Source: Verrucomicrobiales bacterium
GTDB lineage: Bacteria; Verrucomicrobiota; Verrucomicrobiia; Limisphaerales; Palsa-1400
Direction: 5' to 3'
Assembly (NCBI GenBank): GCA_003138485.1
Contig: PLGF01000173.1
Span: 31,281 to 95,280, forward strand
DNA length: 64,000 bases
The notes beneath the pieces are model-generated. The model saw only the letters and a list, made by a program, of their open reading frames with translations. It searched no databases and was not told where the DNA came from. Positions 1 to 64,000 of the stretch are shown one piece after another. Within the stretch, counting starts at the first letter, position 1. Each line of letters opens with the position of its first letter. A program made the position numbers and the translations under genes.

Positions 1-96
1 CAATCCTGAAAGGATTGCAATCGTTCAGCCCAGGGTTGCGAGGAACGAGCTACCCTGGGTGACAAGACAGAATAATCACAACCCTGAAAGGGTTGA
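1..96. repeat. REP-like cluster of three short hairpins (caatcc-tgaaa-ggattg; cccagggt...accctggg; caaccc-tgaaa-gggttg) at the 3' flank of the RAYT gene
   Basis: Perfect short palindromes read directly from the sequence. The same palindromes occur in inverted arrangement at 585-682 on the other side of the transposase gene. Confidence 0.6.
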
Positions 97-97
97 A

Positions 98-553
98 TCA
101 TTCCCACAAATATCGTTCGTCAAATTCCAGTTCATACCGCCGCAAAAGTTCACGATACTCATCTTGAAATGATATCTTGCGATGGTGCTCCTCTTGTCCG
201 GCGACATATCCCCGCACCGATTCGATTTGCGAGAATCCAATGGAGAAAACCCCGTAACCATTCTGCCAGGCAAAGTCGCCAAGGCCAGGGCCTCTGGCCT
301 TGATCCACAGCGAGGATCCGCGTTTGACCTCCTTGACCATCTCTGCCGCCGTGCTGGTGCGCGACAAGGCGCACAGGAAATGAACATGGTCTTCGACACC
401 GCCAATAATAATCGGCTGGCATTGGAGATGGGCCAGTATCCCGCCGAGGTACCGGTGGAGTTCTTCGCGCAGGGCAGTGTCGCGCAAAAATGGACGACGG
501 TCCTTTGTTGAAAAAACGGCATGAACCAATATCCTGGCCAATGATTGTGCCAT
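98..553 (-). CDS. REP-associated tyrosine transposase (RAYT / IS200-like Y1 HUH transposase, TnpA_REP)
   Basis: 151-aa ORF with an HUH-type motif (HVHFL) and a conserved Tyr region (QNGYGVFS), typical of COG1943/IS200-like transposases. It is bracketed on both sides by REP hairpins. Confidence 0.75.
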   Translation of the reverse strand: MAQSLARILVHAVFSTKDRRPFLRDTALREELHRYLGGILAHLQCQPIIIGGVEDHVHFLCALSRTSTAAEMVKEVKRGSSLWIKARGPGLGDFAWQNGYGVFSIGFSQIESVRGYVAGQEEHHRKISFQDEYRELLRRYELEFDERYLWE

Positions 554-584
554 GGGGTGATGGTACGCGCGCCCGCCCTCCGAT

Positions 585-682
585 TCAATCCTTTCAGGGT
601 TGATAGCCTTTTGGCGCGTTTTCCCCAGGGTAGCTCGTTCCTCGCAACCCTGGGCCGAGCGATCGCAATCCTTTCAGGATTG
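585..682. repeat. REP-like hairpin cluster (inverted copy of 1-96) at the 5' flank of the RAYT gene
   Basis: Contains caatcctttcagggttg, ccccagggtagctcgttcctcgcaaccctggg and caatcctttcaggattg, which are the reverse-orientation counterparts of the 1-96 hairpins. Confidence 0.6.
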
Positions 683-1030
683 CCCAAGGCGTCCATTTTT
701 GGGCGCAAGTCGTTGAAAATGGGGGAGAAACGCACGAATGGAATAAAAAAAACGCATTTTTTTGACTGTATTATAAAAATAATGCAACTTCCTTAACCAC
801 AATGTGTTAGGATTGTTTTTACCCCCGTTTTAGCGTTTTTTGACAAAAAATCTCTGCTGGGGGCTTGACTTTCCGGGGCGCATAGACGATAACTTCGCAA
901 GTTGTACCTGCGTGTTGCAGGTGAGAGCAAGTGTTAAAGTCGCGCCGTCTGCGCCGTTTTCAGAGTGAAGATGACAAAGGCAGGTGCGGGAGAGAACCGA
1001 AACGAAACTGAAATCCTGTCAAACAAGTAT

Positions 1031-1873
1031 ATGATTAAAAAACTGAAAATGTTTAGTATGGCCGCGTTAGCCACCGTTGCAGCGGTGTCCACCGCCCAAG
1101 CCGCCACTCCAACCAGTGTCACCGTGTTGAACAAGGTTGGTGTAACGCTCACCGCTTACTCCGCAGACACCTATGTCACAAACAAGGCGGGAACGGAGAT
1201 TACCGCCAAGACAACCCCGAGCGCCTTTACCATGAAGTCGCTCCTGGCGGCCATCAGCGTCGCGACCAGGTCCAGCATCGACACCAATAAGGCGTCATTG
1301 GGTTACACCAACACTTACGTTCTCACCAATGGCTACATCGTAGCGTACACCAATATTGGCAAAGGCACCTACTCGACGAATGCCGTTTATGGAACCAACT
1401 ACGCTGGCTTGACGAACCTGGCAACCACGGGCCTGACAATTGCCTCAAATATGGTGTATGCATGGGTTGCGGGCGGATGGGCGACTGTTGTCGGGACAAC
1501 CATCTCTCCAAACACCAATCTGCCGAACTACTTTGATGCTTATGCTGGCGCTTATGGCGCTGACAATGGGAACGAGAAGGCTTTCGATCGCGTTCCCCTC
1601 CTGAACAGTCGCGCTGGGACCGCTGTGATATCCGAAGGTTCTCTCCATCTTTTTGGCACGACCAATACTTGGAGCCTTTATGTGAGCGGCTATGGTGGCA
1701 GCAGTTCCTCCAGTGTAATGAACTTGGGGACGGAAAAAGCCCCTGTGTATATCGAGACTTCCAATGCAAATGTCCCGGTTTACGGCTCCGGCACTGACAT
1801 CAGCGCCACGGCCACCAACAATTACACCTTCAAAGGCACTTTGACGGATACGTTCTGGAAGATCATTAAATAG
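1031..1873 (+). CDS. secreted hypothetical protein, Thr/Asn/Gly/Tyr-rich, with an N-terminal signal peptide
   Basis: The ORF 965-1873 has an internal Met (MIKKLKMFSMAALATVAAVSTAQA) that gives a classical signal peptide. The body is low-complexity and beta-rich. Local GC is lower than in neighbouring genes. A strong terminator follows. Confidence 0.5.
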   Translation: MIKKLKMFSMAALATVAAVSTAQAATPTSVTVLNKVGVTLTAYSADTYVTNKAGTEITAKTTPSAFTMKSLLAAISVATRSSIDTNKASLGYTNTYVLTNGYIVAYTNIGKGTYSTNAVYGTNYAGLTNLATTGLTIASNMVYAWVAGGWATVVGTTISPNTNLPNYFDAYAGAYGADNGNEKAFDRVPLLNSRAGTAVISEGSLHLFGTTNTWSLYVSGYGGSSSSSVMNLGTEKAPVYIETSNANVPVYGSGTDISATATNNYTFKGTLTDTFWKIIK

Positions 1874-1897
1874 CGCCTTGTAAAAGATCATTACTTC

Positions 1898-1934
1898 GCG
1901 GGACAGTGGAGACTCCACTGTCCCGCTTTTGCTT
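1898..1934 (+). terminator. rho-independent terminator (13-bp perfect stem gcgggacagtgga / tccactgtcccgc, 3-nt loop, followed by TTTTGCTT)
   Basis: Perfect inverted repeat followed by a T-run 25 bp after the stop codon of the 1031-1873 gene. Confidence 0.75.
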
Positions 1935-1994
1935 AATGCGCGGCCGCCCCGATCCTCATCGAAACGGGGGCGTCCGTCACCGAACAGGTGAGGC

Positions 1995-2070
1995 CGGCAG
2001 GGCGACGCTCCCGCGGAATCGGCTCGGCAGGAGCCTCGCCCTGGAAGTTGAAGAATTCTGTCCTGCGCCC
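1995..2070. repeat. composite MITE-like repeat (ggcagggcgacgctcccgcgga / cggctcggcaggagcctcgccctgg / gaagaattctgtc modules)
   Basis: The same modules recur at 7500-7575, 9055-9090 and 9170-9316. Confidence 0.45.
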
Positions 2071-2326
2071 GAACCGAAATCAAAGTCGCGGCTGGTTTTC
2101 CTCTTTCACGCTCCCCCTTTGATCTGTTATTGGTTGAAACGTCATGCGAAGCGGCGAAAAGAGAAGGGCGCGGGAGGCGAAGGCGACTTGGCCACGGCCA
2201 GAACGCCACCCGGTGGCGCGGTTCTGGCACCCGGATGTGCCGGGTCCGCTTTGGAACGGTACCCGGCGGGTGCGCACCGCACTGATACGAGCGTATTGCC
2301 ATGCGGTCGCCCGCTAATTTCAGCCG

Positions 2327-2569
2327 TTGAAGATTATTCTCTTTGAATCCTACGGCACCGCCACCCCCGACTTGGACGTGGATTTAATCGTTGTACTGCC
2401 ATTTTGCGGCTCGACCACGGACAAGGCGGTCGAGATTCGGGGCCGTGTGGAGGCGCCGTTTCCGATGGACCTGTTAGTCTGGCGTCCGTCTGAGGAACGG
2501 AAGCCCGGCGGTTTCACTCGCGCCATCCTGAGCGAGGGCAAAGTGATGCATGAAGCCGGCCGCGCGTGA
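2327..2569 (+). pseudogene. nucleotidyltransferase (MNT) antitoxin-like fragment, N-terminally truncated
   Basis: The ORF opens directly in the NTase motif (LFESYGTATPDLDVDLIVV, compare GSxxRGxxxxxSDIDLxV). There is an in-frame stop immediately upstream, so about 25 aa of the usual N-terminus are missing. Confidence 0.45.
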
Positions 2570-2738
2570 ATGGGTCCGTTGCGCGGAGGAGGATTTTGAC
2601 GTTGCCACCGCGCTTCTGCGCCGGCGATCCAAAACCGCCTCCAACAGCGTTGGCTTCCATTGCCAGCAGTGCGTCGAGAAATATTTCAAAGCGTTTGTTC
2701 TTAGTCAGAGAGGCTGGCCTAAAACCCGGCCTCTTTGA
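2550..2738 (+). pseudogene. HEPN-domain toxin-like fragment, C-terminally truncated (partner of the MNT fragment)
   Basis: 62-aa ORF with a HEPN-like N-terminal helix pair (AREWVRCAEEDFDVATALL...CQQCVEKYFKAF), but it stops before the usual Rx4HR region. It overlaps the MNT ORF in the way MNT/HEPN pairs do. Confidence 0.4.
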
Positions 2739-2841
2739 TTTTTTGCCCCAGTCACCGGCGGCGTTTCAGTCGCCCATGCGGTTTCGGTCGCCCTTTTTTG
2801 AATTTGCAGTCGCCTTTGGAAGGGTTACACTAACGTGCTCT

Positions 2842-2915
2842 TGTCCGATGGTGTAACGGTAGCACAAGGCCCTTTGGAGGCCTTTGTCCTGGTTCGAATC
2901 CAGGTCGGACAGCCA
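2842..2915 (+). tRNA. tRNA-Gln (anticodon TTG)
   Basis: Manual fold: 7-bp acceptor stem TGTCCGA/TCGGACA, D-arm GTGT-AACGGTA-GCAC, anticodon stem AGGCC/GGCCT with loop CTTTGGA (anticodon TTG), T-arm CCTGG-TTCGAAT-CCAGG, discriminator G, encoded CCA. Confidence 0.85.
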
Positions 2916-2917
2916 TT

Positions 2918-3169
2918 ATGCCCGAAATGAAAACGTTGTTGACATGTCTCGCCGCCGCGCTGTTGCTGACGGGGTGCGCCCGTCATTACGACATGACCCT
3001 CACCAGCGGCATGCGGGTGAGCTACGTGACCAAGCCGGTCCTGGACCGCGCGTCCGGCGTCTATACCTACAAGGACGCCGCCGGACGGCGCCGGCAGATC
3101 GACTCCGCCCATGTGGTCAGGATCGATCCGCATTCGAACCGGAACCTCTCGAAGGCATACGGTCAATAA
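2918..3169 (+). CDS. small lipoprotein, YgdI/YgdR (DUF903) family
   Basis: Lipobox LLLTGC after a signal peptide. The mature part matches the YgdR-type pattern (YxMTLxSGxxVxxxxKPxxDxxSGxYxYKDAxG). Its 3' end overlaps the convergent ribE. Confidence 0.6.
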   Translation: MPEMKTLLTCLAAALLLTGCARHYDMTLTSGMRVSYVTKPVLDRASGVYTYKDAAGRRRQIDSAHVVRIDPHSNRNLSKAYGQ

Positions 3170-3758
3170 CAAAACGCTCGACAAACTTTCCCAGCAGGTC
3201 GGTTTCCAGGTTCACCGCGCCGCCCACCCGCCGCTCGCTCAACGCCGTCACCTCCCGCGTGTGCGGAATGATCCAAATCTCGAAGCTCTTCCGCCGCGCC
3301 GCGGCCACCGTCAGGCTGATGCCGTCCACCGCTATCGAGCCTTTGAAGACTACATAGCGCATGATTTCGGGCGGCGCCGCCACCTCCAGCAGGTAATCCT
3401 TGCCGGCCTTTTCCCAGCGGATGATTTTTCCAAGGCCGTCGATGTGCCCGGTTACAAAGTGCCCTCCCATCCTGTCGCCCACCCGCAAGGCGCGCTCCAG
3501 ATTCACCCCCGCGCCCGGCCGCGCGAATTGCAAATTGGTCCGGCTCCAACTCTCCTTGAGCAGCGCGAATCTCAGCAGCTTGTCCTTCCCGCGGGCGCGC
3601 GTCTTCTCCACCGTGAGACAGCAGCCGTTGACGGCCAGGCTGTCGCCCGCCTTGAGGCCGCGCGCGCAGAGGCGGGCTTGCACCCATAGTTCAATTGCAG
3701 CCGCGCCGGGGCGGATGGCCTCAACGCGGCCGGTTTCTTCGACAATTCCAGTAAACAT
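3117..3758 (-). CDS. ribE: riboflavin synthase alpha chain
   Basis: 213 aa. MFTGIVEETG start and duplicated lumazine-binding halves (GDSLAVNGCCLTV ... GSIAVDGISLTV). Confidence 0.85.
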   Translation of the reverse strand: MFTGIVEETGRVEAIRPGAAAIELWVQARLCARGLKAGDSLAVNGCCLTVEKTRARGKDKLLRFALLKESWSRTNLQFARPGAGVNLERALRVGDRMGGHFVTGHIDGLGKIIRWEKAGKDYLLEVAAPPEIMRYVVFKGSIAVDGISLTVAAARRKSFEIWIIPHTREVTALSERRVGGAVNLETDLLGKFVERFVIDRMPSRGSGSNADRS

Positions 3759-3759
3759 A

Positions 3760-4878
3760 TCAATCTCCGCCGGGCGCCTCCGCCGTCCGGGCTGTCAATA
3801 CCAAGTCCGGGCCAAGCCGGCGCCAGACGGCGTCGCGCAGCCGGAGGGCCTCTTGCAGCCGCGCCGCGCCGGCGCCCGCCACCGCTTTGGCGGCGCCGCG
3901 CCCGCCGAGCACCAGGGGAGCATAGAAGAACGCGACCCGTTGCGCCAGACCTTGCTCCAGGAACGAGGCGTTGGTTTCGCCGCCTCCTTCAACGAGCAGG
4001 GCGGTGACGTCTTCGCGCCCCAGCCGGTCCAGCAGCCAGCGCAAGTTTATGCCGCCTCCCGCTCGCGGCGCAGTCAGCACCCGAACCTTTTTGCGCAAAG
4101 CCTCCACGCGCCCGGCCGGGGCCGCGCGGGTCACGACCACGATGGTCGATGCCGCTTCCGCGTCGGAAACCACCCTGGCCCCCAGCGGCGTGCGGGCTCT
4201 GGCATCCAGGATGATCCGGCGCAACCGCTTGCCGGCCCAGCCGGGACGCCGCACCGTCAGGCTGGGATCATCGCGCAGAATTGTGTTGATGCCGGCCAGG
4301 ATCGCGTCCGCGCCCGTCCTCAATTTCATCCCGAAGGCCCTGGCCTTTTCTCCCGTTATCCATTTGGACTCTCCCGTGATCGTCGCGATTTTCCCATCGA
4401 GCGACATGGCGGCTTTGACCGTGACAAAAGGACGGCGGTTGACGATCCAATGGTTGAACGATTCATTCATCAGGGCCGCCTCGGCCGTCAGCAAGCCCGT
4501 GCTGACGGCTATTCCGGCCCGCTCCAATATCTTGAATCCCCGCCCGGCATGGGCCGGATTGGCGTCGCGCGCGGCGACGACGACGCGTTGGATGCCGGCG
4601 GCGATGATGGCATCGGTGCAGGGCGGCGTGCGGCCGTGCGTGCAGCAGGGTTCGAGAGTCACGAACAGCGTGCCGCCCGCCGCGCCGCCGTTTTTGATCG
4701 CCCCGGCCAGGGCTTCAATTTCGGCGTGAGGCCCGCCGGCGCGGCGATGCCAGCCCTGGCCGATCACAGCGCCATCGCGGACCAGGACCGCCCCGACCAT
4801 CGGGTTGGGCGACGTGCGCCCGAAGCCGCGCCGGGCCAATCGCATGGCCAGTCGCATGAAATCAAGGTCCGACGGCAT
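3760..4878 (-). CDS. ribD: bifunctional riboflavin biosynthesis protein RibD (pyrimidine deaminase / reductase)
   Basis: Deaminase motifs HAEIEAL and PCCTHGRTPPC followed by a reductase domain (VTVKAAMSLDGKIA). The start is set at the internal Met (MPSDLDFMRLAMRLA) so that it does not overlap ftsY. Confidence 0.85.
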   Translation of the reverse strand: MPSDLDFMRLAMRLARRGFGRTSPNPMVGAVLVRDGAVIGQGWHRRAGGPHAEIEALAGAIKNGGAAGGTLFVTLEPCCTHGRTPPCTDAIIAAGIQRVVVAARDANPAHAGRGFKILERAGIAVSTGLLTAEAALMNESFNHWIVNRRPFVTVKAAMSLDGKIATITGESKWITGEKARAFGMKLRTGADAILAGINTILRDDPSLTVRRPGWAGKRLRRIILDARARTPLGARVVSDAEAASTIVVVTRAAPAGRVEALRKKVRVLTAPRAGGGINLRWLLDRLGREDVTALLVEGGGETNASFLEQGLAQRVAFFYAPLVLGGRGAAKAVAGAGAARLQEALRLRDAVWRRLGPDLVLTARTAEAPGGD

Positions 4879-4885
4879 AGGCGCT

Positions 4886-5800
4886 TCACCGCTCGTCGAA
4901 AAGGGCCTGGGCGAATTGTTTGGCGTCGAAGGGCTGCAAGTCGTCGGGCTTTTCGCCCACGCCGATGAATTTGACCGGCAGCCCCAGCTCGCGCTGGATG
5001 GCGATGACCATGCCGCCTTTGCTGGTGCCGTCAAGCTTGGTGATGACCAGGCCGGTGAGGGGGACGGATTTGTTGAATTCCCGCGCCTGGGTCAGCGCGT
5101 TCATGCCCGTGCTGGCATCCAGCACCAGCAGCGTCTCATGCGGCGCGCCCGGCAGCTTCTTATCCATGACGCGATGGACCTTTTGCAATTCCTTCATCAG
5201 GTTGTGCTTGGTGTGGAGCCGGCCCGCCGTGTCAATAAACAAGTAATCCGACTTGCGCGCCAGGGCGGCCGCGATGCTGTCGTGGGCCACCGAGGCCGGG
5301 TCCGCGCCGCGCGCGCCCGCCACGACGGGGACCTTGAGGCGTTCGCCCCAGAGTTTGAGTTGCTCGACGGCGGCGGCTCGAAATGTGTCGCAGGCGGCCA
5401 GGAGGGCGGTCTGGCCCCGGGACTGCACCAAGTGGGCCAGCTTGGCGGCCGTGGTGGTTTTGCCGGTGCCGTTGACGCCGACGAGCGACACGACCGTCAC
5501 GCCATCGGGCAGGCGGCGCAAGTCGCCGGCGGCTCCCGCCAGGCTGCGTTCGACCTCGGCGCGGGCGATGGCAAAAACGTCCAGGCCGGCGCGGCCCTGA
5601 GTTTCGTAGGAATGTTTGACGGCGGCGACAATTTGCGCCGTCATCGCAAGGCCCAAATCGGCGGCAATCAGGGCGGCTTCCAGCTCGTCGAGGCCGCCGG
5701 AGGTCAGCTTGGGAGAGGCGGTGACGATGCGCTTGATTTCGTGGGCCAGTTTGCTTTGAGTTTTGAACAGGCCCTCTTTGAGCTTTTGAAACAGGCCCAT
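4886..5800 (-). CDS. ftsY: signal recognition particle receptor FtsY (NG-domain form)
   Basis: SRP GTPase motifs GVNGTGKTTT, DTAGR and TKLDG. Confidence 0.85.
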   Translation of the reverse strand: MGLFQKLKEGLFKTQSKLAHEIKRIVTASPKLTSGGLDELEAALIAADLGLAMTAQIVAAVKHSYETQGRAGLDVFAIARAEVERSLAGAAGDLRRLPDGVTVVSLVGVNGTGKTTTAAKLAHLVQSRGQTALLAACDTFRAAAVEQLKLWGERLKVPVVAGARGADPASVAHDSIAAALARKSDYLFIDTAGRLHTKHNLMKELQKVHRVMDKKLPGAPHETLLVLDASTGMNALTQAREFNKSVPLTGLVITKLDGTSKGGMVIAIQRELGLPVKFIGVGEKPDDLQPFDAKQFAQALFDER

Positions 5801-5803
5801 GAA

Positions 5804-6712
5804 TCAGGTGGCTTTGGCGGCCGGCTGCGGCTGGCTGGCGCGGTTGCGGCGGGCGTCCTTGAGTTTGTCCACATACCGGGCCGGAAGCCGGACGCCGCCG
5901 ATGAGAGGTTTGCCCTTGCTGTAGCCGTGGCAATCTGAGCCGCCGGTGACAGCCAGATTGAGACGCGCGGCCATTTGCAGATAGTATTCGGGCATCGCCC
6001 CAGTGTGCCGGGTGTGAAAACATTCCAGGCCGTCCAGCCCCTGGCCAGCCAGAGTGGGAATGATTTGGTCGCAGTGGTTCAACGCCGGATGGGCCAGCAC
6101 CGCCAGGCCGTGCGCCTCATGGATCAACGCGATGGCGGCATCGGAGGAGATTTTGTATTTGGGCACCCAGGCGGGCCTGCCTTTCTTCAGGTATTTCTCA
6201 AACGCTTCATCCACGCTGGCGCACAGCCCTTCGAGCACCAGCGCCCGGCCCACGTGCGGACGCCCGGGTGAATGGCAGTTGGCCAGTTCAAAGACCGTCT
6301 CGGCCCTGAGGGGAATTCCCAATTTGTTGAGCCGCGCGGCCATTTCCCGCACGCGATCCTTGCGCACGGCCTGGAATTTCCCCATCTCTCCCAGCAACCG
6401 CGGGTGTTCCACCTCCAGGAAGTAACCCAGCAAATGGACTTCCCTCCCTTCGTATTCCGCCGTCAACTCCGCGCCGGAGATAAACTCGATGCCCAGGCCT
6501 TCGCAAGCCCGGCCCATGCGCGCGCACCCTTCGATGCTGTCATGGTCGGTCAGCGCCATCGCCACCAGCCCCAGCCGTCCGCCACGCTCGGCCAACTCTT
6601 CGGGCGTGAAGGTTCCGTCGGAAAAAAGCGTGTGCAAATGCAGGTCGGCGCCCCCGCCCTCCCCGGGCCGAAGGGCGGTCTTCTCGGACGAAATGACGGG
6701 CGAAGCGCTCAT
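5804..6712 (-). CDS. PHP-domain metal-dependent phosphoesterase (TrpH/YciV-like)
   Basis: DLHLHTLFSDG N-terminal PHP motif, with further His/Asp clusters (TDHDS, GGSDCHG). Confidence 0.7.
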   Translation of the reverse strand: MSASPVISSEKTALRPGEGGGADLHLHTLFSDGTFTPEELAERGGRLGLVAMALTDHDSIEGCARMGRACEGLGIEFISGAELTAEYEGREVHLLGYFLEVEHPRLLGEMGKFQAVRKDRVREMAARLNKLGIPLRAETVFELANCHSPGRPHVGRALVLEGLCASVDEAFEKYLKKGRPAWVPKYKISSDAAIALIHEAHGLAVLAHPALNHCDQIIPTLAGQGLDGLECFHTRHTGAMPEYYLQMAARLNLAVTGGSDCHGYSKGKPLIGGVRLPARYVDKLKDARRNRASQPQPAAKAT

Positions 6713-7209
6713 TTGACCACCCGCGCCGACCGGGATAATTGGTCTTTGATCGTGTCCAGGATGCCGTTGACAAACTTGCCGCTGCCCTCGGTGGAGAACT
6801 TCTTGGCGATATCAACCGCCTCGTTAATGCTCACCACCGGCGGAATATCCTCCCGGTGAAGCATCTCGTAAATTGCCAGGCGCAATACATTGCGGTCCAC
6901 CGCCGCCATCCGGGTCAGGTCCCAGTTCTGGGTGTGTTCGGCGATTTTTTGATCCAATTCCGGGCGCTTCTCAATCACGCCTCGAATCAGGCGGTCGGCG
7001 AAAAGGCGCGTGGCCAGTTCCTGGGGGGTGGCCGGCGGCAATTCGGTCTTTTCCCCCCACTTGGCGGAAGCCCTCTCCTCCGCTATCGCCGGGGCGCGTT
7101 GTGAGGCCCAAAAATGGCCCAGCGCCTCCTCCAGATTGTCCGGAGGATTCAGGTCGTGCTGAAAAAGAAACTGCACAGCTCGTTCTCGCGCTTCACGCCG
7201 TTTTCCCAT
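6709..7209 (-). CDS. nusB: transcription antitermination factor NusB
   Basis: RREARERAVQFLFQ...SINEAVDIAKKF is the canonical NusB signature. The start is taken at the internal Met MGKRREARE. Confidence 0.85.
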   Translation of the reverse strand: MGKRREARERAVQFLFQHDLNPPDNLEEALGHFWASQRAPAIAEERASAKWGEKTELPPATPQELATRLFADRLIRGVIEKRPELDQKIAEHTQNWDLTRMAAVDRNVLRLAIYEMLHREDIPPVVSINEAVDIAKKFSTEGSGKFVNGILDTIKDQLSRSARVVK

Positions 7210-7312
7210 GCAATCAAGTCTGGCCCCAAATAACCGAATGCAAAAGCAAATTATCCAGAAAGACGGGCGCAAATCCGGCTTTGAGCGCCCGATTCGCCAG
7301 GAACTTTGTCCG

Positions 7313-7385
7313 GGAGGGCGGAGCGCCGCGACGCCCTAAAATTCTCCCCTCGAACAGGTCAGGGCGTCGCGGCGCTCCGCCCTCC
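7313..7385. repeat. perfect 25-bp inverted repeat (ggagggcggagcgccgcgacgccct / agggcgtcgcggcgctccgccctcc) with a 23-nt loop
   Basis: Read directly from the sequence. It lies about 100 bp upstream of the nusB start on the minus strand. Confidence 0.7.
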
Positions 7386-7499
7386 CGAGCAAAAGCTGAT
7401 TTGCGCTCCAGAAAGATTCGGCAAATCAGTCGCCTTTGGCGACGGGAGGAGAAAGCGCCCACCTTTTAGAACTTTGATTATCAATGACATACAGAGGGG

Positions 7500-7650
7500 C
7501 GCTTGGAAGTCTTTAGACACGCCCGGCTCGGCGGAAGAGTCGCCTTCCCATAAACGCCCCGGTAGGGCGACGCTCCCGCGGAGGCGCCCCCTTTTCCCAA
7601 AAAACCGCTCCTGCTGAGCCGTATGCCAGGCATAGCTCAAAAACTTCCAA
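7500..7650. repeat. MITE-like dispersed repeat copy (cacgcccggctcggcRgaag...cgcc ... gtatgccWggcatWgctcaaaaa)
   Basis: A second copy in the same orientation is at 9055-9155, and partial modules are at 1995-2070. Confidence 0.5.
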
Positions 7651-7732
7651 GTCCCGGGTTGCATGTTCTTGATTATCAACGCTCTCAAGCTCCCTCGGCC
7701 CGCGGCACAACCCCAGCCCCCGCGCTTTTTAT

Positions 7733-8026
7733 GGTGCACAAGGGTGCATAAGCCTGCATAAACCGCCGGGGATGGCTCCGCGCCCTCAAACTCCGTTGAG
7801 CCGCAAAAACCACCGTAATTTACCGTAATTTACCGTAATTTCCGTAACCAACGAACTCCGCCCCATCCGGGAACCCCTCACCGCCGTCAATTTAAGGTGC
7901 GAATAGGTGCGAATAGGCGCGAATCGCCGGTCAAGACCTCAGCCGAAGACATTCAACCACGGATGGACACGGATTAACACGGATAAGAGAATTCCCATCC
8001 GTGTCCATCTGTGTCCATCCGTGGTT
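7733..8026. repeat. composite dispersed intergenic repeat, copy 1. Modules: ggtgcacaagggtgcataagcctgcataa, then (t)accgtaattt x3, then ccacggatggacacggatt.
   Basis: Copy 2 with the same module order and orientation is at 29688-29987. It also contains the gtgcgaatag x2.5 tandem repeat (7896-7929) and a palindromic pair of cacggat arrays (7955-7987 / 7994-8026). Confidence 0.6.
7811..7850. repeat. tandem repeat (accgtaattt) x3.5
   Basis: Direct tandem copies are visible in the sequence. Confidence 0.7.
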
Positions 8027-8240
8027 AAGTCATTTTTTCCAGCGCCCCGGCGGGCCGGAAACGGGGCCAGCGCTCCGCGCAAAGGCGGATCAACAGCCGC
8101 GACAGCCGGGGCATGGCGTGGTTCAAGCGGGTTCGCCGCCCAAACGCCCCGGTCCGCGGCCTTTCAAAGAACAAACCGCCCTCAGCCACTGCAACCACAA
8201 TACCACATAAATTGCATTGTGCAATATAACTAATCCATTT

Positions 8241-8277
8241 ACCATGGATGAACGCGGATGGACACGGATTCAAAAAC
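8241..8277. repeat. third copy of the ggatgNacRcggatggacacggattcaaa motif
   Basis: Matches 7957-7975 and 29951-29987. Confidence 0.5.
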
Positions 8278-8644
8278 CGATTGCCCCGGGGATTCACTCA
8301 CGCAAAGCCGCTGGAAAGAATTCTGCTGAAAATGAGGACTTCTTTGAGATGGCGCCAAAGAACTTGAACAGGAAAACAAAGCAAACGGAGAAGAAACTCG
8401 AACTGGACAAAGCAGCCGTCAAAGGACATGTGCCGTATATGGAAGGGCGGGTGCTGAAGTTGGGAATGAAGGCCGGGCGGACTGAATGGGAGACAAAATG
8501 GGGAGATGGGGCATTACAGCCGGGTGAGCAAAGCGGTCAGCCGATGGCTCGAAGGCCCGGCCGGAAGCTGGAGAAACTGAAAGAAAAGCTGAAGCACTTG
8601 GATCGGTGAATTTGAATGAAAAATGAAAACGGTCACAATTCCAG

Positions 8645-8760
8645 CCCGAATATTTCACAGCTTGGCAGGGCGAAGCTGCAGCGGAACTGGATAGTCGATG
8701 CCCGCTTTGCGGGCTGCTTCGCCCTGATATTTGGGCGGCGCGGCAGCACCGCCCTACCGA
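8645..8760. repeat. partial inverted copy of the core of the 9170-9316 structured element
   Basis: About 85% identical to the reverse complement of 9195-9292 (ggcagggcRaagMtgcag...ggatagtcgatgcccgctttgcgggctgc...gggcggcgc), but it lacks the terminal inverted repeats. Confidence 0.5.
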
Positions 8761-9054
8761 CAAATTGGAAGCGCCTTTCGCCGCGCTGTGAAATATCCGG
8801 GCTGGGACCCTTTGGCCTTCCCCAAATGGGCCATTACAACAACGCCAGCGGTGGGACCCGGAAAATGAGCCTTGGTGGTCTTCGCCAATTCCGAAAAGCC
8901 GGGTCACAACTACAGCTTTTGGAAAAGAAGGAGATGACAAAATGAACCGGCACCAATTTCCTAGGACTGACCCTATTACGGAGGTTGTGGTTCTGGCGCG
9001 GAGAAGGACGCGGGCTTCATGACCGCTCCGCGCCTTCAATCAATCCGTTTCTGA

Positions 9055-9155
9055 ACACGCCCGGCTCGGCAGAAGCCTCGCCCTGCGGAGGCGTTTATGG
9101 CAGATGGCGAGGCACCCGGCGAGGCGTATGCCTGGCATTGCTCAAAAAATGAGAT
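9055..9155. repeat. MITE-like dispersed repeat copy (same family as 7500-7650)
   Basis: It shares the acgcccggctcggcRgaag and gcgtatgccWggcatWgctcaaaaa modules. Confidence 0.5.
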
Positions 9156-9169
9156 GCGCCCCAGATGGG

Positions 9170-9316
9170 CGTGAGACAGAATTCTTCACGCCGTCGGTAG
9201 GGCGGCGCTGCTGCGCCGCCCAAGAATTCAGGGCAGAGCAGCCCGCAAAGCGGGCATCGACTATCCAGTTCCATCTGCATCTCTGCCCTGCCAGGAAGGT
9301 GAAGAATTCTGTCTCA
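9170..9316. repeat. 147-bp MITE-like or structured element bounded by perfect 19-bp terminal inverted repeats (gtgagacagaattcttcac / gtgaagaattctgtctcac)
   Basis: Internal strong hairpins (gggcggcgc-tgct-gcgccgccc; gcccgc-aaa-gcgggc; gggcagag...ctctgccc). It ends 84 bp upstream of the 9400 giant gene. Confidence 0.6.
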
Positions 9317-9399
9317 CACCCAGACGCCTTAATATACCTTATTTAACTCTTGCATATCACCCTGAATTCCTTATGCTTCGGCCCGGTTAGACTGCCGTT

Positions 9400-12300
9400 A
9401 TGAAAACAATCCTCCCTTCATTCGTCAAACCGGCCCTCCAATTGACCCTCCTCCAACTGGGCCTGCTCTTTTGCCCCGCCCTGCGCGCCGGCGTCGCCTT
9501 CACCGTCACGCCTGCCGCCGTGAGCAACACTTACAGCGGCTTCATCACCCTTCAGGTGACCGGCCTGAGCGCCGGCGATACCGTGGTGGTGCAGAAATAC
9601 CTGGACGTCAATGGCAGCGGCGTCATCGCCTCGAATGACTGGCTGGTGCAACAGTTTCAACTCACCGATGGCCAGCCGGGCATGGTGATCGGCGGCATCG
9701 TCAATTCCAACGTGCCGGGCGACACCGACACGACGCCGGGACAAATCACCACGCCGATGAATTTTCAGAACGGCGATTTCATGCAGAACATTGCCGGGCA
9801 ATATCTCTTCAAGCTGTCCAGCCCGGCCGGGCATTTTACGGCGAAAACGAATCTTTTCAGCATCACCAACGTCCCGTTCGCGCAGAAGCTCACCGGCAAT
9901 GTGCTCATCAGCGGAACCAGTACGCCGGTCCCCAATGCCATTGTCCTCCTTGAAAGAGAAAACGGCCCGGCCCAGGGAGGCGTGCTGGCGGACAATTCCG
10001 GCTCTTACACCATCCCGGCGCCGCCCGGGACTTATACGCTGCTCCCTTTCAAGAGCAACTATGTCTTCAATCAAAGTTCATCGGCTCTGCCGGTCCTTGC
10101 CTTGAGCAGCGGCCAGACCATCACCACGAACCTGACGGTCACCGCCGCCACGGCCAGCATCTCCGGTCAACTGGTCGATTCCAACAATCTCTCCATTGGA
10201 TTGCCGGGCGTTTTTTTGGGGGCCACAGCGTCCAACAGCCTCACGGGGATAGGTTTGACGGACAGCAACGGCAATTTTACCGTCGGCGTCGTCTCCAACC
10301 TCGGCAACTGGTCGTTCAAACTCAAAGGCGAGCGTCTTATTGTCCACGGCTATGTTGGATTGAATGAGAAAGTGAGCGCCGCCGCCGGGCAAACCGATGT
10401 CACCCTCGCCGTGCCCAAGGGCACGGCGATGTTTTATGGCAGTGTGAAAGACAATCTGGGAAGTCCCATGCCCGGCATCGAAGTCGAGTCCTCCGACAAA
10501 AATAACAATTATCAGGGCGACGGCTACACCGACGCAAATGGGAATTACGCCGCCGTCGCGCTGGGCGGCCTGGGCAACGACTCGTGGCAGGTGGGACTCA
10601 GCAGTGACACGAGCCCCGCCGGTTACCTTTTTTCGCAGCCGCTCGTTGACTCGAACGGCGGCACGAACATGAGCACCGGACAGGCGCTGCCGGCGAATTT
10701 CACCGCCCTTCTGGCGACCAATTCCATCTCCGGCTCCCTCAAGGACAATAACGGCAACCCCATCCCCGGCATCGGCGTTTACGGCAACGACCTCAGCGAC
10801 ACCAATTATCAGGCCTACGTCGATACCGACACCAATGGCAATTATTCGTTGAGCGTGGGCAATGGCACTTGGAAGGTCGGCATCAACTCCTGCAACGGTT
10901 GCGGGGGCGACAGTTTGCCCGGCAACTATCTGCCCCCCCCAAATCAAACGTTTACGATTTCCAACGACAACGCGACGGCCGATTTCATCGCGCAACTCTG
11001 CGGCACGATCATCATCACCACCACTTCACTGCCCGCCGGCGAAATTAATGAGTATTACGATCAGTTTGGCCAGGCTTCCAGTTGCAGTTCCACCTTCACC
11101 TGGTCGATCATCTCCGGTTCACTGCCGCCGGGTTTGAGCGGGAACCCTTTCACCGGCGAAATCTCCGGCACACCCACCAATTCCGGAGTTTACCCTTTCA
11201 TCATCCAGGTCGTTGACGGCAACGGCCTGGCAGCCATTCAAGCACTGACCCTGACCGTCAACGGCGGCCCGTTGAGTGTGACGACGGCTTCACTCACCAG
11301 CGGCACAACCAACGTGCCCTATAACAGCCAGCAGTTGACCGCCAGCGGCGGCCAGCCGCCTTACCGTTGGTCCCTGGCATCGGGGGGGCTGCCGTCCGGC
11401 TTGGGCTTGTCCACCAACGGCGTGATTAGCGGGACGCCGACAAGGGCTGGGACTACCAACTTCGTCGTGAAAGTCACCGACAGCGCCTCGGCAACAGCGA
11501 CGCAGCCCCTGTCGCTGGCCGTCTATGCGCTTTCCACTTCCGTGACGTTTTCTGTTTCGACTGGCGCCGTCAGCAACTCTTATTCCGGGCTTATTACGCT
11601 GCAAGTGGCGGGGTTGAACATCGGTGAGACCGTGCAGGTGGAGAAGTTTCTCGACGTCAATGGGGACGGCGCGGTGGATGCCGGGGATTCGCTGATGCGG
11701 AGTTTCCCCCTGACCGACGGCCAGGCCAGTGTGATCGGCGGGGTCACCAACGTCAACGTCCCCGGTGATACCACTCCGGCCGATGGCTCCATCACCGCTC
11801 AGCTCAGCATCGCCAACGACGTGGCTCAGGAGATCGTCGGCCAGTACATCTTCAGGCTCACCAGCCCAACCGGCCGCTTTGCGCCGATGACGGCCCTGTT
11901 TGATGTGACCAATGCCGCCTACGCGCAATCGTTTTCCGGGTCGGTTCAATGCGGCGGCGTCAACGTCCCTTACGCGACCGTGTTGGTCGTCCCTGCCAAT
12001 AGCACGAGCCGCACCCCCGTGGCCGGCGTGCTGGCGAACAGCGCCGGCAACTACTCCATCAAACTGCCGCCCGGCCCTTACAGTTTCTACGTCTTCAAGA
12101 GCAACTATGTCGCCAACCTGGCCCAGTCGCCGACGCTCACGTTGAGCAATGGGGCGGACGTCACCACGAATCTCACTTTCCTGGTTCCCGCCACCCAAAC
12201 CATCTCCGGTCGATTTGTCGATGCAGCCTACCCCGGCGTCGGATTGCCGGCCATATACGTCATCTGCCAATCCACCAATAGCCTCATGGCCGGAGCCTGT

Positions 12301-14121
12301 TTGACCGACACCAACGGGAACTTCACCATGCCGGTCACCCCAAGTCAGTGGGGAGTCTCCCTGGACGAATCAGGTCTGACAGCCAGCGGCTACCTTGTTC
12401 CACAGAGCAGCACGACCGTTCAAACGGCCTCCGGGAGCGTCTCCAATGTTATTGTCACAGTGGCCAAGGGCACGGCGCTGTTCTATGGAAGCGTCAAGGA
12501 TAGCTTCGGAAATCCATTGCCGTCAATTGAGGTTGAATCCCGGGACAACAACAACTTGTATGGAGGCGATGCCTATACGGACACGAACGGAAACTACGTC
12601 GTCGTCGCCCTGGGCGGATTGAGCTTCGACCCGTGGCAGGTTGAAATCAGCAGCGACCACAGTCCCGCCGACTACCTTTATCAGGGGCCGGGCTTTGATT
12701 CAAACGGCGGCGCCAACCTCGGCTCCGGCCAGGCATTGCCGGGGGATTTCTCGGCCCTTCTGGCGACCAACACCATCTCCGGCTATCTAAAGGACAACAC
12801 CGGCAAACCCATCGCCGGCGTCGGAGTTTACGCCTACGCAACGATCTCCGAAGTGTACTACCAACTGGAAGCCGTGGATACCGGCGCCAATGGGTATTAT
12901 TCGCTGGACGTAGCCAGCGGCTCGTGGTCGGTCGGCCTCATTGGGAGCGGCTACAACGATAGTCTGCCCACAAACTATCTCAGCCCTCAATATCAGACAG
13001 TTGTAATTTCCAGCGACAATGGCACGGCGAATTTCACCGCCCCTGTTGCGACCCAGTTGATCACTGGCTTCGTGCAGGACAGCCACGGAAACCCCGTCAC
13101 CGGAGTCGGGGTGTACGCCAACGACGTTAGCGACACCAATTATGGCGCTTATGCGGACACCGACGGCAACGGCAACTACTCGCTGAACGTGATTGCCGGC
13201 AGTTGGTCCGTTGGCGTCAACTGCTCCGGCGGCAACGACAGCCTGGACAACATTCTTGGCAGGGGCAATTATGAGTGTCCAACCAACGAGAATGTCACTA
13301 TTACCAATGAAACCGGCACCGCGAATTTCACCGTTGAGCCTCCCGTGCCGCTGCAAATAACGACTACCAATCTGCCCGCTGGCAGCGTCGGCATCTTCTA
13401 CGAGTTTCAACTCCAAGCCACTGGCGGGCACCCTCCGTACCAGTGGGGTTGGACCACACCGGATGGCAACCCTCCGCCCGGCTTGAATTTGACCTTTTCC
13501 AATGGGGTTCTATCCGGCTATCCCAGCGCCAGTGGGACCTTTGTATTCTCGGTGCAGGCCTACGATAATTATACCTCTCAGGATTCGACGAATCAATGGA
13601 TATCGGTTTACATCGCGCCATCCGCTCCCCCGTTGCAGGTCACGACCACGTCTTTGCCCAATGCGACCAATGGCGTTTATTACAGCCAGCAACTACAGTG
13701 CTCTGGCGGTGTCGCGCCCTATTATTGGACCAACAGTCCCGGCTCGGCCAGTCTGCCGCCCAATTTGACTCTGGCCACCAATGGCATCATCTCCGGCACG
13801 CCGACGGGCAGCGGAACGTATTACTTCTACGTCCGCGCCATAGATTCGACGGCGGCGACGGCGGATCACCTTCTGTCGCTCACAATCACCAACAAGCCGG
13901 TCATCACCCTCACGGGAGCGACCCGGCTGACCAATGGGGAGTTTCAGTTCAAATTCAACACCTCTGCGGGCGCCACTTATGCGATTCAATCCTCCAGCAA
14001 CTTGTTGAATTGGAGCCTGCTCCTGGACCTCAGCGGCTCCGGCGTGCCGCTGACGGTGATGGACCCCGGCGCCACGACCAACCGCCGCCAGTTTTATCGC
14101 GTGGAGGTCCTGCCACCCTAG
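9400..14121 (+). CDS. giant secreted cell-surface repeat protein (He_PIG / putative Ig domains, CarboxypepD_reg-like beta-sandwich repeats) with the conserved RFYRV-type C-terminal domain
   Basis: The 1573-aa ORF has an N-terminal signal peptide. It is an internal duplication of a ~700-aa super-module (the FTVTPAAVSNTYSGFITLQVTGL block recurs near aa 710). Repeated TTTSLPxGxxGxxYxxQLxAxGGxxPYxWS Ig-like units are present. The C-terminal 75 aa match the CTD shared with three other proteins in the window. Confidence 0.8.
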   Translation: MKTILPSFVKPALQLTLLQLGLLFCPALRAGVAFTVTPAAVSNTYSGFITLQVTGLSAGDTVVVQKYLDVNGSGVIASNDWLVQQFQLTDGQPGMVIGGIVNSNVPGDTDTTPGQITTPMNFQNGDFMQNIAGQYLFKLSSPAGHFTAKTNLFSITNVPFAQKLTGNVLISGTSTPVPNAIVLLERENGPAQGGVLADNSGSYTIPAPPGTYTLLPFKSNYVFNQSSSALPVLALSSGQTITTNLTVTAATASISGQLVDSNNLSIGLPGVFLGATASNSLTGIGLTDSNGNFTVGVVSNLGNWSFKLKGERLIVHGYVGLNEKVSAAAGQTDVTLAVPKGTAMFYGSVKDNLGSPMPGIEVESSDKNNNYQGDGYTDANGNYAAVALGGLGNDSWQVGLSSDTSPAGYLFSQPLVDSNGGTNMSTGQALPANFTALLATNSISGSLKDNNGNPIPGIGVYGNDLSDTNYQAYVDTDTNGNYSLSVGNGTWKVGINSCNGCGGDSLPGNYLPPPNQTFTISNDNATADFIAQLCGTIIITTTSLPAGEINEYYDQFGQASSCSSTFTWSIISGSLPPGLSGNPFTGEISGTPTNSGVYPFIIQVVDGNGLAAIQALTLTVNGGPLSVTTASLTSGTTNVPYNSQQLTASGGQPPYRWSLASGGLPSGLGLSTNGVISGTPTRAGTTNFVVKVTDSASATATQPLSLAVYALSTSVTFSVSTGAVSNSYSGLITLQVAGLNIGETVQVEKFLDVNGDGAVDAGDSLMRSFPLTDGQASVIGGVTNVNVPGDTTPADGSITAQLSIANDVAQEIVGQYIFRLTSPTGRFAPMTALFDVTNAAYAQSFSGSVQCGGVNVPYATVLVVPANSTSRTPVAGVLANSAGNYSIKLPPGPYSFYVFKSNYVANLAQSPTLTLSNGADVTTNLTFLVPATQTISGRFVDAAYPGVGLPAIYVICQSTNSLMAGACLTDTNGNFTMPVTPSQWGVSLDESGLTASGYLVPQSSTTVQTASGSVSNVIVTVAKGTALFYGSVKDSFGNPLPSIEVESRDNNNLYGGDAYTDTNGNYVVVALGGLSFDPWQVEISSDHSPADYLYQGPGFDSNGGANLGSGQALPGDFSALLATNTISGYLKDNTGKPIAGVGVYAYATISEVYYQLEAVDTGANGYYSLDVASGSWSVGLIGSGYNDSLPTNYLSPQYQTVVISSDNGTANFTAPVATQLITGFVQDSHGNPVTGVGVYANDVSDTNYGAYADTDGNGNYSLNVIAGSWSVGVNCSGGNDSLDNILGRGNYECPTNENVTITNETGTANFTVEPPVPLQITTTNLPAGSVGIFYEFQLQATGGHPPYQWGWTTPDGNPPPGLNLTFSNGVLSGYPSASGTFVFSVQAYDNYTSQDSTNQWISVYIAPSAPPLQVTTTSLPNATNGVYYSQQLQCSGGVAPYYWTNSPGSASLPPNLTLATNGIISGTPTGSGTYYFYVRAIDSTAATADHLLSLTITNKPVITLTGATRLTNGEFQFKFNTSAGATYAIQSSSNLLNWSLLLDLSGSGVPLTVMDPGATTNRRQFYRVEVLPP

Positions 14122-14161
14122 AACCTCCAAATGGGTTGGAACAAGAAAGGCTCGTCAACCG

Positions 14162-15316
14162 ATGAAAATGCGCATCTGGCGGTTGTTCGGCAAGCCGGCC
14201 TCGGCCTCCCTTCGTGCAGGTTCTGCACGATGTTACCTGGCAGCCGGGTTGCTTATGCTGACAGGGTTGACGGCTTGGAATGCGCAGTCCCAGCCGATTG
14301 ATGTTACCACCAGCCAATACACCGGAGATTTATGGTTGGAGTTTGTCAGCCCCCGCAGTGAGATTTGGTCAAATCAGGTTCCGTCCTCTCCGCCCTTCGC
14401 CAGCACGATTGAGGAGACATCAACTTGGGCCAGGTCCGACTACCCTGGCGTGAATTGCACCACTTATGGGCTTGTAAGCCAAGATTGCCAGATCTCTTCC
14501 GACAGCATTACGATCTCATGCTCTTATTACGATTCAGCGGGAGGGCCGGAGGAACCCTGGATAGGGTGGATGGCAGCCCAGGTGTGGCCGTCGTCTGGCG
14601 CCACGTTAACTTTCTCCTTGACTGAACCTTGCGCTTACACGGCGTCGGTTCAGATGTCTGCCGCCTGCCCTGGCGGCACCACAGCCGATACGGGCGCGCT
14701 GTTCCAATACTCTGCAAGCTCAACGTTTGGAAGCTACATGGAAGCTACTTCACATTTTCCTTCGTTATCGGCCACGATGACAACCAACGGATACCTTGCC
14801 ACCGGCGGTTATATAATTTCTTGTGACTGTAACGGCGATAACGCGATTCTTCTTGGACTTGGTGAAATGACGGCGAGGGCAAGCGCCATTGTATCGGTTT
14901 CTTTCGTTCCCCTCCCGGCCCTTGCCATCACCACTCCCAGCCCACTGCCGAACGGGACAGTGAGCGTGCCCTACAATCAAACTCTTGCCGCAACAGGAGG
15001 GGCGCCGCCGTACGCGTGGTCCATCGTTTCAGGCAGTTTGCCCGACGGGTTGAGCTTGGACGCGAACAGCGGCGCCATCACCCGCACGCCCACGAGTGCG
15101 ACGACAGCCACCTTCACAGTGCAGGTGACGGACAGGATCGGGACGACCGCAACCCAGCAGTTCACCCTGTCCGTCGTCGCACCGCTTGTCATTACCACGG
15201 CTAATCCGTTGCCGGACGGAACAGTGGGTGTGTCCTATGGCGTGACGCTGGAGGCGACCGGGGCTCAGGCAATTACACATGGGACATCGTCTCGGGCAGT
15301 TTGCCAGATGGGTTAG
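14162..15316 (+). CDS. secreted He_PIG (putative Ig) repeat surface protein, 5' portion of a gene interrupted by a frameshift
   Basis: Signal peptide, then Ig-like repeats (PLPNGTVSVPYNQTLAATGGAPPYAWSIVSGSLPDGLSLD). The reading frame runs into the downstream ORF after a 1-nt change in the G4 run at 15260-15263. Confidence 0.65.
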   Translation: MKMRIWRLFGKPASASLRAGSARCYLAAGLLMLTGLTAWNAQSQPIDVTTSQYTGDLWLEFVSPRSEIWSNQVPSSPPFASTIEETSTWARSDYPGVNCTTYGLVSQDCQISSDSITISCSYYDSAGGPEEPWIGWMAAQVWPSSGATLTFSLTEPCAYTASVQMSAACPGGTTADTGALFQYSASSTFGSYMEATSHFPSLSATMTTNGYLATGGYIISCDCNGDNAILLGLGEMTARASAIVSVSFVPLPALAITTPSPLPNGTVSVPYNQTLAATGGAPPYAWSIVSGSLPDGLSLDANSGAITRTPTSATTATFTVQVTDRIGTTATQQFTLSVVAPLVITTANPLPDGTVGVSYGVTLEATGAQAITHGTSSRAVCQMG

Positions 15317-16953
15317 GGTTCGACACCCGCAGCGGCGCCATCGGTGGCATGCCGACCGCCGCCACAACCAATAGCATTGAGGTGGAGGTGAGAGACGACA
15401 ACGGAGTTACAACGAACAAAACCTTCACCCTAACGATCACGAATTCATTCGTCACCATTGTCACCCCCAGTCCGTTGCCGGACGGAACCGTGGGCGTGGG
15501 TTACAGCCATCCATTGGAAGCCACGGGCGGCACAGGCAATTACGCGTGGACGATTGCAGGATTGCCGGACGGTTTGCTCCCGGATTCCAGCGGAGACATT
15601 ACCGGCATTCCAACCACGGCTGGGATTTTCAACTTTGTCGCCCAAGTAACCGACATGGTGACGGGCGCCTCCGCCAGCAATTTGTTCAGCCTGACCATCA
15701 GTAACGTGCTCGGCACCTGCACTTGGACGATCACAACCTCGGTCAAACCGTCCGGCTCCGGCAACGGAGGCAGCCCCCTTGTCCTGGCCGTGAACTGCGG
15801 AGAGAGCGTGACGGTGACGGCGCGGCCAAGAACCTGTTACTATTTCGTCAACTGGACGGAAGGCGGGAGCGTCGTCAGCGCCTCGTCAAGTTACTCCTTC
15901 ACCGCGACGGCGAATCGGAACCTGGTGGCCAATTTCACGGAAAACCTCTACACAATCAGCACGAGCCATTCACCCGCCTCTGGCGGCGCCACCGGCGGCG
16001 GCGGAACAAATGCAGGGTGCGGGAGCAGAGTGATGGTGACCGCCACGGCCAACAGCGGCTTTGCGTTTGCCAACTGGACTGAGGGTGGGCTGGTGGTAAG
16101 CGCCGCGTCAAACTACACGTTCACTGTCTCGGCCAATCGGACCTTGGTGGCCAATTTCAACGATATTCAGCCGCCCTCCCTCGTCATAACCTCACCGCTG
16201 CCAGTCCAGATGTGGGGTTCGCTGGGCACGGCGAACTTGGCCGCCGCCGGGACGGCGACTGACAACGTTGCCGTGGCGTCGGTGTGGTATCAGTTCAACG
16301 GCGGGGCTTGGACGGAGGCCAACGGCACAACCAATTGGACCACGGGCAACCTGAACCCGGCTTCCGGCACCAATCTCCTCTTGGCGTGCGCGGTGGACAC
16401 CAGCGGCAACGGGTCGGCGACCAACAGCGTGGCTTTCGTCTATGTGTGGGTCGCGCCGTTACAGGCGCCACCCACCGTTTTGCCCAGCGCGACGCAGAAC
16501 GTTTCTTACAGCACCCCACTCCAAGGAATCGGAGGGCAACCGCCATACACCTGGTCGCTGGCGCTTGGGTCGGCCGCCTTGCCGCCCGGTTTGTCTTTTG
16601 CGACCAATGGCATCCTATCGGGCTTTCCAAGCACGGCCGGCACAAGCTCCTTCATCGTGAGCGTGACCGATGCGGCGGATACGACCACAAACCAAGTGAT
16701 GACACTCACGGTCAATGCTTCGACCAACCCGCCCGTCGTGGTGTTGACCGCTGCATCGTGTTCCAGCAGTGGGCAGGTCCAATTCAGCTTCAATACAACG
16801 GTGGGCTTGAACTACACCGTTCAACGCTCGACGGACCTGGAAACCTGGACTTCCCTCCTGACGTTGAGCGGTTCCGGCGGGCCTCAGACCGTCATGGATT
16901 CCAACGCCGCCGGAGCAAGCCATCGCTTTTATCGCGTGCAAATCGGGCAGTAG
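15301..16953 (+). CDS. 3' portion of the same surface protein (He_PIG repeats, two InlB-B/Listeria-Bacteroides-type repeats, conserved C-terminal RFYRV domain)
   Basis: The repeat unit continues seamlessly from the upstream ORF if one G is added (expected ...EATGGSGNYTWDIVSGSLPDGLGFD). CYYFVNWTEGGSVVSASSSYSFTATANRNLVANF occurs twice. The C-terminus is ...QFSFNTTVGLNYTVQRSTDLETWTSLLTLSGSG...HRFYRVQIGQ. Confidence 0.65.
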   Translation: MPDGLGFDTRSGAIGGMPTAATTNSIEVEVRDDNGVTTNKTFTLTITNSFVTIVTPSPLPDGTVGVGYSHPLEATGGTGNYAWTIAGLPDGLLPDSSGDITGIPTTAGIFNFVAQVTDMVTGASASNLFSLTISNVLGTCTWTITTSVKPSGSGNGGSPLVLAVNCGESVTVTARPRTCYYFVNWTEGGSVVSASSSYSFTATANRNLVANFTENLYTISTSHSPASGGATGGGGTNAGCGSRVMVTATANSGFAFANWTEGGLVVSAASNYTFTVSANRTLVANFNDIQPPSLVITSPLPVQMWGSLGTANLAAAGTATDNVAVASVWYQFNGGAWTEANGTTNWTTGNLNPASGTNLLLACAVDTSGNGSATNSVAFVYVWVAPLQAPPTVLPSATQNVSYSTPLQGIGGQPPYTWSLALGSAALPPGLSFATNGILSGFPSTAGTSSFIVSVTDAADTTTNQVMTLTVNASTNPPVVVLTAASCSSSGQVQFSFNTTVGLNYTVQRSTDLETWTSLLTLSGSGGPQTVMDSNAAGASHRFYRVQIGQ

Positions 16954-17111
16954 TCTCTCTAAAGGAAAAGCGAAAAGTGCATATATCAAGGATTGATGCC
17001 TGCCCGGACCGTATCCCTTGAACTTTATTTGCATTTTTAACATGTCTTGAATCCGCAGATGACAAGAATTGGAATTGACGCGTGGCTAAACTGGACTAGA
17101 TTACGCTCGTC

Positions 17112-17678
17112 TTGATGAACACCGCTCAAAGTTGCGATTTTAAAGCACACCGCCCGCGCCGGAACCTTCCAGCGGGAGTTTCCCGCAAGCGCGGGGAATC
17201 CAATTTTGTGTCGGCGTTTTCCAAAGCCTATATCGCAACGGTTGGGCCGCACGGAATCGGCGGGAGTGAGTTTGCGATTTCCAACTTTGGCATTGCGGAC
17301 TTTGTCTGGCTCCACTGGCAGCGTGACGATCAGGACGGCACCGCACTTTCCATCGAGAAAATCAAGTCACAACTCGCCAGGCTAAAATTGACCGCGTTTG
17401 AAATGAAGTTGAGCGATTGGCGCAAGGGGCTCGCCCAAGCTTATCGTTACGGCTACTTTTCCGACCTGGCAATTGTTGTTTTGCCGCCTGAGGCTGCAAA
17501 ACTGGCGCGGGCCGAATTGACGTTGTTCCGCAAACTAAGCGTCGGTCTGTGGAGCTTCCAGCGGGCAACTGGCCGAATTCGCCGGCATTTCACACCTCGC
17601 GCTTCCAAGCCCCGAAATGCAAAAGCCAGGGAAAAGGCGCTTGATCTACTTGGCGCCGCCCTCAAGCTCGGGCAGTAG
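17112..17678 (+). CDS. hypothetical protein with a PD-(D/E)XK-like motif; candidate restriction endonuclease partner of the adjacent C5-methyltransferase
   Basis: 188-aa ORF in the low-GC insert. It has a hydrophobic-D ... (17 aa) ... S-I-E-K-I-K arrangement (GIADFVWLHW...ALSIEKIK) compatible with a PD-(D/E)XK nuclease core. It lies immediately upstream of, and on the same strand as, the MTase. No family-level match could be made by eye. Confidence 0.35.
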   Translation: MMNTAQSCDFKAHRPRRNLPAGVSRKRGESNFVSAFSKAYIATVGPHGIGGSEFAISNFGIADFVWLHWQRDDQDGTALSIEKIKSQLARLKLTAFEMKLSDWRKGLAQAYRYGYFSDLAIVVLPPEAAKLARAELTLFRKLSVGLWSFQRATGRIRRHFTPRASKPRNAKAREKALDLLGAALKLGQ

Positions 17679-17687
17679 TCTCTCCAA

Positions 17688-18013
17688 TTGCATTTTTTGA
17701 GCTTGCCAGAAGAACCCTCAGGCCGGATATTCGCGCTATCCCGCGAACGTTGCGCATGGAGTATCCGGAGGCGATTTATCATGGGATCGATCGGGGGGAT
17801 CATCGCGCGAGAACTCAAACGCCCGGGATGGAAGCAGAACGAATTGCGCTGTCGGCGCAAAGGAAACCCGGAGAAAGTAAAACTGGCTCGCCGGTTGCGG
17901 GCCGAAGCGACGATGACGCTGGCCTGTGTGGCGTAACACCTGGAGACGGGCAGTTGGGGCTACGTCTCGCATCTGCTGAATGGACAAGGAAAAAGTGCAA
18001 GCACAAAGATTGA
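17688..18013 (+). pseudogene. highly degraded remnant of a COG1943 / IS200-like transposase (N-terminal and C-terminal pieces in different frames)
   Basis: Frame A encodes RMEYPEAIYHGIDRGDHR (compare the conserved xEYPGAIYHVxNRGNRR N-terminus). Frame B encodes ARELKRPGWKQNELRCRRKGNPEKVKLARRLRAEATMTLACVA (compare the conserved C-terminal ...RRKGDPxKVxxARRLRxETTMTLxWIA tail). The middle of the gene is deleted. Confidence 0.5.
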
Positions 18014-18050
18014 TACCTGTCCGTGACACCTGCCCGATTTCTGCGACCAC

Positions 18051-19394
18051 ATGACAATCGATATACCACAAAGAAGCGCGCTTAAAGTGCTCGACACGTT
18101 TGCTGGTGCTGGTGGCTTCAGTTTGGGATTTCAGCTTGCCGGATTTGAAGTTATTGGCGCCATAGAGCGAGATAAATGGGCATGCGAAACGTTCGCATTC
18201 AATCACTCTGGAGCTATCACAGTTAATCGCAATATCGCGGAGATTTCCGATGACGAATTAAAAGAGATGTTTTTCGACAACAATCCAGACATCGTTGTTG
18301 GCGGCCCTCCATGTCAGGGATTTTCAATTGCAAACAAAAGGAATGGCGACCCAAAAGACCCCCGAAATTCCTTATTTAAGGAATTCCTTCGCGTTGGAGC
18401 GGCACTACATCCGGAAATAATGGTGATGGAGAGCGTTCCGAATCTATGCGCGGCCAGGACAGCGTCAAAAGAGAGCGTGTTGGAGATTATCAAGCAGGGC
18501 CTGAGAGAACTTGGATACCACGCATATGCGGCAGTCCTTAACGCAACTTCATTCGGTGTTCCACAAATGCGACAGCGGTTATTTGTTATCGGGTCGCGCA
18601 TGCAGTTGACCACCCTGTTTCCGAGGCCAACTCACCAAGTCTGCCTGAACGGAGACATGTTGCTTTTCGACGATAGCTTACAGCCATGCCCCACACTTTG
18701 GGATGCCATCTCCGATTTGCCACCGCTCGAAGCCGGTGAGGGTTCTGAAGAAACGCCATACTCTTCAGAGCCGAATACTGAATACCAGAAGGCGCTCCGA
18801 TTGGGTTCGACGAGCATTTTTAACCATAAAGCGATGTGTCATACGCGGCGAATCGTCGAGCGCTTCAAAACAATGAAATGGGGGGACTCCGTCAACGATG
18901 TCGCCGAGCACCTAAAACCAAGAAGGCGCAATTCCTCGGAAATCGCCATGGAGGCATACGACCAGAACAATAGGAGGATGCATCCAGAGCGTCAGTGTCA
19001 CACCATTCCCGCTTCCTTTTACGCTAACTTTGTCCATCCGTTTCAGCACAGGAATTTCACTGCTCGAGAAGGCGCGCGAATCCAATCATTCCCCGACTGG
19101 TTTAGGTTCATGGGAAAGCCGACCGTGATCAGCCACAAGCTTCTTGCACGCGAAGAACGACACGAGGAACTGCACCTCTGCCAATACAACCAAATCGGGA
19201 ACGCGGTTCCTCCATTCGTGGGGCGCGCGGTTGCGCTTAATCTCAAGCACCAACTCGAAAGGCTCCAAAATTCAAGATTGATCAAATCTATGTTCTACGA
19301 AAGCAGAAGAATACGGATAGAGAATTCCGTTACGCTGACACATATGAAAAAAATCCCATCTATGCGGATGTGGTGTGGCACTTGTTTGATATGA
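18051..19394 (+). CDS. DNA (cytosine-5)-methyltransferase
   Basis: C5-MTase motifs are present: I (FAGAGGFSLG), IV (GGPPCQGFS), VI (ENV-like MESVPNL), VIII (QMRQRLFVIG) and X (GNAVPP). GC content is markedly lower (~47%) than the flanking DNA. Confidence 0.85.
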   Translation: MTIDIPQRSALKVLDTFAGAGGFSLGFQLAGFEVIGAIERDKWACETFAFNHSGAITVNRNIAEISDDELKEMFFDNNPDIVVGGPPCQGFSIANKRNGDPKDPRNSLFKEFLRVGAALHPEIMVMESVPNLCAARTASKESVLEIIKQGLRELGYHAYAAVLNATSFGVPQMRQRLFVIGSRMQLTTLFPRPTHQVCLNGDMLLFDDSLQPCPTLWDAISDLPPLEAGEGSEETPYSSEPNTEYQKALRLGSTSIFNHKAMCHTRRIVERFKTMKWGDSVNDVAEHLKPRRRNSSEIAMEAYDQNNRRMHPERQCHTIPASFYANFVHPFQHRNFTAREGARIQSFPDWFRFMGKPTVISHKLLAREERHEELHLCQYNQIGNAVPPFVGRAVALNLKHQLERLQNSRLIKSMFYESRRIRIENSVTLTHMKKIPSMRMWCGTCLI

Positions 19395-19456
19395 CGCGCG
19401 GATTTTTAACAGCCTCATGGGAAAGCGGAGTCAATTTTGGACTTACAAAGGGATAC

Positions 19457-21097
19457 TTAATCTAATCGTTTGCTTGATTCGTTGCCGCCGGCGGCGGGCT
19501 TGCGCAAGACGGTGTCGCGTTGCGCCCAGGCGGGGTCGGGGTTCGGGTAATCCAGGTTGTAGTGCAGGCCGCGGCTTTCGGGCCGGCCCAGGGCGGAGGT
19601 AATGATCAATTCCGCCACGGTGGCGATGTTGCGCAATTCCAGCAGGTCGCTGGTGACGATGAAATCCCAGTAATATTGCTGAATCTCCTCCTGCAAATTG
19701 GCGATGCGGCTGCGGGCGCGTTGGAGCCGTTTGTTGGTCCGCACGATGCCGACGTAATCCCACATCATCCGGCGGATTTCGTCCCAATTGTGGCTGATCA
19801 CCACCATTTCATCAACGTTCTGGGCGTGGCCCGGCTGCCAGGGCGGCAGCGCCCATTCCCCGGCCGGGTCGGGGTGCGCGCGGACGCGTTCGGCGGCGCG
19901 GTGGGCGCAGACCAGGGCTTCAAGAAGCGAGTTGCTGGCCAGACGGTTGGCCCCGTGCAATCCGGTGCAGGCCGCTTCACCGACGGCGTAAAGGCCTGGG
20001 ATTTCCGTCTGCCCATCGACCGTCGTGACCACGCCGCCGCATTGATAATGGGCCGCCGGGACGACCGGAATGGGTTCGCGCGTGATGTCGATGCCGTATT
20101 GCAGGCAGGTCGAATGGATGTTGGGAAAGCGCTCGATGAGAAACGCCGCCGGCTTGCGCGTGATGTCCAGAAGCACATGATCCTGGCCGCTTTTCTTCAT
20201 CTCGTTGTCGATGGCCCGCGCCACGATGTCGCGCGGGGCCAGGGACTTGAGCGGGTGATACTTGTCCATGAAAGGGACGCCCGCGATGTTTTTGAGAATC
20301 CCGCCCTCGCCGCGGACGGCCTCGCTGATGAGAAAGGATTTGGCCTTGGGGTGAAAGAGGCAGGTGGGATGAAACTGCACGAATTCCATGTTCGCCACCG
20401 CCGCGCCCGCCCGGTAGGCCATCGCCACGCCGTCGCCGGTGGCGATGTCCGGGTTGGTGGTGTAGAGATAGACCTTTCCGCAGCCGCCGGTGGCCAGGAG
20501 AACGGTTCGCGCGGCGAAGGTTTCAATTGTATTGCGGTTTCTGTCCAGAACGTAAGCCCCCAGGCAACGATTGGCCGCGCCCGTTTCGCCCGCCGCGCCG
20601 CCCGCCTTCTGAGCGGTGATGAGATCAATGGCGATATGGTTTTCGAATATCTCGATGTTGGGCCGCGCCGCCGCGGCCGCCAGCAGCGCCCGCTCGATCT
20701 CCCGGCCCGTCGCATCTTTGGCGTGCAGAATGCGCCGCTTGGAATGGCCCCCTTCCCGTCCCAAGTCCAGCTCGCGTCCCTCGCTGCCTTCCCGCTCGGA
20801 GAATTTCATCCCGATCTCGATCAACTCGGCGATGCGCGCCGGCCCGTCGGCGAGAATCGCGCGCACCACCTCCTCCCGGCAAAGCCCCGCCCCCGCCCGG
20901 AGGGTGTCGCGGACATGAATTTCAATCGAGTCCTCCTTGCTCGTCACCGACGCGATGCCGCCCTGGGCGTAGTTGGTATTGGACTCGGCGCTGGATTTCT
21001 TGGTGACTATTGCCACGCGGCCCGGCGGCGCGACTTTCAAGGCAAAGAACAGCCCGGCCAGGCCGCTGCCGAGGACAAGGAAGTCAAATTGTTTCAT
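19457..21097 (-). CDS. nadB: L-aspartate oxidase
   Basis: FAD-binding N-terminus (DFLVLGSGLAG), and the succinate dehydrogenase/fumarate reductase flavoprotein fold motifs are conserved throughout the 546 aa. Confidence 0.85.
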   Translation of the reverse strand: MKQFDFLVLGSGLAGLFFALKVAPPGRVAIVTKKSSAESNTNYAQGGIASVTSKEDSIEIHVRDTLRAGAGLCREEVVRAILADGPARIAELIEIGMKFSEREGSEGRELDLGREGGHSKRRILHAKDATGREIERALLAAAAARPNIEIFENHIAIDLITAQKAGGAAGETGAANRCLGAYVLDRNRNTIETFAARTVLLATGGCGKVYLYTTNPDIATGDGVAMAYRAGAAVANMEFVQFHPTCLFHPKAKSFLISEAVRGEGGILKNIAGVPFMDKYHPLKSLAPRDIVARAIDNEMKKSGQDHVLLDITRKPAAFLIERFPNIHSTCLQYGIDITREPIPVVPAAHYQCGGVVTTVDGQTEIPGLYAVGEAACTGLHGANRLASNSLLEALVCAHRAAERVRAHPDPAGEWALPPWQPGHAQNVDEMVVISHNWDEIRRMMWDYVGIVRTNKRLQRARSRIANLQEEIQQYYWDFIVTSDLLELRNIATVAELIITSALGRPESRGLHYNLDYPNPDPAWAQRDTVLRKPAAGGNESSKRLD

Positions 21098-21253
21098 AAT
21101 GCCGCTTCAGGCCGTTTCTTGCCCTTGCGGTCAACGGCCACTTGTTACGGCAACGCGGCAGCGATGGCAAGACCAAGGTTTGACAGTTGACAAACTGAAC
21201 CATTGACAGCCTTTGCGGTTGTTTCGGCGGGCGCCTGGTGGCATACTGCCGGC

Positions 21254-22009
21254 ATGCGTGAGTTGTCAGCCGCTCCCTACTTCACTCTGAATCCGTTCCT
21301 GGAACTGTTTCGGACCGGGGTTCCCATATTGATGTATCACAAAATCGGGCCGCGCCCGCCCGGCGTCCGCCTCAAAGGGCTTTACCTGAGCGTGGCCAAC
21401 TTCGTGCGGCAACTGGGCGAATTCCAGGTGGCCGGTTTTGCCTCCTGCACGCTGGCCGAGGCCTGCGCCGGCGGCTCCGGCGGCCCGCGGGTTGCGCTGA
21501 CATTTGACGACGGGTTTTGCAATGTTCTTGAAAACGCGCTCGAACCGCTGGCCCAACATCGCCTCCGCGCCATCCAGTTCCTGGTGCCCGATGCGATTGG
21601 CAAACTCAATGAATGGGACCTGCGCGACGGCGAGGTCCCCGAACGCCTCATGGACGCCAGCCAGATTCGCCTGTGGCTCCAGGCCGGCCATGCCATCGGC
21701 TCCCACTCGCTGACTCACGCCCGTTTGACCCGCTTGAGCGTTCGCGATGCCCGCGAGGAAATTTTCGCCAGCAAGAAGACCCTCGAAGACACCTTCGCCG
21801 TGCCCGTTGACCATTTCTGCTATCCCTATGGCGATTGGAACCCGGCTGTGCGCGACCTGGTCATGGAGGCCGGATACCGGACGGCCTGCACCACCGCCTT
21901 CGGCATCAATACACCCGCCACCCCGCCCTTGGCGCTGCGCCGCCTGACGGTCCGGCATCCGACCCGCAGCTTGCGCTCCCTCAAAGCGAAACTGCTGGGG
22001 CCTGATTAG
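21254..22009 (+). CDS. polysaccharide deacetylase family protein (NodB homology domain)
   Basis: ALTFDDGF motif, His-containing motifs (GSHSLTH), and CYPYGDW. Confidence 0.7.
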   Translation: MRELSAAPYFTLNPFLELFRTGVPILMYHKIGPRPPGVRLKGLYLSVANFVRQLGEFQVAGFASCTLAEACAGGSGGPRVALTFDDGFCNVLENALEPLAQHRLRAIQFLVPDAIGKLNEWDLRDGEVPERLMDASQIRLWLQAGHAIGSHSLTHARLTRLSVRDAREEIFASKKTLEDTFAVPVDHFCYPYGDWNPAVRDLVMEAGYRTACTTAFGINTPATPPLALRRLTVRHPTRSLRSLKAKLLGPD

Positions 22010-22100
22010 GCGGCGTGAAAAAATCCGATCTTCCGGCTTGCGTCGGCTTCCTGCATTTGCTTTTTAGTTGGCTTGGTTTAATTTGAGCACAGGAGGAAAA

Positions 22101-22415
22101 ATGTCATTTCAGATTTCGCCGCCGCGCCGCAAGGACCACTTGCAAGTCAGAAAAACTCTCAAGCCGGTCAATTTCATCTGCGTCGCTCCCCATGCCAAGT
22201 GTGTCACATTGGTGGCGGATTTCAACGGCTGGCAGCCCGGCACTCTCCCGCTCAAACGCCGCGTCGATGGCGCCTGGTCAATCCAGGTGCCGCTCGGCCA
22301 CGGCCACTATCAATACCGATTCCTTGTCGATGGCCAACCGGTGCTGGACCCGCGCGCCCAGGGCATTGTCCGCGACGAGAACAATGAAAAGGCCTGTCTG
22401 CTCTCAGTGAGTTGA
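22101..22415 (+). CDS. CBM48 / glycogen-binding (AMPK-beta GBD-like) domain protein
   Basis: VTLVADFNGWQP...WSIQVPLGHGHYQYRFLVDGQ is the early-set/CBM48 signature. A strong AGGAGG Shine-Dalgarno lies 6 nt upstream of the ATG at 22101. Confidence 0.65.
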   Translation: MSFQISPPRRKDHLQVRKTLKPVNFICVAPHAKCVTLVADFNGWQPGTLPLKRRVDGAWSIQVPLGHGHYQYRFLVDGQPVLDPRAQGIVRDENNEKACLLSVS

Positions 22416-22426
22416 GCCTTCCCCTT

Positions 22427-22912
<486 letters not shown>

Positions 22913-23416
22913 CTAAACCTTTCCCACGCAGCTCTCCTCCAACTGCCATCGCTGGCTGCCATCCTCCAGGCAGTGGCAGTGCGCCGAGAAAAATCCGCCC
23001 CGATGCCGCCAGAACAACGGCCAGATTTCCTCCGCGTCGGTCCGGGGAAGTGTCAGCCGGGCTATCTCCGCCGCGTCGAAAAAGGCGAACTCCCCTTCCC
23101 GATGCGGCGGCGGCAGTTGCGCCAGCCGCGGCTTGACCTCGAACAAAAACATCAGCCAATGCTCGCGCCCCTGGTAGCCGTGCTCGCTCACCAGGCCCGT
23201 CAAATGCAAATCGCCCGGCGTCACCATTAAGCCCGTTTCCTCCCCGGCCTCGCGGCAGGCGCAGGCGTAAGGCGACTCGCCATCGGCCATGTGGAGCTTG
23301 CCGCCGCAGGGGCTCCACAAGCCGAGATTGGGTTCCTGCGCCCGGCGCATGAGCAGCGCCTGGTCCTGCCGGTTGAAACAATACAGCAGCGTGGCGATTC
23401 TGTAGGGCATCTTCAT
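22913..23416 (-). CDS. NUDIX hydrolase
   Basis: Nudix box GGKLHMADGESPYACACREAGEETGL (Gx5Ex7REUxEExGU). Confidence 0.75.
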   Translation of the reverse strand: MKMPYRIATLLYCFNRQDQALLMRRAQEPNLGLWSPCGGKLHMADGESPYACACREAGEETGLMVTPGDLHLTGLVSEHGYQGREHWLMFLFEVKPRLAQLPPPHREGEFAFFDAAEIARLTLPRTDAEEIWPLFWRHRGGFFSAHCHCLEDGSQRWQLEESCVGKV

Positions 23417-23507
23417 GTTGTCATTTATCGAAGTTCAATGGGAGCATCCGCCCATTACAAATGCTGTATCCAAATTGTAATTGCAACAGTAACCCATCAA
23501 ATCTAGT

Positions 23508-23993
23508 GTGCCAACAGGTGAAAAGAAGAAACCTTTCTTTATGTCCACTCTGATATCCCATTCAATCCTGGTCTTGGCGCTCGTCTTGATATTTGTCACT
23601 GTCTGGCAGTCTTTCCGCATCATTGGACCGGCGGAGGTCGGTTTGATAATGAAGCGGTTCGGCGGCAAGCTTCCTTCCGACAATCCCGTTGCTTTTCATG
23701 GCGAGGCCGGTTATCAGGCAGAACTCCTCATGCCGGGGGTTCGTTTCAAATGGTGGTTCTTATACAAGGTGGGAAAATTTCCCTGGGTCCAGGTGCCGGC
23801 CAATGAAATCGGCGTCCTGATAGCCCAGGTTGGCAAAACGCTGCCCGCGGGAGCCAAGTCGGCGCGCTATAAGAAGGAGTTTGGCAACTTCACCGACCTT
23901 TCCAGCTTCATCGGCAACGACGGTGAAAAAGGCGTCCAGCGTCCCGTTCTGGCTCCCGGCAGTCTTTGCCTGTTCACCCGGTTGCGTTTCTGA
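23508..23993 (+). CDS. flotillin-like SPFH/band-7 protein, N-terminal part (membrane anchor plus the start of the SPFH domain), interrupted by a frameshift
   Basis: TM helix, then IIGPAEVGLIMKRFGGK (the SPFH domain start). The frame is lost around 23955-23975 and the domain continues in the 23966-25528 ORF. Confidence 0.6.
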   Translation: MPTGEKKKPFFMSTLISHSILVLALVLIFVTVWQSFRIIGPAEVGLIMKRFGGKLPSDNPVAFHGEAGYQAELLMPGVRFKWWFLYKVGKFPWVQVPANEIGVLIAQVGKTLPAGAKSARYKKEFGNFTDLSSFIGNDGEKGVQRPVLAPGSLCLFTRLRF

Positions 23994-25528
23994 CCATCAC
24001 CAAGAACAAAGTGTTTGGCCTTCCCATTTCGTCCGATCTTCAGGCGCGCCAAGGCAGGGATGAAAGACTGACACCTGCCTCGTTCAATCTTGAACCCTGG
24101 CAGCTCGACGTGTTCCGGGTCGAACCGCAACTACAGCAGGGGAGCGAGGAGAAGCTCGACGTGGTTGGCGTTGTCACGACGCTCGAAGGCGATCCACTTG
24201 AGTCGGGTCACATTGCCAGCCGTCTGGGCGGTTTCGACGATATGGAAAAGCTGGAACTGGCGGGCGCTGACGACCAGAAACTTATCGAAGTGCTCTTGGG
24301 CGATAAAAACGCGTCTCACAACAATTATCAAGATTTCCAGGCTTTCCTCAACGCCGGCGGCAAAATGGGGTTGCAGCACGATGTCCTCCGCTACGGCGCC
24401 TACACCCTGAATCCATTCCTGGTGCGGGTGGAAATCGTTCCCATGCTCGTTGTCAAACAGGGCGAAGCTGCCGCGATCAAAGCCTACGTCGGGCTGGTGA
24501 CCCAGGACACCTCCGGCCCGAACTTCAAATTCGGGTCGTTGGTCAAACCCGGCCATCGCGGCCTCTGGGAGGACCCTCTGCGGACAGGCAAGTACGCCAT
24601 TAATCCGCGCATCTACAAGGCCGAGGTGGTGCCCACTGCCATTCTAAAGCTGGATTGGGCCGCCGAGGTGACCGGCGCGCATGGTCTGGACAAAAACCTC
24701 CAGCCGATCGTCGCCAAAAGCGACGAAGGTTTCGTTTTCAAAATCGATTTGCAGGTGCTTATCCATGTGCCGGACACCAAGGCGCCAAAGGTCATCTCGA
24801 TGGTGGGAACCATGAAGAATCTGGTCGATGATGTGCTCCAAGCTGCCGTGGGCAACCTTTTCCGCGACAAGCTTGGCTCGATGCGCGCCATCCAGTTCAT
24901 CGAGACACGGCAGGAAGTTCAGCAGGAAGCCTTCAAGCATATCCAGGCTCAACTCGCCCTCTACGACGTCGAGACCCGCGGCGTTTACATCCAGGATGTC
25001 ATTTTGCCGGAGGACCTCGTCAAGGTCCTCACCGAACGTGAGATCGCCAATCAACAGATCGCCACATTCCAAAAACAGGAGGAAGCCCAGAAGGGTCGCG
25101 TCGCGATGGAAAAAGCCAAGGGCACGGCTGATATGCAAAGCCCGCTGGCAAGATCGGAAGTCGAGATTTCCATCAAGGAAAACAATGCCAAGGCCCGCAA
25201 GGCCGAAGCCGACGGCGAGGCCACATTCACCTCCCGGACCGGCGCCGCCAAGGCCGCCGAAGTGGAAGCGGTCGGATTGGCAAAAGCCAAGGCCTACAAA
25301 GAACAGGTTGCTGCGCTTGGCCAGGCTCAAACCGCTTTGGTCAACGTGGCCGATGTCCTCTCCCGTGGCACGGTGCCCTTCGTGCCTAACATCCTCGTTA
25401 CGGGTGGAAATGGCGATGGGAACGCCGCCAACGGACTCATGGCGACACTCACGGGGATGTTTGCCAAATCCCTGCACGCACCGGCTGCTCCCGCGCCCGC
25501 GACAGAAGCGGCCCCACCCAAAGCATAG
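23966..25528 (+). CDS. flotillin-like SPFH/band-7 protein, C-terminal part (SPFH domain plus a long Ala/Lys/Glu-rich coiled-coil tail)
   Basis: SPFH core, then the flotillin-type EA-repeat coiled coil (EREIANQQIATFQKQEEAQKGRVAMEKAKG...AKAEADGEA). Confidence 0.65.
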   Translation: MPVHPVAFLTITKNKVFGLPISSDLQARQGRDERLTPASFNLEPWQLDVFRVEPQLQQGSEEKLDVVGVVTTLEGDPLESGHIASRLGGFDDMEKLELAGADDQKLIEVLLGDKNASHNNYQDFQAFLNAGGKMGLQHDVLRYGAYTLNPFLVRVEIVPMLVVKQGEAAAIKAYVGLVTQDTSGPNFKFGSLVKPGHRGLWEDPLRTGKYAINPRIYKAEVVPTAILKLDWAAEVTGAHGLDKNLQPIVAKSDEGFVFKIDLQVLIHVPDTKAPKVISMVGTMKNLVDDVLQAAVGNLFRDKLGSMRAIQFIETRQEVQQEAFKHIQAQLALYDVETRGVYIQDVILPEDLVKVLTEREIANQQIATFQKQEEAQKGRVAMEKAKGTADMQSPLARSEVEISIKENNAKARKAEADGEATFTSRTGAAKAAEVEAVGLAKAKAYKEQVAALGQAQTALVNVADVLSRGTVPFVPNILVTGGNGDGNAANGLMATLTGMFAKSLHAPAAPAPATEAAPPKA

Positions 25529-25574
25529 AGCAAAATCTTGCCAAGAGGCGCGCCGGAGGGTTTAATTCTGCCTA

Positions 25575-26924
25575 ATGTTACATCAGCAAACTCTGCGCCA
25601 GCCTGCGAGTTTCTCCGGCGTCGGCCTCCATTCCGGGGCTCGCGTCAATATGACTTTCCTTCCGGCTCCCCCCAATTCCGGCATCCGCTTCCGCCGGACC
25701 GATCTGGAGGGCAAACCCGAAATCGAGGCCGGCGTCGATTTCATCAGCGCCACCAATCGCTCGACTTCCCTGGCCAAAGGCGGCGCCAAAATCCACACCG
25801 TCGAACACGTCCTGGCCGCCTTCGCCGGGCGCGGCGTCGATAACGCGGTCGTGGAGTTGGACGCCAACGAGCCGCCCATTGCCGACGGGAGCGCCAGGGA
25901 GTATGTCAAGATGATCCAGGCCGCCGGCGTCGCCCCCCAGGACGAGCCGCGCGAGGTTTTCCGCCTTCTTTCCCCCATCTCCTACGAGAAGGACGAGACG
26001 AGCATTTCCGTGTTTCCGCACGACGGCCTCAAGATCACCTGCACCAGCGCCGACTCCAAGGGCCGCTTCACCCAATTCTTCAGCCTTGAGGTGACGCCGG
26101 AGACGTGGGAGCGCGAACTTTCCGGCGCCCGCACGTTTTGCTTCTTCGAGGAGATCGAATATCTCATCAAGAACGGCCTCATCAAGGGCGGCAGCCTGGA
26201 AAACGCCGTCGTCATCCGCGACGACGCCATTCTCACCACCGAGCCGCTGCGCTACCCGGAGGAGTTCGTCCGCCACAAAATATTGGACATCGTCGGCGAT
26301 TTGTCCTTGGTGGGTTGTCCCGTGGCCGCGCACATCATCGCCGTCAAGCCCAGCCACGCGGCCAATTGCGAAGTCGCCCGCCAAATCGCCCAGCAGATGC
26401 GCCAGCCCCTGGATGCCGCCCGCAGTTTCGCCCCGCCGGCGCCCCCGCCCGCCGCAAAGCCCGATGGCGACGCCGAGCCGTTGCGCGACGGCGATGAGTT
26501 GGACACCGCGCGGCTGATGAAGATACTGCCGCATCGCTACCCGTTTTTGATGATCGATAAAATCATCAAGATCGACGGGGCCAGGATTGTGGGCCTCAAG
26601 AATGTGACCATCAACGAGCCTTATTTTCAGGGGCATTTTCCCAATCATCCCATCATGCCGGGCGTGCTCCAACTGGAAGCCATCGCCCAGGTCGCCGGCA
26701 TCATGATGCTCCGGCAGGCGGACAACTTCGGCAAGCTGGCCTATTTCATGTCGGCCGAGAGCGTGCGCTGGCGCAAGCCGGTGCGGCCCGGTGACACGCT
26801 GATCATCGACGTTGAACTGACCAAGTCACGGGGCAAGATCGGCAAGGCCAAGGGAACTTGCCTGGTCAACGGCGAAACGGTCAGCGAGGCCGAAGTGACC
26901 TTTATGCTTATTGACAGGAGCTGA
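25575..26924 (+). CDS. lpxC/fabZ: bifunctional UDP-3-O-acyl-GlcNAc deacetylase / 3-hydroxyacyl-ACP dehydratase (LpxC-FabZ fusion)
   Basis: N-terminal LpxC (SGVGLHSG...HTVEHVLAA), then a Pro/Ala linker and a C-terminal FabZ hotdog (HRYPFLMIDKI...EPYFQGHFPNHPIMPGVL). Confidence 0.85.
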   Translation: MLHQQTLRQPASFSGVGLHSGARVNMTFLPAPPNSGIRFRRTDLEGKPEIEAGVDFISATNRSTSLAKGGAKIHTVEHVLAAFAGRGVDNAVVELDANEPPIADGSAREYVKMIQAAGVAPQDEPREVFRLLSPISYEKDETSISVFPHDGLKITCTSADSKGRFTQFFSLEVTPETWERELSGARTFCFFEEIEYLIKNGLIKGGSLENAVVIRDDAILTTEPLRYPEEFVRHKILDIVGDLSLVGCPVAAHIIAVKPSHAANCEVARQIAQQMRQPLDAARSFAPPAPPPAAKPDGDAEPLRDGDELDTARLMKILPHRYPFLMIDKIIKIDGARIVGLKNVTINEPYFQGHFPNHPIMPGVLQLEAIAQVAGIMMLRQADNFGKLAYFMSAESVRWRKPVRPGDTLIIDVELTKSRGKIGKAKGTCLVNGETVSEAEVTFMLIDRS

Positions 26925-26940
26925 TCCTGTTTCGCTTTTT

Positions 26941-27708
26941 ATGATTGCTCCGACGGCGGTAATTCATCCCAAGGCGCGCCTGGGCGCCGGCTGCGTGATT
27001 GGGCCGTATTGCGTGATCGGGGAAAACGTCACACTCGGCAACGACTGCCGGCTCCATTCGCACGTCGTCATCGACGGCCACACGACCCTGGGCGAGGCCA
27101 ACGAGATTTTTCCCTTCGCCTGCATCGGACTCAAAACGCAGGATTTGAAATGGAAGGGCGGCGTTACCCGCACGCTCATCGGCGGGCACAACACGTTCCG
27201 GGAATACGTCACCATCCACAGCGCCACCGGCGACGGAGAAGTCACGACCGTCGGCTCGCATAACCATATCCTGGCCTATTCCCACATCGCTCACAACGTC
27301 ACCCTGGGCGATCACGTCATCATGTCCAACGTGGCGACCCTGGCCGGGCACATCCTGGTCGAGGACAGGGCCGTTATCGGCGGCCTGGCGGCAGTGCATC
27401 AATTCTGCCGGATAGGAACGATGGCGATCATCGGCGGCTGCTCCAAGGTGGTGCAGGACGTGCCCCCCTACATGATAGCCGACGGCAACCCGGCCCGGAC
27501 GCGCGCCCTCAACAAAGTGGGGTTGGAGCGCAACGGTGTTTCGGCGGAAGCGCAAGCGGCCCTCAAACACGCCCACCGAATCCTCTTTCGCGACGGTCTG
27601 ACCCAGGCCGCCGCCCTGTCAAAAATCGAAAGCGATCTGCCGCCGCTGCCGGAAGTCCGCCGCCTGGTTGAATTCGTCCGCGGCAGCGAGCGCGGCGTTG
27701 CCAAGTGA
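26941..27708 (+). CDS. lpxA: acyl-ACP--UDP-N-acetylglucosamine O-acyltransferase
   Basis: Left-handed beta-helix hexapeptide repeats from the N-terminus (IHPKARLGAGCVIGPYCVIGENVTLG...) and a C-terminal LpxA-type helical domain. Confidence 0.85.
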   Translation: MIAPTAVIHPKARLGAGCVIGPYCVIGENVTLGNDCRLHSHVVIDGHTTLGEANEIFPFACIGLKTQDLKWKGGVTRTLIGGHNTFREYVTIHSATGDGEVTTVGSHNHILAYSHIAHNVTLGDHVIMSNVATLAGHILVEDRAVIGGLAAVHQFCRIGTMAIIGGCSKVVQDVPPYMIADGNPARTRALNKVGLERNGVSAEAQAALKHAHRILFRDGLTQAAALSKIESDLPPLPEVRRLVEFVRGSERGVAK

Positions 27709-27715
27709 CTTCTGG

Positions 27716-29443
27716 CTAGACCGGCAGCGTGATGAGAATGGCCGTTCCCTTGCCCGGCTCGGAGCGGATGCGCACTTTGCCGCGGTGCGTTTCGATCACC
27801 CGCTCCACAATCGCCAGCCCCAGCCCCGTGCCTTTTTCCTTCGTCGTGCTCAACAGCGACGAAAAAGGCCGGCGCCGATGCTCTTCGGGCATCCCCTTGC
27901 CGGTGTCGCGAAATTCGATCAAGACGTGCGTGGTCTTCCCCGCCCGCGCCGTCAGCCTGACCGCCCGGGTCGAAAGGGTGAGCGTGCCGCCGCCGGGCAT
28001 AGCCTCAACGGCGTTCAAGGTCAGGTTCAGGAAGGCCTGCGCCAATTGCGTGCCATCGGCCATGACTTCCGGCAGGTCGTTCCCCATCTTGCGGACGAAT
28101 TGAATCCGCTGGTTGCGCAGCTTGTGGCGGACCAGCAGCGCCAAGTCGTCGAGGAGTTGATTGATGTTGACGCGGGCCAGCTTCGGTTCGGTGCTCCGGG
28201 CGAAATCCAGGATTTGCTCCACGATCTTGTTCAACTGATCCATTTTATCCCGCAGGATGGCATCGTCCTTGATGCGTGGGTCCCCGGTCGCGAACTCCAG
28301 CCGCAATGAATGGTAGAGCATCTTCATGACGGTCAGCGGATTGCGGATTTCGTGCGCCACCTCCGCGGCCAGCAGGCCCAGCGCGGAAAGCTTTTCGTTC
28401 TGCCGCAACTGCTCCTCCAGGTCCACGACCCTCTCGTAGAGCCGGGTCTTTTCCAGGGCGATGGCGGAAAGTTCGGCCAGCGCGGTGATGGTGTGGATTT
28501 CCTCGTTGGAAAAGCTGCGGGCCTTGCCGGTGTAGATGTTGAGCGTCCCGATGGCCTGGCCGCCAAACACCAGCGGCGCGCTTAGCAGCGACACCAATCC
28601 CTCGCGCCGAGCCATGTCCTTGTTCTGGTACAGCGACGATTCCCGCACGTTCTCCAGTTGCATCGGCTTCTTGCGACGGACGACTATCCCCATGAAACTT
28701 TCGTCCGCGCTCAGGCGGGCCTTGTCCAGGTAAGCCGGGCCGCCGCCGTAACTGGCCCGCAAATCCAGCCATTGCCCGGTTGGATCGAGCATAAGCAGCG
28801 AACAAGTCCGCGCATCCATCAACGCGCACGCCTCCCGCGTGATCAGTTGCAGCGCCTCGTTGACGTTCAGGGCGGAGTTGATGCTGCGGCTGACGCTGAC
28901 CAACGTTTCCAGCAGGCGCGCCTTGAGGCGGGATTGTTCGAAAATCCAGGTGTTCTGGATGACCTTGGCCGCCTGCGCCGCCAGTTCCTCCAATAATTCC
29001 TGGTCTTCAACGCTGAACGCGTTTTCGCTTTGCGAATCGACGTTGATCACTCCCCTCACCTCTCCCATCACCTCCAGCGGCACCGCCAATTCCGAGCGGA
29101 CGTCATTGCGCAGCATCACATAGCGCGGGTCGCCCCGGACGTCGCCCACGCGGGCCGGTTTGCCGGCGCGGGCGACCCAGCCGGTGATGCCCTGGCCGAG
29201 GCGGAGCCGGAGGTCCCCGGCATTGGCCGGCAGCCCCGCCGAGGCCTGGATTTCCAGGAGGGCGTTGGTGGGGTTGATGAGCGCCAGCGAGCCGCTGGAG
29301 GCGCGCATGACGCGCACGGCTTCCTGCAAGATCAATTGCAGCGCCTGCTGCGGATCCAGGGTCGAGTGGATGACGTTGCTGACCTGATAAAGCAGCTTGA
29401 GGCGGTCGTGGGCCGCTCGCAAACTGGCTATCTCATCCGTCAT
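27716..29443 (-). CDS. sensor histidine kinase with two GAF domains (HisKA + HATPase_c)
   Basis: Two GAF-like modules, H-box EVAHEIRNPLTV, and N/G boxes (LNLTLNAVEAM, GTGLGLAIV). Confidence 0.8.
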   Translation of the reverse strand: MTDEIASLRAAHDRLKLLYQVSNVIHSTLDPQQALQLILQEAVRVMRASSGSLALINPTNALLEIQASAGLPANAGDLRLRLGQGITGWVARAGKPARVGDVRGDPRYVMLRNDVRSELAVPLEVMGEVRGVINVDSQSENAFSVEDQELLEELAAQAAKVIQNTWIFEQSRLKARLLETLVSVSRSINSALNVNEALQLITREACALMDARTCSLLMLDPTGQWLDLRASYGGGPAYLDKARLSADESFMGIVVRRKKPMQLENVRESSLYQNKDMARREGLVSLLSAPLVFGGQAIGTLNIYTGKARSFSNEEIHTITALAELSAIALEKTRLYERVVDLEEQLRQNEKLSALGLLAAEVAHEIRNPLTVMKMLYHSLRLEFATGDPRIKDDAILRDKMDQLNKIVEQILDFARSTEPKLARVNINQLLDDLALLVRHKLRNQRIQFVRKMGNDLPEVMADGTQLAQAFLNLTLNAVEAMPGGGTLTLSTRAVRLTARAGKTTHVLIEFRDTGKGMPEEHRRRPFSSLLSTTKEKGTGLGLAIVERVIETHRGKVRIRSEPGKGTAILITLPV

Positions 29444-29687
29444 GGACTCAATCTACCCTTTGCCCATCAAACTTTAAAGAACAAGAAATGCCGCCCTTCC
29501 CATCAAACTTTGCCCGCGCCAAGCCGCCAGTCAGGGGATCGCAGGCCCTCCCGACTTCCCTCATTTCCGGGGCGGGCAGCATTCGCAAGCGGTGCAGCCC
29601 AATAATTTGTTCCGTCTCCTGCGAGCCCCCTATTCCGCATGGACGGCTCGAATTTAACGCCCAGCGCGGAAACCCCGCGGGAATTTA

Positions 29688-29987
29688 GGGTGCACAAGGG
29701 TGCACAAGCCTGCATAAGCGCAGGGATCTCCGCGCCGCCGGGCGGGAAAGTGCTCCGCTGGATTTGCCGGACGCTCATTCGCAACGCCAGAACCGCGCGC
29801 CTGCTGCTCTTCTCCCAGCCTGTCCGCCATGGCCTTGCCGATGGCGGGGGGGGTAGTATGAGTGTGATCTCCGAAGAATCCTGTCCTGCGCCCGGGGCGG
29901 CCGGCACCGAAAGGCTCGCTTGCATCGCAACAAAACTACCGTAATTTTTTAACCACGGATGCACACGGATGGACACGGATTCAAATC
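29688..29987. repeat. composite dispersed intergenic repeat, copy 2 (same modules and order as 7733-8026)
   Basis: gggtgcacaagggtgcacaagcctgcataagc ... actaccgtaatttttt aaccacggatgcacacggatggacacggattcaaatc. Both copies are followed within ~200 bp by a tttcaaagaacaa box. Confidence 0.6.
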
Positions 29988-30267
29988 CCCCAATGCCCGC
30001 CAGGCGGGAAAAAATGGCTTTCAGCGCACAGCGGGCGCAACGGTTCACGCCACGCAGGCCGCCCGATGCGGGACGGGCCGCGCCGACAGCATTTCAAAGA
30101 ACAAGCCTGCTTATGAAATGTAACATACCAGGGAGGGATTGCAAGAGCATTTTTGCCCGCAGAACATTTGCGGGCGTGAGACAGAGTTCTTCAGGCGGTT
30201 TGTCTCCGCAGGGAAGACCATGAGAGTCGTATATCCATTCAGATCCAAACGCCGGGCGCGCGGGGGA

Positions 30268-30367
30268 AAGCGGCGCTGGCGCGCGCGCACTCCAAGGCCT
30301 GGCGGCTTTTCGCAAGCTTCCTGTGTGCGCGAAGCGTCTTGGAGTGCGGGCGCGCCAGCGCCGCTTT
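30268..30367. repeat. long imperfect inverted repeat (~30-bp arms, ~40-nt loop) 60-160 bp downstream of the stop of the 30425-34378 gene; terminator-like or REP-like
   Basis: aaagcggcgctggcgcgcgcgcactccaagg ... cttggagtgcgggcgcgccagcgccgcttt, with 29 of 31 positions complementary. Confidence 0.55.
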
Positions 30368-30424
30368 GTTCCTCAATCAGCGACGATTACCAGAACCTGC
30401 GGAGTTGCGCCGGAAAACCGGGCT

Positions 30425-33400
30425 TCAGGGTGAACTGACCCGGTAAAACCGATTGGAATCATTTGTGGTTTGCGGTTCGGCAAATTGAAATTGGCCGGGA
30501 GCTGTTTCAAGGGCCTGCCCGATCACCGTCCAGCCGCTGGCAGGCAGCAATAGATTGGTGAAGCTCAACACACTAAAAGTCGCGCCGGAGATGTTGGTGA
30601 AGGCGAATTGGAATTCGCCGGTGGCGGACTGGGGCAAGGTGATGAGAGCCGGCGGCGTGGCGACGGGCTGAAACTCGAACGCGCCGATGTCCACATGCCC
30701 CCCTGCCTGACGGGGGAAGCCGCGTTGGTCGGTCGTGAGATTGTACGGCGGGCTGAACAACGCGGCGTCGCCAGCTTCCAAGGCCGGGCTGCCATGAAGG
30801 AGAGCCATGGTGGGGGTGCGACCGCCGTTGCCGGCGAGCGGGCCGAGCAGCGGGGCAAGCGGGTTGGCCGTGGTGCCCGCCAAGTCAGCGTTGACGCCGT
30901 TGGTGAAGCCAGTACTGCCGTTGGTCTGTCCGATCAAGTTATATCCCAGTGAGGTGAACGAGCCGGCGAGGTCCGGGCCGGCGCCGGCAGAACCTCCATT
31001 GCCGGCGGCTCCGGCATAGTTCAGCGCAACGAGCGTGTTCACCAGTTGCGCTGAAGAACCGACAAACACCGGGTAGGTCGAGGGAGACAAGTCGGAGATG
31101 GCGCCACTCCCGCCATTGCCCGGTGCGCCGCCGTAACTGCCGACGCCGACATCACCCCCATTGCCGCCAAAATTGCCGCTGACGGTGCAACCGGCCAGCG
31201 TGAGGGTGCCCGCGCTGCAAACACCGCCGGGACCACCATTCCCCCCGTTGCCGTTAGCACCTCCTGTTCCATTACCATCACATCTGTTAGTGCCGCCAGA
31301 GCCGCCGCTGCCGCCGATATTGCCGCTGAGTGTGCAGGAGATCAGCGTCAACTGGCCTGCGTTGTAAATGCCTCCCGTGCCTCCAAAGCCGCCCAATTCG
31401 TAGTCCTCGCACGGGTCAGCCATCCCGCCGCTGCCACCCATGTTGTCCGCGATTGCACAGTCGGTAATGGTGGACGTGCCTCCATTGAAAACACCACCGG
31501 TGCCGCCCGCGCCAGTTAATCCAGTCCAACTCTGGAAACCTCCGCCGCCAGGGCCGCCGAGATTGGCCTGGAGCATGCAATCGAGCATGAAGAGATTGCT
31601 CGCGGCATAGATGGCGCCAACCCCACCAACACCAGGCGTAATGCTGGAGTCGTACTCGGAGGAAACGCCCGTGCCGCCCTGATTGCCAGTGAACGTGCAA
31701 CCAACCAGCGTCAACGGCCCGGTGCTATAAAAACCACCTCCATCGCCGCCGGGGGATGCGCTTACCAAGCCAGGAGAACCGCCTTGATTACCGATAAAGG
31801 CGCAGTTGGTGGCGCTGGCCGCGAGGGGGCTTGCGCTACAGACTGCGCCGCCATTGCCTCCATGGCCACTTCCATTACTGGCGTAGTAGAGGTCCGCGCC
31901 GCCGCCGCCGCCAGCGGTGTTTCCGCTCAAAGTGGTGGAGGAGATGCTGAGAGCGCCCGCGCTGTAGATGGCGCCGCCGCTGCCCCCCATCCCACCTGAG
32001 CTATGACTGCCATTACCACCATGGCCTCCGATACCTGCTGAATTGCTGGCGAATGCACAAGCATCCACCGTGAGGGTGCCGGCGTTGTAGATGCCGCCGC
32101 CATTCCCCCCATCCCCGCCATTCCCCCCAATCCTGCCCGGCCCCGGTGTCGCGCCGTTGCCGTCCGTGTTGCTGACGAGAGTGCAGGACGTAAGTGTCAG
32201 CGCGCCCGCGTTGTAGATGCCGCCGCCATCACCACCCGGCCCGCCAGAAATGCCGTCAGGCGCGCGCCCATTGCAAATCGTCAGGCCGGAGATGCTGACG
32301 GTCGCGTTGGAGGCGATCTCGAAGACGCGGCCAATGGTATTACCGCTAATGGCGAGGTTCGTTGCGCCAGGGCCGATGATCGTGAGATCATTTGTGAGGA
32401 GCAATTCCCCGCTGGTGAGGGTAATGGCGCCCAGGAACGAGAAATTGATGGTTGCGCCGGGGGCCGCGGCCTGGATGGCTTGGCGTAGCGAACCGTCGCC
32501 CGCATCGTTGTTGTTCCAAACCGAAGGATGCACCGCAAACTCCTCGTCGGTCCCGTACACAAAGCCCGGAACCGTCCAAGCCACCAGGCGATAGTGATAG
32601 ATGTTCGTGCTCAACCCACTCAACGTGCTGCTGACCGCCACCACGTTGCCTCCCGCAGGCAGGATGGTCGCGCCGGTGAGATTGCCGTAGTTTGTGTCTC
32701 CGCCCCACTCGAACCAGACGACGGCCTCGCTATCTCCATTGGCGACAGTGCCGTTGAGATTCCCGCTCGTGGTGGAAAGGCTCGTGGCGGGCAACGTCGT
32801 CACAAAGGCGGGCACAACTGTGAGTATGGCGTTACTGCTCAAGACGCTGCCGAAGCTGTCGCTGATGAGCACGGCGTATGTGCCGGAGTTGTTGAGGGTG
32901 AGGTTGGTGAGCACGAGTGAGGCATTGGTGGCGCCAGGCAGGTTCGCGCCATCGCATTCCCATTGATAATTCGACGCCACGAGGCTCAAAACGCTCACCG
33001 TGAACGTCACATTGGTCCCGGTCAGCACGGTCCGGTTGGGCGGTTGCGGCTGGGTCTCGACAAAGACTGGGTCAACCGCAAGCACCGCGTTGCTGCTGAT
33101 CGCGCCGCCATAGCTGTTGATCACCAGCAAGGCGTAACTGCCGGAATTGGACGGCGCGACATTCATCAGGGTCAGCACGGCGTTCGTTGCGCCGGGCAGG
33201 TTGGTGTCATTGAATCGCCACTGATAGGTCAGCGGCGCCACACAGCACACGCCCACACTTAGGGTCACGTTCGTCCCGGCCAGCAAAGTCTGGCTGGCGG
33301 GTTGGCCGGTAATCTGTGGAATCGCAAGGTTCAGCGTGTAAATGCCGCCACCCGCCGCCACCAGTTTTGTCCCGTCGGCTGAACAGGCGACGGCAACCCC

Positions 33401-34378
33401 GTATCCAATGCTCGGAGTCCAGGTGGCTCCCGAGTTCGTCGAGAGGTAAACCGGGGGTGAGAGGTAAACCGGGGGAACAGGGAGCCTGCCGCGGCCTACC
33501 GGCGTACCTTCGGTGATGGCCGTCGCCACCAGTATTGTTCCATCCGCTGAACAGGCGACGGAAGCCCAATAATTATTGGGTGCGCTGCTTCGGGACCAAG
33601 TGCTTCCCGAATTTGTTGATATGACCAAAGGACCTGGGTTCGAGTCGAAACCGTCCTCGCCTTGTGAGTTTATTGGTATCTCACCGATTAGTTGAGCCAC
33701 CGCGACGAGTTTGGTTCCATCGGCAGAGGAGGCGACGGCAGCCCATTCAGCTTCAGCAGACTGAAGGCCGTTCATATCCACTCCATTGGTTGCAGTCCAA
33801 ATGGCGCCCCCATCCTTCGAGGTGAAAATCAGGACGTCTTGAGAAGAGTTACCCAAGGCCACTAATTCCGTTCCATCGGCGGAAGTGGCAATCGAAGTCC
33901 AGCCACGGTAGAGTGGCGCACTGGTCAACGTCCAAGTGCTCCCCGAATCCGTCGAGGTGTAAATGCCGAAGCCGCTCGCGGCCGCCAATTGGGTCCCATC
34001 AGCCGAGGAGACGATGGAAGACCAATTTTGACCGGGCGCGCTGGTTTGGGTCCAAGTGCCGCCCGAATTCGTCGAGGTGTAAATGCCGCCGTCACTCACG
34101 GCCGCCAATTGGGTTCCATCAGCCGAGGAGGCGATGGAGGTCCAGAGGTTGCTCGGCGCGCTGGTTTGGGTCCAAGTGCCGCCCGAATTCGTCGAAGTAT
34201 AAATGCCGCCGTCACTGATTACGGCCGCCAATTTGGCCCCGTCAGCCGAAGAGGCAATGGAAGACCAACTCTCATTGGGCGCGCTGGTCAGCGTCCATGT
34301 TTGGGCCGGCGCGGCATGGGCAAAGGCGAGGAGGATGCAGATCTGTGCCGCACGAAAAAAGCGCGATAATGTTTTCAT
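30425..34378 (-). CDS. giant secreted surface protein with BNR/Ycf48-like propeller repeats, Ig-like domains and a polymorphic-membrane-protein (Pmp)-type parallel beta-helix, ending in the conserved RFYRV C-terminal domain
   Basis: Signal peptide MKTLSRFFRAAQICILLAFAHAAPA. Repeated WT(L/Q)TSAP..W.SIASSADG..LAAV..GGIYTSTNSGGTW units. Then IPQITGQP...Ig-like modules. Then dense GGxIYxAGxLT / GG-rich Pmp-like repeats. C-terminus: ...GEFQFAFTNISGATFSVLSFTNLL...SNRFYRVSSP. Confidence 0.8.
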   Translation of the reverse strand: MKTLSRFFRAAQICILLAFAHAAPAQTWTLTSAPNESWSSIASSADGAKLAAVISDGGIYTSTNSGGTWTQTSAPSNLWTSIASSADGTQLAAVSDGGIYTSTNSGGTWTQTSAPGQNWSSIVSSADGTQLAAASGFGIYTSTDSGSTWTLTSAPLYRGWTSIATSADGTELVALGNSSQDVLIFTSKDGGAIWTATNGVDMNGLQSAEAEWAAVASSADGTKLVAVAQLIGEIPINSQGEDGFDSNPGPLVISTNSGSTWSRSSAPNNYWASVACSADGTILVATAITEGTPVGRGRLPVPPVYLSPPVYLSTNSGATWTPSIGYGVAVACSADGTKLVAAGGGIYTLNLAIPQITGQPASQTLLAGTNVTLSVGVCCVAPLTYQWRFNDTNLPGATNAVLTLMNVAPSNSGSYALLVINSYGGAISSNAVLAVDPVFVETQPQPPNRTVLTGTNVTFTVSVLSLVASNYQWECDGANLPGATNASLVLTNLTLNNSGTYAVLISDSFGSVLSSNAILTVVPAFVTTLPATSLSTTSGNLNGTVANGDSEAVVWFEWGGDTNYGNLTGATILPAGGNVVAVSSTLSGLSTNIYHYRLVAWTVPGFVYGTDEEFAVHPSVWNNNDAGDGSLRQAIQAAAPGATINFSFLGAITLTSGELLLTNDLTIIGPGATNLAISGNTIGRVFEIASNATVSISGLTICNGRAPDGISGGPGGDGGGIYNAGALTLTSCTLVSNTDGNGATPGPGRIGGNGGDGGNGGGIYNAGTLTVDACAFASNSAGIGGHGGNGSHSSGGMGGSGGAIYSAGALSISSTTLSGNTAGGGGGADLYYASNGSGHGGNGGAVCSASPLAASATNCAFIGNQGGSPGLVSASPGGDGGGFYSTGPLTLVGCTFTGNQGGTGVSSEYDSSITPGVGGVGAIYAASNLFMLDCMLQANLGGPGGGGFQSWTGLTGAGGTGGVFNGGTSTITDCAIADNMGGSGGMADPCEDYELGGFGGTGGIYNAGQLTLISCTLSGNIGGSGGSGGTNRCDGNGTGGANGNGGNGGPGGVCSAGTLTLAGCTVSGNFGGNGGDVGVGSYGGAPGNGGSGAISDLSPSTYPVFVGSSAQLVNTLVALNYAGAAGNGGSAGAGPDLAGSFTSLGYNLIGQTNGSTGFTNGVNADLAGTTANPLAPLLGPLAGNGGRTPTMALLHGSPALEAGDAALFSPPYNLTTDQRGFPRQAGGHVDIGAFEFQPVATPPALITLPQSATGEFQFAFTNISGATFSVLSFTNLLLPASGWTVIGQALETAPGQFQFAEPQTTNDSNRFYRVSSP

Positions 34379-34437
34379 AGTTCTTGGTTCGATCATAACA
34401 AGGCGTTTTGAATTGAAGTTCATTTCCAGCGCATTTC

Positions 34438-36369
34438 TCATGGCATTTGCAGGCTGTAGAAGCGGCTGGGGTAATTCGTCCACTGCGGATCGCTGAAATA
34501 GAACGAACCGTTGACAAGCGCGTTGGTGGCGAGCGGAACCCAAACGGGGCTTGCCAAATTAGTGCAGGCAGCCACCACAACCGTGAAATTGGTTGTGCCG
34601 GTGATGTTGAACCCAAAATGGTTGTTCCGCACCCCGAAGTCGCCGTCGCCCACCTGGATCAGCGGGTTCCAGAGCATGAGCGGAAGATACAGACCCGCGT
34701 AGAAATCGCCGGTGGCGCCAGGCAAATAATAGATGGTTGCGGTGTCATCACCGAATGCGACCGAAACACCATAGCTGGCATTGCCCGTGAAATAGACGCT
34801 GGTCAGGTTGGAGCAGGCAGAGAACGCATACTCCTCGATGTCGGTGACGCTGCCGGGAATGGTGACGCTGACCAGTCCGGTGCAGTCATAGAACGCAGCG
34901 TATCCGATGCTGGTGAGGCCGTTGGCGAACGTGGCGTTTGTCAGGCCAGTGCAGGCCACGAACGCATCCTCCCCGAAGTTGGTGAGGCTACCGGGAATGG
35001 TGACGCTCGTTAGATTAGCGCAGCCAAAAAACGCATCCGCACCGATGCTGGCAACGCCATTGGGGATCGTGACGTTGGTCATGCTCCAGCAGTTATCGAA
35101 CGCCGCCGACCCGATGCTGGTGACGCTGTTGGGAATCGTCACGCTTTTCAGACTGACACACGACTGGAAGGCATCCTCCCCGATGTTGGTGACACTGGCG
35201 GGAATCGTGACGATAGCCAGGCTGGAGCAGGAGCCGAACGCATACTGCCCAATGCTCGTCACGCCATCAGCGATCATCGCATTCGTCAGTCCAGAGCATC
35301 CATAAAACGCATACTCCCCGATACTGGTGACGCTGCCGGGTATCGTGATGCCGGGCAGGCTGAGACAGGAATTGAAGGCATTCTGCCCGATGCTGGCGAC
35401 CGAGCCGGGAATGGTGACATTGGTCAGGCTGGCGCAGTCAGCGAACGCAAAATCCCCAATGTTGGTGACACTGCCGGGAATCGTCACGCTGCCCAGGCTG
35501 GGGCAAAGTTCGAACGCCTCGTCTCCGATGCTGGTGACGCTGCCGGGAATGGCGATGCTCGTCATGGAAAAGCAGCCATAGAACGCATCCTGGCCGATGT
35601 TGGTAACGCTGCCGGGAATCGTCACGCCGCTGAGGTAGTAGCAGGTGGAGAACGCGTTATTCCCGATGAGGTTGACGCTGGCGGGAATCGTGTAAGTTCC
35701 ATCCGGGTTGCCCGGTGGATATTGAATGAGCGTGGATTGGCTCTGGTCGAACAATACTCCATCCACATCGCTATAAAAGGAATTATTGGGATCCACCGTG
35801 ATCGCCGCAAGGCTGTTGCACGACTGGAACGCAAAAGCCCCGATGTTGGTGACGCTGCCGGGAATCATGATGCCGGGCAACAGGCCGCAACCGGAGAACG
35901 CGCCTTCGCCGATGCTGGTGACGCCGTCGCCAATGCTGGCGTGAGTCAGGCCGGCGCAGTTCCCGAACCCATACTCCCCAATTTCGGTGACACTGCCGGG
36001 AATCGCGATGCTCGTCAGGCTGGAGCAGGCATTGAAAGCATCCTCCCCAATGTTCACAACGCCGTCGGCGATGTTGGCGTTGGTCAGGCCGGCGCAGCCG
36101 CTAAACGCAAATTCCCCGATGTTGGTGACGCCGCCGGGAATCGTGACGCTGGTCAGGCCGGACTTGTAGTAGAACGCCCCCTCCCCGATGCTGGTGACGA
36201 AGTTGGAAATCACGACCGCACCCCCGGCCCCAGTATATTCGGTGAGGGTGATCGCGCCGTTATTGGTCGCGTAAATGAATTGGGCTTGCACCGCCGCCGG
36301 GGCGGTCAGAAGCAGCAAACCCAAAAGAATGGGCCATGTTGCTTTTCGGCAATGGTTCAGATCAATCAT
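34438..36369 (-). CDS. secreted BspA-type leucine-rich-repeat (LRR_5) surface protein with a divergent RFY-type C-terminal domain
   Basis: Signal peptide, then about 20 tandem copies of IPxSVTxIGxxAFxxCxxLTxVT. C-terminus: ...FGFNITGTTNFTVVVAACTNLASPVW...YPSRFYSLQMP. Confidence 0.8.
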   Translation of the reverse strand: MIDLNHCRKATWPILLGLLLLTAPAAVQAQFIYATNNGAITLTEYTGAGGAVVISNFVTSIGEGAFYYKSGLTSVTIPGGVTNIGEFAFSGCAGLTNANIADGVVNIGEDAFNACSSLTSIAIPGSVTEIGEYGFGNCAGLTHASIGDGVTSIGEGAFSGCGLLPGIMIPGSVTNIGAFAFQSCNSLAAITVDPNNSFYSDVDGVLFDQSQSTLIQYPPGNPDGTYTIPASVNLIGNNAFSTCYYLSGVTIPGSVTNIGQDAFYGCFSMTSIAIPGSVTSIGDEAFELCPSLGSVTIPGSVTNIGDFAFADCASLTNVTIPGSVASIGQNAFNSCLSLPGITIPGSVTSIGEYAFYGCSGLTNAMIADGVTSIGQYAFGSCSSLAIVTIPASVTNIGEDAFQSCVSLKSVTIPNSVTSIGSAAFDNCWSMTNVTIPNGVASIGADAFFGCANLTSVTIPGSLTNFGEDAFVACTGLTNATFANGLTSIGYAAFYDCTGLVSVTIPGSVTDIEEYAFSACSNLTSVYFTGNASYGVSVAFGDDTATIYYLPGATGDFYAGLYLPLMLWNPLIQVGDGDFGVRNNHFGFNITGTTNFTVVVAACTNLASPVWVPLATNALVNGSFYFSDPQWTNYPSRFYSLQMP

Positions 36370-39300
36370 AATGGTGTCGTTTCAGTTCAATTTCATTTTC
36401 CGTGCGCGGGCTGCCAGACCCACCGCTAACCAATGCGAGATTCCGGGGCCAAAGGGGCAGATTATTTGATCGAAGCGAGATCGGGCCAGGCAGGGGGAAT
36501 GCCAACCGCCTGCCGGTCAGCATAACACAACCGGGAATCCCAGTTCGGGGGGTCCCTGACTTTTCGGCAGAGGCGATTTCCTCCAAAGTGGGCGCGAACC
36601 AAAGGTGGGCGTAGCCGGTTCCACCAAAGACATCCCAAGAGGTGACACCCAGCAGGTAGCGCCCATCGGGTGAAAACTTGAGACCATGAATCTCTAATCC
36701 CTCGGCGCTGAGCGTCAATACCTCATCAAGCGTCTCGAGGTCCCATAATTTGATGGCCTCCGGGCCGGCGCTTCCGACCGCAAGACGCCGGCCATCGCGC
36801 GAAAAGGCGACCGCGCTCACTCCGGACCGGTAACCGCGCTTGGGCGTTTCCACCGGTTGCCCAGTCGCCATATCCCAGAGTCGAAAAGTAATTTCCGCAT
36901 TAAACGCCGCCGCCGCCAGCCGGCCATCGGGCGAAACGGCCAAATCCAGAACATCGCCCGACTGATCTCCTAGGTCTAAAGCCTCAACCATTTTAGGAGC
37001 TTCGTTGAGCTTGGTCACATCAAAGAAGCGGAAGACCCCTTCCGAGCCGATGACGTAAGAATTCGGCAGCGAGGTTGTAAAGTCGTCGGTGACTCCCTTG
37101 TAATGAAGGGCGTTTGCCGAACGCGAGACCACCCTGACTCGCGAACTCAATTCGTCTGTGTCTGCCTTGGGAGGAAGTGCGAAGGAACTCTCCCGTTGCC
37201 AGGTGTCCGCGTCCCATGCCTCAAGAACCAGATTCGTCACTGGACCATATAAGGTGACGAGGAACTTCCCGTTGCCCGTGAATCGCACGTCGTCCAACTG
37301 TCCCGGTGCGGCGACAAAATTGGTTCTCTCCAAACCGCTGGTCACATCCCAGACGCTGAGATGCCCCTTGCCTTCGATCCTCACCACCCGCTTGGCATCC
37401 GGCGAGATGGCAATGTGCCGATTCGTGGAGCCGCCCCATAAATGACGCGTTTCCTTGAGGGTCGAGACATCCCAAAAATCCACCACGCCTCCCGGCTCTA
37501 TCCCGAGGATGGATTGGCTGTCAGGGGTGAACATGCCAGCATTCCAGTAGATCGGCGGGCCTGGAAGCGTCTGGTACCCAAGGTGCTGGGATGCTTTGGC
37601 CGGATCCCAGAAGTAAACCGATCCATCCAAGCAACCGCTGGCCAGGGTCCGGCCGTCCGGGGACAAGGCCAGCCCATATATTCCGTCCTGATGACCGCGC
37701 AGAATGCCTGCGGCTTTTCGTTCGGGCCAGTTCCAGAGCCGGATCATGGAGCCGCACGACGCGATGAGCCGTGTGCCGTCTGGCGTGAAAAGCAAATCGC
37801 TCACCCAACTGTTGAGGCTCTCCAGCGAACCGTCGGCCTTGCCGGTGTGCGCGTCCCAGAACCGGATGGAATTATCGAGCCAAACTCCGCTCGTGAGCAG
37901 GGTGGAACTGTCCGGCGAGAACATGACCGCCAAGGGGTGTTTTGCCGCAGTCGTCTTAATTGTGAACCGATCTTTGCCGTCTTTTAGGTTCAGTACTTGG
38001 GTGCGCCCACCCTGCACGCAGACAGCGAAGGCCGAGCCATCCGGTGAGATGGCGCATGGCCGCCCCCATTCGTAGGAGTACGAGCCGGAGAACCAGGTGG
38101 ACGGGCTGCGCCCAATGTCCCGGTGCCAAACCTGCTGCCCCGAGTCAACCTGCCACTCTGTCAGAATGCACTGGCGATCAGCTTGGAAGGCCTCGGGATT
38201 GGGCCGCTGAACGACCGCCAGCAACAGGCTATCATCCGGGGTGAAACCAAGCCACTTGGTAATACCCGAAGGTGTTTCAAACCGGGTCTCATTCTGGGTG
38301 GCCATGTCCAAAAGCGTGATCGAATCATGATTAGTGGGAAATTGACCAACGACGAAAGCTAGGCGGTTACCGTGGTGTGCAAAGACCGGCCCCCAGGCGT
38401 TCGTCCGCTGCAAAACCGTCTGGCGCGAACTCAGTTTGATCACCACCAGATGGCCGCCGTGTTCCCGGGCCAGGAGCCGGCCATCCCCGCTGAAGGATAA
38501 ACGCTCGAACTGAGAGTCAGAGCTGGGAAGGAAGGCCTCATGCTCATCGGCCCGCGCCTGGGTCCAGAGATAGCGCCATTCCCAATCGCGCAAGTCCGTC
38601 TGCCCCGCCTGCGGTATTTCGCGATCGAGCAACGAGTGGGCCTTTCCAAGATCATCTGCCGCCAACGCCTGCTGGACCAGGTTCATGTGGGAAATGTAAG
38701 CGCTGCGCCGGGCGGCGAGAGCCTGCTCTTCGGCGTTCTTCTGACTTGCTAGAGCGTCCTTCGCGCTGGCTTGCTCTGCCTTCTCTGCCAGCTCTGTTTT
38801 CTTCTGGCTGGCTTGGGCTTCCCGGGCGCTATCTTGCGCTTCCGTTGCACTGGCTTGCGCGGCCTGCTCTGCCAACTGCGCTGCTTTCCGCTGTTCCTGT
38901 TCTCCCGCCCGAGCCTGAACTGCTTTGTCCTTTTCAAGGCTCGCCTGATGCCAGCTAATAGTGGCCAAGCCCAAACCGGCGACCAACGCGATTAGCACCG
39001 CGGTCCCAGCGGCGAAGGCAAGCTTGTTCCGGCGAATCGCCTTCTGAAATTTGTAGGCCGCGCTGGGCGGGCGCGCGATCACTGGCTCGTTGCTCAGGTG
39101 GCGTTGGATGTCCATTGCCAGGCCGTTGGCGGTTTCGTAACGGCGGGTGCGGTCCTTTTCCAACGCCTTCATCACAATCCAGTCCAGGTCGCCGCGTATC
39201 AAATGAACCAAGCCCGGAGGCTCGGCGTGGCGGTTTTTGGCGATCAACGTCAGATCGGCATCCAGCATGGTGCTCAATCGAGTCGAGGGACGCGCCGGCT

Positions 39301-40231
39301 CTTGGTGTCGAATCGTGCGGCGGATTTCATCCAGGCCGGCCTGGAGCAGCTTTTTAGCGTCAAATGGCGTCTGGCCGGTCAATAACTCGTAAAGCAAAAC
39401 CCCCAAAGAATAAATGTCGCTGCGCGTGTCAATATCCAGTGCGCTCATCTCCGCCTGCTCCGGGCTCATGTAAGCGGGCGTGCCGATGAACTGCTCGAAA
39501 ACGGTGAAGAGCGTTTTGTCGGTCAATTTGCCTTCCGTCGCCTTGGCGATGCCAAAGTCAATCACCTTGGGCACGGGGACGCCGTCGTTCATCGTCACCA
39601 AGATGTTCGAGGGCTTGATGTCCCGGTGAATGACCCCCTTCTGGTGCGCATGTTGAATGGCCCGACAAACTTGAATGAACAAATCAAGCCGCTCCTTCGT
39701 GGAGAGGTTGTTTTGGTCGCAGTAATCGGTGATCTTGATGCCGCGTACCAGTTCCATGACAAAATAGGGCCGACCCGTGTCCGTGGCGCCCGCATCCAGC
39801 ACCTTGGCAATGTTGGGATGATCCATCAAGGCCAGCGCCTGCCGCTCCGCCTCAAACCGGGCGATGACCGACTTGGTATCCATGCCCAGCTTGATGACTT
39901 TGAGCGCGACCCGGCGGTGAACGGGTTCCTCCTGCTCGGCCATATAGACTACCCCACAACCGCCTTCGCCGATCTGCTGGAGCAATTTATAGCGGCCAAT
40001 GCGGTCGCCGGGTTTATTGGCGGGGAGACGGAGGGTTCCCTCTGGCGGAACGGCAGCCGGACTTTCGAGGAAGGCACCGGCTTCATCGCTGGCTTGAAGC
40101 AGTTCCTCAACGCGTTGACGCAAGGCGGTATCGCCGGCACAGGCCTGATCAAGGTAAGCGACGCGCTCCGCGACCGGCAACTTCAGAGCCGCGCTGAAAA
40201 CCTCAATTTCGCGATCACCGGGATCAATCAT
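36362..40231 (-). CDS. Ser/Thr protein kinase with a transmembrane segment, a coiled-coil region and C-terminal WD40 beta-propeller(s)
   Basis: Hanks kinase motifs (VALKVIK, HRDIKPSNILV, DFGIAK, SPEQ). A single TM (LAFAAGTAVLIALVAGLGLATI). A Gln/Ala/Glu-rich coiled coil. Many WD-like repeats (RGHQDGIYGLALSPDGRTLASG...). Confidence 0.85.
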   Translation of the reverse strand: MIDPGDREIEVFSAALKLPVAERVAYLDQACAGDTALRQRVEELLQASDEAGAFLESPAAVPPEGTLRLPANKPGDRIGRYKLLQQIGEGGCGVVYMAEQEEPVHRRVALKVIKLGMDTKSVIARFEAERQALALMDHPNIAKVLDAGATDTGRPYFVMELVRGIKITDYCDQNNLSTKERLDLFIQVCRAIQHAHQKGVIHRDIKPSNILVTMNDGVPVPKVIDFGIAKATEGKLTDKTLFTVFEQFIGTPAYMSPEQAEMSALDIDTRSDIYSLGVLLYELLTGQTPFDAKKLLQAGLDEIRRTIRHQEPARPSTRLSTMLDADLTLIAKNRHAEPPGLVHLIRGDLDWIVMKALEKDRTRRYETANGLAMDIQRHLSNEPVIARPPSAAYKFQKAIRRNKLAFAAGTAVLIALVAGLGLATISWHQASLEKDKAVQARAGEQEQRKAAQLAEQAAQASATEAQDSAREAQASQKKTELAEKAEQASAKDALASQKNAEEQALAARRSAYISHMNLVQQALAADDLGKAHSLLDREIPQAGQTDLRDWEWRYLWTQARADEHEAFLPSSDSQFERLSFSGDGRLLAREHGGHLVVIKLSSRQTVLQRTNAWGPVFAHHGNRLAFVVGQFPTNHDSITLLDMATQNETRFETPSGITKWLGFTPDDSLLLAVVQRPNPEAFQADRQCILTEWQVDSGQQVWHRDIGRSPSTWFSGSYSYEWGRPCAISPDGSAFAVCVQGGRTQVLNLKDGKDRFTIKTTAAKHPLAVMFSPDSSTLLTSGVWLDNSIRFWDAHTGKADGSLESLNSWVSDLLFTPDGTRLIASCGSMIRLWNWPERKAAGILRGHQDGIYGLALSPDGRTLASGCLDGSVYFWDPAKASQHLGYQTLPGPPIYWNAGMFTPDSQSILGIEPGGVVDFWDVSTLKETRHLWGGSTNRHIAISPDAKRVVRIEGKGHLSVWDVTSGLERTNFVAAPGQLDDVRFTGNGKFLVTLYGPVTNLVLEAWDADTWQRESSFALPPKADTDELSSRVRVVSRSANALHYKGVTDDFTTSLPNSYVIGSEGVFRFFDVTKLNEAPKMVEALDLGDQSGDVLDLAVSPDGRLAAAAFNAEITFRLWDMATGQPVETPKRGYRSGVSAVAFSRDGRRLAVGSAGPEAIKLWDLETLDEVLTLSAEGLEIHGLKFSPDGRYLLGVTSWDVFGGTGYAHLWFAPTLEEIASAEKSGTPRTGIPGCVMLTGRRLAFPLPGPISLRSNNLPLWPRNLALVSGGSGSPRTENEIELKRHHYD

Positions 40232-40458
40232 GTAAAGACGCCATCACTTTCCATCATCCAATGCGTAAAACCAGGGCAAAGGGCGCAACGAATGTGGCGG
40301 GCAGGCCGCCGAACCATTTCTATCACTGCATCTATCGCCCGCTTTCCATCCGGGCGCAAGCAGCCGCATTGCACTTGCGCGGGCGCATTCCAGTTCCGAC
40401 AGCCCAGGACCGCAGGTTGACGCCGCATGTGGGTTGGGGCATCCTGCCGGCGCCTTCA

Positions 40459-41532
40459 ATGAATAAATGCAAAGGAAATGCTGGATCGCCGGGTCCCGTG
40501 ACAGTGAACACTTCGACGGGAACTTGGGTTCAAATCAAAGGCCAAATCTCGCGGCGCGTCTCCATCATCGCCGTCATTGTGGCCAGCCTGGTTGCGGATG
40601 CCGCCTGGGGGCAGGCCTCCGCGGGAAGTTCGCCCGCGCCGGCCACAAATGCCTCAACCGCCAGCGGCATGGCGCGCGGCACACGCCGCAACAACCGCGC
40701 TCCGGCGACACCGCGCAATCCCGTGCCCATTCTGCCTGCCTTGCCCGCTCCCAATGACAGGTCGTTTTATGCCAGCAACGACGTGCCGCATGGCCGGGTG
40801 GAACAAGTGAATTACAAAACGTCCGCGGGCGCCGACAAGCGCATGCGCGTCTATCTCCCGCCCGATTACGACGCCGATGCCGGCAAGCGCTACCCGGTGC
40901 TTTACCTTAATCACGGTGGCGGCGAAAACGACAGCCATTGGAGCGCCACCAATCCGAGTTCGGGGGGCTTCGCGAATTTCATTCTTGACAACCTCATCGC
41001 CGCCGGCAAGGCGCGGCCGATGATCATCGTCATGCCCAACACCAGCGGCGTGGTTTCAGGCACGCCGCCCAAGCCGGGGGAGGATGACGCCTGCTCGCGC
41101 GAATACTTGCAGGACATCCTGCCCTATGTTGACAGCCACTATAGGACGCGCGCCAATCGAGAGAGCCGCGCCGTTGCCGGTCTTTCCATGGGAGGGTTTG
41201 TGGTCCTCAACACGGGCCTGACGCATCTGGACACGTTCGGCGGGCTGTTTGTGTTCAGCTCGGGTTACTGGCCCGATCAACTTCCGGCTTTTGAGCAAAA
41301 CATCCAGCCGCTGCTCAGCCAGGCGAACATCAATGACCGCTTCCGGATGCCGATCTATTTCGCGGCCGGCGAAACGGATATCGCGCTGCTCAACAGCCAG
41401 CGAACACTGGCGGTGTTCAACAACTGCGGCGTCCGCAATTTCTGGGTGCTCAGTTCCAACGGCCACGAGTGGTTGAACTGGCGGCGCTATCTCTATCAAA
41501 CCGCGCAGATTATGTTCCCCGAAGACCGTTGA
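40459..41532 (+). CDS. secreted esterase (putative esterase family, PF00756-like; enterochelin-esterase / esterase D fold)
   Basis: YPVLYLNHGGGENDSHW, the nucleophile elbow GLSMGG, and a signal-peptide-like hydrophobic stretch. The exact start is uncertain (internal Met at 40459; the ORF opens at 40261). Confidence 0.6.
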   Translation: MNKCKGNAGSPGPVTVNTSTGTWVQIKGQISRRVSIIAVIVASLVADAAWGQASAGSSPAPATNASTASGMARGTRRNNRAPATPRNPVPILPALPAPNDRSFYASNDVPHGRVEQVNYKTSAGADKRMRVYLPPDYDADAGKRYPVLYLNHGGGENDSHWSATNPSSGGFANFILDNLIAAGKARPMIIVMPNTSGVVSGTPPKPGEDDACSREYLQDILPYVDSHYRTRANRESRAVAGLSMGGFVVLNTGLTHLDTFGGLFVFSSGYWPDQLPAFEQNIQPLLSQANINDRFRMPIYFAAGETDIALLNSQRTLAVFNNCGVRNFWVLSSNGHEWLNWRRYLYQTAQIMFPEDR

Positions 41533-41567
41533 GGTGACATTCTAAATTATTCTTTGACAACAGAGTT

Positions 41568-41822
41568 ATGGAAAGTTTGATCGAAGAACTCAAAGCCAAG
41601 ATCATTGCCGGGTTCAACCTCGAAGGCGTCACGGCCGCGGACATCAATCCTGACGCGCCGATTTTTGGCATGGGTCTGGAGCTGGATTCCATTGACGCCC
41701 TCGAACTGGTCGCCATTTTGGAGCAGGACTACGGCATCGTCATCCTCGAACGCTCCGTCGCGGACAAAGCGTTCGCCTCCCTCCGCGCTCTTGCCGAATT
41801 CGTCGCCGCCAACCGCGTCTGA
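41568..41822 (+). CDS. acyl carrier protein
   Basis: 84 aa; phosphopantetheine attachment motif GLELDSIDALEL. Confidence 0.8.
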   Translation: MESLIEELKAKIIAGFNLEGVTAADINPDAPIFGMGLELDSIDALELVAILEQDYGIVILERSVADKAFASLRALAEFVAANRV

Positions 41823-44215
41823 TGTCCCCGCGGAATCCAGTCATCACCGGCGCCGGCATCGTATGCGCCGCCGGCCGTGGCGTGGCGCCGGTCTGGGAAT
41901 CGATCCGCTCCAACCGCTCCGGCCTTGGCCCGCTCACCTTGTTTTCCTCGCCCCGCTACGCGAACCACCTCGTCGGCCAGGTGCGCGACAATGTGGACGC
42001 GCTCGCCGGCAACGTGCGCGGCTCCCGCTCCGACAAACTTTCCTGGATTGCCGCCCGTGAGGCTCTGGCCGCCGCCGGTCTCGACTCCGCCCCGGCCAAT
42101 ACCGATCCGCTTCGCGTTGGCGTGATGCTCGGCGCCACGGTCGGCGGCATGTTGGGAACGGAAAAGTTCCTCGCCGCCCTCCTCCGTGAAAATAAACATC
42201 GTTTCGGCCCGCTGCGTTTTCACGAATGCGCCTCCGCCGCGGACTTGTGCGCCGGTAAAATCGGCGCCCTCGGCCCGGTTGCAACCCTTTCCACCGCCTG
42301 TTCCGCCGGCGCGATGGCCATTCTCGCCGCCGCCGAACTCATTGAACAAGGCGAAGCCGATCTCATGCTTGCCGGCGCGGGTGATTCACTCTCCCAGTTT
42401 ACCCTCAACGGCTTCGGCTCGCTTCTCCTGCTCGACCCCAACGGCTGTCGTCCCTTTGATGCGCGGCGCGCCGGCATCAGCCTGGGCGAAGGCGCGGCCA
42501 TGCTCGTCATTGAAGCCCGGGAAACCGCCCTGGCGCGCGGCGCGAGAATTCTCGCGCGCCTCACCGGCTGGGGCGCGAGTTGCGACGCCTTCCACGCCAC
42601 CGCGCCGCGGCCCGACGGCTCCGGCGCGCTCGCCGCGATGGAAAGCGCTCTCCAACGCGCCCGGCTTCGGCCCGGTGAAATTGATTTTGTCAGCGCCCAC
42701 GGCACCGCCACGCCTGACAACGACGCCATGGAAACGCGGGCGTTGAAACAGCTTTTCGGCGGCTGTCCGCCGCCCGTGGCCTCGGTAAAACGGTTCTTCG
42801 GCCACACGCTTGCCGCGAGTGGCGCCATCAAAGCCGTCCTGGCCGTTCAATCGCTCCTCGAACAGGCTGTGCCCGGCACGCCCGGCTTCGAGGTTGCCGA
42901 TCCCGCTCTTGGCCTGGATCCGGTGAGGGTGTTTCGAGCGCAGCCCCTCTCGCGCATCTTGAGCAACTCGTTCGGCTTCGGCGGCAATAACGTCGCCCTC
43001 GTGATTGAACGCGCCGATTCCGACCAGAGCGCGCCAGCGCCCCTAGCGCCGCAACCGGAACGGACGCGCTCCAAAGGATTCGCCATCGTCGGCGTTGGCG
43101 CGGTCAGCGCCGCCGGCGGCTCGCCCGGGGAAATCGCGGCGGCCTTTCGCAACGGCGGCCCGGCGGTTTCGCCGTTTCCAGTGTCTGTCAGCTCGCCCGC
43201 GGCGCAGGCGAGGGTTTACGCCTGCGGCGACTTTGGCGCGGATCAATTCATTGGACCAGGCAGACGCCGCAAGTTGAGCCGGCTCCAACAAATGGCGCTC
43301 GTCGCCGCGCGAAAGAGCTTCGCTTCCGTCCCCGCTCCCGTTGCGCCGGAGAAAATCTGCGTCGCCATCGGCACCGGCCTTGGCTCCGTCAACGATACGG
43401 CCGCGTTCGTGGAAAACATGATTTTGAAGGACGAACGCGCGCCGCGCCCCGCGCTCTTCACCAGTTCGGTCCATAACTCGCTGGCTTCGCAGATTGCCAT
43501 TGAACTGAATTGTTCGGGCTTGAACTCAACGCCCATCCAGCGCGAGATATCTTTTGAGACGGCTCTCTGGCAGGCCGCCACCGAACTGGCGTCGGGCCGC
43601 GCGGATTTCGCGCTCGCCGGAGCGGCGGACGAATTGAGCCGGCATCAACTGGCCGCCGGCATCCGCTGGGGCTGGTGGCACGAGGCGTCGCCGGAAATCC
43701 GGCCCTTTGCCGGCGCTCTGAAAAACCGCCAGCGCCCCCTTCCCGGCGAAGGCGGCGCGGTGGTCACGCTCACCCGCGAGGACAATCCCATTCCGCCCCT
43801 CGCGTATGTTTCGGCCATCCGCATTGGCCGTTCCGAACAGCCGAACGCCGCGGTCGAGGCGCGCTGGATTGTCCAGACCCTCGAACGCGACGGCATCTCA
43901 CCCGGCAGCGTGGATTTGCTTCTGACCGGCGCAAATGGTTTGACGGGGCCCGATAATTTTTATCGCGCCGTCGCGGAGGAATTCTCGCGGCTGGCCGGAC
44001 GGAGCATACCGTGCGGCGCCTACAAACGCGCGTGCGGCGAACACCATTCCGCATCGGCCTTCGGCTTTCTTACTGCTGTCGGTTTGGCGCGCGGCGGAAT
44101 CGCGCCGGAACTTTGCGCGATGGACAAGACAACCTTGCCCGGCGGTTGCCGGACCGTGGTGCTCTTGACTTTCACGCCGTCGGGAACGAAAGGAATGTGT
44201 TGCGTCCGCGCCTGA
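41822..44215 (+). CDS. fused beta-ketoacyl-ACP synthase (KS, active-site Cys in TACSAG) and chain-length-factor-like second KS domain
   Basis: 797 aa. The first domain has the Cys-His-His architecture (STACSAG; SAHGTATPDND; FGHTLAASG). The second ~380-aa domain has the KS fold but lacks the Cys. The start codon overlaps the ACP stop (ATGA). Confidence 0.75.
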   Translation: MSPRNPVITGAGIVCAAGRGVAPVWESIRSNRSGLGPLTLFSSPRYANHLVGQVRDNVDALAGNVRGSRSDKLSWIAAREALAAAGLDSAPANTDPLRVGVMLGATVGGMLGTEKFLAALLRENKHRFGPLRFHECASAADLCAGKIGALGPVATLSTACSAGAMAILAAAELIEQGEADLMLAGAGDSLSQFTLNGFGSLLLLDPNGCRPFDARRAGISLGEGAAMLVIEARETALARGARILARLTGWGASCDAFHATAPRPDGSGALAAMESALQRARLRPGEIDFVSAHGTATPDNDAMETRALKQLFGGCPPPVASVKRFFGHTLAASGAIKAVLAVQSLLEQAVPGTPGFEVADPALGLDPVRVFRAQPLSRILSNSFGFGGNNVALVIERADSDQSAPAPLAPQPERTRSKGFAIVGVGAVSAAGGSPGEIAAAFRNGGPAVSPFPVSVSSPAAQARVYACGDFGADQFIGPGRRRKLSRLQQMALVAARKSFASVPAPVAPEKICVAIGTGLGSVNDTAAFVENMILKDERAPRPALFTSSVHNSLASQIAIELNCSGLNSTPIQREISFETALWQAATELASGRADFALAGAADELSRHQLAAGIRWGWWHEASPEIRPFAGALKNRQRPLPGEGGAVVTLTREDNPIPPLAYVSAIRIGRSEQPNAAVEARWIVQTLERDGISPGSVDLLLTGANGLTGPDNFYRAVAEEFSRLAGRSIPCGAYKRACGEHHSASAFGFLTAVGLARGGIAPELCAMDKTTLPGGCRTVVLLTFTPSGTKGMCCVRA

Positions 44216-44226
44216 CCAGATACCAG

Positions 44227-44982
44227 ATGATTGTCGTCGCCACGCTCTGCGCGGCGGCGGTGATTTGTATTTCCCTTCGCGGTGCGGAGCGGATTTGGTG
44301 CCTGGCGGCGCTTTGCTCGCTGTCCGGTTTGTGCGTCGGTCTGGGCGTGTCGTTTCCGCGATGGCAGATGTTCGGGGAGAGTATCTGCGCCGCGGCGGCA
44401 AAACGGAAGATCGTCGCGCTGACCTTCGACGACGGACCGGACGCGCGGAACACGCCCGAATTGCTGGCGCTTCTGGCAGGGCGGAAAATTCGCGCCACGT
44501 TCTTTTGCGTGGGAATGCGCGTCGCGCAACAGCCTGAACTTGTCAAACGCATGGCTGCGGAAGGCCACGCCATCGAAAACCACTCCTTCCTCCACAGTCC
44601 TTTCACGAACATTTTCTCCGTCCGGCGCCTCCGGGGCGATTTGTCGCGCGCCCAGGCCGAAATCACCCGCGCCGCCGGGCGCGCGCCGGAGTTTTTCCGT
44701 CCGCCGGTGGGGTTGACCAATCCCCGGGTTTTCCGCGTAACGGGCGAGCTGGGTTTGAAAGTGGCCGGCTACACGGCGCGTGGATTGGACCGGCGAGGTG
44801 ACGCGCCGGAGGAGATCGCCGGGCGGTTGCTGCGCGAACTCCAGCCCGGGGCGATTTTTTTGCTGCACGACGGCGGCGTGCCGTGCAAACGGCTGCTGGC
44901 CGTGGTGACGTTGCTGTTGGACAAACTGGAGAGCGAAGGCTATCAATGCGCGCGGCTGGATGAATTGATCGCAGAACAATGA
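44227..44982 (+). CDS. membrane-anchored polysaccharide deacetylase (NodB domain)
   Basis: Two N-terminal TM segments, then ALTFDDGPD, HAIENHSFLH and FFRPPVG motifs. Confidence 0.7.
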   Translation: MIVVATLCAAAVICISLRGAERIWCLAALCSLSGLCVGLGVSFPRWQMFGESICAAAAKRKIVALTFDDGPDARNTPELLALLAGRKIRATFFCVGMRVAQQPELVKRMAAEGHAIENHSFLHSPFTNIFSVRRLRGDLSRAQAEITRAAGRAPEFFRPPVGLTNPRVFRVTGELGLKVAGYTARGLDRRGDAPEEIAGRLLRELQPGAIFLLHDGGVPCKRLLAVVTLLLDKLESEGYQCARLDELIAEQ

Positions 44983-45668
44983 GAATCCCCGACCGCAAAA
45001 TCATGCTGTGTTCATTGCTGCTGGCGATTTTCCCGCCCCGCGCCGGCGCCCAGACCAACCCGCCCGCGTCGCTGGAGAATATCAGCGCCGCGATGAGCCG
45101 GGCGCGAACGCTGTTCATGCGCTTCGTCCAGGAACGCCATTTGTCACTTTTCAACGAGCCGTTGCGCTCGGAGGGTTTCCTTTGCTTTCAAAAACCGGGC
45201 CGCATCCGCTGGGAGACCACCGTCCCCTACAAATCCATTTTGGTTTCCGACGGCTTCGGCACGGCGCAGTTCGAGTGGATGGACGGGAAATGGACGAAGC
45301 TGGATTCGGGCCTGGGCGACGCGCTGCAAAATGTCATGTCGCAGATCGCCGGCGTGATGGACGGGCGCTACGCCAATGACCGGCGGAGCTACGCCGCCAC
45401 GGTGACGAACATCGCCGGCGACCTGGTCGTCACGCTCGTTCCCCAAAACGAAACCGTGCGCACCATGATGGCGGCCATCGAAGTGCATCTGGCGGCCGAT
45501 TTGAAGGAAACCCGGCGCGTCGTGCTGCGCGAAAATGGCGGCGATTACACCGACATCCGCTTCAGCGAACAGTCCGTCAATTTTGAACCGCCTGCGGGTA
45601 CTTTTGACCGCGGCGCGCCCGTGGACATCGGGAAAATCCGTTCGGCGGCAGCCAACGCCAAACCGTGA
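44979..45668 (+). CDS. LolA-like outer-membrane lipoprotein carrier protein (cluster-associated)
   Basis: Signal peptide and LolA-fold sequence features (FVQER...SEGFLCFQKPGRIRWETTVPYKSILVSDG), in the position typical of the LolA-like gene of aryl-polyene-type clusters. Confidence 0.55.
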   Translation: MRIPDRKIMLCSLLLAIFPPRAGAQTNPPASLENISAAMSRARTLFMRFVQERHLSLFNEPLRSEGFLCFQKPGRIRWETTVPYKSILVSDGFGTAQFEWMDGKWTKLDSGLGDALQNVMSQIAGVMDGRYANDRRSYAATVTNIAGDLVVTLVPQNETVRTMMAAIEVHLAADLKETRRVVLRENGGDYTDIRFSEQSVNFEPPAGTFDRGAPVDIGKIRSAAANAKP

Positions 45669-45672
45669 GATC

Positions 45673-46383
45673 ATGACCGCGGGGCCAGGCAAAACGATAT
45701 TGTTGACCGCGCTGTATGTCGCGCTCAACGGCGGCTGCGCGGCGCGGGGTCCCATTGCCGCGCCCGCGGTTTTGCCCGATGACGGCGGCCGCCAGGCCGC
45801 ATTTGCCCGCGCCGGACGGACGATCGGGAATCTTTTCCCGGCGCAATACCGCTCAACCCAGCGCGCCATCGTGACGGCGGGCGGCAAGCAGTTCGCCTGT
45901 GACGGTTTGCTGAGCGTCTCGCCAGCCGAAGGCCACCACCTGGCCATAGTCAGCAGTTTTGGCGTGGTGACGGATTTGCGCGTGAAGGCGGATGGCGCCT
46001 GCGAACTGCTCAAGGTCACGCCGCTGTTCCGCGAAGACTGGAGCCGCCGGTACGTTGCGCGCGATTTGCGCCGGCTGTTCATTGCGCCGCCGAATTTGCG
46101 GCCCGCCGGCCGGCTCGCCAACGACAGCATTGTTCTGGAGACCGCGCCGGATTCCGACGGTGTGACGGCGCAATACATTTTTTCCGCCGACGGCGTCCGC
46201 TGGCTGGCGTTGGATTTGATTCGGAACGGGACAGCCCATTACCGCGCGACGCCGAAAAACTTCCGCAAATTCCCCGGAACGTCCGCCGAAATCCCCGGCG
46301 GGTTTGAGGTCAGCGCGGAGGCCTATCGCCTGGATCTGCGAATCACGGAACTGGCCGCGCCCGGAACGGAGGCGCAGCCGTGA
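45673..46383 (+). CDS. lipoprotein of unknown function (possibly DUF3261-like)
   Basis: Lipobox LNGGC after a signal peptide. No recognisable catalytic motifs. Confidence 0.45.
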   Translation: MTAGPGKTILLTALYVALNGGCAARGPIAAPAVLPDDGGRQAAFARAGRTIGNLFPAQYRSTQRAIVTAGGKQFACDGLLSVSPAEGHHLAIVSSFGVVTDLRVKADGACELLKVTPLFREDWSRRYVARDLRRLFIAPPNLRPAGRLANDSIVLETAPDSDGVTAQYIFSADGVRWLALDLIRNGTAHYRATPKNFRKFPGTSAEIPGGFEVSAEAYRLDLRITELAAPGTEAQP

Positions 46384-48059
46384 GCCGCCCGCGCAAATGG
46401 ATTCGGCGGTTGCTCTGGATCGCGGGCGGCGGGGTGATCGCGCTGGTGGTTTTGTGGGGCGTGATGCTCGCGCTGATGTATCAATGGGTGGCGCAGCCGC
46501 CGCCGCTGGCGCGGCCCCCGGCCATCGTTTCGCTCGCGCCCGAAGCCCGCGGCGACCGGGTCTATCTCGGCCAAAACTGGTTTGGCAGGCGCGATAACCT
46601 GCCGGTGCTTTACCTCGCCGGCGGGCCTTTTGAGATGGGTTATGCCAACGGAGTGTTGACACAGAAACTCATTCATCGCCAGGAGGATTCCGTGCTCGCC
46701 CTGCTCAATCGCGCCGCTCCCTGGAAGGGGCTGCAATTCGCGCTGAAGTTCTTTGTGACGTTCAAGAACCGGCATATCGCGGCGAACATCACGCCGGATT
46801 TGCAAATGGAAATGCTGGGCATCGCCAGCGGCTGTCCCGACGCCCATCCCGATATGGGCCCGTGTTACAACCGCGTTTTGAATTATCACGCCGCCCAGGA
46901 CATCTCCTACATGTTGATGAACAGCCCGCTCCTGCGGCGCGGCTGCACGGCCTTCGGCGCGTGGGGCGGCGCCACGATGGGAAGCCATTTGCTGTGCGGA
47001 CGCGATTTTGACTGGGAAGCCGACCCGGTGTTTGACGAGAATAGAGTTTTGATCATTTGCGAGCCGAGCAACGGCATCCCCTTCATTTCGCTGGCGTGGG
47101 CGGGCATGGCCGGCTGCGTTTCCGGCATGAACCGCGAAGGCGTTTCCATCGTCGTCAACGGAGCCCCCTCGCATCTGCCTGCCGACGGCGCGACGCCCAC
47201 GTGCCTGGTGGCGCGCGAGGTGTTGGAACACGCCCGCAACCTGGCTGAAGCGACCGCGATCATCCGCAAACGCCGGGTGTTCGTCTCCGCGATGTTTCTC
47301 ATCGGCAGCCGCGCGGACGGGAAATTCATCGTGGTCGAGAAGACGCCGGAAAAAACGGCCGTGCGCGAGCCGGAGAGAAGCGCGGACTGGCTTGTCTGCG
47401 CCAATCATTATCTGACGGCGGAATTGAAAGACGACCCGATCAACGAGACCTACAAACGCGCCGACACTTCGTTGCCGCGCTTTGAACGCATGACGGAGCT
47501 TCTGGGCGCTGAAACCAATCGTCTTGACGCGTCGGGATGCGCGGCGATTCTCCGCGACCGGCGCCTGCCCGGCGGCGGGTTTGCGGGCAATGGCCACCGC
47601 GCCTCGCTGAATCCCCTCATCGCAACGCATTCGGTGGTGATGGATTTGACGGCGGGAGTTTTCTGGGCCGCCACCCCGCCGCACCAGCTTGGAAAATTTA
47701 TCGCGTTCAACCTGGGCGCGCCGGAGGAATTATTGCCCGAACAAGCCTTGCCTGCTGATCCGATGCTCGGCGACGGCGAATACAAAAGCTATCTCGCCGC
47801 CAAAAGCGATCTGGGCGAGGGCTGGCGCGCTTTGAAAAAGGCCGATCTCGCCGCGGCGCTGGCGTTCGCGACGGCGGCGGAGAAGAACAATCCCGGTTTT
47901 TATCAGAACTCGTGGCTGTGCGCCGAGGTCCTCCTCCGCCAGGGCAAACAAGCCGAAGCGACCGATGCGTGTCAGCGCGCGCTGGCCGGCAAGCCGGCGC
48001 TGGCCGGAGAACGGCGGCGGATAGAACAACTCCTGGCCCGGGCGAAAGCGCTCCCATGA
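46380..48059 (+). CDS. peptidase C45 family acyl-CoA:6-APA acyltransferase-like protein with an N-terminal TM and a C-terminal TPR-like tail
   Basis: N-terminal TM, then the autoproteolysis/nucleophile region RRGCTAFGAWGG typical of C45 (Ntn-hydrolase) acyltransferases. Confidence 0.55.
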   Translation: MSRPRKWIRRLLWIAGGGVIALVVLWGVMLALMYQWVAQPPPLARPPAIVSLAPEARGDRVYLGQNWFGRRDNLPVLYLAGGPFEMGYANGVLTQKLIHRQEDSVLALLNRAAPWKGLQFALKFFVTFKNRHIAANITPDLQMEMLGIASGCPDAHPDMGPCYNRVLNYHAAQDISYMLMNSPLLRRGCTAFGAWGGATMGSHLLCGRDFDWEADPVFDENRVLIICEPSNGIPFISLAWAGMAGCVSGMNREGVSIVVNGAPSHLPADGATPTCLVAREVLEHARNLAEATAIIRKRRVFVSAMFLIGSRADGKFIVVEKTPEKTAVREPERSADWLVCANHYLTAELKDDPINETYKRADTSLPRFERMTELLGAETNRLDASGCAAILRDRRLPGGGFAGNGHRASLNPLIATHSVVMDLTAGVFWAATPPHQLGKFIAFNLGAPEELLPEQALPADPMLGDGEYKSYLAAKSDLGEGWRALKKADLAAALAFATAAEKNNPGFYQNSWLCAEVLLRQGKQAEATDACQRALAGKPALAGERRRIEQLLARAKALP

Positions 48060-48868
48060 AAACCCCATCCGAAACCTTCTACCCGCTGAAGGTCGCGCTG
48101 GGCTGCGTCGGCTATGCCAGCTATTTCGCGTCGAAGATCGTTTTCGTCGCGCTGGTTTTTCCGGCGTTTCTGATCCTGCTGCCCTTTCGGCGGGCGCGGC
48201 AACGTTTCATTCAGGTGGTGACGCATCGTTACCTGGGATTCTTTTCCCGCTGCTGGCTGCCCTTTATCGGCTCGTACCAGATCGCCGAGATTTCCGGCCT
48301 CCAACAGGCGCTGGCCGCGCGTCCGGCGGTCCTGGTGGCCAATCACCGCAGCCTGATGGACGCCCTGTTGGTGCTCGGCCTGCTGCCGCGCAGCGGCGCG
48401 TTGATAAAATCGCGCGACACGCGCAAGGTGATGAACGGCCTGCTGGCGCGCTATTTCGACTTGGTGAGCATTGACCGCGGCTCGCTGGAATCCGTTTCCG
48501 CCACGCTCGAAAAAAGCCGGCGCTTGCTGGCCGGCGGCAAGAACCTGCTGGTGTTTCCCGAAGGCACGCGCGCGCGCAGCGGGCGTCTGCAACATTTCAA
48601 CCTCATCGCCTTCGACCTGGCCCTGGCCGCCCGCGTGCCGGTGGTGCCGGTGATCCTCCACACCCCCTGGCCTTTCATGGCCAAGCTGCCCGGCAGCATC
48701 TTTCCCCGTCACCGCAACGATTACAGAATCCGGTTTCTTGACCCGGAGATTCCCGGCCGCGATGATGACGCCGCCGCGCTGTGCGATCGCGTCCATCGCC
48801 GGATGGCGCGGGAGCTGAAGCAATTGGACGCGGGCACGATCTGGGAAATCAAATCACCTCAGCCATGA
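48056..48868 (+). CDS. lysophospholipid / 1-acyl-glycerol-3-phosphate acyltransferase family protein (PlsC/OlsA-like)
   Basis: HX4D motif (ANHRSLMD) and FPEGTR motif; two N-terminal TM helices. Confidence 0.75.
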   Translation: MKTPSETFYPLKVALGCVGYASYFASKIVFVALVFPAFLILLPFRRARQRFIQVVTHRYLGFFSRCWLPFIGSYQIAEISGLQQALAARPAVLVANHRSLMDALLVLGLLPRSGALIKSRDTRKVMNGLLARYFDLVSIDRGSLESVSATLEKSRRLLAGGKNLLVFPEGTRARSGRLQHFNLIAFDLALAARVPVVPVILHTPWPFMAKLPGSIFPRHRNDYRIRFLDPEIPGRDDDAAALCDRVHRRMARELKQLDAGTIWEIKSPQP

Positions 48869-49347
48869 ATACCAAACCATTGTTTGCCCTGGAAGACATC
48901 CTGCCGGTGCTGCCGCATCGCCCGCCGTTTCTGTTTGTTGACCGCGTGATGCTTCTGGAGCCGCACAAACTCATCATCGCCGAACGCGCGCTGCGACCGG
49001 ACGAACCGCACTTTGCCGGGCATTTTCCGGGCCGGCCCATCATGCCCGGCGTGCTCATCGCCGAGGCGCTGGCCCAAACCGCCGGCCTGCTGATCGGCTT
49101 GAGCGAAAAACTCTCCGCCGCCGCCCCGCCGCAAAAACCCAAGGTGTTTTTTCTCGCTCTCACGAACATCAAGTTCACCCATCCCGCCGTGCCGGGCGAC
49201 GTGCTGGCCCTGCGCGCGGCCATCGACCGCCAGTTCGGCGCGCTGCATCGTTTCAACGTGGAAGCGACATCGGGCCGCAACCTCGTGGCCTCCGGCTCGC
49301 TGACTTTGGCGCTGGTTGAGGGAAACAACTCAGCCGCGAACGCCTAA
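48865..49347 (+). CDS. 3-hydroxyacyl-ACP dehydratase (FabZ/FabA-like hotdog)
   Basis: HRPPFLFVDRV...DEPHFAGHFPGRPIMPGVLIAEALAQ signature. Confidence 0.8.
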   Translation: MNTKPLFALEDILPVLPHRPPFLFVDRVMLLEPHKLIIAERALRPDEPHFAGHFPGRPIMPGVLIAEALAQTAGLLIGLSEKLSAAAPPQKPKVFFLALTNIKFTHPAVPGDVLALRAAIDRQFGALHRFNVEATSGRNLVASGSLTLALVEGNNSAANA

Positions 49348-51096
49348 AGCCTCAAAAATAATCCCAATCATCCGCCGGTTGGTTTCGGCGTCCTTGACGG
49401 CGATGCGCACGGCGCGGTTCCCCAAGCACGATCCCATCGTGGCGACGTTGCGCAGGAACAGGCCGCGCTCGCGGCAGCGGGCGATGAGGGCGTCGGCATC
49501 CGGGCCGTTCTCAGGCAGGTGGCACAGGACAAAGTTGGTGACGCCGGGAATGATCTCCCAGTTCAGGGGCTTGAGCGCCTCAATGAGTTGCAGCCGCAAG
49601 GCGCGCGTCTCCTGGTATTTCGCGGCGTAGTAGGCGGGGTCTTCGAGCGCCTTGACCGCGGCGATCTGGGCGGGAAGGCTCACGGCCCACGGCGGGGTCA
49701 GCGCCCGCAACGACTCCAGTTGATGCGGGCCGGCGCACAGATACGCCACCCGCGCCCCGCTCAGCGCATAGGCCTTGGACATCGACTTGCAGACAATTAT
49801 ATTTTCCGAACGCGCGGCAAACGGCTCAAGCGACTGGCCCGGCCCGGCGTAGTCAACGTAGGTTTCGTCCACCCACACGCGCGTCGCCGGGGGCGCCTTG
49901 CGCAAAGCGTCCTCCAGCTCTTCGCGCGGCACATGCTGGCCCGAGGGACTGTTGGGGTTGACCAGCACGATAAGGTCGTATTCGCCGGCCAGGCTCAACT
50001 CAAGGCGGCCCGGATCAAGGCGGTATTGTTCGGCGCGCGGCAAGGAGAGCCGCTCGACGCGGCAGCCAACGATGCGCTCCAGGACATGCGCGTATTCGCC
50101 GTAGGTCGGATCGAGTATCAGCACCCGCGAATCCGCCGTCAGCCAGCGTCCCAACGCCAGGAAGATCAGGTTGGAAGAACCGGCGCCAGGCAAAATGCAC
50201 TCCGGGCGCACGCCCCGCTCCCGCGCAATGGTCCGGATCAATCCTTCGCAGCCCGTCGGTGGCGACGCCCGCAGAATCTGCGGCAGGCGTTGCGCGAGCG
50301 CCGCGACGGCCTTGGGCGAGGGCGGGAACCAGGCGTCCAGCACGTCGGCATTGATGATCGAATCCAGCCGTTCCAGCGTTTGAAACTCGTCGCCGACGGC
50401 TTCAAAGAATTTCCCGCCGTGGTAGCAGGCGGCGGGCGTGTCAAACGCGACGCCGATCTGCCACGCTATTTCGGTCTGAACCCGCTCGAGGATAGGGCGG
50501 ACGCCGGGAAGGGCCGCGTGGATGTCGGCCAGGGTTCCATGCAGCAGGCCGTAGGTGACCGCGCCGGCCCGCACATCCTGGCCTGTCGGCTTAAGCCCGA
50601 CCCGGAGATGGATGTTGCGGATTTCCTTGCGGCCGATGGCCGCAATGCGCGTGCCGCCGCGCGCCTCGACCCAGCGAAACGCGGCATACATGAGCGCCGA
50701 GGCGAGAAGACTGCGCCGGGAGGCCTGCGGCACCGTGAGCAGGCGGATCTCGTAGAGTTTGTCGTCCACGGAAAAGGGCAGTTGCCCGCGCGTGAAATAC
50801 TTGTCAATTGAATAGCCTGCCCCGCCCGGCGGCGTGATCGATACGAATCCCGCGATCCGGCCGCCGTCGGCGACCACGATATAATGGTTGAACGCATCGA
50901 GCGAATCGGTCAGCCGCCCGGCCTCGTTGCGGGAATGTTGTCCCAGCTCGGCGGCATAAACCTCGTGGCGCATCCGGTAAATCGTTTCGCGGTCGCGCTC
51001 GTCCGCCATGCGCATGACCAGCCGGCGGGCGGACGGGAGGTCCGCGCCGGTTGGCTCATCCGACATCGTGGGTAATTGCAGGACCTTTGACGGCAT
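49330..51096 (-). CDS. fusion protein: N-terminal GNAT-like N-acyltransferase domain (OlsB / N-acyl-amino-acid-synthase-like) plus a C-terminal class I/II PLP-dependent aminotransferase (HisC-like)
   Basis: The N-terminal ~200 aa have a GNAT/LuxI-like fold pattern (YRMRHEVYAAELGQ...HYIVVADGGRIAGFVSI). The C-terminal ~380 aa have the NPNSPSG motif and the PLP-Lys motif SMSKAYALSGARVAY. Confidence 0.6.
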   Translation of the reverse strand: MPSKVLQLPTMSDEPTGADLPSARRLVMRMADERDRETIYRMRHEVYAAELGQHSRNEAGRLTDSLDAFNHYIVVADGGRIAGFVSITPPGGAGYSIDKYFTRGQLPFSVDDKLYEIRLLTVPQASRRSLLASALMYAAFRWVEARGGTRIAAIGRKEIRNIHLRVGLKPTGQDVRAGAVTYGLLHGTLADIHAALPGVRPILERVQTEIAWQIGVAFDTPAACYHGGKFFEAVGDEFQTLERLDSIINADVLDAWFPPSPKAVAALAQRLPQILRASPPTGCEGLIRTIARERGVRPECILPGAGSSNLIFLALGRWLTADSRVLILDPTYGEYAHVLERIVGCRVERLSLPRAEQYRLDPGRLELSLAGEYDLIVLVNPNSPSGQHVPREELEDALRKAPPATRVWVDETYVDYAGPGQSLEPFAARSENIIVCKSMSKAYALSGARVAYLCAGPHQLESLRALTPPWAVSLPAQIAAVKALEDPAYYAAKYQETRALRLQLIEALKPLNWEIIPGVTNFVLCHLPENGPDADALIARCRERGLFLRNVATMGSCLGNRAVRIAVKDAETNRRMIGIIFEALGVRG

Positions 51097-51105
51097 TGCG
51101 GGACT

Positions 51106-52035
51106 TTAGTTAAGGCGCGCGGCCATTTCAATGCCGCGCTGATTGTTGACGTTGCAAATCCTTGTCTCCCTCCCGAAGCCGTTGGCTCGCGCCAAACCGG
51201 ACAGCACGCGCCCCGGCCCGACCTCGAACAACGACAATTTTTCCGCCCCGCGCAACGAAGCCATCGCCGTCCGCCAGCGGACTGGCTCAACAAGGTTGCG
51301 GGCGATGAGTTGCCGGATTTCCCGCGCGTCGCTTTCCGGCGCGGCGGTGACGTTGAAAATCAACGGGGCCTGCGACGCGCGAAATTCAATCGTGTCGAGC
51401 CAGATCGAGAACTCGCGCCGCGCCCGCGCCATGAACGGGCTGTGCCACGGCCCGGCAACGGCAAGCCGGCGGCACTGGCCCAGCTTCTGAGCCGCAATGA
51501 CTGAAGCGAACTGTTCGAGCGCGCCATTCTCGCCGGAAACAACGATCTGGTTCGGGGCGTTGTCATTGGCCAAAACGATGGGCGCGCCGGTGAATTCCCG
51601 CGCGAGCAAACGCGGAACAGTGTCCCGCTCAACGGAAGTTACCGCGGCCATCCCCCCCGGCGCTCCGGCGGCGGCAGCCTCCATCAATTCGCCGCGCTTG
51701 GCTGCGATATCCACGGCGGCTTCAAAACTCACGATGCCCGCCGCCGCAAGCGCTGAGATTTCGCCAAGCGAATGGCCGAGAATTCTCTCCGGCCGCACGC
51801 CGCTCTCCAGCAGCCGGCGCAGATAGCCGAGTGAAACGCAGACCAGCAGCGGCTGAAGATTCCGGGTGCGCGTCAATTCGCGGTCCGGCCCGCGCAGGCA
51901 GATTCTTTCCAAATCGCAGCCCGTCCGGTCGCTCGCGCGGCCGACAAGCTCGCGAAACGGCGCATCCCCCTTGAACAGGTCCGAAGCCATGCCGGTCTCC
52001 TGCGAACCCTGGCCGGGGAAAAGAAACACATTCAT
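51106..52035 (-). CDS. fabD: malonyl-CoA:ACP transacylase
   Basis: FLFPGQGSQ and GHSLGE active-site motifs. Confidence 0.85.
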   Translation of the reverse strand: MNVFLFPGQGSQETGMASDLFKGDAPFRELVGRASDRTGCDLERICLRGPDRELTRTRNLQPLLVCVSLGYLRRLLESGVRPERILGHSLGEISALAAAGIVSFEAAVDIAAKRGELMEAAAAGAPGGMAAVTSVERDTVPRLLAREFTGAPIVLANDNAPNQIVVSGENGALEQFASVIAAQKLGQCRRLAVAGPWHSPFMARARREFSIWLDTIEFRASQAPLIFNVTAAPESDAREIRQLIARNLVEPVRWRTAMASLRGAEKLSLFEVGPGRVLSGLARANGFGRETRICNVNNQRGIEMAARLN

Positions 52036-52040
52036 CGCAA

Positions 52041-52784
52041 TCAAGCCGCTGTGGCGGTCAGGCCGCCATCCACGACAACGCACTGGCCCATGATGTAGGA
52101 GGCCGCATCGGAGGCCAGAAACGCGACGACGGCCGCGATTTCCTCGGGCCGCCCGAATCGTTTGAGGAGGATGCGTTCGAGGTTCTTCTCCTTGATCTGG
52201 CGCGGCACGCGCGCCGACATGTCAGTCTCAACGAAGCCGGGCGCGACGGAATTGACGCGGATGTTTCTGGAGCCCAGTTCCGCCGCAAGCGCCCGGGTGA
52301 ACGCCAGCAGCGCCCCTTTGGAGGCGGCGTAATTGGTCTGGCCCATGACGCCGATGATGCCGGCGATGGACGCCAGATTGATGATGACGCCGCGGCGCAC
52401 GCGGAGCATCGGACGGGTCACGGCCTTGCACCAGCGATAGACGCCGTTGAGGTTCGTGTCAATGACGCGGTTCCAGTCCTCCTCCGGCATCAGCATGAGA
52501 AACATATCGGCGGTGATGCCGGCGTTGTTGACCAGCACGTCAATCTTCCCGGCGGCGGCGATGATTTTTTCCACCGCGGCCTCTATGGCCCCGGCGTCGT
52601 CCTGCGCGCACTGGATGGCCTCGGCCTTTGTGGCGGCGGCAACTTCATCGGCCGCCTTCCCGTTCTGATGAAACGTAAAAAACACCCTCGCGCCCCCCGC
52701 GGCGAAGCGTTCCACGATGGCGCGGCCAATGCCGCGCGAACCCCCGGTGACGATGACGACTTGACCTTCAAATTCGAGGCTCAT
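52041..52784 (-). CDS. fabG: 3-oxoacyl-ACP reductase (SDR)
   Basis: TGGSRGIGRAI Rossmann motif, NNAGI, and the YxxxK catalytic dyad (YAASKGA). Confidence 0.85.
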   Translation of the reverse strand: MSLEFEGQVVIVTGGSRGIGRAIVERFAAGGARVFFTFHQNGKAADEVAAATKAEAIQCAQDDAGAIEAAVEKIIAAAGKIDVLVNNAGITADMFLMLMPEEDWNRVIDTNLNGVYRWCKAVTRPMLRVRRGVIINLASIAGIIGVMGQTNYAASKGALLAFTRALAAELGSRNIRVNSVAPGFVETDMSARVPRQIKEKNLERILLKRFGRPEEIAAVVAFLASDAASYIMGQCVVVDGGLTATAA

Positions 52785-52795
52785 AATTCAGGGGT

Positions 52796-53242
52796 TCATT
52801 TCAGCGCCTGGTAGCGCCGCCAGATTTCGTCGGGCCATTCCTTGACGAGTTTCCGGGTCTGCCTGTTTGACATCGTCACCGCGGTCTGGCCGAACGCCAT
52901 CGCGGCGCGATGTTTTTCGTGGATGAGGTAGTGGCTGAAGACCAGCCGCCCTTCGTAGGCGGGCTGGACGCGGTGCGTGGTGTAAAGGAGCAGCGGCATC
53001 CCCAATGTCACCGGCTTGCGGTAATGGCAGACGTTTTCCACCACGGGCATGAACACTCCCAGTTTCATCGCCTCCTCAAGCGGCAGCACTTCAAAGAGGA
53101 TCTGCAATCGGCCCTCCTCGAACCATAGAAAATAATTTGAGTTGTGAATCACGCCCATCATGTCCGTCTCGTGAAACGCCGGCTGGATGAGCCGCTTGCG
53201 CTTGATCAGGCGGCCTTTGGATTGGGACAACAGATTCAACAT
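52796..53242 (-). CDS. acyl-CoA/acyl-ACP thioesterase (4HBT/YbgC-like hotdog)
   Basis: 148-aa hotdog-fold pattern (HETDMMGVIHNSNYFLWFEEGR). Confidence 0.65.
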   Translation of the reverse strand: MLNLLSQSKGRLIKRKRLIQPAFHETDMMGVIHNSNYFLWFEEGRLQILFEVLPLEEAMKLGVFMPVVENVCHYRKPVTLGMPLLLYTTHRVQPAYEGRLVFSHYLIHEKHRAAMAFGQTAVTMSNRQTRKLVKEWPDEIWRRYQALK

Positions 53243-53255
53243 GCGCCCGCCTGGT

Positions 53256-54362
53256 TCACATCTCGTCGAGCTTCACCGTCAGGCTCTTCGGCACGATCGG
53301 CGGCATGGATATCGAACGCGCCACCGCGCCGTCGGGCGCGCCGACGCGGAATGGCAGGCCGGAAAACGCCAATTCCAACGGCAGCAATCCCAGCGCCAGC
53401 GGCTGGTTCAGCACATGCGAAACGCAGCCGGTCACGACCGCGCCCACGGCCCTGCCTTCGTGGAAAATCCGCGCGCCGCTCCGCAGCGCGGCGCAATCCG
53501 CGTCCGCCGCGAAACCGATGATTTTTTGCTTCAAGCCGGCGGCGCGGCGTTCCTTGATGGCCGCGCAGCCGCTGAAATTCTCCTTCTCCATATCCATCAT
53601 CCACTGCAAACCAAGCGGCAGGGGGTCGCGCACGATTTCGCCTTCGCGGAATATGTTGAAGAACCGCCCTTCCAGCCGGAGCGCGTCATGCGCGTCCGCG
53701 CCGGCAAGCCGTCCGCTCCGCTCATCAACCCCGGCCTTCAGCGCGTCGAACAACTCCGCCGCGATCTTCACCGGCGCCACCAGCAGGTAGCCGAACTCTG
53801 ACGTCTTGCCCGCCCGAATGAAGCGCACCGGCTCGCCCAGGAACTGGTAATTCTCAATCGACAGATAAGGCAGGCCGATGATGTCCGGGCCAAAAATCTT
53901 TTTTACAATCTCCCACGCCCTGAAACCATCCAGGCTCAGGACGACGTGGTCGGCGGTCAAATCCTTGGCCGGAGATTCTTTGCCCTCCAAAGAGAGCAGC
54001 GCGTTCAGTTGGGCGTCCGGCACAATGCTTTCGCAGATGAAGACAAACTCCTGGTCGTTGTTCGCTACGAAACAATCCGCGGCCAGTAGTCCATTGTTGT
54101 CGGCCAGAAACGTGTGGAGCACGCGGCCGAAGCGGATTTTGGGCACGTTGCCCGCCAGCAGCGCATCAAGGTAATCAATGCCAGGCGTCTCGGGCAGCGT
54201 GAAAACGCGCGCGAAAGAAAAATCCGCCAGCGCGGCGGCGTCGCGCACCGCCCCGCATTCGGCGCGCGGATTTCCAAAATGCGCCGCGACCTCGACGCCG
54301 TGGCGTTCACGAAACACCGCGCCGGCGGCGGCGAGCTTCTCTCTGAGAGGGGAGCTTCTCAC
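53256..54362 (-). CDS. aminomethyltransferase-family (GcvT/YgfZ-like folate-binding) protein
   Basis: GcvT-like fold features across the 368 aa (N-terminal folate-binding domain and C-terminal barrel). It is co-operonic with an ACP and the thioesterase. Confidence 0.45.
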   Translation of the reverse strand: MRSSPLREKLAAAGAVFRERHGVEVAAHFGNPRAECGAVRDAAALADFSFARVFTLPETPGIDYLDALLAGNVPKIRFGRVLHTFLADNNGLLAADCFVANNDQEFVFICESIVPDAQLNALLSLEGKESPAKDLTADHVVLSLDGFRAWEIVKKIFGPDIIGLPYLSIENYQFLGEPVRFIRAGKTSEFGYLLVAPVKIAAELFDALKAGVDERSGRLAGADAHDALRLEGRFFNIFREGEIVRDPLPLGLQWMMDMEKENFSGCAAIKERRAAGLKQKIIGFAADADCAALRSGARIFHEGRAVGAVVTGCVSHVLNQPLALGLLPLELAFSGLPFRVGAPDGAVARSISMPPIVPKSLTVKLDEM

Positions 54363-54655
54363 GCGCGGCCCCCTTTGGCGTCCTGCTGTACGATCACGAA
54401 GTCCACAACCGTATTGATTGAGCGCAACACGGAGATATTATCATCAGGAATCTTGATGTTGAAGCAGGTCTCCACGCACAGGACGATTTCCAGCGCGTCG
54501 AGCGAATCCAATCCCAAACCGGAGCCGAGCAGCGACACGTCCTCGTGCAAATCTTCCGGGAGGAAGGGCAAATTCAGGCGGCGGATCAATTCCTGTTTGA
54601 AGGTGTCTATCACCTGGCGCCGGCGCGCTATGGTTCGATCAATTGCTTCGGACAT
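54359..54655 (-). CDS. acyl carrier protein (second ACP of the cluster)
   Basis: GLGLDSLDALEIV phosphopantetheine site. Confidence 0.75.
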   Translation of the reverse strand: MSEAIDRTIARRRQVIDTFKQELIRRLNLPFLPEDLHEDVSLLGSGLGLDSLDALEIVLCVETCFNIKIPDDNISVLRSINTVVDFVIVQQDAKGGRA

Positions 54656-54751
54656 TAAGGCTTTCAGTTAAACCGCCATTTTTGCCCCCGCGCATCCGAT
54701 TATCAAGCCGAAATTGACAATCCTGGGGCAGATGGGCACGCTCCCGCCGCA

Positions 54752-56566
54752 ATGGCGGACCACCCTGTTTATGATGTGCTGATTGCCGGTGGCGGATTGG
54801 CTGGGCAATGCCTGGCCCGCCAACTCAAGCTCGCCCGTCCGGGTCTGTCCGTCGCCGTGGTTGATTATGAAAAAAGGCCTCTGCCCGAAGCGGCCTTCAA
54901 GGTCGGCGAAGCCACCTCGGAACTCGGCGCCCACTATTTTGCCGTCAAACTTCAGCTCAAGGATTACCTCAATCGCGATCAGCTTCTGAAGAACGGCCTC
55001 CGCTTTTTTTTCGGCGATGCGCAAGGCCCGTTGCAAGATCGTCCCGAGTACGGGCCGCGGCAGTTCCCGCCCATTTCGTCGTTCCAATTGGACCGCGGCA
55101 GACTGGAAAATCATTTGCGCGATCTCAATCAGGCTGCGGGCATCGCGTTGCTGGAAGGTTTCGCCGTGGGGGAAATCTCGCTCGGCGACAATGACGCGCC
55201 GCATACGACAGTCGCAATGGAACGCGACGGAGGCGAAAGGATTTCAATTCGCTCGACTTGGGTGGTGGACTGCACAGGGCGCCGGAGGATGCTTCAGAAG
55301 AAATTGAATCTCTGCCTGCCAAGTCCGTTGAAACACAGCGCGAGCTGGTTCCGCGTGAGGGGAGAGTGCAAGGTGGAGAACTTTGTGCCGGCGGACAATG
55401 TCGCCTGGCACGGGCAAGTTCCCGGCGGCATCCGTCATCGCTCCACCAACCATCTGGTGGGCCGCGGATACTGGGTTTGGCTCATTCCCCTTTCCTCCGG
55501 CAACACCAGCATCGGCATCGTTGTGGACGAGAGAATTCATCCGATTGCGGAGATCAACACCTGGGAAATGGCGCTGGCTTGGCTGGCGATTCATGAACCG
55601 GTCGTGGCACGGAACCTTGAAGGGGCCAGTGTGATGGATTTTTTGTTTCTCCGCGATTTCAGCTACGAAACCAAACAATTCTATTCCGCCGGCCGTTGGG
55701 CGTGCGTGGGCGAGGCGGCGGCGTTTCTTGACCCATTTTACAGTCCCGGCTCGGATTTCATCGCGATGGGCAACACGATGGCGACGCGTCTCATCAGCCG
55801 GCATTTCGAGAGAGGCCTGACCGACGCCGCCGTGGAGCAGAGCAACGCCACAATGTTGATGCTGCATCGCGCCTTCACCGAGGTTTTCCGCGACCAATAT
55901 CCGACGTTTGGCCGCGCGAAGGTGATGACGGCGAAAATTATTTGGGACAACGCCTCGTATTGGGTGTTCGTCTGCCAGGCGTTTTTTCAGGACATTTTTT
56001 TCGATGACGATTCCCTTGACCGCTACAGCCGCGTGTTCGACCGGTTTTACCAGCTCAATCTGCGCGTGCAGCAGTTGTTTCGCGATTGGGCGGCGCTTGG
56101 CCGCGACGGTTCCGGCTATGATTATCTGGGCTATGCGGATTTTCCGGTGGCCGCGCGCAGCCATCTGGAACTCGCCCGCAAAATGAGGCCGCGCCGTCTT
56201 CTGGAATGGCTTGAGTCAAACCTGGAGCGTTTTCGCGCGTGGGCCATTGTGCTCTTTCTCATCGCCATCGAAGATGCCGCTCCGGAATGGCGCGGGCGGA
56301 TCGCGGAGAAACACCTGACGACGGAGTTGATTGATTTGAATAATCTCCAGGCCGCCGCCGACGGGCGCGCTCCGAACCGCGCCGAAAGAAATCCCCCAGC
56401 GGCCGAAATCACCTCAATGAAACGCCAGATGACAAAGCTATTTCCCCATTATGATTGCCTGCGGGAAACCTCTGGCAGCGGCCAGCCCGCCGTTGCAACG
56501 AATAGCGTTGGACGGCCCCCGTCCAGAGCGGATGATTTCATTGCTTCAACGGCTCCACCGTTGTGA
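54752..56566 (+). CDS. flavin-dependent halogenase (tryptophan-halogenase family)
   Basis: FAD motif VLIAGGGLAGQ plus the family-specific WxWxIP motif (GRGYWVWLIPL). Confidence 0.65.
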   Translation: MADHPVYDVLIAGGGLAGQCLARQLKLARPGLSVAVVDYEKRPLPEAAFKVGEATSELGAHYFAVKLQLKDYLNRDQLLKNGLRFFFGDAQGPLQDRPEYGPRQFPPISSFQLDRGRLENHLRDLNQAAGIALLEGFAVGEISLGDNDAPHTTVAMERDGGERISIRSTWVVDCTGRRRMLQKKLNLCLPSPLKHSASWFRVRGECKVENFVPADNVAWHGQVPGGIRHRSTNHLVGRGYWVWLIPLSSGNTSIGIVVDERIHPIAEINTWEMALAWLAIHEPVVARNLEGASVMDFLFLRDFSYETKQFYSAGRWACVGEAAAFLDPFYSPGSDFIAMGNTMATRLISRHFERGLTDAAVEQSNATMLMLHRAFTEVFRDQYPTFGRAKVMTAKIIWDNASYWVFVCQAFFQDIFFDDDSLDRYSRVFDRFYQLNLRVQQLFRDWAALGRDGSGYDYLGYADFPVAARSHLELARKMRPRRLLEWLESNLERFRAWAIVLFLIAIEDAAPEWRGRIAEKHLTTELIDLNNLQAAADGRAPNRAERNPPAAEITSMKRQMTKLFPHYDCLRETSGSGQPAVATNSVGRPPSRADDFIASTAPPL

Positions 56567-57209
56567 AGTCCGGTTCCATTTTCACCTCAAACAACTGCGG
56601 GTCCAACGGCGGGTTCACCACGGGATGGTAAAATTCGTTGCGGAGGCTGGAACCATCGCTGAATGTCAACGCCGTGCCGACGGGCGTAAAGTCGTCCTCG
56701 CGAAAACTGATGTCGAGCCGCGCGATGAACTTGCGCGCCGCCCCGCTGCGCGGCTGCAGCGCCAGGGTGGCGACGCCGTTGGTCTCCGTCAGCGCGAGGA
56801 TTTGGAACTTGGCCTCCATGTTGGTGCGGCTGCGGGGGAAGCTCGCCTCAAGCAGTGCCAGCGCATCCTGCCACGGGCCGGGGTGGGCGGAGAGCAGCGG
56901 ATATTTCTCCACCCGTTTGAGACGGGGATAGACGATCATCAGTTCCGCCGCTTGGCGCAGGGCGATCGTTTGCGGCGGCTGCCCCAACTCCCAGCGGAAC
57001 CGGTCCGGCACGGCGATCCAGACCTTGCCGTCGGCAACGAGCGGCTGCGCCAGCGTCTTGAAACTGCGCGTCTGCACGATGTCCGCCGTCCACGTGCGCA
57101 GGTTCGCCTGCGCGGCGATCCACTTGTCCAGCAGATCGGCGGAACGGGCCGGAACGCCTGATAAAATGAACAGGATCGCCAGAAGCGGAATTCTTCCAAA
57201 AAAAGCCAT
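56538..57209 (-). CDS. LolA-like outer-membrane lipoprotein carrier / sorting protein (second copy)
   Basis: Signal peptide MAFFGRIPLLAILFILSGVPARSA. LolA-like features (WTADIVQTRSFKTLAQPLVADGKVWIAVPDRFRWEL). The start is set at the internal Met. Confidence 0.55.
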   Translation of the reverse strand: MAFFGRIPLLAILFILSGVPARSADLLDKWIAAQANLRTWTADIVQTRSFKTLAQPLVADGKVWIAVPDRFRWELGQPPQTIALRQAAELMIVYPRLKRVEKYPLLSAHPGPWQDALALLEASFPRSRTNMEAKFQILALTETNGVATLALQPRSGAARKFIARLDISFREDDFTPVGTALTFSDGSSLRNEFYHPVVNPPLDPQLFEVKMEPDFTTVEPLKQ

Positions 57210-57294
57210 CTGGAGATTATGGGGGGCCACCGCCGCAAACGCACGCCTGTTTTCCGGGCGCTTGACGAGCGGCTCAGGTTTGCCATGCTGCGAA

Positions 57295-58581
57295 ATGAAA
57301 ATGGATTCCGCGTCTCCGGCAAATTGTTTTTGCGCGCCGTTCGCGCTCCGACGGCTCGCGGCCGCCGGCGGCGCGATGGCGCTGGTTTTTTTCGGGCTGT
57401 GCGGAACCGGCTGCCGCACCACCGCCACGCGCCAGATTTCCGACCCGGCCCCGGCCGTCGCGCGGCTGCGCGCGGGGGGAGGCGTCCGGGCTGAATCGGA
57501 CGCGTTGGTAAAACCGTTGCTGGCCAGCGGCGAAGTTTTCGGGATGGTCGTGGGAGTGGTCACGCCGGACGGAGCGACGCAGAGTTTCAGTTACGGACGG
57601 AGCGGACGCGCCGGCGACACGAACGCACCCGGTCCGGACGACCTGTTTCAAATCGGCTCGGTCTCCAAGTTGTTTACAGAAACGCTCCTGATGCAGTTGG
57701 AAGCCGAAGGGCAAATAAGCGACGACGCCACGGTGCGCGACATCCTGCCGGCGAGCCTTGTTGTGACGCCGGAGGCGGGGCGGCTGACGGTGCATCAACT
57801 GGCCACGCACACGGGCGGCCTGCCGCGCGAGCCGAAGACATTGCGCCAGCTCGGCTGTTTCCTCGGCTACCTCGTCACGGGCAACAACCTTTACGCGTGC
57901 CTGACCATTCCTTATCTGCAAGAATACCTGCGCCACGCGCGGCCGCGGCCCAAATCACCGCCGGCCTATGTTTATTCCAATCTCGGCGCGGGCCTGCTCG
58001 GTTATTTGATCGCGGAGAAAACCGGACGCCCGGCAACGGATTTGATCGTGGAAAAAATCTGCCGGCCGCTGCGCATGAATGACTCGGTCTTTTTCCCCAA
58101 TGCGGAGCAGCAAAGCCGCCTGGCCGTCGGGCACGTCGGCAGCCAGGCGTGCTGGAAACCCGGCAACTGTCCCCTGGCCCCGTGGGACATGGGAGATTTG
58201 CTGCGGCCCTCCATCGGAATGTATTCGAGCGTGAGCGACCTGCTGATTTTCGCGCGGGCCAATCTGGGGATGCTCCATCTGCCGGTCGAGTCCGCGCTGG
58301 CGGCGACGCACCGCCCGCAAATCCAGACCCCGCGCGGCGGCGAGGCGCTGGGTTGGATCATCAATTACTTTGACAACGGACGGCGCGTCCTCACGTTCAA
58401 GGACGGCATGGCATCCGGCTACCGCGCCTACGTCGGGCTGGACCTGGACGCGCGCGTGGCCGTGGTGGTGCTGTCAAACAAGTTTAGCTGGGACGAAAAA
58501 GTCGGCCACAACCTGCTCTTGCGCCTGGCTGAAGCCCGCGCCGGGGCCGCGGCCAAGGCGGCCCGAATTACTGGGTCTTGA
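57295..58581 (+). CDS. serine hydrolase of the beta-lactamase / penicillin-binding-protein fold (class C-like)
   Basis: SxxK motif in context (DLFQIGSVSKLFT), YxN-like and downstream motifs; signal peptide or TM at the N-terminus. The start is uncertain (57295 or 57301). Confidence 0.6.
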   Translation: MKMDSASPANCFCAPFALRRLAAAGGAMALVFFGLCGTGCRTTATRQISDPAPAVARLRAGGGVRAESDALVKPLLASGEVFGMVVGVVTPDGATQSFSYGRSGRAGDTNAPGPDDLFQIGSVSKLFTETLLMQLEAEGQISDDATVRDILPASLVVTPEAGRLTVHQLATHTGGLPREPKTLRQLGCFLGYLVTGNNLYACLTIPYLQEYLRHARPRPKSPPAYVYSNLGAGLLGYLIAEKTGRPATDLIVEKICRPLRMNDSVFFPNAEQQSRLAVGHVGSQACWKPGNCPLAPWDMGDLLRPSIGMYSSVSDLLIFARANLGMLHLPVESALAATHRPQIQTPRGGEALGWIINYFDNGRRVLTFKDGMASGYRAYVGLDLDARVAVVVLSNKFSWDEKVGHNLLLRLAEARAGAAAKAARITGS

Positions 58582-59044
58582 GCCGAACGGGTTTGCCCCG
58601 ATAAGTGATTTCCTTCGACCAATACAGGAACGGACACCCGCGCATGCGGCTGGTCGAGGAGCGCTCAATGATTGCATCCGCTTCGGGCGTCTTGGCGAGC
58701 GCGTTGTAATACGCGCGCTCCGACACTGGATCCACAAAAAAGCAGGGTACCCACGGCCCGTTCGGGCACGCGCAATGATCCTCGAAAAACTTGACTCCGA
58801 GAACCTGCCAATTGGTCCCGTCGATGACGCGCACGATTCCGAGCACGTAAGCGTCCTCGCGCGAAGAGCCTTCCACAGGGTCAAGGACCACCAGGTCCTG
58901 GCGTGGCACCTGGGTTTCGAGATTCAACTGCCCGAACCGGATGACCGGCTTGTAGTTCCCGGTCGCACAGCCCGCCAGCAGCGCGCAGGACACTGCCAAC
59001 CAGCCGCTTCCTTTGAATAACCGTCCAATCGAGATTGTTTTCAT
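58568..59044 (-). CDS. lipoprotein, unknown function
   Basis: Lipobox LLAGCAT after a signal peptide. Confidence 0.5.
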   Translation of the reverse strand: MKTISIGRLFKGSGWLAVSCALLAGCATGNYKPVIRFGQLNLETQVPRQDLVVLDPVEGSSREDAYVLGIVRVIDGTNWQVLGVKFFEDHCACPNGPWVPCFFVDPVSERAYYNALAKTPEADAIIERSSTSRMRGCPFLYWSKEITYRGKPVRLKTQ

Positions 59045-59245
59045 ACCTTCAAATCATAGCATGGAAACTCCGTTCTTGCACCGGCATTCAGAAACGGCCT
59101 GGCGTGGCAGCCAGCGGACAGCGTGAAGTGGCGATTGACATAATGGGACCATTTCGATACTTTCGGTCACGCTTTGCGCGGCCCAGCGGCCGGGATAATA
59201 AATTCGGGAGCCGGGTCGCCAGAAAATGCGAAAATTGAAACGTCC

Positions 59246-59830
59246 ATGAAAATCAAAAGACTTGCCATTCATTCCCTTGCTCTTTGTCTTGCGTTCGCCC
59301 TGCCTCTCGCCGCATGTGCCGGGTCCAAGCTCATCAAAGCTCAGAGGATTGCATCCCCGCCCAGCGGAAAGGCCCTTGTCAATTTCCACAGGCCCACTGC
59401 GTACGGCGGCACGGAGAGATTTCCCATCTTTGACGGCACGGGCAAAATGTTGATTGACCTCCCTGGCAAATCCGAGTTTCAACTCGTCTGCGATCCGGGC
59501 GAACAGTTGTTCATCGCCTGGGCCGATCATGTCACCGTCGTCAAAGCGGATATGGCGGCGGACAAGACTTACGATATCATGGTGGACGTCGGCATGGGTT
59601 GGATGGAGGCGAACATCCGGTTGATGCCTCTGTCCAAGAGCGACCCAAGGAGAGCCAAATTGGATGAGTTTGAAAAGCGCGAAACGCATGTGTGGGCCAT
59701 GGAGCGAAACAAACACGTCATTGATTACGAAGCCAAGAACCAGGATAGGGTTCAACAAATCAAGAAGGACTTTATCGCCGGCGAAAAGTCCGACCGGATT
59801 GGATCTTTGAGCAAGAGCGACTGCCGGTAA
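59246..59830 (+). CDS. lipoprotein, unknown function
   Basis: Lipobox LAACAG after the signal peptide MKIKRLAIHSLALCLAFALP. Confidence 0.5.
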   Translation: MKIKRLAIHSLALCLAFALPLAACAGSKLIKAQRIASPPSGKALVNFHRPTAYGGTERFPIFDGTGKMLIDLPGKSEFQLVCDPGEQLFIAWADHVTVVKADMAADKTYDIMVDVGMGWMEANIRLMPLSKSDPRRAKLDEFEKRETHVWAMERNKHVIDYEAKNQDRVQQIKKDFIAGEKSDRIGSLSKSDCR

Positions 59831-59836
59831 GCTCGA

Positions 59837-62800
59837 TCATTTCTTCGAAGCAACCAGCAGCAGATTTGATCCAAGGCCGGAGCCGCTTCGGACTTCAACT
59901 TTCCCAAAACCCGCCTCGCGCAACAACGCGAGGTGGGTTTCTTCGCCTTCAAAATGCAGGCCGTGGCGGGTTTTATTCTGGCCGAACCGCACGGCCCATC
60001 TTTCGGCGCGCGCCACCGCGCGGTGGCCGGAATCCTCCCTTGCCATTGCGTCCCGGATGACCACGCAGCCGCCCGGACGCAACGCGGCAAATACTTTGCG
60101 CAGCACCTCCGCCTTGAGGTCGCGCGGGAAATAATGCAGTACGTCGCACAGCAGCGCGCAGTCGCACGCGGGATACTCCGGCCATTCCAGAATGTCGCGC
60201 CGCTCAAATGTCACCCGTGGATTCGACCGCGCCGTGACCCGCGCCACGCGGATTTTTTCCACGTCAAAATCCACTCCATGCGCGCGGCGTTCCGGCGTGA
60301 AGAGCGTCAGCCAATGCGCCACAAGGCCGTAGCCGCAGCCCACATCCAGGATTTCTCCGCCGGCCGGAACGGCCTTTTCCACGGCGCCGAACAGCGGGTC
60401 GGTCTTCATTTTCCAATAGACAAACTGCGAGACATACGGCCCTTGAAAACGGTAGAGACGGCTGACAGCGCGGCGCGTTTGGGCCGGCGTGGGATTGGAA
60501 ATCATCGGACGGCGCGAATTCATTTCCACCAGCCAGCGCATGGACAGCGGCAGAAGCGATAACGTCCCCAGCAAACTGAAACTAATGCCCAGCAACGCCG
60601 TCAGCCCGACCGAAAACAAGGCCGGATGACGCGCCAGCACCAGCACGCCTGTGCCGAGCAGCGCCGTCAGCGCGCACATCGTCACCGCGGCGCCCGTGGC
60701 CGCCGAGCGCTCCGGGCGGCCGCGCAACGGTTCCAGCTCGCCCAACACCAAAAACAGGCTGTAATCGCCGCCCACGCCGACGACGAAGATGACGAACACA
60801 AAATTGGCGGCGTCAATGGGCAGGCCGCAAAGTCCCAGCGAACCGAGCGTCCAAAATACGCCCGCGGCCATTGGCAGCAGAGTGACCAACACCAGCTCAA
60901 TCCGCCCCAGCAGCAGAAAAAGCAGAAACGCATTCAGCGCCGCCACGAGCAATCCAAACACCGGCAGCGCCCGCCGCGCGACTTGCGCGATCTCGTCGGA
61001 CAAAGCCGCCTTGTTGAGCAGCAAAGCGTCCGGCACGGCGAGCTTCACCGCCGCGCGAAGCCGGCGGAATTCTTCCGTGCCGCCTGCCTTCACGAGCGTT
61101 GTCACGTAAATCCTGCCATCGCGCTCGCTCCAGAAATCGGCGGCCAGGCGGTTCAACCCGGAATTGGTTTCCGTCGGCGCCGCGGTCTCCGGCTGGGAAA
61201 TGTTCTCCAAAAACGGCGTGAAGGTTTCGGGCCGGAATCCAAGCCTGGCGGCGGCGGCGAGAAGCGAGTCATGCAGTTGGGACTGCCGCGCGGCCGTCCA
61301 GAAATTCCGCCAGTCGCGCCTGTTTGCCGCCTGTGTCCGCGCCGAGGGCATCAGCGGCGCAATGGAGGAAAAGGATTCCAGGACGTTTTGTCCGCGCATG
61401 GTTTCCAGCGCCGCGAACACTTTCTCATTTTTCGTCAGAACTTCTTCGCGCGTCGTTCCGCCGACCACGATGGTTGTCAGTGAAAGCGCGTTCCCCCAGC
61501 TTTCGCGGATGGTCTTTTCGTCCTCTCGCGTGCCGGGCGTCACGCCGTTGAGCCGCGCCAGATCGCCGTCGAATTTCAGGCGGGCCGCTCCCGCGGCGCA
61601 GACGAGCGTGAAGAGAACCAGCGCCGCCAGGACGAAGCCTCCGTGCGCGGTCCGCCAGTCGAGCCATCGCTGGAGCAGGCCTGTCAAAGGCAGCGGACGG
61701 GCATCGGCGATGGCTTGCACCGGAATAAACAGCGGCAGAATCAGCAGGGCGAACAGCGCCGCCATCCCGACGCCGACCACGCCAAACAAGCCGAGTTGCC
61801 GGTGGCCGGAAACCGGCGAGAGGAACATGACGAAGAAGGCCGCCATGGTCGTGAGCGCGCCGAAGGAAAGCGCCGGAACCAGCCCGGCGACGACGCCCGC
61901 GAGTTCTTCGCGGCTGGCCGGCGGAGAATCGTCAAGCAGATAGACGATATAGACCCCGTAATCCACAGTCGCTCCGATCAACATGCTGCCGCAGCCAAGC
62001 GCAACGGAGGAAACCAGGTCGCCGGTCAGAAAGAGAACGGCGACCGCCCCCAGCGCGCCGAAGGCCACCGGAACCAAGGCCATCAACGCCAGCCAGCGGC
62101 GGCGGCACGCCAGAAGGATCAGCGCCGCGATGGCCACGAGGGCGATGACGCTCGTCCGCGCGGTATCGGCGCGGATCATCCCGGCGTTGTCAAGCGCGGC
62201 GCGATGCGCGCCGGTGACGGAAATCCTCACCGCGCCGTCCGGAAATTCTTTCTCGACCGAGCGGGCGGCATTCAGCACCGATTGGATGAGCGCGGCGCTT
62301 TTGCCGGTTTCCGACGAGCGGAATTGCGGCGCGGCGTTGATGAGCGCGTGGCAGCCGTCCGCGCTGGTGATCCGCCCGCCAACGATGCGCGCGCCGCCGG
62401 CGCCCGCCTGCAAGCCGCGAAGCCGGGCCGACACGGCATCACTGATGCCGGCGGGGTCCGTCCGCGCGACGTCTTTGAACATCATCCCCTGCGGCTGCAT
62501 CATGGATTTTTTCAGCCACGCGAGCCGTGCTTCCAAACTGGCTTCCGTCAGGCGCGGTTCCAGTTGGCGCAGATCACTTGAGTTGAGCAGCGCCGGCAAT
62601 TGCGATTGCAACTGGCGGTAGGCCGCGGCCATTTCGGCGTCGTCGATTTCGCCGCGCAAATCGGCGAGCTGTGGAATTTCGCGAAGTTCGGAGGTCATTC
62701 GCGCGGCGGCCGCGGCAAGTTCCTGGGCATTGGTTGTGACGGTCGCCACATCAATGTAAATGCGCTCAGCCTGCCGGATTTCCTTGAGCGCCGCGATCTG

Positions 62801-62968
62801 TTCGGCGATGGCGGGCGCGGACATCGGCAAAACGTCCGTGAAGTCTTCATTCAGCTTGAGCCTGCGCCCCATGAACAATGAAGCGCAGACAAACGCGGCA
62901 AAAAGCAGCAGAACGATCTTCCGGTGACGCGCCAGACACAGATGCAGTTGGACAAAGCGGCCGGTCAT
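59837..62968 (-). CDS. fusion: MMPL/RND-superfamily lipid exporter (12 TM) with a C-terminal class I SAM-dependent methyltransferase domain
   Basis: The N-terminal ~800 aa have two 6-TM bundles with large periplasmic loops, typical of the MMPL exporters of aryl-polyene clusters. The C-terminal ~200 aa have the SAM motif ILDVGCGYG and the MTase fold. Confidence 0.7.
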   Translation of the reverse strand: MTGRFVQLHLCLARHRKIVLLLFAAFVCASLFMGRRLKLNEDFTDVLPMSAPAIAEQIAALKEIRQAERIYIDVATVTTNAQELAAAAARMTSELREIPQLADLRGEIDDAEMAAAYRQLQSQLPALLNSSDLRQLEPRLTEASLEARLAWLKKSMMQPQGMMFKDVARTDPAGISDAVSARLRGLQAGAGGARIVGGRITSADGCHALINAAPQFRSSETGKSAALIQSVLNAARSVEKEFPDGAVRISVTGAHRAALDNAGMIRADTARTSVIALVAIAALILLACRRRWLALMALVPVAFGALGAVAVLFLTGDLVSSVALGCGSMLIGATVDYGVYIVYLLDDSPPASREELAGVVAGLVPALSFGALTTMAAFFVMFLSPVSGHRQLGLFGVVGVGMAALFALLILPLFIPVQAIADARPLPLTGLLQRWLDWRTAHGGFVLAALVLFTLVCAAGAARLKFDGDLARLNGVTPGTREDEKTIRESWGNALSLTTIVVGGTTREEVLTKNEKVFAALETMRGQNVLESFSSIAPLMPSARTQAANRRDWRNFWTAARQSQLHDSLLAAAARLGFRPETFTPFLENISQPETAAPTETNSGLNRLAADFWSERDGRIYVTTLVKAGGTEEFRRLRAAVKLAVPDALLLNKAALSDEIAQVARRALPVFGLLVAALNAFLLFLLLGRIELVLVTLLPMAAGVFWTLGSLGLCGLPIDAANFVFVIFVVGVGGDYSLFLVLGELEPLRGRPERSAATGAAVTMCALTALLGTGVLVLARHPALFSVGLTALLGISFSLLGTLSLLPLSMRWLVEMNSRRPMISNPTPAQTRRAVSRLYRFQGPYVSQFVYWKMKTDPLFGAVEKAVPAGGEILDVGCGYGLVAHWLTLFTPERRAHGVDFDVEKIRVARVTARSNPRVTFERRDILEWPEYPACDCALLCDVLHYFPRDLKAEVLRKVFAALRPGGCVVIRDAMAREDSGHRAVARAERWAVRFGQNKTRHGLHFEGEETHLALLREAGFGKVEVRSGSGLGSNLLLVASKK

Positions 62969-64000
62969 GCAGGCGGATTATTTTTGGGGGCGAACAAGCG
63001 GCCGACAAGCCAGGTGACAATCGTGCCGGCGATTCCAACCAGAATTCCCAGAGCGATGCTGCCCAAAAACCATTCGGTGAAGCGGGTCGGAACGTCCTTC
63101 AGCAGCGTTGTGGCGTTGAGCGGGAGCAGGCCGCCCGTGCGCAGGAAATGGCCCAGCAGCAGCCCGCCGGCCATGATGAACGGCGCGGCGAGCGGAAAGG
63201 AAATGTTGCTCGCGGTCACGGCGATGGCTTTGTTCAACCGGAGTTTATGCGCGAGCGCGGCGGCGGTGATCATTTGAAAACCCCAGATGGGCGCGATGCC
63301 GCAGAAAAGCCCCAGCCCGACCGCGAAGGCCACTTTCGCCGGCGTGTCCGCGTGCTCGGTAAACAGCAGGCGCATTACCGTTTCCACTCGCCTGCCGTGC
63401 GGCAGACGATGCAAGTGGCCGGAGGCGGAGATTTTCCGCAGCGGCGCCGGGAGGCAAAACCTCTGAATGGAAAGCCGCGAGTGCAGGAACGAAATCGCAG
63501 CCATGTCGCTCCACGGATTGAAGTGCGAAAGGCGGGAAGTCGCCGCCTGGTAATCGGCGGACACCGGATGCGCCGCCAGCGGGATGCCGGCCCACGCGGC
63601 CTTGACCATGATCTCCAATTCGTAGGCGTAGCGCCCCGATTTAAGGCGGAGCCTGTTGACGGTTTTGAGCGGATAGCCGCGGTAGCCGCATTGCGTGTCG
63701 GCGAGGTTCACGCCAGTCTCAACCTTGAACCAGAATGTGGAAAGGCTGTTGGTCACGCGGCGGCCGCGCGGCGCTTTTTCCTTCACCAGGTCGCGCACGC
63801 CGATGATCAACGCCTCCGGCTCCATCCGGCTGGCGGAGGCGAGCGCCGCCAGTTCCCGCGTCGCGTGCTGGCCGTCGGCATCAATGGTTATGGCGTGTGT
63901 GAAGCCGCGTTTTTCCGCCTCGGCAAACCCGGCGCGCAGCGCGGCCCCCTTGCCCTGGTTGCGCGGCAGCGCGATGACGCTGATGCCCTTTTCCGCGGCG
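62965..64000 (-). CDS. glycosyltransferase family 2 (polyprenol-phosphate sugar transferase-like) with a C-terminal membrane domain; 5' end lies beyond the window
   Basis: The reverse-strand translation continues to the window edge (…ISVIALPRNQGKGAALRAGF…ITIDADGQH…QCGYRGYPL). DxD-like DADGQH and QCGYR motifs are present, followed by 3-4 TM helices. Confidence 0.7.
   Translation of the reverse strand, partial: AAEKGISVIALPRNQGKGAALRAGFAEAEKRGFTHAITIDADGQHATRELAALASASRMEPEALIIGVRDLVKEKAPRGRRVTNSLSTFWFKVETGVNLADTQCGYRGYPLKTVNRLRLKSGRYAYELEIMVKAAWAGIPLAAHPVSADYQAATSRLSHFNPWSDMAAISFLHSRLSIQRFCLPAPLRKISASGHLHRLPHGRRVETVMRLLFTEHADTPAKVAFAVGLGLFCGIAPIWGFQMITAAALAHKLRLNKAIAVTASNISFPLAAPFIMAGGLLLGHFLRTGGLLPLNATTLLKDVPTRFTEWFLGSIALGILVGIAGTIVTWLVGRLFAPKNNPPA

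Follow-up and report, generated by a model that had tools for sequence, protein, structure and literature searches.

What does a single protein do that carries both a GNAT acyltransferase domain and a PLP-dependent domain, and that is encoded among lipid genes? The question is raised by one gene, hereafter the target, in the window analysed here, i.e., the whole 64,000-nucleotide stretch of DNA. The layout of the target is as follows.

49330-51096, minus strand: GNAT + PLP-domain fusion gene (target), 588 aa, ATG start, stop codon at 49330-49332 (ORF list, Pfam)
50458-51027, minus strand: GNAT domain of the FeeM / N-acyl-amino-acid-synthase / LuxI-like type, residues 24-213 (Pfam, AlphaFold, Foldseek, conservation)
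50413-50421, minus strand: invariant His226-Gly-Gly (residues 226-228) at the start of the PLP domain (no exception in alignments A2, A3 and A4)
49333-50427, minus strand: PLP-dependent fold-type-I domain of the HisC/CobD subfamily, residues 224-588 (Pfam, NCBIfam, PDB alignments)

The initial annotation had described a fusion of a GNAT-like N-acyltransferase to a HisC-like aminotransferase at this position, and the fusion is borne out by the 588-aa reading frame, by Pfam matches to both domains and by the conserved residues. Its boundaries are reproduced by independent gene calls, and a protein identical to the target, P0001, is found in 47 blocks of the public collection. The gene is read from the minus strand, a point absent from the initial annotation. 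As judged from the alignments, the fusion is neither a chance ORF nor an assembly artefact, because both domains are under strong selection and their catalytic residues do not vary across phyla: they are invariant in 69 full-length fusions from several phyla, which share 49-87% identity with the window protein. The identities of the two domains and the conservation of both active sites are established. A model of the full-length target reached moderate confidence only (pLDDT 76, pTM 0.69), with low confidence for residues 438-472, a segment that includes the PLP lysine, and represents the monomer of a protein that is probably a dimer in its native state. We propose, with a probability of about one half, that the target is a self-contained bifunctional N-acyl-amine lipid synthase, in which the PLP domain would form an amine, the GNAT domain would acylate it and neighbouring enzymes would supply the later steps.

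The GNAT domain holds two invariant residues, E116 (50749-50751) and R118 (50743-50745), which are kept also in the most divergent members of the family. For the full-length window protein, Acetyltransf_1 is the sole Pfam GNAT model above its cut-off (residues 61-153, 26.1 bits versus 20.7). The FeeM model (PF21926) scores 19.3-22.1 bits against a gathering cut-off of 27, and Acetyltransf_5 (PF13444) scores 20.6 bits on the full-length protein and 23.0 bits on the domain alone, against a cut-off of 22.4. Across the family, FeeM is matched by 31 of 35 members and Acetyltransf_5 by 24 of 35 (E <= 1e-3), and several members score above the gathering cut-off, such as P0105 at 38.9 bits. Searched by sequence against the PDB, the isolated GNAT domain had no meaningful match, and the fold search alone was informative. 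The AlphaFold model of the domain is confident (pLDDT 87.6), and its top Foldseek matches over the whole domain are BjaI (E 6e-10, TM 0.65-0.70 over ~211 columns), LasI, RpaI, TofI and FeeM (2g0b, TM 0.61/0.71); MesI matches as well. The family-wide matches to FeeM and Acetyltransf_5, together with these folds, uphold the earlier assignment of the N-terminal domain to the GNAT branch that transfers long acyl chains to amino groups.

The same fold search could also point to a LuxI-like signal synthase, in which the GNAT domain would acylate S-adenosylmethionine or a related amine while the amino-acid part would be handled by the PLP domain; the product would then be a diffusible N-acyl signal instead of a membrane lipid. 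All of the five best fold matches are acyl-homoserine-lactone synthases, several members are labelled N-acyl-L-homoserine lactone synthetase in the JGI annotation, and the gene is mostly solitary, although 8 loci have a LysR regulator close by; yet the LuxI-type Pfam model Autoind_synth (PF00765) gives the window protein 12.5 bits versus a cut-off of 24 and is matched by 0 of 35 family members at E <= 1e-3. Nor was a LuxR-type receptor seen as a conserved neighbour in the best 80 loci, and PLP enzymes of the HisC/CobD type are not known to use S-adenosylmethionine. We regard a signal synthase of this kind as very improbable. Another alternative takes the Acetyltransf_1 match at face value: a short-chain GNAT acetyltransferase would be joined to a HisC/CobD-type enzyme from amino-acid or cofactor metabolism and would acetylate the product or substrate of that enzyme, with a role in detoxification or regulation, and its position in a lipid cluster would be incidental. 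Generic acetyltransferases do occur among the fold matches; however, the best full-length ones are synthases that transfer acyl chains, and the high frequency of FeeM matches in the family likewise argues for a lipid N-acylating domain. The genes around the target also bear on this alternative.

The target is the last gene of a minus-strand operon, and its 3′ end meets that of a convergent plus-strand operon.

54359-54667 (stop-to-stop bounds), minus strand: acyl carrier protein gene that opens the minus-strand operon (motif scan; PP-binding, E 2.6e-7)
53256-54362, minus strand: GcvT-like folate-binding aminomethyltransferase-family protein, target's operon (Pfam GCV_T, GCV_T_C)
52796-53242, minus strand: 4HBT-type hotdog thioesterase, target's operon (Pfam 4HBT_2, E 1.5e-11)
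52041-52784, minus strand: FabG-like 3-oxoacyl-ACP reductase, target's operon (Pfam adh_short_C2, E 2.3e-66)
51106-52035, minus strand: FabD-like malonyl-CoA:ACP transacylase (Pfam Acyl_transf_1, E 1.1e-39; independent 309-aa gene call)
48781-49347, plus strand: FabA/ApeI/ApeP-like dehydratase gene that closes the plus-strand operon (Pfam FabA, E 2.2e-23; ApeP-like and ApeI-like matches)
47912-48868, plus strand: PlsC-family acyltransferase (PF01553, E 2.4e-20; an independent gene call of 270 aa implies a later start)
41538-48059, plus strand: rest of the plus-strand lipid operon (Pfam), with the six genes that follow
41538-41822, plus strand: ACP
41822-44215, plus strand: KS/CLF-like 797-aa protein
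44011-44982, plus strand: polysaccharide deacetylase
44979-45668, plus strand: LolA-like protein
45535-46383, plus strand: 282-aa ORF without an assigned family
46380-48059, plus strand: AAT/Ntn-type acyltransferase-family protein
54752-63825, mixed strands: further cluster genes (Pfam), with the six genes that follow
54752-56566, plus strand: halogenase-like flavoprotein
56538-57563, minus strand: LolA-like protein
57025-58581, plus strand: beta-lactamase-family protein
59054-59758, minus strand: ORF without an assigned family
59837-62968, minus strand: MMPL exporter fused to a SAM methyltransferase
62965-63825, minus strand: DUF2062

The FabD-like gene lies directly upstream of the target, with its stop codon 9 nt before the target ATG, and the 3′ end of the convergent dehydratase gene overlaps that of the target by 18 nt. 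In the window's clade, the GcvT-like gene is co-conserved with FabD, FabG and the fusion (tblastn, loci L005-L015). The PlsC/OlsA-like acyltransferase that had been placed in the same cluster as the fusion is indeed present, but it belongs to the convergent plus-strand operon and does not share a transcription unit with the target. The surroundings as a whole resemble aryl-polyene (APE)/xanthomonadin-type clusters, with which they share two ACPs, a KS/CLF-like protein, an ApeI/ApeP-like dehydratase, FabG, a thioesterase and PlsC, as well as LolA-like proteins, an MMPL exporter, a methyltransferase and a halogenase-like flavoprotein. Described ape clusters contain the same component types, around a core of KS, CLF, two ACPs, dehydratases, a ketoreductase and a transporter (bioRxiv 10.1101/2020.12.19.423268), and the APE-type core set is present in the window cluster. 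No aryl-starter gene (AMP-ligase, ammonia-lyase or chorismatase) was recognised among the ORFs scanned from 40 to 64 kb.

The GNAT domain has relatives in 266 species genomes, and the neighbourhood statistics refer to the best 80 species-level loci among them. PLP sequence follows the GNAT domain in frame in 74 of these 80 loci, and the fusion ORF is intact in 68. Intact fusions are found in Verrucomicrobiota, Planctomycetota, Acidobacteriota, Chloroflexota, Nitrospirae and Omnitrophota, and two cultured Verrucomicrobium strains carry one. In Gemmata, the GNAT and PLP parts are adjacent genes, and several GNAT relatives stand alone, with no PLP partner; among these, P0292 and P0307 had no relevant conserved neighbours, and a scan of viral contigs with P0238 found no relatives. 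This wide distribution of the fusion is established, as are the neighbourhood statistics. The domain pairing had been put forward as undescribed, and we likewise found no described function: databases name the family only histidinol-phosphate transaminase or generic aminotransferase/decarboxylase-like protein, and two recent aminolipid reviews make no mention of such a fusion enzyme. The pairing is not rare, however, being present in at least six phyla. The GNAT-PLP fusion family is uncharacterised and common in soil bacteria of several phyla.

Just one type of neighbour recurs in different phyla, a PlsC-family acyltransferase: 18-19 of the best 80 loci, from at least five phyla, have one no more than ~8 kb away. 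It is usually adjacent and on the same strand, and it is often of the Aas type (PlsC+AMP-ligase) or the LplT-Aas type (MFS+PlsC+AMP-ligase). The link to an aryl-polyene-like lipid cluster is confined to 10 of the best 80 loci, all from the window's own clade. The idea that the fusion is a regular component of aryl-polyene-type clusters was rejected on this count. The initial annotation had placed the fusion inside the lipid cluster and had it use acyl-ACP made there, a description that fits only the window's own clade; elsewhere, the gene stands alone or beside an Aas-type acyltransferase. Rare members carry a further domain on the GNAT-PLP core, i.e., PlsC (P0145), FabD (P0105, FabD+GNAT+PLP) or the lipid-phosphate-enzyme domain PAP2_C (P0266). 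An incidental association with lipid genes would agree with the about 60 of the best 80 loci in which no lipid gene adjoins the fusion, but it accounts poorly for the strong enrichment of PlsC-family genes beside it, for the fusions to PlsC, FabD and PAP2_C, and for the tight operon with ACP, FabD and FabG in the window's clade. A non-lipid enzyme with a short-chain acetyltransferase consequently appears improbable.

For the proposed N-acyl-amine lipid synthase, the PLP domain has to provide the amine. It is complete, as the initial annotation had it, and all cofactor-binding residues are present. Aminotran_1_2 (PF00155) matches residues 261-578 (E 4e-33, 115.5 bits versus a gathering cut-off of 19.7). 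The NPNSPSG motif at residues 380-386 (49939-49959) includes N382, and the PLP lysine K441 (49774-49776), in SMSKAYALSGARVAY, has the cofactor lysines of CobD and HisC as its counterparts in the alignments; N382, D410, Y413, R449 and K441 are invariant in the family, the most divergent members included. The His-Gly-Gly at the start of the domain falls within 3 residues of the place that extrapolation of the alignment predicts for the N-terminal His8-Gly-Gly arm of CobD; a PDB search with the segment containing it gave no significant alignment to CobD or HisC.

Assignment to the HisC/CobD subfamily stands, but the specificity of an aminotransferase, as first proposed, does not follow from it. 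Among NCBIfam models, the CobD model TIGR01140 scores highest on the window protein, at 187-189 bits, far below its curated equivalog cut-off of 290.55, and it also has the best family-wide E-value; the HisC model TIGR01141 gives 166-168 bits, likewise far below its curated cut-off of 276.55. The best NCBIfam and PDB matches are CobD-type Thr-/Ser-phosphate decarboxylases, level with or slightly ahead of HisC, and the top PDB profile match, 6oux, bears the product name of a CobD homologue linked to ethanolamine-linker norcobamides. Because CobD-type decarboxylases match as well as HisC, with all scores far below the cut-offs, the amine may arise by decarboxylation and not by transamination. 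The genomic context of the family is unrelated to histidine synthesis, and the annotation as a histidinol-phosphate aminotransferase is almost certainly wrong as a functional name. Chemistry like that of serine palmitoyltransferase (an alpha-oxoamine synthase), paired with a ceramide-synthase-like GNAT, was also considered and is out, all best PLP matches being of the HisC/CobD type.

Two further arginines, R549 (49450-49452) and R564 (49405-49407), are invariant and align with CobD R323 and R337, the arginines that bind the substrate phosphate in CobD and HisC. They suggest, and do not prove, a phosphorylated substrate for the PLP domain; the same two arginines are also found in HisC-family aromatic aminotransferases, in which they could bind a carboxylate. 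A literature search on the structural basis of CobD substrate binding yielded nothing usable.

A true HisC-like aminotransferase would lead to a different scheme, close to that of the initial annotation, in which the PLP domain makes an alpha-amino acid or ornithine-like compound out of a keto precursor, the GNAT domain N-acylates it with cluster-made acyl-ACP to an N-acyl amino acid or an aminolipid of the ornithine-lipid kind, and the PlsC/OlsA-like enzyme then O-acylates this product. N-acyl amino acid synthases and OlsB belong to the families FeeM and Acetyltransf_5, the PlsC-family neighbour parallels the OlsB/OlsA pair, every PLP-domain member matches HisC models (E down to 4e-57) and some of the HisC-family structures matched are annotated as aromatic or phenylalanine aminotransferases (4r2n). 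Common amino acids, however, are already present in cells, so that a dedicated, always-fused transaminase to form them would be redundant, and HisC scores no higher than the models and structures of CobD-type decarboxylases. The Asp position of the HisC GADEG motif, whose acidic residue contacts the substrate imidazole, is moreover an invariant serine in the family (S308, in GAGSS[ND]) and a threonine in the two decarboxylases aligned; the PAP2_C fusions point to a phosphorylated lipid, and cluster-made acyl-ACP could apply to only 10 of the 80 loci. Taken together, these data make an amino-acid-forming transaminase unlikely.

The reaction sequence that we propose for the N-acyl-amine lipid synthase has three steps, for which substrate, reaction and product are predicted. 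In the first step, the PLP domain, as a distinct branch of the HisC/CobD subfamily, would make a small primary amine, most likely a 2-aminoalkyl phosphate; this could be ethanolamine phosphate or aminopropanol phosphate, by decarboxylation of Ser- or Thr-phosphate, or serinol phosphate, by transamination of dihydroxyacetone phosphate. In the second step, to judge by family and fold, the GNAT domain would move a fatty acyl chain from acyl-ACP, or possibly acyl-CoA, onto this amine. The expected product, an N-acyl amino-alcohol (phosphate), would be an amide lipid with one chain, similar to a short ceramide phosphate. In the third step, as the neighbours suggest, a PlsC-family enzyme would add a second acyl chain, or a PAP2-type enzyme would remove or exchange the phosphate. 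In the window's clade, the gene would have been recruited as the last gene of the ACP/GcvT-like/thioesterase/FabG/FabD operon, and since this operon faces an aryl-polyene-type lipid cluster, the acyl donor there is probably cluster-made acyl-ACP. The enzyme itself seems self-sufficient.

A bolder and rather doubtful extension is that the family makes N-acyl ethanolamine-phosphate or serinol-phosphate lipids, look-alikes of a short ceramide-1-phosphate or of endocannabinoid precursors, and so constitutes a widespread, unrecognised sphingolipid-like route to amide lipids in Verrucomicrobiota, Planctomycetota, Acidobacteriota and others of soil and freshwater, including giant-virus- or eukaryote-like contigs. 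On contigs that look like giant viruses or eukaryotes, the GNAT-PLP core is joined to a PAP2_C membrane domain of the sphingomyelin-synthase type.

Animal receptors are known to bind bacterial N-acyl amides, commendamide and N-acyl serinols among them, and under phosphate stress aminolipids substitute for phospholipids. If the proposed function is true, hundreds of environmental bacterial species need only one gene to make an amide-linked lipid or a lipid-like signal, a gene of the fusion family that current annotation hides under the name histidinol-phosphate transaminase. A new and widespread head-group-forming enzyme would then be relevant to membrane biology, lipid biomarkers and natural-product discovery. 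For the window's Verrucomicrobial clade, the same function would suggest that the lipid made by the aryl-polyene-like cluster has an unusual head group in amide linkage. In the APE lipids described, the head group is GalNAc-phosphate-glycerol, and a GNAT-PLP enzyme is unmentioned there (bioRxiv 10.1101/2020.12.19.423268).

Among characterised enzymes, the PLP domain is matched best, in sequence and in profile, by CobD (Salmonella enterica, 1lc5), SMUL_1544 (Sulfurospirillum, 6oux), Cj1436 (C. jejuni), Cj1437 and RtxA. The target shares the PLP-binding residues and the two arginines with the CobD-type enzymes. Cj1437 converts DHAP into serinol-P and Cj1436 converts Ser-P into ethanolamine-P (PMC11800397), while RtxA also forms serinol-P from DHAP (PMC3222319). 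CobD-type enzymes, Cj1437 and RtxA all yield small amino-alcohol phosphates, but they have no GNAT domain, and their products go to cobamides, capsule or rhizobitoxine and not to lipids. HisC has the same fold, belongs to the same subfamily and gives significant HMM matches; the target differs from it by the extra GNAT domain and by the serine at the GADEG Asp position.

The closest logic may be that of hm-NAS from Gemella haemolysans, reportedly described by Cohen and colleagues in Nature in 2017 as a two-domain protein, in which an N-acyl synthase and an aminotransferase-type PLP domain together make N-acyl serinol. On this description, one protein would supply the serinol amine and N-acylate it, the logic that we propose for the target. 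Full-text searches of the open literature gave no description of the domain architecture of the Gemella enzyme; the product of the Gemella nas gene is given there as N-acyl serinols (PMC13012048). If the reported architecture is correct, the domain pairing is probably not undescribed in principle. Gemella is a human-associated Firmicute, whereas the target family is mainly found in environmental Verrucomicrobiota, Planctomycetota and Acidobacteriota, and the two may not share the order of their domains, the PLP subfamily or the head group. Like OlsB/OlsA, GlsB/GlsA and OlsF, finally, the target GNAT family is often partnered with a PlsC-family O-acyltransferase. Enzymes of the OlsB, GlsB, OlsF and FeeM type are single-domain proteins or are fused only to an O-acyltransferase, and they use ready-made amino acids; in the target family, by contrast, a putatively amine-forming PLP domain is fused almost obligatorily to the acyltransferase.

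The target gene is a 588-aa open reading frame on the minus strand (49330..51096 in the ORF list), and the identical protein is present in 47 blocks of the public protein collection, with independent gene calls agreeing on its boundaries. Two Pfam domains are recognised in it:

Residues 61-153: Acetyltransf_1, 26.1 bits against a cut-off of 20.7
Residues 261-578: Aminotran_1_2, E 4e-33

The initial annotation had described a fusion of a GNAT domain to a PLP domain, and the reading frame, both domains and the quoted motifs are all found, i.e., NPNSPSG at residues 380-386 and the PLP lysine, K441, within SMSKAYALSGARVAY. We favour, at a probability of roughly one half, a reading of this protein as a self-sufficient two-step amine-forming N-acyl lipid synthase; any single head group is less likely.

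The sequence of the GNAT domain matched none of the solved structures, and an AlphaFold model built from 35 homologues is confident (pLDDT 87.6, pTM 0.82). Its best PDB folds are the acyl-homoserine-lactone synthases BjaI, LasI, RpaI, MesI and TofI (~211 columns aligned, E down to 6e-10, TM 0.64-0.71), and FeeM is also among the matches (TM 0.61/0.71). The alternative that these folds bring to mind, a LuxI-like signal synthase, is very improbable; in the Pfam scan of the family (n = 35), Autoind_synth matches 0 of 35 members, FeeM 31 and Acetyltransf_5 24. Generic acetyltransferases are fold matches too, but across shorter spans, and it is quite doubtful that the protein is a non-lipid acetyltransferase fusion. 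By its Pfam matches, the GNAT family groups with N-acyl amino acid synthases. The Glu-x-Arg pair of a central strand (E116 and R118) is unchanged across phyla in the alignments, and the N-terminal motif R-H-x-V-Y-A-x-E-L-G-Q is invariant from phylum to phylum. Given the FeeM/Acetyltransf_5 family matches and the LuxI/FeeM-type folds, the initial N-acyltransferase-type reading of the domain is sound, although the full-length window protein scores under the Pfam cut-offs of Acetyltransf_5, Autoind_synth and FeeM (gathering score).

The PLP domain is complete (residues 224-588, a length close to that of CobD) and keeps the cofactor-binding residues N382, D410, Y413, K441 and R449 in the alignments. 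It scores 187-189 bits with the CobD model TIGR01140 (cut-off 290.55) and 166-168 bits with the HisC model TIGR01141 (cut-off 276.55). CobD is likewise ahead of HisC among 24 diverse members (best E-values 2.2e-60 and 3.8e-57, respectively). By these scores, the domain is a member of the HisC/CobD subfamily that lies outside both equivalogs. What stands of the earlier label, a HisC-like aminotransferase, is the complete PLP enzyme of this subfamily, but the HisC cut-off is missed and CobD scores higher.

Against the PDB, the family profile retrieves 6oux (127 bits), CobD 1lc5 (125 bits) and then HisC structures (at most 121 bits). Entry 6oux bears the name 'threonine phosphate decarboxylase-like enzyme', under which the product of Sulfurospirillum SMUL_1544 is also recorded; we take this product to be a decarboxylase of serine phosphate. 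An ethanolamine linker is a feature of norcobamides. The title of one paper ties SMUL_1544 to norcobamide biosynthesis. At the Asp position of the HisC 'GADEG', the fusion family has an invariant Ser and both decarboxylases a Thr, and an E-Y pair is common to the fusion PLP domain and CobD. An invariant His226-Gly-Gly lies at most 3 residues from the His8-Gly-Gly site that the N-terminal sequence of CobD presumably carries, as extrapolated from the profile alignment, the HGG segment alone giving no significant alignment. Each of these three features tips the comparison somewhat towards a decarboxylase. That the domain, with its kinship to HisC, would be a genuine amino-acid-forming transaminase yielding N-acyl amino acids appears unlikely. 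R549 and R564 are invariant and align with CobD R323 and R337, the type of arginines that, in CobD and HisC structures, presumably grip the substrate phosphate ester. The characterised enzymes of the subfamily make small amino-alcohol phosphates: Cj1436 decarboxylates Ser-P to ethanolamine-P and Cj1437 transaminates DHAP to serinol-P (PMC11800397), a transamination also performed by RtxA (PMC3222319). From these enzymes and the aligned arginines, we infer that the product would be a 2-aminoalkyl phosphate, formed by decarboxylation or transamination.

The fusion gene is the final gene of a tightly packed minus-strand operon, 9 nt separating the FabD stop from the fusion ATG. The genes preceding it are:

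54359-54667, minus strand: ACP
53256-54362, minus strand: GcvT-like protein, folate-binding aminomethyltransferase family
52796-53242, minus strand: 4HBT thioesterase
52041-52784, minus strand: FabG
51106-52035, minus strand: FabD, directly before the fusion

A facing plus-strand operon encodes an ACP, KS/CLF, a polysaccharide deacetylase, LolA, an unknown ORF, an AAT/Ntn-type protein, PlsC and an ApeI/ApeP-like dehydratase; the PlsC-type acyltransferase that the initial annotation saw in the same cluster is thus found in this convergent operon. The 3′ ends of the dehydratase (plus) and fusion (minus) genes overlap by 18 nt (49330-49347), and therefore separate terminators have no room. The cluster continues with genes for a halogenase-like flavoprotein, another LolA, a protein of the beta-lactamase family, an MMPL protein fused to a methyltransferase, and DUF2062. 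This component set agrees with aryl-polyene-type lipid clusters (bioRxiv 10.1101/2020.12.19.423268), and no aryl-starter gene was recognised among the cluster ORFs scanned in the window.

Several of these neighbours deserve mention in their own right. The GcvT-like gene, inside an operon of ACP, thioesterase, FabG and FabD, is kept beside the fusion in 10 of 10 cluster-linked loci. The MMPL-methyltransferase protein (59837-62968, minus strand, 1043 aa) is an unusual fusion of an MMPL-type exporter to a C-terminal SAM-dependent methyltransferase, with homologues conserved at locus L010. At 46380-48059, the plus-strand operon encodes a 559-aa member of the acyl-CoA:6-aminopenicillanic-acid acyltransferase (AAT/Ntn-hydrolase) family, which gives the cluster a second candidate for N-acyl transfer or amide cleavage. 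Just upstream of the cluster (34438-40231, minus strand), a WD40-repeat Ser/Thr kinase of 1289 aa is encoded together with a leucine-rich-repeat protein of the BspA type. Kinase-WD40 proteins also lie beside the split GNAT/PLP pair of Gemmata (L003/L004), and their tblastn matches occur near the fusion at several further loci, including L036, L069 and L083; this may be coincidence, because such proteins are common in these phyla.

A search with the full-length protein returned 120 fusions of at least 61% identity, among which the few named hits are from Verrucomicrobiota and labelled histidinol-phosphate transaminase. Searched exhaustively, the GNAT domain by itself gave 639 clusters (50% identity), among them fusions of ~560-615 aa, standalone proteins of ~200 aa and a small number of further architectures. 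With each species represented by a single genome, GNAT relatives were found in 266 genomes. The best 80 of these loci are chiefly from Verrucomicrobiota, include two cultured Verrucomicrobium strains (BvORR106 and BvORR034; L027 and L033) and also cover Planctomycetota, Acidobacteriota, Chloroflexota, Nitrospirae, Omnitrophota and Methylomirabilota, the taxon labels of some MAGs (e.g., 'Bifidobacteriaceae') being evidently wrong. PLP sequence follows the GNAT domain in frame at 74 of these 80 loci, an intact fusion ORF of 560-690 aa is present at 68, and the PLP part is absent at 5; in Gemmata, the two parts are neighbouring or frame-shifted genes. By the in-frame and intact counts across several phyla, the GNAT-PLP pairing is ancient, widespread and nearly obligate. 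Standalone GNAT relatives (~200-220 aa, ~50% identical; L037, L038, L060, L068, L001 and L002) are found in Chloroflexota, Acidobacteriota and others with no PLP partner or lipid genes nearby, and presumably acylate a ready-made amine.

Among the best 80 loci, the complete cluster set is present only at L005, L006, L008, L011, L013 and L014. L007, L009, L010 and L015 mainly keep FabD, FabG and GcvT, with weak KS matches at three of them and, at L010, additional MMPL-methyltransferase and DUF2062 homologues. At the remaining best-80 loci, no cluster gene lies near the fusion, save for a few weak low-identity matches. The tie to the aryl-polyene-type cluster is clade-specific; the fusion had been placed inside a lipid cluster, which holds for the window and its clade but not for the other loci. 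In an unbiased clustering of neighbour ORFs, the only partner to recur beyond the clade was an Aas-type protein, which joins a PlsC-type acyltransferase to an AMP-ligase and in some loci bears an extra, LplT-like N-terminal MFS domain. The architecture and neighbour search proposed in the initial annotation shows a widespread fusion whose sole recurrent partner beyond the clade is this Aas-type protein. With a small PlsC-domain HMM (0.97 Mb covered), a PlsC-family gene was found within ~8 kb of the fusion at 18 of the 80 loci; L081, where the Aas gene runs off the contig end, is a 19th. These partners, from at least 5 phyla, mostly lie next to the fusion on the same strand. Because genomes usually hold few such PlsC/Aas genes, the family is strongly enriched near the fusion, although these loci are not independent of one another phylogenetically.

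Rare architectures join the same core to PlsC (PlsC+GNAT, P0145), FabD (FabD+GNAT+PLP, P0105) or PAP2_C (PAP2_C+GNAT+PLP, P0266; PAP2_C 43 bits against a cut-off of 27). P0238 and P0251 have membrane N-termini with motifs like the PAP2_C of P0266, and P0381 likewise carries an N-terminal membrane domain on the GNAT+PLP core. As domain associations, the PlsC, FabD and PAP2_C fusions reinforce the lipid link of the core. PAP2_C is the type of catalytic domain found in lipid-phosphate phosphatases and sphingomyelin synthases, and its fusion agrees with a phosphorylated N-acyl amino-alcohol intermediate.

P0105, an NCBI-derived protein of 884 aa that shares 64% identity with the window protein, unites in one chain what the window encodes as neighbouring genes, namely FabD (51106-52035) and the target; it could be a true fusion or the product of a lost stop codon. 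P0145 (L085, 989-2398) combines a PlsC-type acyltransferase with GNAT, without the PLP domain. The genes after it encode an NAD_binding_9 protein of 749 aa, a cupin and an FMO-like monooxygenase, so the N-acyltransferase may here serve another pathway. The contig that encodes P0238 (L086, 5236-7341) is 12.9 kb long and also carries genes for PCNA, a staphylococcal-nuclease-like protein and a GlcNAc-transferase, along with numerous ORFans; it resembles a giant-virus or eukaryote-associated genome, not a bacterial one. A viral-contig scan with P0238 gave zero relatives.

In the proposed two-step synthase, the PLP domain would convert a central metabolite, e.g., phosphoserine or DHAP, to a small amine that is probably an amino-alcohol phosphate, and most loci would need no helper genes because of this origin of the amine. 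The GNAT domain would next N-acylate the amine with acyl-ACP as donor, which in the window's clade is plausibly made by the adjacent type II system and carried on the operon's ACP. A second chain may come from a PlsC-family enzyme, as OlsA follows OlsB. The N-acylated product may also have its phosphate processed by a PAP2 enzyme.

Compared with known enzymes, the target misses the curated thresholds of HisC, CobD and LuxI, and its FeeM and Acetyltransf_5 scores are borderline; therefore, it is not to be filed in any of those equivalogs. By analogy, it probably acts in the manner of a FeeM/OlsB-type N-acyltransferase coupled to a CobD/Cj1437-type amine producer. Two recent aminolipid reviews mention no aminotransferase, PLP enzyme, serinol or ethanolamine in a head-group-forming role, and neither does the stieleriacine study of planctomycete N-acyl synthases. 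To our knowledge, the sole precedent for such GNAT-PLP enzyme logic is the Gemella N-acyl serinol synthase, reportedly a two-domain enzyme. Its gene and products have been described (PMC13012048). The GNAT-PLP fusion is real, widespread and mis-annotated, with a predicted function and a concept anticipated by the Gemella enzyme.
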